NCBI GenBank assembly: GCA_037379345.1
Contig: CM074525.1
Location: 24,855,840-24,919,839 of the forward strand
From: Perna viridis
Taxonomy: Eukaryota
Length of the DNA: 64,000 nt
Direction of reading: 5' to 3'
Shown: positions 1 to 64,000 of the stretch, piece after piece
How the letters are laid out: each line of letters opens with the position of its first letter
How positions within the stretch are numbered: position 1 is the stretch's first letter
Translations under genes and position numbers: made by a program
Notes under the pieces: model-generated
What the model saw: only the letters and a program-made list of their open reading frames with translations
Database searches by the model: none
Told to the model about the DNA's origin: nothing

Positions 1-13900: not shown

Positions 13901-16900
13901 ATCCTTTAAAATTTGAGATACATGTATATTGTTACTATAAACATTAGTAAGATCTGTGCTGATTGCCATTACATTAGCTTAGTATGATTTTTGAGTAATT
14001 AACTTTTTATGTGAAAATTGGGTAATTTTGCAGCTACTTGCATTATTCTTTTGACAATTTGATAAAAAATAAAGGATCATTTTGGTTGGAGTTATAAGTA
14101 ATATAATTATCTAAAAGAGGAGAAAAAAGTTCTAATCCATTAAAACAAATCTTTTAATAGTTTATACAATTGAAATGCTTGACTAAGCTTGATTGTCAAA
14201 TATTTGATAGATTTATAATTTATTGATACAATTTGTTTATTTTGGAGTTATAAATTTCTAAATAAACAATGTGACACATGATTGCCCATTGAATGTTTTG
14301 TGTGGACATTTTCACCTGAACAAAAGGTTAAGTGTATAACATGGTATAATCCTGAGTCCATTTTATCAGTAAACTTGAACGGACCAATCAGAATGCTAGC
14401 ACCTGTTCAGTGGCTCATGGACCATCGATTTATTTAGGTAACAGATGTCCCACTAGATGATAATGTTTTACTGGTGTATTTGTTACATGTTAAGATCCTC
14501 TGGCTCCTGTTGGTCGTGGTTGACTAATTATTCAGGGCCCCAAGCAGGGTTCATTGACAACTGACCAAAAAAGTCACTAATTAGAAGGGGATCTATTTAT
14601 ATGAAATGTAACTTTATCATATTTTATTTAAAATTATTTGTAATTTATTATGAAATTTACTGTGTTTTCAAAATTTAATGTATCTTTGATGTTAATGAAT
14701 AATGTAGTTAAAAAGTATTCACAATTAATTTTCCCTTTTATGCCCCAATAATTTTCATGCCCAATGAACACAAATGATAAAGAATTTTTAATAAATGATC
14801 TCCTTAAACAATTTGTGTGTCCCCCTCAGTTTCTCTGAGTCTTTGTCAATAGCAATGACATGTAAATTATAAAGAATTGTCCTACTGATGAATTAACCTG
14901 ATAAAATTATAATGAAATCTTTGTGTAAATATTAGCTTCTTTGTCAGTGTTATAAACTTGGCGTGTGCCTTGTAATGAGGAGTTTAAAAAAGGAGGGAAT
15001 TGTGTGTGATTTTTGTGTGGCACAAAGAGTCTGATGTTAGTGAAATCAATTACTATAGCTATATATACAAGTCTTATAGACTGCACAATTATCTTGTGAG
15101 CTGTGTGGAATCCGGACAAGTTATACCTGCACAATTGTATTGTAATATATTCAGATTCTCTGAGCTGTGTGGAATCAGGACAAGTTATACCTGTCTCTGT
15201 GGATATCTAGGATACAGAGGCCTTGCTATCAAGTTTAGAAATGTACTGTTGGTTTGTAGCAAAAGTATATTAGATATGATCAAGTGATTTTTGTACCCTT
15301 CACAAGCTGATTTTTTGGTGGACCACTTCACAAGCTGATTTTTTTTTGTGGACCCCTTCAGAAGCTGAGTTTTTTGTGGACCCCACAAGCTGATTTTTTT
15401 ATGGACCCCTTGTAGGCAAGTTGTTTTCGACATTACTTCAATCAGAGTGATATTTATATTTTCCCCTCAACAAGTGAATAAAATTGTTTTCATGGATGGT
15501 GTACTAATACAGACTAACTATTATTACACTGATTGCAGCCAAGTTGCTGCTTTGTTCGAAACATTTTCTTGCTGAATTGATATTAAGACCCCATCACTAG
15601 CAGGCCAAGTTATATCTAACCATACTCCAGCCTGGAAAAGTTGTTGATGACTATGAGGATGATATATTAATGTGAGTTTATGTTTTATGGTTTGTCATTA
15701 CATTGTACAACTATAAACAAGACTGATATAAAGGATTGATGTGTATATAGTTGATTCATTTATAGAATTACCGCCAAAAACTATCATACAGTATTGTGGC
15801 TATAAAACTAAACTGAATTGTGGCCCTCCACTCTGAATTGTTACAAAAACATTTACCCAGCAGTCAGCCATTACTCAGAACTGAGACAACCAATTAGGAA
15901 ATTCTAGTTCTGATTTCCAAGGATTTTAACTGGTGGATGCTGATTTTGTTTGAAACAAAAGGACAATAATTTGATAGATCTGTCTTCTTGTGTGGATTCG
16001 GATTAGTGAATTTGAGTGTTATCAAGGATTATAAAGAAGAGTTATGGCCCTTGCAGGGTATGATGAATTTTCTTTCCTGGACTTTCTTGCACCACAGGTA
16101 TGCATTTATAGTAGTGAATTTGAATTTATGCAAGTTTTTTCCTTCTGGAACCCAAGTTTATTCCTGGTCTTGGTAGGAACTAAGTCAACTGGTACGAAGT
16201 GGTCTGCAATAGAATAATAGGGAGCCATTGTTGAGAGATAAAACTTGAAAGTCTGGCAGTAAATTACACTATATTACCTTACAATTGTTGGTATTATAAT
16301 AAAACTACAAGTCATTTCTTTGATATTAAGTTCATATCAATAAAAGGAGATATTTATTATTACTTCACTCAGTAACATCTGCTACAAACATGTAACTATT
16401 GAACAAATGGGTTTCATTATTTTCATTTTTAACCAGCACAGAATTTACAAAGACTGGGAATTTTAATGAAAATTTGAAAATTTATGGCCAGACCTGTCCC
16501 TGTGATTTGTTGTACCTTGTGTAAAGGTGTTTCATGCATAAATCATTTTTTAACCAGTCATGTAGTTGGTAAATGTCAGGTACTTGTAAGGGGAAATAAC
16601 TCACATTGATGGTTGATGTGTTTTCAAAAAAAGTAAAACATTGATGAATTCTTGAATAAAAGAGGATTTTGTTGTAATCTGTTGTGTCAAATAATGAGTT
16701 GAGATTTGAATTGTAATGAATTCTATTTTTGATAAACGTGGCCCTGGGACACTATGTAACTTCAAGGAGTTTACTAGTCCAGTAAATACTAATAGGATAA
16801 TTAATTGGAAAGAATGAATGACCAAAATATGATAACAGTTGCAAAAGAATGCCAAGATTTATCAAGTGTGTGTAACTTGTTCTGAGATTTAACGAGTGTG

Positions 16901-19900
16901 TGTAACTTGTTCCGAGATTTAGCAAGTGTGTGTAACTTGTTCCGAGATTTAACAACTGTGTGTAACTTGTTCCGAGATTTAACAACTGTATGTAACTTGT
17001 TCCACCCATAAATTAAATCTTAATGATATCTTAGCACCAGTTGTTATATTGTGGTTATTCACTATAACCAATTAATTATCCTATTGATCATATAGACTTC
17101 CTCCATTATTTATTGCTATTTTCAGCATAAAATTCAAATTTTGTGGACCTTGGATTGATGTATAGGTTGTGATGTTTAGTTTTGGTGGGAGAAAGCCCAA
17201 GAGTAAAATTACTGAATTTATTGCACTGTGTGAATTATCAAAAATTTTTACACAGGGAACATTTGGTAAATCACTGTTATCTACATAGTAAAGCTATTTA
17301 ATCTTGTTCCTAAAACATTGAAATTTTATTAACATTTTATCCATTCTCAATATGTCTCTTGTTACTTAAGTAGTAATATATCCTGTTATATTGTCACACT
17401 CTCATCTACCCCCTTCTACTATATGGTGTTGACCAACTGTTGTCTAGAAACATGTGGTTAATCTGCATTGTATTGTGTATTGCTTGCATCTGTTCTGGAT
17501 GTGTACTGCATTGCATCTGTTTATGATGTGTATTGCCCCAGCAGCTGCTCACTGATGTAACCCAGTCTGTGAGATGATTGAGAACAGCTGTCCAATACAC
17601 CTGTAGCTTGGCTATTGGGATTTGTGGTCAAAGGGAGATAACTCTAACTCAATGTTAAATTGATAGCTGAAGAAAAAGTTGACCATTCTTGTGTTTATGG
17701 CAGGTATCCTTTTTTTTTTACTGTGAAAGGTCCATGCTGTTGGGGTCTTTCCAGATTTATTATACATGTGTTGACTGATAGGGGTTTTGCTTCTTGGGTT
17801 ATTATCGAAATATATTTCTGATGTAAATAATATGATGCTTTGGAAAATGTTCATGAACTTATTATAAAAACAATTTTGAAATGTAGTGTTGACGAGACTA
17901 AAGATTTGATTACAAAATAAAATCAGAAAAATCATCTGAGGATTAAATGTAGACCAAATATATACTGTTATACATTAGTACAAAAGTAAAATCTAACCAC
18001 AAGAAAAAAAAAACCTGATCTCCCTTTACAAAGGTTCTTGTCAAAGAATTAAGACTTCTATCCAATACATCTTATATTGTCATGGGGGATATAAAACCAA
18101 CCAAAACATTGATTTCACCTGGTTTTAACGAGTAATCACCTTGTCAACATTGTGTGAGGTTTGTAATTAGCACAGGTAGGTAATTAACCTGGTGACATTT
18201 TAATGCAGGTTGTTGTTCTTTGATGTAGTGTCGGGTCTCTGTATACAAGATTGTTAAAGTATCAAAATGATACATGATGGTTATACGACCACACATCACG
18301 AGGTTTTATGGGCTTTTATTTAAATACAGTGGAACAGGTCTAAATGCCTTTTGGTCTTACGAATTGGTTAAGACAGACATTTAACCTGATATACAGTGCT
18401 CGCCTTTAGCCACTAGCCCAAAGCCCAGGGCAAGTAAAAATTTATTCAGGCTAGTGGAATGATGTATACTTTTCTTGTTTTCGGTTAGTTGAATCCTATA
18501 CAGTCCTCTGCTGTTTGGGCTAGTTGAATCCTATACAGTCCTCTGCTGTTTGGGCTAGTTGAATCCTATACAGTCCTCTGCTGTTTGGGCTAGATCAATC
18601 CTATATAGTCCTCTACTATTCAGGTTAGTTGAATCCTACACAATCCTCTACTATTCAGGCTATTTGTTGAGAATTTTGTAGGACTAGATATATAGGGACT
18701 GTGTCTGGTTTAAACAGAGTTCAGAGTTCAGGTTCTAGTGTATGTTTTTGTCATATTATTTATATACCATCAAGACTTTGCCATTTTACACAAAAAATGT
18801 TACATAAATTTTGCAAAAAGGTCTGCCATACTATTAATGGTTAAAAGCTCTGCCATACTATTAATGGTTAAAACTATTATTGTTTATTCTAATATTGCTA
18901 CTGAAATCATGCTGTCTGTCCACAATTATAAAAACATCATGATAATCTAAGAATAACAGTACTCAGTCACATCATATAATTTATGTCTTCAGATGATACT
19001 ATATAAACTTCATCATTTCATCAATAAGTGAACTTAGTTATTCTTGTCCATATTATAGTAATGTGTTAATTTTCATTTTGGATGTTTTCTTCAGGTGTTA
19101 TTGTAATATTCCTCTCCTCCCTATCTTAGATCCCTCCCTTTTTTTAATTAAAGTCCTGGACCCAGCACCACAGAACTTGAGTAATTGAATCTGAGTTAAT
19201 TATTGACTCTCTGTGATATCATCTTTCCCTTCCTCAACTGAAAATGCATGCTATTTACACCTTCATGTAAGTCTATATATCCAAAGCCCCACCCTGAAAT
19301 TTATTTCAAGTCTCCTCCTTGCAATTTTAAAATGCCTGCCCTGGCCATTGCTGTCTATTTTAAGCCTCCCCAAATTAACAAAAATTTAAAATGTTTTACT
19401 TTGCCCATGAGGTTTTCTTAAACCCTCTGCTACCTGAAAATGTATGACCCCCTGCTGCAGTATTATTTAACCCCTCCACCGAGTTAAAAATGTCTGTCCT
19501 GGTCTCTGAAGTCTATTTAAAGCCCCCTCCCCATTTTTTCATAAACCCACCTTCTTATATGAAAAAAATCTGTCCCCACTAGGAGCAGCCAATTAAAAAT
19601 CCTTCTCAAATTAATTTTATCTGCTCCTGCCCCTAAAGTCTATTTAAGTTCCCTCCCAAATTAGATAATGTCTGTCCCTGCCATGAAGTTTAAAGACCCT
19701 GCTACTGCAGTCTATTTAAAGCCTTCCTGCAATTTCAAATATCTGCTTCACCTTTCAGTTTATTTAATACCCCTCCCTCATTTGAATATGTCTTCCCCCG
19801 CCCCTGCAGTCTATTCACACATTGTAATGGATGGCTCTAATTAAGTCTCTTAGGAAAACAGAAATGTTAAAATTCTTATCAATCTTACTGGCAATAAACC

Positions 19901-22900
19901 TGCTGTGTATCATGGCTTGATAGCTAACATCTGGAGTACATAATTACATAGTGTAAAGTCTTAATTTAGGTCATATTTCACATGCATTGGCAAAGTCTAT
20001 TTTACACCAAGGGGTGTTAGGTGTAGGTTGTCTTGCATTGCTTGTTGTATGTATCTGTCTAAAAAATAAATGAACAGAAATGTGTTTACAAAAAACTTTA
20101 CAAGAATAATGATATTTTGTTAATTGATAGAAAATTGTAGCAGAATGCAAGAATGAAGTAATGTTGTTATAAGTAAATTAGCAGACTGTGATGCTAACTA
20201 GAACCATTAAAATTCTGAATTGTATGTAAATATAATTCAGACAGTTAAGAAAATTGCATTTGTTTTATCTCCACCCCCTCGTATAACTAATTTAGACTAG
20301 CCCATTTCCTCTACCCAAACTCTGTTTAATTGCCTGATGTGTTATTACCATGTGGTAGCAATCAGAACTTTTGGCAGTTTGCCCAGTTCTCAGATTTAAG
20401 AAATTATAGCAACACAAAAAACTGGAAGTGTTTGGTTAGAGAAATCTGTTTTCTATTGTGAAGGATCTTAGCATTTGGTTTTAATGTTTCACTACCCAAG
20501 ACCTCTGAGGCCGACACAGGTGCAGTAATCAGTCGCGTGGTGCATGTTTTGGTCGTTTGTTTTTCTAACTGACCTGTACATATTGCTTGCTGTACAGGTG
20601 CATGTTTTTGTGTGTTTTTTTCTTGCATGTGTTTATTTGTGGAATTGATATCACCCAATAGTTATCCAGATAGCCATGTGGAAGCTGTCAGACTACCACA
20701 GGTGTAACACAGCTTCAATGATGCTGTTCTAACTTAGATATAAAATGTAGAATGATATATACTGGTACATTGTACCAAGTTTAACTAAAGATAGTGAAAA
20801 AAACTTCTTTACTTTATATGATTCGTCTTTTACATTCCAAATAATATTATATGTATATAACTGGTCTGGATTTCTTTGGTCAGTCCAGAAAAATATTGTG
20901 GACCAAATAACAACAAATAATGTTTACCAATCGCCAGACAGCTGGTGGTTGGTGACTAACTTTAAAGGACGCTATGCATTTGGGGCATCTTTTTTTTTAA
21001 AGACATTTACTTGGCTTTTCTCAAGATGTCAGTTATGTCGAAATTTCACCGATCTCTACTGATAGTCTGAGTGTAAAACGGTTCAAAGGAATCGAGTGCC
21101 ATATTTACATGACAGTGGTAAATTAAGGTACTTTTGTCTCTCTTTGGAACAATGAATTCTGTCCCATCTGCCAGTCCATCTCTGGTATCCCCCTCTATCT
21201 ATTACACGAAGTTTGGGACTTATGATCTGAGCAAGTTAGCCTGCCATTTCATACAAATAATACCAGAGATTGAATTTAAGGAGAACTACTTGCTAAATGC
21301 CATTTAAAATTCAATTTGTTATGTAGAAAATGTTTCTACTTATTAAAATTTGCTTGCAAGGGATTTCTTCAATTCAATCCCTGATATATATGACAGATAA
21401 TATTTCTTCTATTCAATCCCTGATATATATGACAGATATAGTTCTTCTATTCAATCCCTGATATATATATGACAGATATAGTTCTATTCAATCCCTGATA
21501 TATATGACAGATATAGTTCTTCAATTCAATCCCTGATATATATGACAGATATAGTTCTTCTATTGGAAATAATATGTCTTCTAATCATGTGAACAACTGA
21601 AAAAAGAATTAAAGTAGAAGTGGAAAATTTGAGAACATTTCAGTTGGTTATGTTATCTAACTACACTTTAAGGACAGGATTGTTTACTCAGTGACACATA
21701 AACAAATAATTCAACACTGAGGGTAATTAAGATAGCATCAGAGATAAGTGGCATAGCTTCCCATCAGGACTCACTGGTCAGTGGTCATCAGTTCTTTGAT
21801 GTTATAAATGGGGTTCTAAGTGCAGCAATTAGACCACCCACTAGCAGAGGGAGGGTTAAAAAAGGGGTAAGATCATTTGATTTATACAATGGGGTTATCT
21901 ATCTGTGTGATACAGAAAGGTAGTCAAGGAAACACCTCCCCTCAATGACTGGGACATAGAATGGTGGGGTTTAGACAGAGTTTCCATCAGTTGGCTATTT
22001 ATGGTTGTGAGTGTGGTACAGCAGACTTCACTTAATTACATACCCTGTTGCCAATTCTTGTTAATTGGGTGGAAATCATACACAAAATTATTTTCAACCT
22101 TATCCATATAAACAATTTCTATTATTTGTAGAAGAAAAAGCAAAAGTTAGAAAATTCCTCCTTACTGCATTAATTAATATCTTTCAAAATATTTTTTTAA
22201 AATGTGGTAAAATGGGTGAAACAAAAGAACATTTTCTCTAATTTTGCTTCAATTTTTATACCGTGTAGAAAAAAATGTTCTCTTCACTAGTGACTTTTTG
22301 TTCACACAGTTCAATTGGCTTAGGAATAAATTGTCTTGGTCTCCATCTTGAATCGCCTCGATGGCCATTGTAGTTGCATTTCAGTTAAATGAGATAATTT
22401 TGGTGTTTTCTTACCTTAAATAAGAATTATGAAGAGACTTGGGAAGATATGAAGTGAAAAAACCTTTGAAATTGTCTGGTTTCTTTTGTTTGCTTTTTAT
22501 TTTTGGGTATTTTTGACGTTTTTAGGGCATTAGAGAAACAGAATCTACACTCAAAACTTGTTTATTATGAACTTCTCACATGTCGTGAATTAAATTTTAT
22601 AGTTTGAATAGCTCGGCAAGCCTCATGATAAAAAAAAAATTATTTCACTTGGTGTGAAAAATTCTATAATCAACTTGTTTTCGTTGTAGATTCTATATGT
22701 TAGTGGCAGTACATAAGTTTTCTTAGAAACTTTCACTTCAGTAGTATCTCCTCTCTATGACACTGGGACAAAGAGAAATAAGTTAAACATTGGAACATTG
22801 TAGTATTTTCTCTTGGAATGGTTATTGCTGTTAATTATTTAACTTTATCAGAAACTTTTCATTCCAGTGAAGTCTCTTTTTCTATTCTCGTTATATGCAA

Positions 22901-25900
22901 TTAACTGGAATCCACTGCATCAGGGACGACTTTGTAGCGAAATTCTACTATTTCAAATCCGGATTTCTGATTCTTTTTATACACCACACAACAAAGTCTG
23001 TCCAAATTTCGTTACATTTAGCTCAACTCCCATTGGATGGATTAATTTCCAATTTTGTATGTGGCTTATAGAGTGTACTTTGTAAAAAGTGGTGGTTTTT
23101 TTTTTGTTACTGACCAAAACTATATTCCTGTATAATTGGGGTATATCTAGCAGAACATCACATGCAACTTCATATTGGCTTTGTGTTCAGGGTTCCTGAA
23201 AATTGTTAAGGAAATAATTTTTAAAAATAATATTATTTTTAACAATTCTACAAGACCTGTGAGAAACTACACCTCATCCAACTCTTTATTGTTCCATTTC
23301 TTTTAACAAGGAAATTTTTTCTTGTCATTTTTTATCTGTTAAATTATTTTCGACCTTCAGTAATAAAAATAACGGCAGTTTTATTTGCGCACATTAGGTC
23401 TTGCCACAGAATTAGGGAAAATTTATATATATATTATTGGAAAAAAAATTGATTGAAAGATTGGGGTGTTTGGGATTGGATAGGGCCATGCATTATTTTT
23501 CACATTCAGACTGAATATATCCCATTCAAACCAGAAATATTTACTAAGTATTTTAAACAAGTACTATCTTTTTAAAAAAAAGATAGCCGACGCATTAAAA
23601 TTTTACTTCTAAGTTTCTACATTTCTTCAAGGAGTCATAGAAAATATTTATAAATCCTTGATTTCTTTCAATGCACATGGCACGCAAATTTCTAATATTC
23701 GATACAGTTTTTTCGAACATAATTTAAAATTTTCTATACAGTTTTTATAAACCCCACTAAGTTATCAGTATTTGGCCAATCGGGAAACAGAATTGGTATC
23801 AGGTGACTTGCGTTCCATAGAAGAGCATCCTTAAGGTCAAAGGGTAAAAAGGGAAACTATACCAACTGCATCGGAAAAATAACACAATGAAATTCTGAAA
23901 ATTATTAAATATGGCTCATTCTCAAAATCTTCATCACATTGACTATTATACACTTAGATTTTAATTTTCACCTTAAAAATGATAAAAAGAAACCCAAAAT
24001 ATCCAAAATTACAGCATTAGAGACACAGTAAGGCTCAGCTCTGATCTGCCCATGATGAGGTATAATAAAGACTGAACTGTTAAAGATATTATAATGATCT
24101 GAGATAGAGCACATGTGTATATAATCAGCAGCCTGTTTTATAAATCTGGGTTTTATTTTAACTCGGTAACCACCACTATACTAAATGCTGTTAAAATTTG
24201 CCGGTCTTAATTACATCCAGATGGTTGGCTTAAAACTTCATCAAATTTGTTTCTGTACAGTTCCCACTCGGATGATATTGGCAGAGATCTGCTGACAGTT
24301 CTTAATTTAAGGAACAAAGTTTTATCCTTCATGCTGGGAATTAGTTAAACTTCGCCTTTTGGAATTTAGAATACATATTTTGTATGTTACATATTTAAAG
24401 CAATATAGTAGTGCAGGTTTCAAGTTGTTGGAGGTTACTTAGGTTATGGTTTAACTTTTGAGTTTTAAAGTTGATGTGTAGAAATACGTAAAGACAAAAA
24501 AGTAAAGTTAACTGAATGTACATAAAACTAGTAAAGTATTGATTCACTCATTATACTTGGATTTAATTTATTAGTGCAAAAAGGATTATCGGAAGAGAGA
24601 AACATTATTGTTCAGGTATCCATCTCCGTAGAAACCCATCAAAGTGGCGTCACATCGTGATTTCTATAGAAGGATGTTTTATTCCTATCCAGTTTATCCT
24701 CCACCATTAGGGATGTATGTCCCTACAAAGATATCTGGGGTAAGTTCTGTCTCTCCTGGAGGGAAATGTTTCCAAAAAAGTTAATATGCATAAGTTCTGT
24801 TTCAGTAAGTTTGCTTGTCCCAACTTCAGTATCTAGAGATAGGTCGATAGTATCAAAAAGGAGTGCATGTCCAACCAAAGCATCTAGGGTATGGTCCTGT
24901 CTCAATTAGGAGTGTTTGTCCTAAGCAAAATATCAAAATTATGTCCGGCCACAATAAGGAGTGCATGTCAAACCAAAACATTGAAAGAAATTCCTGTCTC
25001 TAGTGGAAGTGCATGTCATAATTAAAAAAAATGTCATAATGTAAGCATGAGGGTTAAATCCTGTCTCAGAGGTGCATGTCTTAACCAAAACATCAGGAGT
25101 AAGTCCTGTCTCAACTAGGTGTGTATGTCAAACACCAGGTTCCACTTTTGTGGTTGTATGCCCCAGCTAAAGCTGTGTCTCCACTTTTATGGTTGTATGT
25201 CTTAGCTAAAGCCCTGTCTCCACTTCAGCGTTTGTATGTCATAACTAAAGTTCTGTCTCCTATCTAGGGGTGTATATCCCAACTTAAAGAGTCTGGTCTC
25301 CACTTCTGGGGATGTATTTCCCATCTAAAGTCCTGTCTTCCCTTCTTGGGAGTGGGTACATATGTCCCAACCAAAACATTTTATCAACTCAAACTTCTTT
25401 TGATTAGGACATTACACAGCTGTATCTTGTAACTTACATGTACAGATCAGTTAATGGTGAAGGAAAGTTGCCAACTGGGAATACTGACAAAAGGTAGACT
25501 GCCACCCAGAAACTTGGTAAAGAGAAGTGATGGGGATAAATTGCCAGCTTGGTATGCAGAAGTGATAGGGATACATTTCCAGATTCATATACAGAAGTGA
25601 TGGGGATACATTGCCAGCTTGGTATACGGAAGTAATTTGGGATACATTGCCAGGTTGCTATACAGAAGTGATAGGGATACATTGCCAGCTTGGTATACAG
25701 AAGTAATTTGGGATACATTGCCAGGTTGCTATACAGAAGTGATAGGGATACATTGCCAGCTTGGTATACGGAAGTAATTTGGGATACATTGCCAGGTTGC
25801 TATACAGAAGTGATGGGGATACATTGCCAGCTTGGTATACAGAAGTAATTTGGGATACATTGCCAGGTTGCTATACCGAAGTGATGGGGATACATTGCCA

Positions 25901-28900
25901 GCTTGGTATACAGAAGTGTTGATGGATATTTTGCCAGTTTGGTATTCAGAAGTGATGGGGATATTTTGCCAGCTTGGTATTCAGAAGTGATGGGGGGATA
26001 CTTTGCCACCCTGAAACTTTCTCTTGGAGAGCATCTTGTACTCTAATTTGATTTACAAATATATATACTTGAAGAATTACTGCTTACAGGATATCACATT
26101 CAGCTGTTATGGTGATAAATTATTGTAGATATCTGTAGAACTGAACATTCTGGGGAAATTAAACACTTGCCGAACATCTGTAAAATATTACATGGAATTG
26201 AATGATGAAAATTAATTTGGCAATTCAAAGTGATAAATATAGAAGAGATAAGTGGAAGAACAAAGACTATACGTTCTCTTTTTTTCATATTTTAAGGTGG
26301 GGGTGGGGGGTAGTACTCTGGGTCCAAATTGATAAGTCATTGATGACAATCATTTTACTTTGTGATTGTTGGGCCCGTGGTTTTCCTAAAAGAAAAAAAA
26401 ATCACATGACATACTTTTTCAACTAAAATGTTTGATCAATCTGATGTCTTAATTTAAAAATCTACAGAAAAAACAGACTTTACAAAATCTCTTATAATGA
26501 TTAATATAGCATCCTTTCTTGAGGTACTTACATAATTTTTTCAGAAATCCTGAGGTACTTAAATAATTTTCCAGAAATCTTTATTTTTGTGAATGGAAGT
26601 TTTAGTACCTGATCTATGGTCAGAATTTGCGTTATCTTTAGATTTTGATGATGATCTTCTTTAAATTTCAAGCTTTCACATGGGTAAACTATTAGTTGGT
26701 ACATAGGAAGAAGTTTTGAAATGGACACCTTAATGTGGACATACTGGTGTTATCTTTACCCAGTGAATGTTTGTGTTTACCATTAAAATCCTTGGAAGTA
26801 AAATAGAGAAATACTTCTAAGTCATCAAAGAAAACAATTATCTGGGCATTTAGTCACAGGATTAACCCATTGACATCGATGTCTGTATGTCTGTTCCACA
26901 ATTGTTTATACTTGGGAGAATGTTACATGTTACTCTGTTGTTAAGATTTGAAAACAAATAATATCACAGAGAGAACTTAGTTTTAAAGAAGAAATTTAAT
27001 GCAAGTTTGGAATAAAGATACATGAATTTGTGCATGATATGTGCAGTATGTAGATATAAAGCAAATGATTTATGATATTTTATATGGAAGCCCACCTGTG
27101 TTTACCTGGGACAGGTGTGGTGTAGATAGGCTATGATATATAGATTCAGGTGTGATACTGGTCCTAATTAACTTACCTGAAATCTGACAACAGGTGTCTA
27201 GTCTGGCTTCTAAGGAGAATGGTACCTCACTTGTATAGTGTAACATGAGGTCCTTCTAGAATGTAGATATGTATACTTCAAATATTTTCTTTGGAGAAAA
27301 GTAAATAGATTGTGCACTGTCTGTCTCTATTTACACTAGTCCTATATCTGAATTAAGGAAAAGTCCATTTAGGCCAGTGATAATTTGCTTACTCACTTGC
27401 AGTGGAAAGTTGGTTAAATTGACGATTGATGGGTTAGTAGCTAGGAAGATTATGGCATTGACTTCAGAAACTCAAAACAGACCTGTCTCTTAAAATTTTG
27501 CCAAAGAGGGAGATTTGACTAGCGTCATTTTCACTACATATTTTAGCTATCAATTTATTTTTGTAATATAACTATACTAGATTTGTGACAGTTAATTTTC
27601 ATACAAAATTAAGTAAGATTTTGTTTGTTTTTTTTGGGTTTTTTTTTTTGTTTTTTTACCTTTAATTTTGGTCAAAATTGAAATACATCATTTCTTGGCT
27701 ACATGACTTCTCCCCCTTCATTGTGACTGATGAAATACTGAAATATTGAAAATTTCTGATAGCGGGAGGTTATTGGCCCCAAGGGTGGATGGCCAAGGCA
27801 GTGGGAAATTAAGGAATTTATGATGAAATATTGGGAAAGCGAATTAACGTCTGTGCCAGACTTTTTGACAGAGAAATTAATACTATTCTTTATTCGTCTG
27901 CTGTAAGACTTTTCCCATTTCTCCACTTTAATTGTGGATTCAAAGATTTTATGTTATTTGGCTTTTAATGCCCTTTAAATGATTTCTTTACTTTCTTGGA
28001 CGAAATATTGAGAGAGTAGAAAAAAACAGCATTCTAGGACCTCTGATAGGATTGAATGTTTTCATTGGTATGCTCCCAATGAAAATTAACTTCTCCAATT
28101 AGTATCAGCTTTTCAAACTTTAGAAATCTTTCAGAAATTCAAGTTTTCTATGTTCCATAGGGAAAGTGGAACATAAAAAATTACTTTTCCTTATCAAAAC
28201 TTACTTGCCTTGGGTCTCCTAAAACTTCACATGCCTTGGATGTCGAAAAACTTCACTTGCATTGGGTGTCTTAAAACTTCCCTTGACTTGGATGTCCTGA
28301 AACTTTTTTGCCTTAGATGTCCTAAAACTTCACTTGCATTGGATGTCATAAGAACTTCACTTGCCATGGGTGATGAAAATTGGAATTCTAGAAATCCCTA
28401 TTCCTCAGTTGACTGAAAATCTTAGAGCACGAAAGAGTTGCAACAGAACTATGGGAATATTGTAGGACTTTAGATCGAGAGGTAAGGAACTGAGGATGAT
28501 GATTTGTTATGATGTTGTACTGACAGTATATATTATAATTTCAGGTCTACCCACCAGCCCCTAGCCCTGAGGATTACCAGGACTCACCCAACAGATACAC
28601 ATCACCTAAACCATTATATGGAGATGGATACTATAATATGGGTAGGTCACACACACACACACACACATACCCTGTGGTCGATCCAGGTACTTTGAAAGGG
28701 AGGTTACAGACTGTTGTCTTAATTTTCAATTGGAATTAACAAAATTTTCTATCAAAAGTGACCCCTTTGGATACACTTTTTCTCACACACTGAATTCATT
28801 ACATAAAGATGGATGATACACACCCACATACATACATTTGCACACAAGCACTAAATACACAAATTTCAAAACAGGTATATAGATGCAAACCAACAAAGAC

Positions 28901-31900
28901 AAGGATAGCTAACGCAGATATAACCCAAATACTTCATCAAAGTAGAACTATACTTTATAAATGATGTGAAGAAAACGCCTGGTTTAGACATGTCTTGTAT
29001 TGGGGTTTTGTTTATACATGGTTTGGTTTAGACAGGTTCTTGTATTACACGGGGTTTGGACTGGTTTTACTACATTATAAGAGACAGTCTGTACAATAAT
29101 CAGACAGGAGGTGATTCATGCGAGTAAAAATTATCCTTCTTTACTTGTTTGGTTGATTTTAGTGGGAGATGAATATGAGAAGAACTATGTAGAAGTATAG
29201 CATAGAAAACTGAAAAAGCATCATTTGTTTGTTGAGTTTCATTGGGAAGTGAATATAAAAGCATCATTTTGTAAAAGTGTAGGATGTGATGACTGAGAAA
29301 GCATTGTTTGTTCGTTAGGATTTTCTTCATCATAAATCACTTTAGTATAGGGAGTGTCAGAATTTTATATAGACTGTTATTTAATGTGTATAAATATATG
29401 ATTTTGTTCCAGATCCATCCACCCCCCACAGTCAGGAGAACCCTTGGGGAGGGAGCAATGTCCCTCCCACTTCAACATATCCTTCCTCCATGTTGCCAGG
29501 CAACACTCATCAGTCTTACTCAAACATGCATCATGAAATGGTAAGTTATTCCTAATTGGTAAATAATATTGGCATTTGCAAAATTTCTGCTTAAGGCAAA
29601 GAAAAAATATGTCTGCTTAAGGTTACATTGGATGAAAAAATGGGGCATGTTAATAGGTAGGTAGGTAGGTGTGTAGGTAGAACAGGTTGGTAGAGTCATT
29701 TTATTTTTAAAATGTGTTTAATATTGACACTCTTGGAGGATTTCTTGACTTCAAAATTTCTCAGTTTAAAAAAAAGAATGATAGTTAAGCAGCATGTCAT
29801 AAAAGATTTCAGTAATATGTTCTCTGTGGTAGGCAGAAAAAATAGGTAACCTTAAACAAACAATTGTTTTCAATATATTTATATTATTATAGTTCAGTAT
29901 AGAAGAGATGTTTACCATTCTCTTATTCTCTGTAGTTTCTACAAATTTGAACTGTAAGTTATGCTCTACAGTTCATGCATATCTCCATTGTGTCTATGTT
30001 CAAAATCACAAAAATTCAGGAGTAAATGAATCATTTTTATAAAATTTGGCCCAAACTATGGACTGTCATCAAGTATAATTAACTGCTCTGATTAAACGGT
30101 TTGTGTGCTGGTATTTGGCCAGATTACGGTGAAATTTAACTGGTTCCCCTTCAGAAACAGGTGCAGTAAGGATGTTTATCTAATTAATTCCTAGATAGGT
30201 AGACAGTAGGACAAAATTAGATGGCTTTTTAACAATGCTATATACCAGTTAAACACATCAAAATGTTTAGATACAAAAGACATCTTGTCTTTGGTTGGTT
30301 CACCAGAAAATTCCTGCTGATTTGATTGGTTTATCAGAAAGTTCCTGCAGAATTGATTGGTTTATCATTCTTGTTTAGTTGGCTTGCTAGATAATTGTTG
30401 GCCTTTATGGTTTGGTAGTTGAAAAATTGTCTGTCCATTCTATAAACACTATACACAGATCTATTTAATCTGTGTGGAAGTTCTTTTTATTCATTTACTC
30501 AGTGGATGTTTCAAGAAAAGCAGAGAATGCTTACCCCACTGGTGCACCTGGTCCATGCTCCCAGTTTTGCTTATTTACTTTTATTATGTTATTTTGGTAA
30601 GTTCATGTTCTTTGTTATGTGTGTTTGTTTTCCCTGTCTGGTCTTTATCCTTGGAATACATTCTTTTCATTTCTGGTCAAATATCAGCAGGTAAAATTAT
30701 ATTCACCCACAGGACAGACTAATTTTATTTGTTTTTAACTTGCATTAACTTAAGGACAATCTAGTTTTCAATTTGGGCAAGTTGGGTTTTCATCGACTTG
30801 CTCAAGATGACAAGGTTGACAACCCTGGTTAGACCAATGGTAATGTACCTAACAACCCTGGTTAGACCAATGGTAATGTACCTAACAACCCTGGTTAGAC
30901 CAATGGTAATGTACCTAACAACCCTGGTTAGACCAATGGTAATGTACCTAACAAGATGATAGAAGTTGCTACTTCACAAATGATTTTTACTAAAACAGAC
31001 AAAAATTGAAATGATACAGTGGATACTAGCCGTTAATGCCACTTCCCATTTATATGACGCCATCATTTAAAATTACCAATTTTCATGAAATCAGCTACTG
31101 ATATTGTAGTATAACTAACAAACAGAAATAAAAAATTAAAAAGTCAATCAGGACATGTTATTGTTGGTACAGAGTAGAACACATGGTTCTTTTTATATCT
31201 TAATCATAAACAAAACTCAACTCACTGAGATTATAAATAAACTGTAATAGGATTAGAGAACTATGGAGAAAGAATTTCATCGTCAGATAGACATGGGTAC
31301 AGTTAGATAATCTCCATAACTTGATAATTTACATAACAGACAATCGCCAATCGTCATGTAAACACACCAAGTCTTTGTATATTTTGGAAAAGTTAATGAA
31401 CTAGAGAGTGTTCAGGGTGAGAGCCAAAACTGTGACCTCTTCTTGAAGGAGGTGAGTTTGATATAGAGGTTGCCATGACAACTTGAAGAAAGATGGAAAG
31501 CAGATGCTTGTTTCATTCACAAAAATGGCACTGTCAGTGTAGTTTATCTCCTGCCTGGGAAACATTACATCACATGTCAGGAAGAATGTTTTTTTTCTTT
31601 GGCAGATTTTTTCTGACTTCTTTCATTCCTGTTTCCTGTTTATTGCTGGGTTCCCCCTCTCCAAATCATTCATTCTGAATGCAACTAGAAACTTTAACTT
31701 ACCACCAAGTACTTTATACACACAGGGAAATGTATATGAAAACAATTAAATACTAAGTGTTAATCATGCATATAATGAATGAAGATGTTCTCTGATGTTT
31801 TGTCGAGTTGTTGCTCCCTTACGTACATTAGTTTTGGGGAAGTCATGAAATTAAGCAGCATTAAAATGTACCTTCAAGTCCTTCCTGGATCTGTGCCCAT

Positions 31901-34900
31901 CCTGACTCAATATAAAAATTAACATGTATATATAATGACTGGTGCTATTAGCTGTAGAAAAATAATTAATTGAAGTTAGCAATTCCAACAAAAATAAATC
32001 TTGCTGAGAAAAAATCTTCAATCTTGGCAGTAAGTGAAGAGAAAAAAAGTTCCTTAGTTTGGCAGTAATTTGAAGGTTATTGATGGTATAATTTAAACTT
32101 TACATTTATGTGTAATATGCCAGGAATGTAGCACCTTGTGTCAAGGGAAAATGATTATTTAATGTCAGATTAGTGATGAGGTACTATACTATAAAATCCT
32201 GATTATGGCAAGGTTGGAAAGTCAGGTTGAACTCCCACCAGGTTCAGCTATAAAATCCTTATTATGGCAAGGTTGGAAAGTCAGGCTGAACTCCCACCAG
32301 GTTCAACTATAAAATCATTATTATGGCAAGGTTGGAAAGTCAGGCTGAACTCCCACTAGGTTCAACTATAAAGTCCTTTTTATGGCGAGGTTTGAAAGTC
32401 AGGTTGAATTCCCACCTGGGGTAACTATAAAATCCTCATTATTGTGAGGTTGGAAAGTCAGGTTGAAATCCCACCAGAGTTCATTAAAAAAATCCTGATT
32501 TTTTTTTTTTTTTTTAAGCATGGAAAGTTAGTATAGCTCCCTCTAGGGGCGAAAACTTAGTTGCTGGGTAATGTACATGTATAATTTTCATTCATAGTTT
32601 CAATCTGTGGTTATTATGAATGCTAGATTTCCATCACTTTTCAAGTGTTATGTATGATTTTTGACTTGTCAGTTTGTGGATTTTTATACATGTTTCAAAC
32701 AGATTTCAGATATCCCTTACGTTATAAGGGGTCAAAGGGGCCAGACCTAAAAAAAAAAATCCACTTTTTACTTATTGGTCCAATTTTGAAAATGTTTCAA
32801 TTAAATTTCAAATTTGATGCTTTATTGTGTCCATATTGAACTGCTCATTATATAAAGTGTGTCAAAAACTAATATTGTGTCCACACTTGCCCCACCTGTT
32901 CAGGTTTCAACCACTGGGGTTGTATAATGCTGCTCTCCATGAAGCTCTTTGTCCAGTAATATCAATGCTAATGACAATTTGAACATGCTAGTGTTGAGTT
33001 GGTTTTTGAATACATGTTACTTTTATCAGTTGCAAATAGTTTCACCCCACAGCACTGAACATTTGACAGAATTTCCGGGTTTAATCCTTCATTTTGATTT
33101 TTCTCCCTCATGGAAAGTAGAATGACAGTTTATAACATTTGTCCCATAATCCTGTTTAGTGGAGGTGATTTATTTGATAATAATCTTTACTTACAGGGCC
33201 AGTACCCATCACAACATGAAAGTATGATCAACTCCGGTCTTCCTCCTATGTCATCCTTCCGTGGTGGTCAACCAACCACATCAGCGTATTCCAGTACTTC
33301 ACCATCGGTTGTAAACGGGTCTGATATGATCCGGAACCCTGCCAGTTCTCAGACAGGAGATGCCTTAGGGAAAGCATTAGCATCTGTAAGTTAGTAGTAT
33401 GTAAGGAAGAACAAAAGGAGCCATAAATTTTAAATTTAGGAAAAGCATTCTGTATTTCAATTTTGTTTTCACTTATCATTCTACTAATTATGTATACCAA
33501 GGTTCAAGATACTGATCTGGCCACAAACCTTGGAACAGTTTTAATAAAGAAAATATGGATATCTTATTAGTAAAGATAAGTTAGTACAATATGGTTTTGG
33601 TCTGGTTAAAAAAGTAGGGGCACTAAGCCCTTTATATGGTGTTCAGATATTAACTATGTTGCGCAAAACAAAAATGATTTACAACAGTAATATGTATATA
33701 GATAAAAAAGTTGTATGGTTTGTAGTTCAGTGTAGTGATGCATTAATGGTGTCATAATAATGTGTACTGTGAATGCACTTATATTCATGGATACCAATTT
33801 TCATGGATTAGGGAAGAAACACAGGTTTGCAGATTCTTGAATTTATGGTCTCGAGGTTTTCAGTATACACTTCGATGAAAATCTTCTTAAAGTTGGAGAC
33901 TTATTTCATGGTTAGGTCTACCCATGAAAAGTGGTACCCCATGTACAATAGCACTTTCACAGTAATAACAATTGTTAGAAATGGTTATATTTTGCATATA
34001 CATTTTCATCTGGAAAACTATGTCCACACCAGAGAAAAAACTTAATCTTTTCAATTGTAATGGACTATGAAATATCAAATATTTCTACTAAATATGAATT
34101 TGTTTAATAAGTGTGTACACCATTCCTTTTGCCAGAAATGACCAAAAAGTTCAATATTTATAGAATTTCTATAGTTTGAATTCACAAATAAGACTATCAA
34201 AGCTTGATGATCAATTTTCAGCCGTATTTTGGGCCAAGTACAGCTTAATATTTCCCTATACCTTTTTCAATTAAAACTTAAAATGATACAAATGTATTAA
34301 GTTTGAAATCAGAACTTTTTTATCAGCCCTTATTCTTCTTGTAATTTCAGATATATTCACCTACAGATCATACAAATAGTAATTATGGTTCAAATAATTC
34401 TACACCTGTGTCTTCACCGCCTCCATTAGCAGGTAAGCTTATTCTGTCATCACTGTCTCTGTTCGCAGGTTAGCTTAATTCTAAACCTGCGTCTCACTAC
34501 CTCCGTTAGCAGGTAAGCTTAATTCTATACCTGTGTCTCACTGCCTCCATTAGCAGATAAGCCTAATATTGCATGTGTGAAATTGGATAAATCCTGTGAC
34601 TCTTGAGTCATATTGATAGATTCTGTTTATCAAATAATTGTCCATTATTACATCAATGTCTTGAGTTGAGATTTTGCCAATATTTACAATGACTTTAATC
34701 ATAATGGGGAATTCATAGTCTGAGAATGTGTATCCATTGACATGTAAGTAAATAGTGTTATCTATCATCAGGATCCTCCTAGTAATGATAGAGACCTACC
34801 AAAGTTTTACCTGACCTCATTTCTATCAATTTTCAGGTTCCTCCGGCCAATGGCAGAGACCTGCTACACAAAGTTCTACCTCACCACATTTCGAAGGAGG

Positions 34901-36302
34901 AACATTACATAACTTAGTAAGTAATCTGAGGAAATGAGGAAGAGTGAGCGTCAAGTGTCTGTGAATTTGAAATTTCAAACTTCTTTGTTTAAATATGAGA
35001 ATTTGGAGAACGGTTAATTTGCCAAATAAATGTAATCAAAGCAGTTAAATTCTTTAAAGTATTAAGAATATGGATTGTATCTGTGATATTGGGGCATATT
35101 GCCAATTTGTCTGTTTTCCCCAAGGACCTTTGACCTAAAATAATGCACTGAGCATGTTTGTAAAATGTGGATATTGTTTAACTGGTAAAAGTAGTTGTTC
35201 TTTCCCTGAGTAAGACAGATGTAAGTCTCATTATCTTTCAGATTAGGCCAAATAAAATTAATTAATAGGTTTTCATCTGCTTCGGCCCCTAAAAAATGAC
35301 AAAAATATTTTAAAGAATTGGGGCAGGAATTTCAAAATCTGGTCTTTTTGCATCAGTTTCAAGTATTGAGATACTATAATATACTTTATTTTCCATTTCT
35401 TGGTGACTAAAATAATGTATCTTCTCTGAAATGGATGTTGCTGTGGATTTAGAACATATATAAGTACTTCAAATAACTAAAATTAAGTTAGCAAATATGT
35501 CTATTACAGTAAGAAATGAAAAATAATCTGTTCCATATTTTCTGTGAAGGATGAAAATCTACCATTTAAGTTTACTTGACCTAAATGTAAAAGTTAAAAT
35601 GAACTTAAATGCCATCTTGATCACCATTTGGTTATTGGTTTGAAAGGTCAAAAGTTCGGCCAGAAAAACTTGTTAACAGATAACTTTTTTCAAAATAACT
35701 CGTAGTTGTTATATATTCATTAACTATAGCCTGTTAAAAGTTAGGAGCATCAGTCCCTTACTACATAGATGGTATCTTGATATTCCCTCTAAGCTTACAT
35801 AGAAATTTTGTTCAGAGAAAAAACAACTATTTTTGGTGCATGTGTACTAACACTTCTGTTGGTTTACCCAGCAGAGAGGAATGGAAGAGAGGCTGGATGA
35901 CGCGATTCACGTTCTCCGTGATCACGTAGAAATGGAGGTAAAAATTTCCCAGGGTTCCCTGGTTACAGCTTTATGTTAGCTTATTATTGCGAGGGAGGCG
36001 GTTATGTTGTTTTTGTTCTCAATATTATAGGTTTACTTTGAGAAGCTGTTGATGATCAATCACAAATCAGTCAAGCCTGAATTTCTTCTGCTTTGTAAAA
36101 TTTCATTCTTAAATTTTTTTATTTTATTTTTTTTTTTTATTTATACACTTTTGGTAATTGACCTCTGACCTCCATTACGGCTGTATAAGTGGTTATTTAT
36201 GCATTCATAAAATTTTGACCATATCTACAATAGACCTACAGATATAAAAGTAAAAACACTTCAATAATGCCCTCCCTTCAAATTAGGAGTTATTCCCCTT
36301 TA

Positions 36303-36342
<40 letters not shown>

Positions 36343-39300
36343 TTGATTCAGGTAATGTGAAAATGACATTACATCACATGAAATTAAAATAATACATTTT
36401 TACAATGAAAAACTTTAAATTTTCCAGCAGCCAATTAAAAAACCACTTACATGTTATAAATGTACCATAATCTGTCATATATTTTAGAACTTGAAACCTG
36501 TATTTGTTTTATTATTTGAGTGTATACCTAGAGAGGTGAAAATTTTTTCTGAAGAACTTTGTCATTATATTATTTCAATGAAAACAAAAAAAAAATTACT
36601 TGAAGAAAATTTCTACAAGATCTTGTTATCTTCATATGGTTCCAAATTTAATGTGTTTTTGACATGCATGAATCACCTCTTGTCTAATTTTTTTTCCCAG
36701 ATTGTTTCAAGAAAGTTTTTTGTCCTATCGTCATTTTTTTACCCTCCTCTGAATTTTTTTCTCCACTGAGGATAGTCTGAACTTTTTTCACAGTTGTAAT
36801 GTGTTACATTTTATGAGAGCATGTTGAAGTTTTGGGTTTTTAGATGTATCAATCTTGTTGCATGTTGTTCTATATTTATCATTATAGCTTTGCATGTGCT
36901 TATTATTGATATACTGACCAACACTGGAAATCATAAGACTAAGGACTGTAGACAATTTCTACTAGACATGGAAAGTATGCTATTTACATGTATACTGGGA
37001 TTGTAGGCCATTTCTATTTGACACTTTAGTTTCAACTTGTGGGCAGAATCTTGATCAGTAATTCCATATTGTAAATATAGCACTTTTCTGTAAAGATTGT
37101 ATCCACATTTTACAGAAAAATTGTCACATTTTCTTGTGGAAGTACCTACTTAAGCATGCTCAGAAATGACAATGCAAATGTTTCTTTAAAAAAAAAAGTG
37201 TTTTCTTTATAAATTATTGATAATTCATTTCTGTGCTATATGTTGACTTAGAATGTGTTGGTCAGTGTATCATGTTCATACACCTCTCAATAAGTACCAA
37301 GCAAAAGTCATCTCTTTATATACCTCTGAATAAAAACCTATTAAAAGTCATCAATGTCCTCTTTTTAAAACCTTTCAATAAGTACCAATCAGAAGTCATC
37401 TCTTTATATACCTCTCAATAAAATCCAAACAAAAGTCATCATTGTCCTCTTTATTTACCGCTCAATAAAAACCAATCAAAAGTCATCAGTGTCCTCTTTT
37501 TATACCTCTCAGTAAGTACCAATCAAAAATCATCTCTTTATATACCTCTCAATAAAATCCAATCAAAAGTCATCAGTGTCATCTATATACCTCTTAATAA
37601 ATACCAATCAAAAGTTATCAGTGTCCTCTTTATACCTTTCAGTATGTACCAATCAGAAGTCATCAATATCCTCTTTATATACCTCTTAATAAGTATGCAT
37701 TGAAAGTCATCAAACTTCCTCTTAATATACCTCTCAATAAGTACCAATCGAAAGTCCTCAATGTCCTCTTTATACCTCTCAATAAGTACCAATCAAAAGT
37801 CATCAATGTCCTCTTTATATACCTCTCAATAAAAACCAATCAAAAGTCATCAATGTCATCTTTTTATACCTCTCAGTAAGTACCAATCAAAAATCATCTC
37901 TTTATATATCTCTCAATAAAAACCAATCAAAAGTCATCTATGTACTCTTTATATACCTCTTAAAATGTACTAATCAGAAGTCGTCAATATCCTCTTTATA
38001 TACCTCTCAATAAGTACGCATTGAAAGTCATCAAATGTCCTCTTCATATACCTCTCAATAAGTACAAATTGAAAGTCATCAATGTCCTCTTTATACCTCT
38101 CAATAAAAACCAATCAAAAGTCATCAATATCCTCTTTATATACCTTTCAATAAGTACCAATCAGAAGTCATTAATGTCCTCTGTATTATTTCTCAACAGG
38201 TAACAATGAGTGTCATTTGTACGAATCAAAAGTCTTCAGTGTTCTGTTACATATAGTTATAAGGTGAATACTTCCATTTAGATATATTCCTTTTGGAAGG
38301 TATCATATCTAAAGACATCTGTGATAAAGAACCCACAGACTGTTATCACTTCGTCTATGCAATACATATATGTGTTATAAAGAACCCACAGACTGTTACC
38401 CCCTTGTCTATACAGTACATATATGTGCTTCATTTCACTGTCAATTTCTTAGTACACTGCGTCAACATCATAAAATATTAAAGGAATGATTTTATTTTTC
38501 AGAGTCGAATGGAAGAAAGACTTGACGATGCAATATACGTTCTACGTCATCACGCAGAACCCCAACAGATGGGTCCCGGAGGAATGATGCCACATTCCAA
38601 TGGAATCATGGGATACGGTGGTGGCATGTCTAACACCATAGAGGCCTTGGTAAGAATGATCTGTTGTCATGGACACCATATATATGCTTCACTATTGACA
38701 TGTAAAATGGCTTTGGTAAGAACAATCTGTTGTCATGATATGCTTCACTATTGACATGTAAAATGGCCTTGGTAAGAACGATCTACTGTCATGGACACTA
38801 TATATATGCTTCACTGTTGACATGTAAAATGGCCTTGGTGATAAGATCTGTTGTCATGGACACCATATATATATGCTTCACTATTGACATGTAAAATGGC
38901 CTTGGTAAGAACGATCTGTTGTCATGGACACCATATATATGCTTCACTATTGACATGTAAATTGGCCTTGGTAAGAACAATCTGTTGTCATGGACACCAT
39001 ATATATGCTTCACTATTGACATGTAAAATGGCCTTGGTAAGAACAATCTACTGTCATTGACACCATATATATGCTTCAGTGTTGACATGTAAAATGGCCT
39101 TGGTGATAACTATCTGTTGTCATGGACACCTTATATATGCTTCAGTATTGACATGTAAAATGGCCCTGGTTAGAACAACCTGTAGTCATGGAAACCATAT
39201 ATATGCTTCACTATTGACATGTAAAATGGCCTTTGTTAGAACAATCTGTTGTCATGGACACCTTATATGTGCTTCACTATTGACATGTAAAATGGCCTTG

Positions 39301-42300
39301 GTAAGAACGATCTACTGTCATGGACACCATATATATGCTTCACTATTGACATGTAAAATAATCATTTTTTGTCTTGTTAATCTTTACAGGATTCATAATT
39401 GTGGCTTTCTTGAGATTTTGAATATAAGAAGCTGAGTTGTTTTTGCTACAAATAAAAGATCTGAAGTTTAGTTTGAATCAAACTCTGAATAATAAATAAG
39501 TGAAGCCACATTTACTGTTAAAAGGTGTAAAAGATCAAATATACCAATAAAGCATGGCAAAGGGAGGCCTTCATCAAGGGTCAGGGGTTCAAATTTTTGT
39601 TCAAAAAGTGAGTCCTGGACATTGACAAGTTTCACATCAAAGGTCTGCTTTAGGAAAACCGAAAGTCCACAAAAAGTGTTAGGGTCAAAGGTCAAGGAAC
39701 CATGTAAATGAAATTTGAAAGGATAGAAATTGAGGGTCCCAAACCTCTGACAACCACTAATTTGAACCCCTGGGATGAATAGCGCTGGCCAATAGGACAC
39801 TAAATTCTCATGAATGTATCATCTTAAAGACTTCTTAATTTTCTACCATAGTTGGACATGGACCATTACTTTAGACTGTGCACTAAGAAATGGTTGACCA
39901 AAGCTTTTTTTTTTTCATATGGACTGTGGCTAACACTATCTTCTCTGTTGAAGTAATGGCAGTTAACTAAATATATTTACCCATAAATCTTTAATGAGAA
40001 ACAATAAAACTCTATATCAAAAATATTTTGCAGGTGCACAGACGGGAAGACATTAATCTTGTGATAATTTGTTTTATCTGTTTAAGTCATTCCATTAATT
40101 TATTTCAATCTTGATGAAATAACAGACCATTTGTACACGTGTTTAGTGAGCATGTTTAGGACATTACAATCATTTATGATGTAATGAGGAAAAAATATTT
40201 TTACAACAGGGGGAAAGAGTAATCAAAAAGTAGTTAGCAGTTTGTTGATGGCAGAATCAATGTTGTCTGTTTTTGTGAAAGCTGAAGAATCTGTTGGAAA
40301 CATTAGCTGTGAGGCGACTGCTAAATTGTTCATGCAGAACTCAGTGTTTTCCAAGCTTTATAATAGCTCTGACATCTGGCAATGTAGTTTCCTTCCTTCA
40401 TATGGGAGAGCACACATGGTATATATGTTGACTACCTCCTGAGAGGAGAGCTCTTGTCTTGTTGTGATGTAATCAATGTGATTTGAAGGTTTTTACAGAC
40501 TTATAATACAGATAACACAACTCAACTGATTTAAACAGATAAAATTTTGACAGTTAAGATATTTGTCTATCTTATTAGTAGAGGGCATTTTCTACTTTGA
40601 AGCAAGGTGTCCGTTACATGGTTGTACTGGGAAATGATTCAGTCCTATTGATGCCAAAATAAACATGTTATTTCATTACTAATCTATATGATGTAATATT
40701 TCTCTGCCTAAGGTTTCCTACTTTAAAATTTGTCAGTTCTATTTTTAGTTGTTATGTTTTTTATTGGTATCACACTGTCAATGTAATTTCTATATTAGTT
40801 CGTAGATCTTTATGAAATTTTATAACAAGATTACAAATCACATCAGTATTAATATTTCAGGTTTCGACTGGAGTTACCACCTCTGTTCTGGTCAAATTTT
40901 TATCCTGTGTCAAAAATCTAATCGTAATCAAAATTCAAAGCTGTTTAAGAATTATTGGCCAAAAAGGGACCTAAAGCAAACATTTCATAGTATTTAACTC
41001 CAGCAAAAGCATTGGAATATCTTTGATATTCTATACCACTATGGTCAGACTTGGATTGATGTTGATGGTTAAAACTTTTCAGAAATTACGGGCCAGAAAC
41101 ATATATTTTCCTGATGTCACTATTAGTGAATGAATCTGTTTGAAATTGTAGTACGAGGTGCCATACCACACAAGAAAGATTCAGATTAATTTTAAGGATT
41201 TCGAGTTGAACTTTGTAGGAATTACCTTATCTTCCTTTAATAACATGAGTAGGAATGAATGGATGCACACTATAAAAGGATTTTCGTGTTGTGACTTGAG
41301 CCGAGTAAGAATATGGGGTAAGAAACAAGCACTTTTTTCTGATTTCTGGAGAATGACTTGAGTGAAATGGAATAGATCTCTTTGAAATTGTACCACAAGG
41401 TGCCATGTCCCCACAAGAAGTTTAGGATTGACTTGCTGGGTTTTGACTGGAACCATTAAGGAATATTAAGGCCCAAAAAGTGACCACTTTGTTTTGGGTC
41501 AAGTTTGAATGGTGTGTCCATACTTACCCATCTGTTCAGGGTTCAACCTCAGCAGTCATATCAAGCTGTGCCCAGCGAAGCATTTTCTTGTGTAAGCTTC
41601 CTGAAGAATCTCTAAAAAGCCTCATAGTTGGATTAAATGACAGTATTTATCAACAAATGGGTGGTATATTATAATCACATGGTCTGTCTGTCATTCCATT
41701 CATCCATCCAAATTACAATTAATTTAGCTCCAAACTGAATGATTAATTTCAAATTTAGTATGCAGATGTATTAAGACAGGGCAGAAGTCATAAGAGATTT
41801 ATTTTTTGTGCTGACCAATGTCAGCTGTACAAGTGGTGGTATACCTAGTTCAACAATGCTTACAATATCATGATTATTTTCTAGTAATGACCAGAAAGTT
41901 TTAGTCCTTGAATTTCAACTCTTGACCTGGCATTACATCAGGATTATAAAATACATGTACTTATTTGATAATTTTTTTTATTTTTTTGCAGGCATCTCAT
42001 CAGCACAGTTCTTCCGAGGGTAGGCCCAATGCTAATGAACAAGGAAAACCAGATAGTAAGTAGAGTGAAAAAGAAATTATAAGGTTAAGGGTCAGAACAA
42101 TGCTTATAAGCAGCAGGTCATGAAAAGAGTTCAATTCTTTCAAGTTTTGACCTGTGTTAAAATATGAAAAACGCTTTTGTTGTAATTATAGTATGTGACA
42201 ATAAAGGTCAAAGATCACTTAAAATGTTATTGGTTCAGCAAAACACCAGATGCATGATCAATATTATCTTGATAGTATTTTATTCCAGATGGTTAGTGCA

Positions 42301-45300
42301 GTTATTTTTATACCCCCACAAACAAAGTTTTTGGAGTATATAGGTTTGACTTTGTCTGTCTGTCCACAGCAATTTTCTAATCAGCTTGATGCATTGTTAT
42401 TAAACTATGTTGGATGGAAAATAACCACATGGAGATGTGTATACTGTCATGAATATATAAGTTTTTGCAAAAATTGAAGAAATGACGACTCGTGGACATA
42501 GGCATTTATTTCAACAAACTTGGTCTCGTGTGTTGTAGGCAACTCCTCCTCATGGAATTGCGGGATTGTTATAAAACTTGATTGGAGTATTAAATTACCA
42601 TATTGACACATGCCTGTTGTCAAGAATTTATGTTTAGGCAAAAATTGTAGAAATGTTGGCTGATGGACTTAAGTGTTTTTCAGCAAATCTTGGTCTGATG
42701 TGTTGTCCACAGCTCCTCCTCAACGACTTGTAGGATTGTTATGAAACTCGACAAAGTTTTAGTTTACCATATTGTGGTGTACTTGTTGTCAGTGATATAT
42801 GTTTACAGTAAATTTGCAGTCATATTCTGTTGTGTTAAAAAAAAAGTACTAATTGCAGTTTGGAGTTGGGTGTTTTAGAATGGCATAAGTGTTAGAATGG
42901 CACCAATGTTGTGTGTCAGAAGTGCTTAGTCTATCTTTCATGAATATTAAATCCAATATGAATCATGTGTCCACATTGTTTCCAAATGTACAGGGTTCAA
43001 CAAGCTGCGGTGGTATTAGTGAGGTTAGGGGCAGTGTCTAGTTTTTTGGGAAATACTGTTTACCTTCTCCCATCACTTATGTTACAAATTATAAATAGAG
43101 TTTTAGCAGTTGTGATTATAACACTGATATGAGAAAGACACTATGTTTAATGCCAGCAAAAAATTTTTACACGTCTGTATGTCGGTGTTTGTTAAGAGCG
43201 TTTCCATTTTTGTTCTAGACATACATATAATATAATATTAAAGGTATTGTTAGAAAATGTAAAAGACAGGGAAAAAATTACGCTTTGACCTACCCACGAA
43301 AACCACGAAAATTGGTACCCCCATGAACAATAATACTTGCACAGTATTACTATAATTGTAATTGTAACAATATTTCAATCATTTTTATAATACATTCCGT
43401 TCTTGGTAATTTCAGTTCACACATTAGAACAAAGTCAGTCAACCCAACAGAAGAATTCAGACAAATCAGAGAAAAAAGACAGCAAAAAGGACTCAGAAAC
43501 TGCTTCAGTCAAACCCCCTCCTACTAAAAGATCTCGGTAAGTAGGACTCAGAAACTGTTTCAGTCTAACCCCTTCCTACTGAAAGGTCTCGGTAAGTAGG
43601 ACTTCAGAACAGCTTCAGTCCACCCCTCCTTCAAAAAGATCTTGGTAAGTAGGACTCAAACTGTTTCAGTCTAACCTCTTCCTCCTAAAAGATCTCAGTA
43701 AGTCGGACTTCGGAACAGCTTCAGTCTAACCCCCTCGTATAAAAAGAACTCGGTAAGTAGGACTCAGGAACAGGTTCAGTCCACCCCTCGTATTAAAAGA
43801 TCTCACTTGGTAGGACTCAGGAACAGCTTCAGTCCACCCCCTCCTACAAAAATGTCTTAGTAGGACTGATGAACAGCTTCAATCTAACCCCCTCCTGCAA
43901 ATAGATCTTGGTAAGTAGGACTCAGGAACAGCTTGTATGTGTCATTATGAGATATGTTTAACAATTACAATGTCAATCTGTTAAACAGTGATAGAAGTAA
44001 TTCTATCTGATGTAATGTAGAAATACGTGGAAGTGTTATAGTTCGTGGAGTATCAGTTTTCATGGTTTTTGGTTTACCATGAAATCTGGTTCAGAACAAA
44101 ATAGAACTTTCCCATTGAATCGTATGTTAGAAATGTCAAATCATCAAAATTAAATAATCTATGAACTTATGTTTTATTTCCTATACCACGAAAATAGGTA
44201 CTTACAATTAAAAGTACTTCTACGGTAGTCCTGACTGTCTAGTATGTTTGAATGTTAAGGAATCAATGAAGTTGTGTTCAATAAGTAATCAATGATACAT
44301 GTATGATATGCTGTATGATTTATAATTGACAGGTGGACGTCTAAAGAAAAACAGCAGCCAGGAACAGGACCTTCTTCACCCTCATCGTAAGTTTCTTCTA
44401 CAGGTCAAAGTTGGCTTCATGCATCAATTTAGTGAAAGTGTATTAAAATTTTAATTATCATCTCTGAAACACACTTATCAACAATTAAAAGAAAAACACA
44501 TTAAAATTGTATATGTGACTTTGCTGTTGATCTTAAATTATGATGTTAGACACCAATTTATAAAAGGTATATTGATATATTAGTTGGAAGCTTTAGATCT
44601 ACACAAAAACTCTTTGATAAGCAGTGGTATGTCCATGTGGAGATTAAGAGTTGTTCCCCTTTACTAGTTTCCATAGGGTAGAATCAATACACTGAAGCTA
44701 TCATTTGACTGTGAAAACAGTATCAAAATCCCACTTTTTATTTCTAAGGTCAAAGGTCATTTATTTGTCTTCTGTATATTTACTTCCTAATTGATCAAGT
44801 CGATTTTTGGTGGATATTTTTTGGTTCCTAGACTACCCATAGTCTCTCTTGTGGTTGCCTAATTACAAATTTTTATTTACATTAATTAAAAGGATCCAGT
44901 CTGCCATAATTTTATAAGCAGTTCTCTCATCACCTTCTGAGGGGTGTGAAAGAATAGCTCACCAACTTACAAGTGTTTCATGAAAAGTTGGCATGAGAAT
45001 TAAATAGTTACCTTTGATTGTTCTTACATTACTATTGATTATTTGATTGAGTTAATGAATCTTTGTTTTTTTTTATTGTCAGTCTCTGTAAGGATCAGGC
45101 AGTGGGTTCAAACGGAAAAAATACCACTATTTTGCAAGTTTAATTCAGCTATTTGGACCATCAAAATCAAGAGAGAAAAAAACGAGATTTTTCCATTAAA
45201 GTTGTAATTTATCGGAATGCACTGAAAATTAACATTTCAAGGACAGATAAATCTGTCTAAACATCATTTTTCTAACATTCTATCGACATTCTATTTAAAA

Positions 45301-46133
45301 AATTTTGAGCCAACCCAGTAATGCAGAGATCAAAGAATGGTCTGGTATCATTGAAATTTTTGGTCGGTTTTTGACACGTTCCCATTTTGCCTGATCTTTA
45401 CCTGCCGTCTCTGCCAAAAACTTAACCTGATCTCTCTCTCTCTCTCTCTCAAAAACTTAACCTGATCTCTCTGTCAGAAAATTCACCTGCTCTCTCTCAA
45501 AAACTTAACCTGATCTCTCTGTCAGAAAATTTACCTGCTCTCTCTCTCTCTTTCTCAAAAACTTAACCTGATCTCTCTGTCAGAAAATTCACCTGCTCTC
45601 TCTCTCTCTCTTTCTCAAAAACTTAACCTGATCTCTCTGTCAGAAAATTCACCTGCTCTCTCTCGCTCAAAAACTTAACCTGATCTCTGTCAGAAAATTC
45701 ACCTGCTCTCTCTCTCTCAAAAACTTAACCTGATCTCTGTCAGAAAATTCACCTGCTCTCTCTCTCAAAAACTTAACCTGATCTCTGTCAGAAAATTCAC
45801 CTGCTCTCTCTCTCTCTCTCTCTCAAAAACTTAACCTGATCTCTCTGTCAGAAAATTCACCTGCTCTCTCTCTCTCTCAAAAACTTAACCTGATCTCTCT
45901 GTCAGAAAATTCACCCGCTCTCTCTCTCTCTCTCAAAAACTTAATCTGATCTCTGTCAAAAAATTCACCTGCTCTCTCTCTCAAAAACTTAACCTGATCT
46001 CTCTGTCAGAAAATTCACCTGCTCTCTCTCTCTCTCTCTCAAAAACTTAATCTGATCTCTCTGTCAAAAAGTTCACCTGCTCTCTCTCTCAAAAACTTAA
46101 CCTGATCTCATCTCTCTGTCAGAAAATTCACCT

Positions 46134-46168
<35 letters not shown>

Positions 46169-46407
46169 AACTTGACCAGATCTCTCTGTCAGAAAATTCA
46201 CCTGCTCTCTCTCTCAAAAACTTAACCTGATCTCTGTCAGAAAATTCACCTGCTCTCTCTCTCAAAAACTTAACCTGATCTCTCTGTCAGAAAATTCACC
46301 TGCTCTCTCTCTCTCTCAAAAACTTAACCTGATCTCTCTGTCAAAAAGTTAACCTGCTCTCTCTCTCACAAAAACTTAACCTGATCTCTCTGTCAGAAAA
46401 TTCACCT

Positions 46408-46450
<43 letters not shown>

Positions 46451-46689
46451 AACTTGACCAGATCTCTCTGTCAGAAAATTCACCTGCTCTCTCTCTCAAA
46501 AACTTAACCTGATCTCTGTCAGAAAATTCACCTGCTCTCTCTCTCAAAAACTTAACCTGATCTCTCTGTCAGAAAATTCACCTGCTCTCTCTCTCTCTCA
46601 AAAACTTAACCTGATCTCTCTGTCAAAAAGTTAACCTGCTCTCTCTCTCACAAAAACTTAACCTGATCTCTCTGTCAGAAAATTCACCT

Positions 46690-46758
<69 letters not shown>

Positions 46759-49700
46759 AACTTAACCTGATCTCTCTGTCAAAAAGTTCACCTGCTCTCT
46801 CTCTCTCTCTCTTTCTCAAAAACTTAACCTGATATCTCTGTCAGAAAATTCACCTGCTCTCTCTGTCAGAAACTTAACCTGATCTCTCTCTCTCGAAAAC
46901 TTAACCTGATCTCTCTCTCTCAAAAACTTAACCTGCTCTTTCTCTCTCAAAAACTTAACCTGCTCTCTCTCTCTCTCTCAAAAACTTAACCTGCTCTCTC
47001 TGTCAGAAACAAGTGCATGCCCTTTGATTTAAGAACCATAAAGAAAATATTTGAATTACATGTAACAAAGCTTATTAATTAGGTAAACACATGAAATCTA
47101 AAATATTATGAAAGCTTTGTGAGGGATGGTTTTCATTCTGTACCCTAGGATTATAATCAATTAAAAAAAACCAGCTATTTAGACATCTCCTTCTTTGAAT
47201 AAATCCATGTTTTGACTTCAACATATTATATCACATTGTTTTATAAAGCCCTTGTTTATTTGTCTGCACAATTAGTCCATTGTTATTTGGTTCGTGTACA
47301 TTTTATATGAGGCTATTGTTAATTGATCATACTTGTAATAATGCAAAACTTTCATGATGCGAAATGAGATGTCAAAATGTTTTAAAAATCAAAAGTTTGG
47401 AATAAGACCAAGGCTTGTGACACATGGTCGTTGTATTTTATTTCAACAGTCAGATTGACGACCCTGATGAGTCTCCGGAAACTAAGTTAGAGAGAGAACG
47501 CGTTAGGCGACAAGCCAACAATACACGAGAAAGGTTTGTCTATATTTCCCTTGGATTTTGTGCCCATCTATGTAGATTTAATCTGAAAGTCAGCCAGGTA
47601 TCAGTTTCTCCCAAGGTATGGATGTTAGTAAATCACCATCATCATTTCTTGTCTTTAAAAGGTATAAAGAAGCCTTACCATCAACAAGCAAGGTTAATTT
47701 TATTTGTTTGTGAAAATCAGAATTTTCAATATTTTTCACATGAAATTAACGATTTTCATGTGAAATTCACTAAACATTAATTTCATGTGAACATTTCGTG
47801 TGAATTTCACATGAACTCTATCACTTAGTTTACTTGCTCAATTTAGGTGAAAATCATGTGAAATTCATGTGAAAATCATTTCAAATAATTCTGCCAGTGT
47901 ATAAAGTTATTGTTTTGATGATTATCTTTTGTTGTTTATACTAAAATCAGTTTCACTAAAACACAAAGAAGACTTGGAATAATATCAGATTTAACAGTAC
48001 ATTGACTATTCTACAGATCAGAATTCTGTGCATGAAGACAAGGTATTTGGCCTACATTCAGATTAGAACTACATTCTGTGTTATGAAACCTATCCACTCC
48101 CATTCAATGATTATTACCAATTATCTAGAGTTTTGGCTATTGAATACCACACTTAATATGTTTTAGACAGTTTTAAATTGATTAATAAAATTGTTACTTT
48201 TAAAGGGCAACATATTTTTCTTCAATTCAAATCTAGTTCAGCCCTTACCAACACCATTGTCTTCTTTAAATAAACTTGTGCAGCCATTGTGGTAGTGAAG
48301 ATAACTGGTTTATTTTTGGAGTAATCTGAATGAGAGTGATCAGGTGTATAGTTTTGTTGGTTTTGGGATATTCATGTTGTCAGCACTCAGTTCTGGTCTG
48401 TCTGTTTCATTGGCAGTAATGACCTCGCCGATGAAGACGAGTCTCCGGAGACCAAGCTGGAACGTGAGAGATTACGGCGACAAGCTAATAATGCTCGGGA
48501 AAGGTTTGTCTTGATTCTCTGGGTGACGTATTGCAGGGTTATTGCACAAATATTTGGAAACACTGTGCCAAGTAGGGTGTATTATTGCACAACCTTTAAG
48601 AAGCATTATACATCTTACAAGGCATAATATTCCTAAATATTTATGCAATAAGCCTTTTATTGTATAGCAATCAATCATTGTTTGATTCATTATTTCCTTA
48701 TGATTACATTTTTGCAAGTTATATTTGCATTTGTGTAATTAATTCATTTATAACACTTTTGTAAAAGATAACTATCTGTGAGAAATGATATATTGCTATT
48801 CAATAAACCAGTATATTCAAGCTGTCTTCCTCTGGTCACTGTAGTATATAATTATCTATATTAATTCAGGAAGTAATGCCACAGTTTTATTGTTGCATGA
48901 ACTTGAACATATTATTTGCAATAAACCATTTTTGGAAGTTTTGTTATAAATTTCTCAGTGCCTCATCTAACAACGACAAATGAAATGGTCCTGTTTCAAA
49001 AAAATGCAGTAATAATTGTGTGCAATATTTTCTGAATTTACAGTTTACAAGTATTTGAATTATAATGCCCTGCCAACAATATTCAGGTATATATATATAT
49101 ATCAATGTGTCTGTCTATCTGTGCATCAGTTCCAATAGTAATGTTAGTACATGTGTTTTAGCTTAGTTTAACTGGCAATCTTTACTAGCTCAAAACATAG
49201 AATTTTTATTCATAAAAATAGGATGAGTTGGTTAAAAAAAACGCCACACTTTTTCTGGCTGTGAAATGATGTGCAGGGCATTAGAACTGTATCATATTGA
49301 TTTGTTTGATAACGTGTCATCATAATACAGTAATTACATTGTCAAGTGTTATACTTTAAAAATGAATGTTTTCAGGGAGTATGTAAACCATCAAGTATCT
49401 AAGTCCTACAGTCCCTGGAACTATCCATGCGACTTTTACAGTCCCTGAAACTATCCATGCAACTTTTACTGCCCCTGAAACTATCCACACATTATTACAG
49501 TCCCTGAAACTATCCATGCAATTTTTACAGTCCCTGAAATTATCCATGCAACTTTCTGATGCATTGATGATCCATGATTGAATGATTGCTGACAGTTGTC
49601 CAGTGACCAATCTGATCACAGTTTTGTTGAGTAAAATGACAGATGATCAGTTCATGTAAATCTAAGAATTTTCATTGTAAAAATCTAAATTATTAAATCT

Positions 49701-52700
49701 AAAATGCAAGATAAAAATAATTCAATTGATGTCTAATTGTATATCACTTAGAAAATATACGTAAAAATGGAAAACCAAAAAACAATCCTTAAATTGTATT
49801 TACCGATCAGCAGTATCGTGATGGAACAAAGAAGTGATCACTGATGAAATGAATTGATGACTGATCAGAAACTGATTGATAATCGATGACGAATTACAAT
49901 TATAGTTGTATGGATCGGTTCAGATACTGTATATGTTTGTATGGACTAAACAAACAAAAATGTTATGAAGAAAAATTTACATTGAAATAAGATAGTTATA
50001 ACAAGATACATGTGTGTAAATATGGGTACAGTATCAATTGATCTTGTGAAATAAAATTTTACATACATTTGATTGTTTCTACAATTTAGTCAAGTATGTT
50101 TTAATTAAGAAATTTTCCTTTCATTCTGTTATACCAAATATTTGATAGATCTATTAAATTGATGACTTAAAAATAAATAGATGTGACAATTTCATTAGGT
50201 CTATTGTTTCTAATAAAAAAACAGAAGGCATATCAATTTGACATTTTTTTGTGAAAATAGAAAAGTTAAATCACTTGTCAAAATAAGCTACTTTGCAGTT
50301 TCTGGTTCTATCTTTTTTTTTTTATATTTGATACTGAGAAGTATTCTATTGATGATAGAAATTATGAAATAGTTATTTATTTACAGAATAAGAGTTAGAG
50401 ATATCAATGAAGCCTTTAAAGAATTAGGGAGTATGGTCTCATTACACTCAGGAAACAGTCAGCCACTGACAAAACTAATGGTCTTACAGCAGGCTGTAAA
50501 TGTGATAACATCACTAGAACAACAAGTCAGGGGTTAGTAACTTTTTAAAATAATGTTTTTACAGCAGGGGTAAAATGTGATTATATCACTAGAACATCAG
50601 GTCAGGGGTTAGTAACTTACTAAAATGATGGTTTAACAACAGGGGTAAAATGTGATTATATCACTAGAATAACAGGTCAGTGGTTAGTAACTTACTAAAA
50701 TGATGGTTTAACAACAGGGGTAAAATGTGATTATATCACTAGAACATCAGGTCAGTGGTTAGTAACTTACTAAAATGATGGTTTAACAACAGGGTGTAAA
50801 ATGTGATTATATCACTAGAACATCAGGTCAGGGGTTAGTAACTTACTAAAATGATGGTTTTACAGCAGGGGTAAAATGTGATTATATCACTAGAACATCA
50901 GGTCAGGGGTTAGTAACTTACTAAAATGATGGTTTTACAGCAGAGTGTAAAATGTGATTATATCACTAGAACATCATGTCAGGGGTTAGTAACTTACTAA
51001 AATGATGGTTTTACAGCAGGGGTAAAATGTGATTATATCACTAGAATAACAGGTCAGGGGTTAGTAACTTACTAAAATGATGGTTTTACAGCAGGGGTAA
51101 AATGTGATTATATCACTAGAATAACAGGTCAGGGGTTAGTAACTTACTAAAATGATGGTTTTACAGCAGGGTGTAAAATGTGATTATATCACTAGAACAT
51201 CAGGTCAGTGGTTAGTAACTTACTAAAATAATGGTTTTACAGCAGGGTGTAAAATGTGATTATATCACTAGAACATCAGGTCAGTGGTTAGTAACTTACT
51301 AAAATGATGGTTTTACAGCAGGGTGTAAAATGTGATTATATCACTAGAACATCAGGTCAGGGGTTAGTAACTTACTAAAATGATGGTTTTACAGCAGGGG
51401 TAAAATGTGATTATATCACTAGAACAACAGGTCAGGGGTTAGTAACTTACTAAAATGATGGTTTTACAGCAGGGTGTAAAATGTGATTATATCACTAGAA
51501 CATCAGGTCAGTGGTTAGTAACTTTTTAAAATGATGGTTTTACAGCAGGGGTAAAATGTGATTATATCACTAGAACATCAGGTCATTGGTTAGTAACTTA
51601 CTAAAATGATGGTTTTACAGCAGGGGTAAAATGTGATTATATCACTAGAACATCAGGTCAGTGGTTAGTAACTTACTAAAATGATGGTTTTACAGCAGGG
51701 GTAAAATGTGATTATATCACTAGAACATCAGGTCAGTGGTTAGTAACTTACTAAAATAATGGTTTTACAGCAGGGGTAAAATGTGATTATATCACTAGAA
51801 TAACAGGTCAGGGGTTAGTAACTTACTAAAATGATGGTTTTACAGCAGGGTGTAAAATGTGATTATATCACTAGAACATCAGGTCAGTGGTTAGTAACTT
51901 ACTAAAATGATGGTTTTACAGCAGGGTGTAAAATGTGATTATATCACTAGAACATCAGGTCAGTGGTTAGTAACTTACTAAAATGATGGTTTAACAACAG
52001 GGGTAAAATGTGATTATATCACTAGAACAAGTTAGGGGTTAGTAACTTACTAAAATGATGATGTTACAGGAGGTAAAATGTGATTATATCACTAGAACAT
52101 CAGGTCAGTGGTTAGTAACTTACTAAAATGATGGTTTAACAACAGGGGTAAAATGTGATAATATCACTAGAATAACAGGTCAGGGGTTAGTAACTTACTA
52201 AAATAATGGTTTTACAGCAGGGTGTAAAATGTGATTATATCACTAGAACAAGTTAGGGGTTAGTAACTTACTAAAATGATGATGTTACAGGAGGTAAAAT
52301 GTGATTATATCACTAGAACAAGTTTGGGGTTGAGAATATCCAGTTACCATGGTTTGAATTTACCGGTCGGCAGAATAGGGTTCAATAAAGATCCAACCAT
52401 ATCAACTAATGTTACTAAAAGGACGACATACTAAGAACACATTATACAAGAACCATAACTCTTGTCTTTCTCATCAATTTCTACAAAAATTGCCTACCAT
52501 TTCTTTTTCTCATGCATTTCCTAAAGGCCGTTTTCGAAACAACCTCATATGAAGGCTTTTTTTAAAAATATAAGTAGGATATTCCATTTTACTGCATTTT
52601 CTTGTTACTGATGTTTGAGAAGGGAGATAACTGCTAGAAACATAGGACATGCAGTGTATAACACAGAGACTGACTTGAAAGTTTTAAAAAATTATTGGTC

Positions 52701-55341
52701 ATCCCAACTCATATATAAAATAACAGTAAAGATAAGCAATAATATTGTATATTTACCAGGATTTGTAGATAAAATAAACTTTAGACAACTGTTTATTGCT
52801 ATCAAAGATGATTCATGTGAAAATTTATTCATTTTTTTTTTGTTAAATAATATTTGGAGCACATAATATTACATGTAATTTTCTATTTTCAGAGCGAAAC
52901 CTGAACCCGAAGGCTGCTTGTCTGAAGCGTCGAGAGGAAGAAAAGGGAGATGAGCTCCCAGGGGGGCGGGGCATGAGTGCAGACGAACTGGCTGCTGCAC
53001 AACAGATGGCAGGTAAGGTACGCAACTTGTTGCTACCTTTATTGTCAGAAGATCTAGATATGGACTGCTAGCAGGTAAATCACATGATTATCATGTGATC
53101 ACTAGTCATGTGACTTAAGATGAGGGTTGGTGTAAGTCCAAAGGGAATTATTTATATCTTTTGGCATAATCTGTTGATATTGGGAAAATAACTGTTGAGA
53201 ACTTATTCAAAATTAAGTTATCATTTAATCCTTTAGTAAGTACTTGGAATTTCTAATTGTCTTGAGTTTCATTCTTCTTAATTTGTTTGCAATGATTAGA
53301 AATATTGTCTGAACAACTTTGTCCTGATAGACATGAAAACTGTTCTTGAAATATTTGATTTATCTTAGTAACTTGCGTGTCTTTAGCTGTAAAGCTTACA
53401 AAGACCCTTATCTAATTGTTGTATTTCTTCTTTATCTTTGGTATAGGTTTCTCTCTGACTGCTAGCATGTCATATCTCCTACTTTATCTCGCTAGTTCTA
53501 CATGATTAACGATTCTCCATAATTTTGTTGAACAGATTTTCTTATTGTTAGCCTAATAGAATCAAATTTACCAGTTGTTTAAGTACATAACATGCAGATA
53601 TATAGTTTTCACATTGTGTAGTTTCAGTTCCTTTTGTCATGACCAAGTAACACCTAAAGCAGAAAAAAAATCACAAGGAGCCTGATAGGGCAAGATGTGA
53701 TGTTCTGTAGAGATGTTTAACACTGGTGTTATTCTATTTAATAGGGTCATAACAGTTGTTTTGATGTAACATCATTAGAAATTGCAGCTTGTTTTAGTTT
53801 CAAATCGGTAGCTTGAGATATAGAGAGAAAAAAAATCAGGCTGAACAAACATTGTAAAAAACGATAATAGTTGTAGATTAATTGCATTATGGTCAAAGTT
53901 ACTGAATATTAGGAGTTTTGTATAAACTGATTTTCTTAAAATATTTTACACAGAAGATTGTCAAAAATGTCTTGAAACATAGGACTGTATGTTACAAGGG
54001 GTCAAATGTATAATTTGTTGATGGAGAGGAGCCTGTAACTTTATCATATCTTTGCCTGTAAATTTTCTATCACACTTGTTCTTGTTCTTGCACTTTTTAC
54101 AGCATGTTTAATTATGGCTTATAATAAGTTTGATCATTATTGACCTATTGAACCATATCTTTATCATTACCTCAAGTGACCCTATTTTAGGGTTTTCCAG
54201 ATTGTGACATATGTTATAATGTTGTTTGTTGATTTACTTATTAAATTTTGAATTAAAAAATTAAGGAGGTAGACCTAGTGTAAGGGACATAACTCTTGAA
54301 ATCAGTGATATGTTTGTATTGTATTCAACTTCTTCAAAGCCTTTCAAGCTTTCCTTTGACACATAATGAAATCAGTCAAAATTACTTTGATGCTTACATG
54401 ATGTGGATGTAAAATGCTGAATACAAACATTTCAGTGATTTGTAAAAGTTGTGTCCCTTACCTCAGGTCTACCGCCTTAAATTATAAGGAAGGATTGTAA
54501 TCTTTGTCTATTCTATTTATAGTAACCTAAACGCATGTGGTGCACAATTGAAAATAATATGCTGTAGGCATTGTTTAGTGTGCACCACATGATTTAGGTT
54601 ATTTCTTCATGGACTGCAAAAATATTTCAATCATTCTTTAGGTTTTACAGTGGCACATTTGTTGTGTTTCACCATAATAAAGCACAGATTTGGGAGAAAA
54701 AAAAACAACTTTGACAAATTGTCGATGATTTTAAGAAAGAGATATAATATCGTTATGAATCAAAATTTTAACTAATATTCGGAATGTAAAAATTGGAATT
54801 CTATAGCATCTGTAGTAAACTGTCAGAAATTCAAATACAATGTAACTTTGTAAAACTCTCAAAATCAAAATTTCCATGGTTTAATACACATTTGTTGTGT
54901 ATGATAATTTGAGTTTACTTTGGGACATAAATAGCATATGATTTCATACAAATGATGATCATTTGTTACATCCATCCATAAAACTAAATGTGCATATAAT
55001 TTGAGTTAACTTACTATTTTTAGTGATGTATGATGTAGAACTAACAAAGATTTTCTGTTACAGCGAGTCCGTCCATTGGGAACAGAGTAGGAACAATGCA
55101 TGGCAATTATTCTTATATGTCAGGACAGGAAAACAACCCGCTGTCTATATCAGATAAATACGGGGATGTTAAATACGATTGTCGTGAAAGTCCTTCCAAA
55201 TCTGTCATGGACGGCCAACAGACTTTACCCACAATGCATCATAACATGTATGGGATGATGCAGGACCAATGTGGACCAGACATATCGTGTCTAGCTCAGA
55301 GCATGTCGACAGACTCACAGCACGAATCGAACAACTGCTAG
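1833..55341 (+). CDS. TCF12: E-protein, class I bHLH transcription factor (daughterless / TCF3-TCF4-TCF12 co-ortholog); spliced, 5'-partial gene span
   Basis: Exons with AG/GT boundaries join in phase. They give E-protein hallmarks in the expected order: [60 protein letters not shown] (AD2), [29 protein letters not shown]..[40 protein letters not shown]. The symbol is nominal: invertebrates typically have one gene co-orthologous to TCF3/4/12. Confidence 0.97.
2215..2742 (-). mobile_element. 3' fragment of a Penelope-like retroelement (RT C-terminus plus 3' untranslated tail), decayed
   Basis: Minus strand reads [45 protein letters not shown]...[27 protein letters not shown], the typical PLE RT C-terminal motif, followed by GCTTACCCTTCCGGTGCACCTGGTCCATGCTCCC. 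Confidence 0.85.
2978..3038 (+). CDS. TCF12: E-protein exon B ([20 protein letters not shown]), phase 0-1
   Basis: Acceptor ttctattacag, donor A|gtaagt; phases match both neighbours. Confidence 0.75.
3074..3465. repeat. Minisatellite, 31-bp unit, about 13 copies
   Basis: ggcaatgtcaaggttatgaacaatgtgaaaa repeated. Confidence 0.95.
4048..4079 (+). CDS. TCF12: E-protein exon C ([11 protein letters not shown]), 32 nt, phase 1-0
   Basis: Long pyrimidine tract plus tag acceptor; donor CAG|gtaaga; bridges phase 1 to phase 0 as required. Confidence 0.75.
4550..5445. repeat. Minisatellite, 84-bp unit, about 10.5 copies
   Basis: gtgcatgatacatgaagggacttatttctctatcccaccattccagc... period 84; explains the 249-aa repetitive minus-strand ORF. 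Confidence 0.97.
7600..8430. repeat. Degenerate minisatellite, about 29-bp unit, about 28 copies
   Basis: gaatcattctccacttgccttgtgcttta-like units with alternating variants. Confidence 0.9.
9290..9636. repeat. Minisatellite, 51-bp unit, about 7 copies
   Basis: gtgtcctattgtactgtctttcaccaagaataggtacatgtgtgtatgtga repeated. Confidence 0.96.
10125..10525. repeat. G-rich minisatellite, 62-bp unit, about 6.5 copies
   Basis: gttagatgtgatttgaatgctggctggggagggtctggtatgtttctgagggtgagtaaggt repeated. Confidence 0.96.
11401..11476 (+). CDS. TCF12: E-protein exon D ([25 protein letters not shown]); donor after 11455 (GT) or 11476 (GC), both phase 1
   Basis: Strong T-tract cag acceptor. SPNTLSP resembles TCF4 SPGTLSP. 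Two in-phase donors: GAG|gtaaag and GAG|gcatgt. Confidence 0.8.
12205..12352. repeat. Minisatellite, 33-bp unit, about 4 copies
   Basis: ttagtttttgtgggaatccaaatggctagtgct repeated. Confidence 0.9.
13307..13350 (+). CDS. TCF12: E-protein exon E ([15 protein letters not shown]; NLS-like), phase 1-0
   Basis: Acceptor tatttacag, donor AAG|gtaagt. Corresponds to the RRRP...KKVRK bipartite NLS region of TCF4. Confidence 0.85.
16044..16097 (+). CDS. Candidate alternative first coding exon ([18 protein letters not shown]), phase 0
   Basis: ATG in GTTATGG context with an upstream in-frame TAA (16032). Donor CAG|gtatgc is in phase with exon F. No transcript evidence. Confidence 0.5.
16855..17003. repeat. 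Minisatellite, 30-bp unit, 5 copies
   Basis: agatttaacaagtgtgtgtaacttgttccg repeated. Confidence 0.92.
18483..18662. repeat. Minisatellite, 35-bp unit, 5 copies
   Basis: ggctagttgaatcctatacagtcctctgctgtttg repeated. Confidence 0.92.
19230..19816. repeat. Old, highly degenerate C-rich tandem repeat (about 55-65 bp)
   Basis: Recurring gtctatttaa(a)gccc.tcc and aaaatgtctgtccc motifs. Confidence 0.6.
21365..21563. repeat. Minisatellite, about 38-bp unit, 5 copies
   Basis: ttctattcaatccctgatatatatgacagatatagttc repeated. Confidence 0.93.
24700..25380. repeat. Degenerate tandem repeat
   Basis: Recurring cctgtctc...gtg(c/t)atgtc..aaccaaaacat motifs. Confidence 0.6.
25522..26009. repeat. Minisatellite with alternating 35/36-bp units (71-bp dimer), about 14 units
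   Basis: acagaagtgatggggatacattgccagcttggtat alternates with acggaagtaatttgggatacattgccaggttgctat. Confidence 0.95.
27093..27196. promoter_or_regulatory. Cluster of four CAGGTG/CACCTG E-boxes (candidate intronic enhancer)
   Basis: Sites at 27093, 27112, 27147 and 27191, plus two TACCTG and one TAATTA, in non-repetitive sequence. Confidence 0.4.
28195..28372. repeat. Minisatellite, about 26-bp unit, about 7 copies
   Basis: aaaacttcacttgccttggatgtcct repeated. Confidence 0.88.
28545..28641 (+). CDS. TCF12: E-protein exon F ([32 protein letters not shown]), phase 0-1
   Basis: Acceptor aatttcag, donor G|gtaggt. Homologous to TCF4 [23 protein letters not shown]. Confidence 0.93.
29413..29540 (+). 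CDS. TCF12: E-protein exon G ([16 protein letters not shown]...YSNMHHEM), phase 1-0
   Basis: Acceptor ttttgttccag, donor ATG|gtaagt; PW motif as in TCF4 SSDPWSS. Confidence 0.9.
30503..30668 (+). mobile_element. Second copy (3' tail only) of the Penelope-like element, opposite orientation
   Basis: gaaaagcagagaatgcttacccc..ggtgcacctggtccatgctcccagtt...gtctggtcttt.tcc.tgga.tacattctttt matches the reverse complement of about 2223-2395. Confidence 0.8.
30819..30954. repeat. Perfect minisatellite, 33-bp unit, 4 copies
   Basis: acaaccctggttagaccaatggtaatgtaccta repeated exactly. Confidence 0.97.
32186..32500. repeat. Minisatellite, 59-bp unit, about 5 copies
   Basis: ctataaaatccttattatggcaaggttggaaagtcaggctgaactcccaccaggttcaa repeated. 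Confidence 0.94.
33197..33385 (+). CDS. TCF12: E-protein exon H (GQYPSQ...LPPMSSFR...[14 protein letters not shown]), phase 0-0
   Basis: Near-identical conserved motifs; acceptor ttacttacag, donor TCT|gtaagt; 189 nt. Confidence 0.96.
33765..33964. mobile_element. About 200-bp MITE, TA-flanked (TACTGTGAA...TTCACAGTA), probably Tc1/mariner-type; related copies near 10770-10956, 11720-11840, 43290-43326 and 44024-44228
   Basis: Terminal inverted repeats plus subterminal taccaattttc.tgg / cca.gaaaa.tggtac inverted motifs recur across the window. Confidence 0.75.
34351..34432 (+). CDS. TCF12: E-protein exon I ([27 protein letters not shown]), phase 0-1
   Basis: Matches TCF4 [25 protein letters not shown]; canonical splice sites. 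Confidence 0.95.
34396..34563 (+). repeat. Exon I 3'-end/donor-derived tandem repeat, about 44 bp, about 4 copies
   Basis: aattctacacctgtgtct(t)caccgcctccattagcag|gtaagctt is re-copied downstream of the exon. Confidence 0.85.
34837..34916 (+). CDS. TCF12: E-protein exon J ([27 protein letters not shown]), phase 1-0
   Basis: Matches TCF4 W.R..GQ..SSPNYEGPLHSL; canonical splice sites. Confidence 0.93.
35872..35937 (+). CDS. TCF12: Cassette exon K, duplicate AD2 helix ([22 protein letters not shown]), phase 0-0
   Basis: Perfect TACTAAC branch point at 35845-35851, CAGCAG tandem acceptor, donor GAG|gtaaaa; 66 nt, open and clearly paralogous to exon L. Confidence 0.85.
37278..38200. repeat. Minisatellite, about 45-47-bp unit, about 20 copies
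   Basis: tatacctctcaataagtaccaatcaaaagtcatcaatgtcctctt repeated; lies between exons K and L. Confidence 0.95.
38503..38649 (+). CDS. TCF12: E-protein exon L ([19 protein letters not shown]...NTIEAL; AD2), phase 0-0
   Basis: AD2 core motif; acceptor tttttcag, donor TTG|gtaaga. Confidence 0.96.
38643..39359 (+). repeat. Exon L donor-containing minisatellite, 66-bp unit, about 11 copies
   Basis: ggccttg|gtaagaacgatctgttgtcatggacaccatatatatgcttcactattgacatgtaaaat; the first copy starts inside exon L. Confidence 0.96.
41992..42055 (+). CDS. TCF12: E-protein exon M ([21 protein letters not shown]), phase 0-1
   Basis: T-tract gcag acceptor, donor A|gtaagt; phase-consistent. Confidence 0.8.
42305..43043 (+). 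mobile_element. Helentron-associated (HINE/DINE-like) non-autonomous element with internal ~169-bp duplication
   Basis: tttttatacccc..caaa 5' end, (gtct)n stretch, duplicated internal unit at about 42511 and 42680, ctagtt 3' end. Confidence 0.55.
43416..43536 (+). CDS. TCF12: E-protein exon N (IHTLEQ...[18 protein letters not shown]), phase 1-2
   Basis: Acceptor aatttcag, donor CG|gtaagt; charged linker ending in RSR, as before the bHLH of TCF4. Confidence 0.87.
43489..43934 (+). repeat. Exon N 3'-end/donor-derived minisatellite, about 55-bp unit, about 8 copies
   Basis: ggactcagaaactgcttcagtcaaaccccctcctactaaaagatctcg|gtaagta; the first copy is the coding exon end. Confidence 0.95.
44333..44386 (+). 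CDS. TCF12: E-protein exon O ([17 protein letters not shown]), symmetric 54-nt phase 2-2, possibly a cassette
   Basis: Acceptor attgacag, donor TC|gtaagt; open in the required frame. Confidence 0.65.
45088..45401. mobile_element. About 310-bp MITE-like element with 14-bp TIR
   Basis: gtaaggatcaggca ... tgcctgatctttac (1 mismatch). Confidence 0.6.
45402..47010. repeat. Compound satellite: aaaaacttaacctgatctctctgtcagaaaattcacctg+(ct)n, about 27 units
   Basis: Fixed core with variable (CT)n tracts. Confidence 0.97.
47450..47533 (+). CDS. TCF12: Basic-region exon P1 ([28 protein letters not shown]), phase 2-2
   Basis: Acceptor ttatttcaacag, donor AG|gtttgt; intact E-protein basic region. Confidence 0.92.
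48417..48503 (+). CDS. TCF12: Basic-region exon P2 ([29 protein letters not shown]), phase 2-2
   Basis: Acceptor tttcattggcag, donor AG|gtttgt; canonical [10 protein letters not shown]. Not in the ORF track on the + strand. Confidence 0.93.
49407..49556. repeat. Minisatellite, 30-bp unit, 5 copies
   Basis: cagtccctgaaactatccatgcaactttta repeated. Confidence 0.92.
50387..50532 (+). CDS. TCF12: HLH exon Q ([48 protein letters not shown]), phase 2-1
   Basis: Unmistakable E-protein helix-loop-helix; acceptor tatttacag, donor G|gttagt. Confidence 0.97.
50465..52331 (+). repeat. HLH helix-2 exon end/donor-derived minisatellite, about 75-bp unit, about 25 copies
   Basis: cttactaaaatgatggttttacagcaggggtaaaatgtgattatatcactagaacatcaggtcaggg|gttagtaa; the first copy is the end of exon Q. 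Confidence 0.97.
52893..53012 (+). CDS. TCF12: C-domain exon R ([40 protein letters not shown]), phase 1-1
   Basis: Invariant class A C-domain; acceptor ctattttcag, donor CAG|gtaagg. Confidence 0.97.
54265..54476. mobile_element. 212-bp MITE with TTAA target duplication and GG...CC ends (Kolobok-like)
   Basis: ttaa-GGAGGTAGACCTagtGTAAGGGACAtAACT...AGTTgTGTCCCTTACctcAGGTCTACCgCC-ttaa; about 55-bp imperfect TIR. Confidence 0.85.
55064..55341 (+). CDS. TCF12: Terminal coding exon S ([18 protein letters not shown]...SQHESNNC*)
   Basis: AACTAAC branch-like motif plus ttttctgttacag acceptor, in phase with exon R; contains ORF 55096-55341; GC content is raised relative to the introns. Confidence 0.8.
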
Positions 55342-55950
55342 CGTCACATTTAGTGGTTGTGCTGGTGGGTGTCTGACTGACCATAAAGATTAACTGATGC
55401 ACTGGGCCTGGGCTTTCTTGTTATACTGCTAACATCAGCCAGTCTGTTGCTATGGCAATATCATTGTGGGTCACATGTTCAGCATCTGAAGTTGTACATT
55501 ATTTTGTTACTATTTTGTTGAAATAGACTATTGTTGCCATTAGGATCTGTTAGAGAATCTCAATTTTGAATTTCCCATGTCATATTTTCACATTGTGTAG
55601 TTTCCGTTCCTTTTGTCATGACCAAGTAACACCATTATTCATCCTTGACCAAAATTGTTTATTGCCAAAATCAACTTTTTGCCAAGCAAATCATTTTAAT
55701 GTAACATGCGAATTTAAGCAATAGATGGAAACTGGATTCAAAATTTAGATTCACTTTACATGGAGTGTGAGGGTTGAATATTCAAGATTAATCATATCCT
55801 TTGTTACTATTGATTAATCATGTTTATCAAATATTTAAATAATCATGTTTATCCAATTAGATAATCATGTTTAAGGTGTCACAGACTGATTAATCATGTT
55901 CATTAAGTTCAAAGGTTAAATGTTTATGGATCTGTGTTATACACTGATGC

Positions 55951-55956
55951 AATAAA
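55951..55956 (+). terminator. Candidate polyadenylation signal AATAAA
   Basis: About 610 nt after the stop and followed by GT/T-rich sequence. Later AATAAA sites (e.g. 56408) are also possible. Confidence 0.35.
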
Positions 55957-58900
55957 ATTGTGTTTATATTTTTGTTACTAATGATGGTTGTAACTTTAAG
56001 TGCTTATTTGTGAATTATTTAATTAAGTTTTTGTAATATATCTTTAGATTTTTATAGGATTATGAAGGCACTGTCTATTGATTGTGTGTGTATGAGTGAA
56101 GTCAGAAATAATCATCCATTTCACAAAAAAGTTGTAAGTGAAGTGGTGTCAGCCAGATTTTTATGAATGTCCCACTACTATGACATACATGTAATATTTC
56201 TACTACACAGACGTCTTTTTTTATATTTTTGGCCTACTGATTCTACCTCTGGTACATTTTTACAAAATGATAATTTTGATTCCTGTAATAGAATGTGGGC
56301 AGAAGTAGAATTTGATATCAGTGCCTAGAACTTGACAATTATTTTACACTGACCACATTTTGTGGAATTGATCCTCTCTGAAAACAGCCTTTATTACTGG
56401 AATGGTAAATAAAAGCTTAAGTGTTTGATAGAATTAAATTTACAGATTTATATATACTTTCTTATTTCAGTGATAAAATACACAATTACTATGTCATAAT
56501 CTCATATAAATGAAGTACAGTACAGCCCATGCTGATCTTGTCATTTTCACTGGTCTTTTGTGCATTACTATCAGATAACTGGCATCGTTATAAGACTTAT
56601 GTGCACACAAGTCCTTTTGGTTTGTTAAGGATTGTACGCAAGTCTTAAGAGTGCATTTTAAAACCATGCCCAGATCCCTGTAAACTTAGCCAGGCTGATT
56701 ATTCAACTTTATCATGGTAGCAGAATAAGGATGGACATTTTTTGCTAGAAATTTAAGGCCCCGTTAATGTCTATGTCAGTTCTTTGTTTATATTCACAGA
56801 TTTTATTGCTTTGGCTTTTTGCCAGTTTGCATGAGAAAATCAGTTCAGTTGAGATTATCTGTATATAACTGAGGTCTTAATATGGTTTTTATAGTCCTTG
56901 TGTGGAAAGTTTAAACAAAAAAAAGAATATAAAGCTTCCTGAACAATTAGTAAAGCATTCACCACGAGGATGAGTGAAAATAACACAAGCTGTAGTGTAT
57001 CTCAGATCCTACCACTTCTATTGAATAACACAAGCTGTAGTGTATCTAAGATCCTACCACTTCTATTGTCAGAATTATGTTACTTTTACATGAAAATGTC
57101 AAGTGTACTGTGAACAACCATATATTTGGTGTAGGGGTTATGAGGGTCAAATTTGTTATAATTGACCACTGACCTTTGTAGAAAAAACATGATTATTCTG
57201 GGTTAAAACCTTTATATTCTAGCCACTTGATACAAGTAAAATGGTTGATCACTGACTGACTATTAATATTTACAGTTATAAATAGGACCACATCACATTA
57301 TCAATTGTTGTTGGATTATGTCTTATTTGTGGAGATCAAATCTCTTAAAAACAGATCTGACCAATCTTTTTTCTCTGTTACCATGACACCTGAATTTCTA
57401 TTAGTTAGAGGGATGATTGTCATGAAAACACCAGGTATGTTAAGTTTTCTCCGTCAATTTTGTCTCCAGAATTTTGTACGGCAGTTACATATTTGCTCAT
57501 TAATTACGTCAGAGAATGTTATTGTCAATAGTGAGTTAGATCCAGTTCTCACTTCATAATACCTCTGTCTTTAGCAATATTCAATCTTGTATAACCAAAT
57601 ATTTTGTGTAGAATTTTTTTTTTTTTTTTTTTCATTTCTCTGCAGAGAATGAGTTAACACTAAAAATTTTAGCAATGAAATTTAGTTTGTACATGATGGA
57701 AACAGCATACTTCAATACCCAAGGACATGGTCTTATCCATAAAAAAATAGCAACTTAGAAAATTTTAGCTAGTTGACTTTAGATATGTTCCAGTTTCCTC
57801 TTTCTACATAACTAGATCACCACTTGACAAAAAAAAATTGTATTTATAGGTTTGAGTTAAACTTGCTCAGGGTCAGATAGTTGAAATTTATTAATATCGG
57901 TTTTAATAAGGTCATGATCAATGGTTGAAATGTTGCATGCTTTCTCATCCAATAGATTAGCAAAAAAAACTTCTTTACTACTTGAGTCTAAGTAACATTC
58001 ATTGAAGTGACCTTGACTTCCTCTCTAGGACCTAATACATTTTAAATTTAAACAAAGTTGTTCCATCGGAGAATATTTAATCAGAGAAAATTAAGGATTC
58101 CTCCAGCTATGTAGGTCAGTTATTACTATGGTAAAACCATTATTGACAAGAATGTTCCTGCGAGTAACTAAATGGTGGTGTTCATCTTCAGTTGTGTATA
58201 TACATCAACTACTACATTGTACATATTCCATGCATGTGTGTATGTGTGTGTGTGTGTGGTATTTCACAATAGCATGTATGTTGATTTGGAGAAAAATGAA
58301 CTATTGACTTCTTCCTTCAAGTTTTAAGTCGATTTGGATTTTCAAATGGAACCTGAACTTAAATTGAAATGAAATTTTTATTTTCTTATTTATTGCAAGT
58401 ACGTCAATGTTCACATTGTGATAGAATGATTTATTGATGATTTATAGGTGGATCCAGGGTCAGGGGTTCCAGGATTGAAACCTTCAAATTTTGGAAAAAT
58501 TTGGGCAAAAATAAATCCTGGAATACCCTTTTTTTTCAAATCTGTGGATCTGCCTTCGGTGGTTTATTATTATAATAATTAATTACAAACTAAATTAAGA
58601 TTGGTATGAATGTTAATGAAAAGTTCATAGAAGTGAATGTATTCGTTTTTTAATCATGTACAAATTGTTTTAAATATTATTGTTTTCTTGAATTTTTGTC
58701 AAGAGCTGAATTCATTAACTACTAGGCCAAAAAGAAAGGTGCTGATATTTCCTTTGTCCTGTAGAATATTAAAGTCAAACTTCTTTGTTTAGGGGACTAA
58801 GTGTACTGTATTTACATTCTGGCCTCTCTCTGATTAGTCTTTATTTGGGCAATTTAGCCTACTTCTTGATGAGCTTGATTTTATTCTAGAACAAAGTTAT

Positions 58901-59095
58901 CTTCCTTCGTTGTTCAAGATGAGGGGGGGGCCACTATTGAAGCAGAGGGGGACCCTCCTAATACAAATATAGGAACAACTATTGAAGTTCAGTCCAAATT
59001 TTGTTTTCTTAAACTGTTCACAGATTTGGTTAAAGTTTGGTTGTAATTGTAGTCCTGTAAGAATTAAGTACACTGTCAGGCTCACGTGAAACATT

Positions 59096-59390
59096 CTATA
59101 CTGTTATCCTAACCAGTACAAAGAACGCTTTCCTTGGCTCAAGGGGTTTATATTGTTACGCTTTCCTTGGCTCAAGAGGTTTATACTGTTACCCTAATCA
59201 GTACAAAGAACGCTTTCCTTGGCTCAAGGGGTATATACTGTTACCCTAACCAGTACAAAGAACGCTTTCCTTGGCTTTAGAGGTTTATACTGTTATCCTA
59301 ATCAGTACAAAGAATGCTTTCCTTGGCTCAAGGGGTATATACCGTTACCCTAACCAGTACAAAGAATGCTTTCCTTGGCTCAAGGGGTTT
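59096..59390. repeat. Minisatellite, 52-bp unit, about 5.5 copies
   Basis: tatactgttaccctaaccagtacaaagaacgctttccttggctcaaggggt repeated. Confidence 0.93.
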
Positions 59391-62300
59391 GAACCAAACC
59401 TTTTACCACAGCATCATTACAAATATTTCATCGAAAATTTGTTTTATTATTCTATTTTTATTTACAATATCATTTTCTCACTTATTTTTTATTCATCACA
59501 TTTCAGAAACATGTTATCTACATATTTTTACAAATGTATTGATCTAGCCAAAAGTGAATACCAAATGCTATTTAATAGTTACATCTATTGGAGTTCTAAG
59601 GGAGGTAGGAGCAGGAGGGAGTATTAATATCTATTTTTTATGTTACTAATTTGATGTTTTTCTGGTTGTGAAAACCAAAATAATTTTTGTCATACATGTA
59701 CATAGTCTCTATAGGAAGCATGCAATACCATATAATGTCAGTAACAAGAACCAACATTACCAAATCTTTCTTTAGAAATCAGTCCATTTAAATAACTTCA
59801 TGAATATTCAATACCATGTTTTATAGTATCATGAATATTCAGTAGAACATTTAACACTGCCATGCTGTAATCAGCTCCACCTACTTCTGCCTCCCTACTT
59901 TGTTTGACTACTTTATGCTGATGATGACAATAAAATTTTATAGCATACTATGTATCTTTTCTTTAATGCAATCAGAATAAAAATCTAGGCTGAGGGCTGC
60001 ATGGTATGACCACAACCAGTTCAACTCTGTTCATTTGATGCAAGTGCAGAAACTATATTGGTTTTTGACACACTAAACATTGGGACTTTCAGTCGTATGG
60101 ACATAACAACTTACTTGGATACAATATTGCACAATATTTTGATATTCAATATAAGTATAAAGATCTGCTTCTGGGTGCATTTATGAATTACTTTGTACCT
60201 CATTATCTCAAAAGCATTAAATGATACGGTTAATATGGTAATGATACTTCTTAAAGGTGTTGTATTTAGGCAGGGATTTTCATGGGGCATCGAGTATGTA
60301 AAAAAATTGAAATCGCTCCAGAAAAGACAAATAGTTTTGGTGTGGCCCCCTTCAGCCCTTTAATTGGAAAACTGTTTAAGATATATGAACTGTGATAGAA
60401 AATCGCAGGCACAAATTTTCATGAGGAATAGAACCAAAAAAAATCAAAATCAGCACAGAAATAAACGATTTATCATTAAGAAATCAGAAAGTAGATACTT
60501 GTTATTTGCCCCTTTGTGGCCTCTTATTCTTTCTTGGCTGAATTTGCAACTCCATAAATCAATCACAGTCTTCCTTTTGTGGTATAGAACCTTGCAGTAG
60601 AATTAATGTGAGACCCTTTCACGTTAATCAAGTTCTTGTAAGGACATAAGGAAAATGCTTTTTTTTTCAGGCCCCTTTTTGGCCCCTTATTCCTACAAGG
60701 TTTAATTCGTAACATCTTAAATCCGACTCCATTCTTCATTTAGTGGAATGGTACCTTGTAATGCAGTTTCCAAACGATTCATTCACTAATAGTGAAGATA
60801 TTGTCTGGACGTTAAGAATATACATGTTTCTGCCACCTTTTTGGTCCCTAATTTTTGGAAGTTCAATTCTTCACCCCCAAAAATCACGTCTAGACATTCC
60901 AATGAAATTCTTGTGTTAGGCACTTTTTGGCATGATTGGGACTTTAAACCCTTTTTATACCTTTCTTCCTTTGGTGGTTTTGGAACCTTGTTATTAAATT
61001 CAGTAAAAAACAACTAATGCTCAAATTATCGCCACAAAACCAAATATCTATGGACGACAATATAAAACTGCAAACTTAAAATGATCAGCGGTTTATACTT
61101 TTATGTAGATGGTTTACTTTCTGTACAAGAGCCTGCATTAAAAAGTAAGAAGTCTCATTGTATTTATATGTTCAGGAATAAGTGGCTAAAACAAACATTT
61201 TTTTCTTTGCACAATATATGTACCAACTGGGGTAACGGAGAGGAATCTTTTTGGGGAAATTGCACCACAAGCTTCCACACTAAGAAAATTGATGGTGGCG
61301 ATTACAATCCTTATTGTTTAGGAAAAGTGCTGCCGAGGTACATATTAAATGAATTACTAAGTTTTCGTTTCCATTTCCTGCTATGCTCATACAAAAAAAG
61401 TTCTGTTTGACAATTGTGTTGGTTTTGTGTAAAATCGGAGGCAAAATGATCTTATAATAGAGTGGAACCTTCTTTTTTTAAATTTCTTAGCTTGAAACTT
61501 CCCCTTTCTAGCTGTTTCCGTGGTTCTCTATGTTTATTTAGTTTTAAAAGAAAAATGCCTTAAAAAATAACACTTTTAATAAAAATCGCTTTAAAATGTC
61601 GAACTTAACCTGTACGTGTATCATGTAACCACATTTAGGATAACAGAATAACACCTTTCCACTCGTGAAAACCTAATAACAACGGAGGATGCAGTTTTTA
61701 TGGTAATTATTCTCCATGTTGTGTCTAACAGTGATATTGTTCCTTATATGGTAATTATTCTCCATCTTATGTCTATTGTTCCTTAAATATATGAATATAG
61801 TAAAATATGGTATCCTTACATAAAATGTCGTCTGCTGTGTATATATATACGTGTTCGCACTAAATTTGAACAGATCACTATCCTTTATCCGATGTTTCTT
61901 ATTTTATTTTACTTTATCTCATTTTTAATTCATGCAAGCATCCAAACTTGCTTTTAGAAGCATTTTGGTATTAAAAAACCCTGTTTTAAGATAGTTTGGT
62001 TTGCGATAAATGTTGCCGTTTGAATTCTATTCCTCAATTATCTTAATGCAGTGAGGATAATCAACACTGTTCCGAAATAAAGCGATTAATTCCCTTTTAA
62101 TAGCTTTTTCGCAGGTCGAACATAGGTGATTCTTGAATATACAAGGTTGGAATTTGGGTATAAATTACGAATTAAGTGAATTGAAATATTTTAGTATTTA
62201 AATGATAGATTGGTTTAAATTAGAATTTCAGAATTAAGAAAATTTTTAATTAATATACTCGGTAATAATTTAGATTTGATTTCTTTCAATGATAAACGTC

Positions 62301-63058
62301 AGTTTTATATATTAATAAGATGAAAAAAATAAATGAAAAAAATGATGCAAAATATGAACTTTCTCTGAGGGGTCTCTCCTCTGAAACCGCTGAAATGAAA
62401 TCTAATGAAACTTTCACAAATTCTTTATTACATAATGCTATTGTGTATCTCCTACTTTGTTTTTCCATCTGAATTAATTCCTGATGCAAATATATGGACT
62501 TTTGTCATTTGTCGATCAGAGGGGACCTTCTTCTAATCCGCAACTCCTCCGCCAGCTGACTGAAATTTGACGAAACTTCAATCTTATTAAAATAAGACCT
62601 ATTATTTTTTTTTATTTTTGATCCCCAGGATGTCACCGATTTTTGTTAGGAATGTCCCTACTGTATCTATACAATCCACATAATATAGTCCATTCATTAT
62701 TACTTTTATGTCAATTAAAATCTCTTAAAAAATTAAATATGTTTCAGGCAGTTATTCAGCTTATTAATATACTACCATTACTACAAATAAATTTGAGATA
62801 TAGACTTTAAAACAGACGAAGAGTTGAGGAATTTCTTGCTCTTACTTTGGCTTTGAGAGATGTTAAGTTTTAAGTCTGCCCATAGACCTGTAAATAATTA
62901 TAGGTCATTGGTTTGCTTCTCGAATTTTTTGTTCAAAATATGTCAAGAATATGACTATCAATAATTTTAACAAAGTAAAATTGGCGGGTTATTCAAATTG
63001 ATGAAAAGCTTCTGTCTAGGAAATAATTTCCTTAAGCATAGTTTTTCCATTGTAATTT

Positions 63059-63732
63059 TATACAACCGCAAAAAAATTGCGGTCATATAATGTTATTGCG
63101 CTGTCGTCTTCATCGTCGTCTTCCGTGCGATAACTTTAGTTGTGGTTGACTAATTGTTCTGAAATTTTGATATGATTTTACTAACCACTAGAGGAAGGTT
63201 CATAGAACTTTGTAGTCCCTACCGTTTTAGAAAAAAGGCAAAAAGGCTAAAAATATTTCGTTTTTATTAAAAATGTAAAAATATTTATTTTTTATGTGTG
63301 TTCCTTATTTAATTCTTGTAAACAAATGTATCAGCAGATAGATTTTATGTGTTGTTGACCGTTTTCAAGTTATTTGGGGGTCAAAGTTGGGCAACGCCGA
63401 AATTATTAAGCTTTTAATCAAGGTTCGATTTCGAAAACAAATTGTATTTGCTTCCTCATAAAAATCCCTGCCTGTGTTTTCATATCAGATTTCAGATATC
63501 TCTTACGGTTTTCTAGTTATAAGAAGTCAAAGGGGCCACTCCTGGAAAAAATAAACTTTATTTGTCTGATTCTGAAAAGAAATTAATTTAATTTAAAATC
63601 TAATGCAATATACTTTCCAAAATAAATTGTAACATGCTTAAGTGTGTCAAAAACTAAAACTGTGTCCACACTTTCCCCAACCGTTCAGGGTTCGACCACT
63701 GCGGTCGTATATCATGCTGCGCTCGGCGAAGC
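63059..63732 (+). mobile_element. Near full-length HINE/DINE-like Helentron derivative; partial copies at about 32690-32945 and 41490-41583
   Basis: 5' sub-TIR tatacaaccgca with its inverted partner tgcggtcatata (63078), a (gtc)n stretch, 3' sub-TIR tgcggtcgtata (63700), terminal hairpin gctgcgc-tcg-gcgaagc, T-rich flanks. Confidence 0.75.
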
Positions 63733-64000
63733 TTTTAATCAATTTTGGACAGGCTAAAAAAAAAAGAAAAAAGTGAAATTATGTTAAACTTGTAAACATG
63801 AGTAAAATACTGTTTAATTATTTATCTACAGATCATATTCATTCATATTTTTTCTACATCAGAGGACTCCCACAATATCCCACAATATCAATGAAAAATT
63901 TAGAATCTCCGACATAAAATCTAAGATTTATGGTAGGGTTTTTGATAAAATGACTATGTTTTCTGTGCAAAATACGAATAATTATATTTTTACATAAAAA

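Follow-up and report, generated by a model that had tools for sequence, protein, structure and literature searches.

The AD2-1 helix of the E protein E2A/TCF3 (residues 397-404) has the form phi-x-x-phi-phi and is reported to bind KIX at 17 uM through L397, A400, I401 and L404, four residues whose change lowers the contact or which are modelled as contacts (PMC4066744). In the records examined, E2A/TCF3 and TCF4 carry a single copy of AD2. In TCF12/HEB, the AD2 exon is directly preceded by the optional exon 15 (72 bp, 24 aa; HEB-beta/REB-beta), which keeps the reading frame and is phase 0-0. This exon is described as being regulated by PTBP1 and QKI, and as tracking neuronal versus mesenchymal glioma, myogenic differentiation and T-ALL (PMC5852603, PMC12699894, PMC13231128). 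Tandem exon duplication within an E-protein gene is also represented by the E12/E47 bHLH exons of TCF3, listed in a human tandem-duplication catalogue, which are mutually exclusive and substitute one domain for another. TCF12 has no match in the supplement of that catalogue, which holds substitutions only.

We analysed a window of 64,000 nt from the mussel Perna viridis containing an E-protein gene in which a small optional exon, K, precedes the AD2 exon, L. Unlike TCF3 and TCF4, the mussel gene thus has K plus L and, unlike the E12/E47 pair, K adds a copy. On balance we think it probable that the AD2-1 helix was copied in tandem once, in the bilaterian stem, to give the optional exon K, and that TCF12 exon 15 is a degenerate survivor of this copy; when included, K is predicted to add a docking helix.

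Exon K as a copy of the AD2 helix

Exon K of this mytilid gene is an open exon of 66 nt (22 codons), phase 0-0 (Table 1). Its junctions (acceptor CAG/CAG, donor GAG/gtaaaa) are canonical AG/GT and keep the frame. The motif TACTAAC occurs three times on the + strand of the window, with a chance of about 0.001 per given 25-nt interval, and ACTAAY lies upstream of exon K only, that is at one of the 12 acceptors tested. Unlike exons H, I, J and L, K has a donor without a G at +5, which makes it a weak-donor cassette even though its branch point fits the consensus. The branch point, the CAGCAG acceptor and the 0-0 phase had all been proposed by a previous sequence-only reading and were confirmed; its description of K as lying directly before L holds in the sense that an intron of 2,565 nt separates the two.

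Table 1. Features of the E-protein gene around exon K (positions in the window).
Feature	Position	Strand	Remarks
Exon H	33197-33385	+	constitutive context; RNA denominator
Exon I	34351-34432	+	constitutive context; RNA denominator
Exon J	34837-34916	+	constitutive, upstream of K, phase 1-0; corresponds to the exon preceding TCF12 exon 15
YAAY half-site	35824-35827	+	18 nt upstream of TACTAAC
TACTAAC branch point	35845-35851	+	27 nt upstream of exon K
CAGCAG tandem acceptor of K	35869-35874	+	first AG used in both observed joints (exon start 35872)
Exon K	35872-35937	+	cassette, second AD2-1 helix copy (P0001)
5' splice site of K	35938-35943	+	gtaaaa, without +5 G, weak; X3 contig departs from the window exactly at 35937
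Exon L	38503-38649	+	constitutive AD2 exon, 147 nt, 49 aa, phase 0-0; corresponds to TCF12 exon 16

RNA joints were read over a stretch covering exons H to K; exon L lies outside it, and the J-L, K-L and K-M joints are therefore beyond its scope. The J-K joint (34916>35872, GT..AG) was found in one raw read of run X9 and in one RNA contig from another study (X3), letters 31-96 of which are exactly K, so that the exon is indeed spliced in and is a real cassette exon. Run X8 yielded no J-K read, and X2 an unspliced piece only. The I-J joint was covered by 18 raw reads in X8 and 17 in X9, plus one X3 contig, and the H-I joint by 11 and 12 raw reads in the two runs. Inclusion of K is thus rare in X8 and X9 (one J-K versus 35 I-J reads), and these counts imply a skipped form in Perna viridis.

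K repeats the AD2 helix of L, with 13 of 16 core residues alike. The 16 core codons comprise 5 identical, 8 synonymous and 3 replacement pairs (37 of 48 nt alike), in line with the earlier view of K and L as protein-similar but synonymously diverged, and blastn detected no similarity between the flanking introns of K and L. K thereby shows homology to its neighbouring exon and a signature of purifying selection, as a tandem duplicate would. The residues of K are the same as those of Mytilus edulis isoform X1 (P0044) at 21 of 22 positions. LDDAIHVLR had been taken for the coactivator-binding core of AD2, and K carries all four KIX-contact residues (LDDAIHVL), as does L; the core L-x-x-A-I-x-x-L is conserved and, with phi-x-x-phi-phi plus a Leu at +7, K has the pattern of a putative KIX-binding helix.

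With K included, the isoform is predicted to carry two helices, rather than one, at which co-activators could dock. That inclusion doubles the AD2 helix had already been suggested, and agrees with the tandem K+L isoforms of relatives and with the splicing of J to K here. As the two copies would compete for one KIX cleft, we propose, with a slight leaning in its favour, that inclusion would tune p300/CBP recruitment through avidity or through engagement of a second surface. Alternatively, though this seems unlikely, the second helix would be a damper, in that K would pack against L or the partner subunit and so mask AD2 or hinder bHLH dimers, as for rat REB-beta, in which the insert reportedly reduces E-box binding as well as the formation of homo- and heterodimers (Klein 1993, as cited in PMC13231128). 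Human TCF12 without exon 16, exon 15 being kept by the paper's numbering, gave control-level reporter activity (PMC12034182), so that exon 15 is not enough by itself to maintain activity and the vertebrate copy does not stand in for L, and when glioma cells were forced to include exon 15, 253 genes went down and 70 went up (PMC12699894), both of which would fit damping. The spacing between K and L, 21 residues or three heptads in the window and also 21 in M. edulis, points the same way, but 23 of the 28 K segments have a spacing of 20, 22 or 23 and the others one of 18-35, and thus no helical register is kept. The KIX-contact residues are, moreover, almost unchanged in mollusc, annelid and hemichordate K, and HEB-beta supports MyoD activity in myogenesis (PMC5852603), which argues against a damper.

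Distribution across animals and relation to TCF12 exon 15

We counted isoforms with K over informative records, in annotated proteins rather than genomes. K is included in 1/6 isoforms of Mytilus, 13/15 of C. virginica, 9/11 of Pomacea, 3/5 of the annelid Dimorphilus, 8/9 of the spider Stegodyphus and 8/11 of the hemichordate Saccoglossus, and skipped in the remainder; included and skipped forms thus both occur in Mytilus, Crassostrea, Pomacea, Dimorphilus, Stegodyphus and Saccoglossus. Ptychodera has a degenerate 26-aa insert (9/15 records), and the exon-15 form is found in 9/10 lamprey and 5/7 hagfish isoforms, the others skipping it. K is missing from the annotated protein records of cnidarians (0/40), amphioxus (0/7), echinoderms (0/28), Glandiceps (0/13) and Priapulus (0/4). 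Its presence in protostomes and Saccoglossus, set against the cnidarian, amphioxus and echinoderm records, suggests that K is likely to be ancestral to bilaterians and frequently lost, and a single origin across protostomes and hemichordates is highly probable. In the databases the exon is already there as an unnamed difference between invertebrate isoforms called 'transcription factor 12/4-like' (M. edulis XP_071139690.1, Saccoglossus NP_001161673.1), for which Pfam gives HLH only and no name for the K region; we found no paper treating this invertebrate exon as an AD2 repeat.

Exon 15 of TCF12 is retained from hagfish and lamprey to mammals, with one sequence common to 112 of 137 matched records. 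It encodes residues 397-420, and human exon 16 runs from Gln421 to c.1467; the phases are therefore 0-0, as in the mussel, and K does sit, as had been claimed, at the position of the 24-aa insert of HEB/TCF12. A tandem acceptor that drops one Gln at L is found in hagfish, Pomacea and mussels. Exon 15 resembles K in the core L-x-D-A-x-x-x-L-(K/R)-D and in the terminal E; it is degenerate and 4 residues longer at the front, whereas mussel K is a near-intact copy.

The profile of K scored 14.5 bits on jawed-vertebrate exon 15, versus 3.0 for the invertebrate L profile and -5.6 for the vertebrate L profile. The K-profile score of exon 15 was reached by 0/500 shuffles for rat, lungfish, zebrafish and hagfish and by 3/500 for lamprey, under a somewhat liberal null (the insert-less TCF4 control reached 9/500). 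With hhalign, exon 15 matched K at E 2e-4, L at 0.014, vertebrate L at 0.14 and an AD1 control at 0.49. A D or E two places past the last Leu, a mark of the K type, occurs in 26 of 28 unique K segments and in 3 of 4 exon-15 variants, and in none of the L sequences (0/57 invertebrate, 0/18 vertebrate-type). An L-only profile scored -2.1 on exon 15, which is not significant: with the jawed-vertebrate sequences, 41-47 of 300 shuffles did as well.

The term ankyrin-like, which dates from 1993, is still applied to exon 15 in papers of 2012, 2018, 2025 and 2026. No ankyrin family was matched at E<=10 by K, by the 24-aa insert alone or by the rat, lungfish, hagfish and lamprey proteins, under HMMER filters that drop most weak matches, and none of 23 PDB matches was an ankyrin chain. 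An ankyrin repeat is a 33-residue two-helix unit occurring in arrays, unlike K or exon 15, a single insert of 22-28 aa. A Pfam KNOX2 match to the 24-aa insert (E 0.012, under the cut-off) was taken as a generic helix match. On sequence grounds, then, exon 15 is very probably an AD2 duplicate rather than an ankyrin element. In the Klein study the insert was reportedly seen as a continuation of a leucine heptad repeat, which may partly anticipate this point. No paper was found in which exon 15 is identified as a duplicate of AD2; the main text of the ASPRING preprint does not mention TCF, and its supplements could list TCF12.

Orthology of exon 15 to K appears likely. A rather improbable alternative is that K is real and ancient, but that exon 15 arose independently from exon 16 in the vertebrate stem, by duplication or conversion, in the same place and after loss of K in chordates. 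The amphioxus records would fit such an event, as would an extra helical turn shared by exon 15 and vertebrate L and lacking in invertebrate K and L (4 extra residues in exon 15, 3 in vertebrate L, 0 in invertebrate K), and the ease with which the E-protein gene duplicates exons, as seen in its basic-region copies. The preference of exon 15 for K over L is not significant once the greater width of the K profile is allowed for (divergence null, p 0.08-0.70). The best tree found (20 columns) joins K and exon 15; a tree constrained to exon 15 plus vertebrate L is about 9.5 log-likelihood units worse but is not rejected (p-AU 0.158). A tree of 60 rows and 20 columns is mostly without resolution, and its starred fork of exon 15 with Pomacea K, which involves a long branch, was set aside. 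Weighing against a separate event are the negative score of exon 15 on the vertebrate L profile versus that on K, the K-type acidic residue in exon 15, and the inheritance of K by deuterostomes (Saccoglossus) together with the commonness of its loss. The earlier proposal of exon 15 as a diverged homologue of K, an ancient AD2 duplication, was to fall if intermediate lineages and profile similarity were lacking. Profile similarity was found, and of the intermediate lineages Saccoglossus has K, Ptychodera a degenerate insert, and the amphioxus and echinoderm records none; the position and the profile match stand, the AD2 duplication is very probable, and orthology is the favoured reading.

As a degenerate AD2-1 copy, exon 15 would have nameable residues to mutate (L, A, M and L at the KIX positions) and candidate partners (KIX, TAZ2 and ETO NHR1), with the intact invertebrate K copies as natural positive controls. 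If this is true, a disease-linked exon of TCF12 would be an ancient second activation helix, and a rare cassette exon could be followed across Bilateria through frequent loss and decay.

Joint use of K and L and control of inclusion

The sequence-only reading had also raised the possibility of K and L as mutually exclusive alternatives (J-K-M or J-L-M), as both are phase 0-0, and the 3' partner of K was not seen in Perna viridis, the X3 contig running 24 letters past the donor. In relatives, however, K is either in tandem with L or skipped, isoform X1 of M. edulis joins K to L, and no true K-only form exists among 471 proteins with core and basic region, the one so flagged (P0381) having L downstream; L also carries further conserved sequence, and the length of the K-L intron is a further point against exclusion. 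Mutual exclusion is thus unsupported, and we consider it very improbable. The idea that K is a young exon without function, thrown up by tandem-repeat growth at exon edges, to which the repeat arrays seeded at the ends of exons (34450, 38643, 43488 and 50478) and the low inclusion in X8 and X9 might point, is ruled out for practical purposes by the splicing evidence, the synonymous excess over L without flank similarity, the conservation in M. edulis and the K orthologues from oyster to acorn worm.

Skipping of K could be set by its weak donor together with competition between a STAR protein (QKI/HOW) and SF1 at TACTAAC, which we regard as possible, with the odds somewhat against it. QKI is reported to repress exons with ACUAA branch points, and the bipartite motif is likewise defined (PMC13004596); QKI depletion is reported to raise inclusion of human TCF12 exon 15 (PMC13231128). 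The region upstream of K holds a match to such a bipartite Quaking/HOW site, ACTAAY at 35846-35851 with the YAAY half-site, and TACTAAC may accordingly be a Quaking repressor site acting as an SF1-versus-QKI switch; YAAY is a common word, and the half-site thus supports QKI control weakly. It is possible, though less likely than not, that the protostome-deuterostome ancestor already tuned its single E protein by a switch between one and two AD2 helices, TCF12 exon 15 being the same exon and Quaking-type UACUAAC repression equally old.

An optional copy of the AD2-1 exon and its splicing

The plus strand of the window carries a mytilid-like class I bHLH (E-protein) gene in which cassette exon K, a second copy of the AD2-1 activation helix, precedes the constitutive AD2 exon L (table). 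Exon L is 81% identical to TCF4/12 of M. galloprovincialis and 100% identical to a further record, the other exons of which differ. K has a CAG/CAG acceptor and a weak donor. As the sequence-only reading had noted, K and L are similar in protein and diverged at synonymous sites: among 16 core codons, 8 differ synonymously, 5 are identical and 3 carry replacements. The flanks of K and L, when compared, gave no similarity. K is a real, conserved cassette exon, an old copy that is under selection. A tandem acceptor at L in other mussels, Pomacea and hagfish gains or drops one Gln; the CAGCAG retained at K is possibly the ancestral acceptor, copied along with the exon.

Features of the E-protein gene, in window coordinates
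Feature	Position	Strand	Remarks
Exon H	33197-33385	+	
Intronic repeat	33783-33966		
Exon I	34351-34432	+	
Array	34450-34567		44 bp x 2.7
Exon J	34837-34916	+	
Intronic repeat	about 35250-35670		
Exon K	35872-35937	+	66 nt, phase 0-0
L acceptor	38497-38505		single, in-frame
Exon L	38503-38649	+	
Array	38643-39359		66 bp x 11
Array	43488-43934		55 bp x 8
Basic-region exon	47450-47533		84 nt
Basic-region exon	48417-48503		87 nt
Array	50478-52320		75 bp x 24.6; contains stops and repeats the last part of HLH helix 2

We compared positions 33150-36290, a stretch that ends short of L, with two raw RNA runs (X8 and X9, about one fifth to one quarter of each sampled) and two contig sets (X2, and X3 from another study, its RNA label presumed), all bearing the species label of the best-matching data sets. 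In X8 and X9 respectively, 11 and 12 reads cross the H-I joint and 18 and 17 the I-J joint; the J-K joint (34916>35872, GT..AG) is crossed by one read in X9 and none in X8. One 120-nt X3 contig joins 30 letters of J to the whole of K (66 letters) and continues for 24 letters that depart from the window at the donor; its depth is 4.2, versus 6.73 for the H-I-J contig. In X2, the match is limited to an unspliced piece that has 5 other letters. Because the joint occurs in both the X9 read and the X3 contig, K is spliced in, as anticipated; its inclusion is rare in two samples (1 versus 35 reads) and apparently frequent in another. Numerous partial reads that originate elsewhere in the transcriptome align to the dispersed intronic repeats, which are probably transposon fragments.

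Among 12 acceptors tested, only that of K has an ACTAAY motif. QKI is described as competing with SF1 at ACUAAY-type branch points and repressing inclusion (PMC13004596, TCF12 not being named in the part available), and QKI loss as increasing inclusion of TCF12 exon 15 (PMC13231128, in part). The branch point of K, earlier called perfect, is indeed TACTAAC at -27, but since QKI represses both such branch points and exon 15, it could, tentatively, be a repressor site under QKI-type control.

Distribution of K and the origin of TCF12 exon 15

In annotated proteins, the records with an insert, over the informative records, number as follows: Mytilus (1/6, 21/22 residues as in window K), further mytilid records (0/13), C. 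virginica (13/15), Pomacea (9/11), Owenia (3/5, diverged), Dimorphilus (3/5), Stegodyphus (8/9), Saccoglossus (8/11), Ptychodera (9/15, motif decayed), lamprey (9/10) and hagfish (5/7). Single records add three further spiders, along with Ostrea, Magallana, Pinctada, Haliotis, Bulinus, Lamellibrachia, Tachypleus, Strigamia, Medioppia, Anabrus and Darwinula. As these counts rest on annotated proteins, absence is provisional for cnidarians (0/40), Glandiceps (0/13), Priapulus (0/4), amphioxus (0/7) and echinoderms (0/28). Of the intermediate lineages, whose lack of K the sequence-only reading had named as a ground against homology with the TCF12 insert, amphioxus and echinoderm records show none and Saccoglossus has it. 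In Saccoglossus, K carries the acidic residue typical of K exons and is similar to the K of Pomacea and Lamellibrachia; these features point to a single origin, which we would place before the protostome-deuterostome split. In the annotated proteins L always follows K; the pair is thus additive, and not mutually exclusive as had been thought possible. The sole extension in chiton, of 7 aa, is unrelated to K. Separately in Littorina, Nucella, Babylonia, Lineus, Tubulanus and Ptychodera, the helix motif has decayed with the insert still at the K position (protein records P0094, P0104, P0105, P0109, P0117, P0159).

Exon 15, the optional 24-aa insert of vertebrate TCF12, is still termed ankyrin-like in the parts available of PMC3346973, PMC5852603, PMC12699894 and PMC13231128. 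It spans residues 397-420 in mammalian records; with its 72 bp (PMC5852603) and a human exon 16, the counterpart of L, running from Gln421 to Met489 and ending at c.1467 (PMC12034182; both in part), exons 15 and 16 are phase 0-0, like K and L. From 505 proteins with an L core, 330 of them invertebrate-type, 82 of the 330 had an upstream match of at least 12 bits, and from these 28 unique K windows were drawn, vertebrate sequences playing no part in the choice; this K profile left out the weaker inserts of Owenia, Lineus, Tubulanus, Littorina, Babylonia, Nucella, Strigamia, Tachypleus and Ptychodera. Exon 15 was its best non-L window, scoring 14.5 bits against 3.0 for the invertebrate and -5.6 for the vertebrate L profile. 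In rat, lungfish, zebrafish and hagfish none of 500 shuffles reached its K score, and in lamprey it exceeded 497/500. hhalign and hmmsearch returned the same order, with the AD1 control last. Ankyrin families and chains gave no match. Exon 15 is thus very probably an AD2 duplicate, not an ankyrin remnant, as had been suspected, and this reading of a long-mislabelled vertebrate exon is well supported.

Its descent from K itself is less firm. Position, phase, profile score and the best tree found, which unites K with exon 15, favour it, and the absolute K score of the common jawed-vertebrate exon 15 exceeds that of L copies diverged at the same sites (p 0.0001-0.04); but an L-only profile missed exon 15, against the same null the K-minus-L margin was not significant (p 0.08-0.70), and the rival clade of exon 15 with vertebrate L, which have an extra turn in common, was not rejected (p-AU 0.158). 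We consider it likely that exon 15 is the orthologue of K. Pancrustacean-type K windows (P0320, P0346, P0352, P0388 and others) have Gly-Phe/Ile, and exon 15 Ser/Cys-Phe, at the His/Asn-Val of L; exon 15 scores best on that subset (17.9 versus 6.0 bits), which may reflect either shared ancestry or convergence.

K-type exons occur without a name in RefSeq and GenBank isoforms. A literature search, with subscription journals largely outside its reach, found no paper on AD2 duplication; the available parts of PMC6433000 and PMC8283981 held nothing further on exon 15, that of PMC9741552 had 0 occurrences of TCF12, and the supplement of PMC8373072 no TCF12 row.

Putative role of a second helix

Orthology with exon 15 is probable, and the function of K putative. 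E2A AD2-1 is reported to bind, at 17 uM, the same KIX cleft as AD1, and changing L397, I401 or L404 to lower affinity 5- to 6-fold (PMC4066744, in part). K, which lies 21 residues before L, retains these positions. As two copies cannot fit one cleft, the probable gain would be avidity through rebinding, or contact with a further surface on TAZ2, another CBP or ETO. Alternatively, the second helix might be a damper: with the insert, the rat protein reportedly binds DNA less well and forms fewer dimers (Klein 1993 as cited in PMC13231128, in part), and human TCF12 without exon 16, a deletion of 69 residues whose numbering implies that exon 15 is present, is inactive (PMC12034182, in part). The variable K-L spacing argues against a fixed coiled-coil register. 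While decaying, the vertebrate exon may have changed from a booster into a damper.

Further duplications in the gene

The bHLH also has its basic-region exon in two tandem copies, of the same phase, each with AG/GT and alike at 56/84 nt. Copy A reads NNTRER, whereas the canonical NNARER is found in copy B; the A type (NNT/NNC) occurs in 19/19 mytilid proteins with the basic region examined, and chiton isoforms have two such exons in tandem. The pair resembles E12/E47, but is here restricted to the DNA-contacting half. Tandem arrays are seeded on exon 3' ends, with donor-site copies, and are a local route to exon-edge duplication. In oyster isoforms (P0008, P0052-P0065) DINDAF alternates with DINEAF, and a Pinctada model (P0012) has two consecutive HLH segments, patterns that suggest duplicated HLH exons in these bivalves.

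What the first reader, a model, noticed from the sequence alone, without database searches (positions are those of the whole stretch)
47450..48503. Duplicated, probably mutually exclusive basic-region exons: an invertebrate E12/E47-like switch that swaps only the DNA-binding segment
Seen: two intact phase 2-2 exons (84 and 87 nt), 883 nt apart, encode [28 protein letters not shown] and [29 protein letters not shown]. They have identical GAAAG|gtttgtct donors and differ at many synonymous positions, so both look constrained. Both can feed the single HLH exon at 50387. Known: vertebrate TCF3 makes E12/E47 by mutually exclusive splicing of the whole bHLH exon, and the acidic stretch before the E12 basic region dampens homodimer binding. 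Inference: this is an independent duplication that changes the acidic pre-basic region and the basic helix (non-canonical ANNTRER vs ANNARER) while leaving the dimerisation surface constant. Both exons are multiples of 3, so dual inclusion or dual skipping (a basic-less, Id-like dominant negative) would also stay in frame. I cannot check whether this has been described.
Basis: partly seen in the sequence, partly recalled or inferred. Interest (0 to 1): 0.88.

Follow-up and report, generated by a model that had tools for sequence, protein, structure and literature searches.

The report
Duplicated DNA-binding exon in mussel E-protein
A mussel's single E-protein (TCF3/4/12, daughterless) gene has two old, conserved copies of the short exon for its DNA-contacting helix; only the first, non-canonical copy was seen in RNA, so the proposed switch is plausible but unproven.

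Summary
Exons P1 (47450-47533) and P2 (48417-48503) have the stated lengths, phases, peptides and identical AAAG|GTTTGTCT donors, and lie upstream of a single HLH exon (50387-50532) in a single-copy E-protein gene.

The duplication is old and both copies are constrained. Between P1 and P2, synonymous sites are saturated (pS 0.93) while pN is 0.13. P2 orthologues with intact frame and splice sites exist in Mytilus edulis and in a third mytilid. Against that third species, P2 gives pN 0.06 and pS 0.75.

Use of P2 was not seen. Transcript contigs from four studies all join exon O to P1 to the HLH exon, and none covers P2. All 15 transcript-derived proteins from mytilid relatives that reach this region use the P1 type. 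So the non-canonical exon (ANNTRER) is the default. The canonical P2 is at most a minor or restricted form.

The event is not unique to this species. RefSeq isoforms of the snails Physella and Biomphalaria swap two full-length basic-region exons (ANNNRER or ANNARER). Scallops, clams, abalone and a chiton instead add a short second basic exon after a constitutive one.

I found no paper describing this. Verdict: a real, conserved alternative-exon pair and a new variant of the E12/E47 theme; mutual exclusivity is inferred.

The parts
43416..43536 (+). Exon N of the E-protein gene (...KPPPTKRS-R); its donor is CG|GTAAGT.
   Evidence: tblastn with Mytilus P0157 and the close relative P0216; sequence read.
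44333..44386 (+). Exon O, 54 nt, coding (R)[17 protein letters not shown](S). It is the exon spliced to P1 in transcripts.
   Evidence: The loose end before 47450 in three of the four runs laid matches 44357-44386 exactly; boundaries and phase.
47450..47533 (+). Exon P1, 84 nt: acidic pre-basic and basic region, [27 protein letters not shown](R). This is the default exon in mRNA and has the non-canonical Thr at basic-helix position 7.
   Evidence: Joint 47533->50387 (listed as 47531->50385, cut +2, GT..AG) in one contig from each of four runs from four studies. Orthologues carry ANNCRER in Mytilus edulis (L001, exon ending 70353) and in a third mytilid (L007, about 16949-17031), and ANNTRER in the close relative P0216.
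48417..48503 (+). Exon P2, 87 nt: a paralogous basic-region exon coding [28 protein letters not shown](R), the canonical E-protein basic helix. It is conserved but was not seen in RNA.
   Evidence: No contig covers 48318-48789 in any of the four runs. Orthologues: L007 17405-17491 [28 protein letters not shown] (pN 0.06, pS 0.75) and L001 70820-70909 (T)NDVGEEDETTETKLQRKLIRRQANNATE (pN 0.18, pS 0.94). Single copy in the genome.
48396..48416 (+). Pyrimidine/G-rich element GGTCTGTCTGTTTCATTGGCAG that includes the P2 acceptor. It is the only intron stretch shared by the three mytilids I compared.
   Evidence: Alignment (Mytilus TTGTCTGTCTTTTTTCTTAG; third mytilid GGTCTGTTGTCTGTTTTCTTAGCAG). Flank identity is 0.48 upstream and 0.39 downstream, against 0.67 in the exon.
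50387..50532 (+). The single HLH exon, coding (R)[48 protein letters not shown]. It is common to all possible isoforms.
   Evidence: Pfam PF00010, E 1.1e-9; the only HLH match of this kind in the genome; joined to P1 and to the next exon at 52893 in RNA contigs.

Best explanation
The window holds most of the single E-protein gene (class I bHLH; TCF3/4/12, daughterless) of a mytilid mussel. The exon that encodes the acidic pre-basic stretch and the DNA-contacting basic helix was duplicated in tandem before the mytilid lineages sampled here separated. Both copies have since been kept as coding exons.

P1 carries Thr at position 7 of the basic helix (ANN-T-RER; Cys in three other mytilids). It is the default exon and is spliced O-P1-HLH in ordinary tissues. 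P2 keeps the pan-metazoan ANN-A-RER helix. I infer that it is a regulated alternative exon used in restricted cells or stages, and that it replaces P1 (O-P2-HLH), as the two full-length basic exons of heterobranch snails do in RefSeq isoforms.

The result would be two E proteins with the same activation domains and the same dimerisation surface, but different basic helices and slightly different acidic lead-ins. That would retune DNA affinity or E-box and partner preference for every class II partner at once.

Shown: the exon anatomy, the age of the duplication, purifying selection on both copies, conservation of P2 and its splice sites in three mytilids, use of P1 in RNA, and the parallel isoforms in snails.

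Inferred: that P2 is spliced at all in this species, that its use excludes P1, and any effect on DNA binding. Because the intron between the exons is 883 nt, the AG-free zone before P2 is only about 28 nt, and both exons are multiples of three, neither steric hindrance nor nonsense-mediated decay can enforce exclusivity. It would have to come from trans-acting factors acting on two equally weak GTTTGT donors and the conserved element before P2.
For: Gene identity: Pfam HLH, and exon-by-exon matches to Mytilus TCF4/12 proteins from 2975 to 55326. The gene is single-copy.

Constraint between paralogues: P1 against P2 gives pS 0.93 and pN 0.13, Fisher p 4e-9. The differences fall 7/1/14 by codon position.

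Conservation of P2: it is present, open and flanked by AG and GT in Mytilus edulis (L001 70820-70909) and in a third mytilid in three independent contigs (L007-L009). P2 against the third-species copy gives pN 0.06 and pS 0.75, which is tighter than P1 against its orthologue (pN 0.14). Identity between the window and Mytilus is 0.67 in the exon and 0.39-0.48 in its flanks. The donor AAAG|GTTTGT is kept in P1, P2 and both copies of the third mytilid, and in the first Mytilus copy.

P1 as the default: one GT..AG joint, P1 to HLH, in contigs of four runs from four studies, with upstream loose ends equal to exon O. All 15 transcript-derived proteins of mytilid relatives that reach this region carry the P1 type: P0216, seven in the P0191 cluster, five in the P0189 cluster and the two Mytilus edulis RefSeq isoforms.

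Precedent for exclusive use: Physella acuta isoforms X3 and X5 carry [27 protein letters not shown], while X1, X2, X4, X6 and X7 carry ...[24 protein letters not shown]. Biomphalaria glabrata X3 differs from X1 and X2 in the same way. No isoform has both, and the HLH is the same in all. The Elysia genome has the same order as the window, with the non-canonical exon first, then the canonical one, then the HLH exon.
Against: No RNA evidence for P2. Depth is zero over 48318-48789 in all four transcript assemblies, although some other intron pieces appear at depth 2-3 and the P1-HLH contigs sit at depth 22-34. Contigs drop minor variants, so this limits P2 to a minor share in those samples but does not exclude it.

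No P2-type transcript protein was found in any mytilid cluster.

In Mytilus edulis the P2 orthologue has changed conserved residues (ERER to QRKL, RER to TER), which may mean relaxed constraint there.

In pectinids, venerids, Mya, Haliotis and a chiton, RefSeq isoforms carry a second basic exon together with the first, so exclusivity is not the only mollusc pattern.

I found no structural mechanism that would enforce exclusivity.
Confidence: 0.55

Rival explanations
1. P2 is a cassette exon that is added after P1 (O-P1-P2-HLH) rather than replacing it. The P1-P2 junction codon becomes AGT, so the protein reads ...[15 protein letters not shown]...[14 protein letters not shown]. The canonical helix then abuts the HLH and the P1 helix is pushed 29 residues upstream.
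For: Both exons are multiples of three and the junction stays in frame. RefSeq isoforms of Mizuhopecten, Pecten, Ylistrum, Argopecten, Mercenaria, Ruditapes, Mya, Haliotis and the chiton Liolophura have this layout (...ANNARE-S/R/Y... second basic segment ...RERVRVRDIN) beside isoforms with the first exon alone. The 883-nt intron between P1 and P2 is perfectly spliceable.
Against: In those species the added exon is a short, truncated copy (13-21 residues, lacking ESPETKxERER). Here both exons are full length, as in the snails where use is exclusive. No P1-P2 joint appears in any of the four runs.
Confidence: 0.2
2. P2 is a retired exon. It was once functional, which explains the coding-like divergence, but it is no longer spliced in living mussels and survives by chance or through slow decay.
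For: There is no RNA coverage of P2 and no P2-type transcript protein in any mytilid cluster. The Mytilus edulis copy has lost conserved residues and is not annotated in RefSeq.
Against: The introns around it are unalignable between genera, with only a short acceptor-proximal element shared. P2 nevertheless keeps its frame, AG acceptor with pyrimidine tract and GT donor in three lineages. Window against the third mytilid gives 24 of 28 identical residues at pS 0.75 and pN 0.06. That requires selection along most of the path joining two living species, so any retirement would have to be very recent and parallel.
Confidence: 0.15
3. The pair exists to make a basic-less, Id-like dominant negative by skipping both exons (O-HLH), or an isoform with two basic regions, as the main regulated product.
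For: Skipping both keeps the frame (O-HLH junction TCA, Ser).
Against: No O-HLH joint appears in the four runs. Skipping does not explain why the amino-acid sequence of P2 is conserved. No such isoform appears among about 150 mollusc isoforms examined.
Confidence: 0.05

Closest known systems
Vertebrate TCF3 (E2A) E12/E47 mutually exclusive exons
   Same: The gene family is the same (E protein). In both cases tandem-duplicated exons in the DNA-binding region give isoforms with different DNA-binding behaviour (E12 weak, E47 strong; PMC6317319, PMC6795145). Some teleost tcf3 models even carry ANNTRER in one copy (P0188, P0217, P0228).
   Different: In TCF3 the duplicated exon encodes the whole bHLH, so the dimer interface changes too. 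Here an intron splits the domain after RER and only the 28-29-residue acidic and basic segment is duplicated; the HLH is constant. The two duplications are independent events. TCF3 exclusivity is documented and depends on hnRNPH1 and PTBP1 (PMC6795145); here exclusivity is not shown.
RefSeq isoforms of heterobranch snail E-protein genes (Physella acuta XP_059159596-603, Biomphalaria glabrata XP_013067996 / XP_055872533-4)
   Same: Two full-length basic-region exons (ANNNRER and ANNARER) are used one at a time with one HLH exon. In the Elysia genome the order is non-canonical, canonical, HLH, as in the window. The variable residue is the same position 7 of the basic helix.
   Different: The residue is Asn rather than Thr or Cys. 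Both forms are annotated in the snails, whereas P2 has no transcript support in mussels. Whether the snail and mussel pairs are orthologous could not be resolved from about 26 residues. These are automatic annotations, and I found no publication on them.
Second basic-region cassette exons of scallops, venerid and myid clams, abalone and chiton
   Same: They occupy the same intron position and phase, are derived from the same exon, and again vary at position 7 (ANNDRER, ANNNRER).
   Different: They are short (13-21 residues), lack the ESPETKxERER lead-in, lie after a constitutive canonical exon, and are added to it rather than swapped.
Duplicated HLH exons in other invertebrate E-protein genes (oysters, Pinctada, Gigantopelta, Mercenaria, arthropods, tapeworms, siboglinid worms)
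   Same: These are also tandem exon duplications inside the bHLH of the sole E-protein gene, and RefSeq isoforms differ in that exon.
   Different: The neighbouring exon (HLH) is the one duplicated there. In the window the HLH exon is single.

Membership tests
E protein (class I bHLH: TCF3/TCF4/TCF12, daughterless, HLH-2) | bHLH domain with the E-protein signature ([20 protein letters not shown] ... [24 protein letters not shown]) | tested here: met
   Pfam HLH, E 1.1e-9. The HLH exon is 92% identical to Mytilus TCF4/12 and 60-85% identical to E proteins across animals. The next exon encodes [18 protein letters not shown]. The closest solved structures are TCF4 and E2A.
E protein (class I bHLH: TCF3/TCF4/TCF12, daughterless, HLH-2) | Activation domains AD1 (LDFS-type motif) and AD2 ([15 protein letters not shown]) upstream in the same gene | tested here: met
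   AD2 is at 38503-38652, with a second copy at 35872-35946. Other N-terminal exons match Mytilus and P0216. The AD1 exon itself was not located in the window.
Tandem-duplicated, mutually exclusive exons | Adjacent homologous exons of similar length and the same phase, each with its own splice sites | tested here: met
   84 and 87 nt, same phase, AG acceptors, identical GTTTGTCT donors.
Tandem-duplicated, mutually exclusive exons | Both copies conserved as coding sequence across species | tested here: met
   Three mytilid genomes were compared; pN/pS is 0.08-0.22 for both exons.
Tandem-duplicated, mutually exclusive exons | Mature transcripts contain one copy or the other, never both or neither | tested here: inconclusive
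   Only P1-containing contigs were seen in four runs, and no contig contains P2.
Tandem-duplicated, mutually exclusive exons | A mechanism enforcing exclusivity (steric hindrance, U2/U12 incompatibility, decay of frame-shifted double inclusion, or competing RNA pairings) | tested here: not met
   The intron is 883 nt and the AG-free zone before P2 is 28 nt. The donors are U2-type. Both exons are multiples of three. The only strong hairpin nearby is a dispersed repeat.
E12/E47-type switch in the strict sense | The alternative exons encode the entire bHLH, so DNA-binding and dimerisation surfaces change together | tested here: not met
   Only the pre-basic and basic segment is duplicated; the HLH exon is single.

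The most novel reading that the evidence does not exclude
Molluscs, and perhaps Lophotrochozoa more widely, run a splicing-controlled toggle on one residue of the E-protein basic helix. Position 7 is Ala in nearly all animals, but is Thr, Cys, Asn, Asp, Val or Gln in alternative or default exons here. In mussels the polarity is inverted: the default E protein is the non-canonical one, and the ancestral ANNARER helix is held in reserve as a tightly conserved exon for a rare cell type or stage. Together with the duplicated HLH exons found in oysters, arthropods, flatworms and annelids, this would mean that E12/E47-like isoform pairs arose repeatedly across Bilateria. That would point to a general need for two DNA-binding grades of the universal bHLH partner.
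Probability: 0.35. Interest if true: 0.8.

Novelty: new variant of a known kind. Interest (0 to 1): 0.6.

Why it matters
E proteins are the obligate partners of the tissue-specific bHLH factors, such as MyoD, the proneural proteins, Twist and Hand. A change in the E-protein basic helix therefore changes one half-site reader in every such dimer.

Vertebrate E12/E47 has long been the only textbook case of splicing that alters E-protein DNA binding, and it confounds DNA contact with dimerisation. A natural system that swaps only the basic helix would separate the two effects. Here the helices differ in essence at one residue (Ala against Thr, Cys or Asn).

Such a system gives direct material for binding-site assays. 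It would also show that this kind of regulation evolved more than once. For genome annotation, it flags a conserved coding exon that is missing from current mussel gene models.

Tried and rejected
1. Assembly artefact or recent duplicate. Rejected: the copies are only 68-69% identical in nucleotides, P2 is single-copy in the genome, and the pair is present in three genera.

2. Steric hindrance as the exclusivity mechanism. Rejected here: the intron is 883 nt and the AG-free zone is short. It may apply in Solemya, where the two exons are 32 nt apart.

3. A hairpin 3' of P2 (48535-48655, z -4.35) as a splice regulator. Rejected: it is a dispersed MITE-like repeat with at least 28 copies. The equivalent region after P1 is unstructured (z 0.29).

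4. Exon-exon pairing through the palindrome GTCTCCGGAGAC in P2 (pair I6). This follows from the ESPET codons and is not conserved in the other mytilids, so I dropped it.

5. P2 as an alternative first coding exon. Rejected: there is no in-frame ATG in its open frame.

6. Look-ups of P0152, P0016 and P0057 by exact protein found nothing, because only the longest isoform is on record. The chiton locus was too long to fetch.

7. Six literature searches and four papers opened yielded no description of an invertebrate E-protein exon switch. The library is only the open-access subset, so this is not proof of novelty.

8. I made no tree of the exon copies across Mollusca, because about 26 residues cannot resolve orthology.

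All searches used single exons by reference or database proteins.
Full report
**What is there.**
- P1 is 47450-47533 (84 nt) and P2 is 48417-48503 (87 nt).
- Each follows an AG acceptor and each ends AAAG|GTTTGTCT.
- In each, only one of the three forward frames is open.
- The peptides are [27 protein letters not shown](R) and [28 protein letters not shown](R).
- The next coding exon, 50387-50532, encodes (R)[48 protein letters not shown] and matches Pfam HLH (E 1.1e-9).

A tblastn of Mytilus E-protein isoforms against the window maps the rest of the gene from 2975 to 55326. The exons just upstream are N (43416-43536) and a 54-nt exon O (44333-44386). All junction codons work:
- O-P1 and O-P2 both give Ser.
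- P1-HLH and P2-HLH both give Arg.
- P1-P2 would give Ser.
- O-HLH would give Ser.

P2 and the HLH exon each occur once in the 723-Mb assembly.

**Which gene and which animal.** A whole-library HMMER search with the HLH exon returned E proteins only. The closest full-length hits are 'transcription factor 4/12' of Mytilus galloprovincialis and M. edulis, at 92% identity over the HLH exon. A Logan transcript protein, P0216, is 93-100% identical exon by exon, so it comes from a close relative. The window therefore comes from a mytilid mussel other than Mytilus. The run tool keeps the organism name coded.

**Age and constraint.** Over the 23-codon core, P1 and P2 differ at 22 nucleotides, split 7/1/14 by codon position. 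Nei-Gojobori counting gives Sd 15.0 of 16.2 synonymous sites and Nd 7.0 of 52.8 non-synonymous sites. That is pS 0.93 against pN 0.13, with Fisher p 4e-9. The duplication is therefore old, and both copies have been read as protein in this frame for most of the time since.

**P2 in other mussels.** The Mytilus edulis locus (L001) has only one annotated basic exon, coding [27 protein letters not shown] and ending at 70353.
- A sensitive tblastn found a second, unannotated copy at 70820-70909.
- It follows a long pyrimidine tract and an AG, is followed by GT, has the same phase, and codes (T)NDVGEEDETTETKLQRKLIRRQANNATE.

A third mytilid is represented by ENA assemblies ERZ21930238 and ERZ26273167 (three contigs, L007-L009).
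- Its first exon is ...[25 protein letters not shown].
- About 375 nt downstream lies [28 protein letters not shown], with donor AAAG|GTTTGT.

Pairwise values:

| Comparison | pS | pN |
|---|---|---|
| P2, window vs third species | 0.75 | 0.06 |
| P2, window vs Mytilus | 0.94 | 0.18 |
| P1, window vs third species | 0.83 | 0.14 |
| P1, window vs Mytilus | 0.78 | 0.17 |

P2 is thus at least as constrained as the expressed P1 in two of the three lineages. It is looser in Mytilus, where ERER and the first Arg of RER have changed.

Around P2 the introns do not align apart from a GGTCTGT(C/T)..TCTGTTT element at the acceptor. Identity between the window and Mytilus is 0.67 in the exon, against 0.48 and 0.39 in the flanks. 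The weak donor GTTTGT is shared by five of the six exon copies.

**What RNA shows.** The run search found 14 small assemblies that hold about 60% of the words of a 5.1-kb stretch covering the gene's last exons and downstream sequence. They behave as transcriptomes. I laid four of them, from four studies, on 47020-50545.
- Each gave one long contig (2-6 kb, depth 22-34) with a single GT..AG joint from the end of P1 to the start of the HLH exon.
- In three of the four, the listed upstream loose end equals the 3' end of exon O; in two of the four, the listed downstream loose end equals the start of the exon at 52893 (25 further loose ends were not shown).
- No contig touches 48318-48789, although scattered intron pieces at depth 2-3 occur elsewhere.

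So O-P1-HLH is the main mRNA, and P2 is at best a minor component in these samples.

Protein databases agree. All 15 transcript-derived proteins of mytilid relatives that reach this region carry the P1-type exon and none carries P2: P0216, the P0189 and P0191 clusters, and the two Mytilus edulis RefSeq isoforms.

**The wider picture.** The same exon has been duplicated in many molluscs, and RefSeq isoforms show how the copies are used.
- *Exclusive swap.* In the heterobranch snails Physella acuta and Biomphalaria glabrata, two full-length exons are used one at a time. Physella X3 and X5 and Biomphalaria X3 carry ...[24 protein letters not shown]. The other isoforms carry ...[22 protein letters not shown], and the HLH is the same in all. 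In the Elysia genome the Asn-type exon comes first, the Ala-type second and the HLH exon third. This is the layout of the window.
- *Add-on cassette.* In scallops, Mercenaria, Ruditapes, Mya, Haliotis and the chiton Liolophura, a constitutive canonical exon is optionally followed by a short second basic exon. Examples are STDEDSVSKAKRRQANNDRE, and in the chiton either [21 protein letters not shown] or RPEKDEVSAAMRRQANNNRE. This gives ...ANNARE-S...RRQANNDRER-VRVRDIN.
- *Very close pair.* In Solemya two full-length copies (ANNARER, ANNVRER) lie 32 nt apart, with GC donors.

The residue that varies is nearly always position 7 of the basic helix: Ala in canonical E proteins, but Thr, Cys, Asn, Asp, Val or Gln in these exons. 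Some teleost tcf3 models also show ANNTRER in one copy. Other invertebrates duplicated the neighbouring HLH exon instead.

**How it most likely works.** I favour a regulated alternative exon pair in which P1 is the default and P2, the ancestral-type helix, replaces it in a restricted context. The reasons are the strong constraint on P2 and the snail precedent for two full-length exons.

The step from 'conserved exon' to 'spliced exclusively' is inference. Nothing in the sequence enforces exclusivity:
- The intron is long enough to splice, and the branch point must lie close to P2.
- The donors are U2-type.
- Double inclusion or double skipping stays in frame.
- The one strong hairpin next to P2 is a dispersed repeat.

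Control would have to come from splicing factors acting on the two matched weak donors and the conserved element before P2.

From general knowledge of bHLH-DNA structures, not tested here, the base-contacting residues are the Glu and Arg of RER-xR and the Asn residues. Position 7 lies two residues before the Glu, off the base-contacting face. A Thr, Cys or Asn there would more plausibly tune backbone contacts, helix propensity or flanking-base preference than abolish binding. Solved TCF4 and E47 structures that could serve for modelling are listed.

**Rivals.** These are the cassette reading (P1 plus P2), a recently retired exon, and a basic-less product from skipping both. They are scored above.

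**Novelty.** Six full-text searches and four papers opened yielded no description of an invertebrate E-protein exon switch. The papers opened included the Murre 30-year review, the lophotrochozoan bHLH survey and the survey of tandem duplicated exons. The phenomenon is visible only in automatic RefSeq isoforms. It is a new variant of the E12/E47 kind: same family and same logic, but a different exon, with only the DNA-reading helix exchanged.

**Limits.** Exons were searched singly by reference, and full-length comparisons used database proteins.

Noticed in passing
window 50478-52320; also L007 19903-20175, L008 18637-19281, L009 11498-12685: A 75-nt minisatellite (24.6 copies, 93% matches) begins inside the HLH exon and repeats its last 55 nt together with the 5' splice site. 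The third mytilid has the same kind of array at the same exon, but with units of about 111 nt. The phenomenon therefore recurs or persists across genera while the unit differs.
   Followed up: partly
L007 about 17672-18256 (also L008 17051-17173): In the third mytilid, the 3' end of the P2 orthologue and its donor (...NNARERF...) are themselves amplified into a tandem array just downstream of the exon. This is another exon-end-seeded minisatellite, and it gives P2 many decoy donors.
   Followed up: no
L001 70820-70909 (Mytilus edulis, GCA_963676685.2): An unannotated 90-nt exon-like copy of the basic-region exon with intact AG and GT. It codes (T)NDVGEEDETTETKLQRKLIRRQANNATE, in which the first Arg of RER is replaced by Thr.
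   Followed up: partly
L003 94372-94577 and 95326-95660 (Solemya velum): Two full-length basic exons are separated by only 32 nt, both with GC donors. Two HLH exons lie about 45 nt apart. Introns this short could enforce mutual exclusion sterically, or the arrangement could be an assembly or model artefact.
   Followed up: no
proteins P0225/P0360, P0318/P0323, P0239/P0258, P0233/P0248, P0184-P0186, P0185, P0187, P0214, P0224, P0232, P0020, P0221: Many invertebrate E-protein genes have duplicated HLH exons. RefSeq isoforms of Gigantopelta, Mercenaria, Ostrea and Saccostrea differ in that exon. Gene models of Magallana (P0184, P0186), Pinctada, a siboglinid, a beetle, a lobster, a barnacle, an ostracod and tapeworms read through two or more copies. 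These look like independent E12/E47-like events.
   Followed up: partly
window 48535-48655: A 51-nt-arm hairpin lies 32 nt after the P2 donor (z -4.35 for the 201-nt stretch 48470-48670 that contains it). It belongs to a dispersed MITE-like repeat with at least 28 copies in the genome.
   Followed up: yes
window 47728-47963: Short RNA contigs at depth 150-570 map to a repeat rich in CATGTGAAATTCA inverted repeats in the P1-P2 intron. They most likely come from copies expressed elsewhere rather than from this intron.
   Followed up: no
window 45440-47010: A 1.5-kb CT-rich minisatellite (25/50-nt units, TCTCTCTCTCAAAAAATTAACCTGA) lies in the intron between exon O and P1.
   Followed up: no
window 43537-43800: The 3' end of exon N and its donor (AAAAGATCTCGGTAAGTAGGACT...) are repeated several times into the intron. 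This is another exon-end-seeded array.
   Followed up: no
window 35872-35946 and 38503-38652: There are two copies of the AD2 helix exon ([15 protein letters not shown]). Mytilus edulis isoform X1 (P0157) contains both in tandem, while X2 has one.
   Followed up: no
proteins P0188, P0217, P0228, P0095, P0131, P0150: Teleost E2A/tcf3-like proteins carry RR[ML]ANNTRER, the same Ala-to-Thr change at basic position 7 as mussel P1.
   Followed up: no
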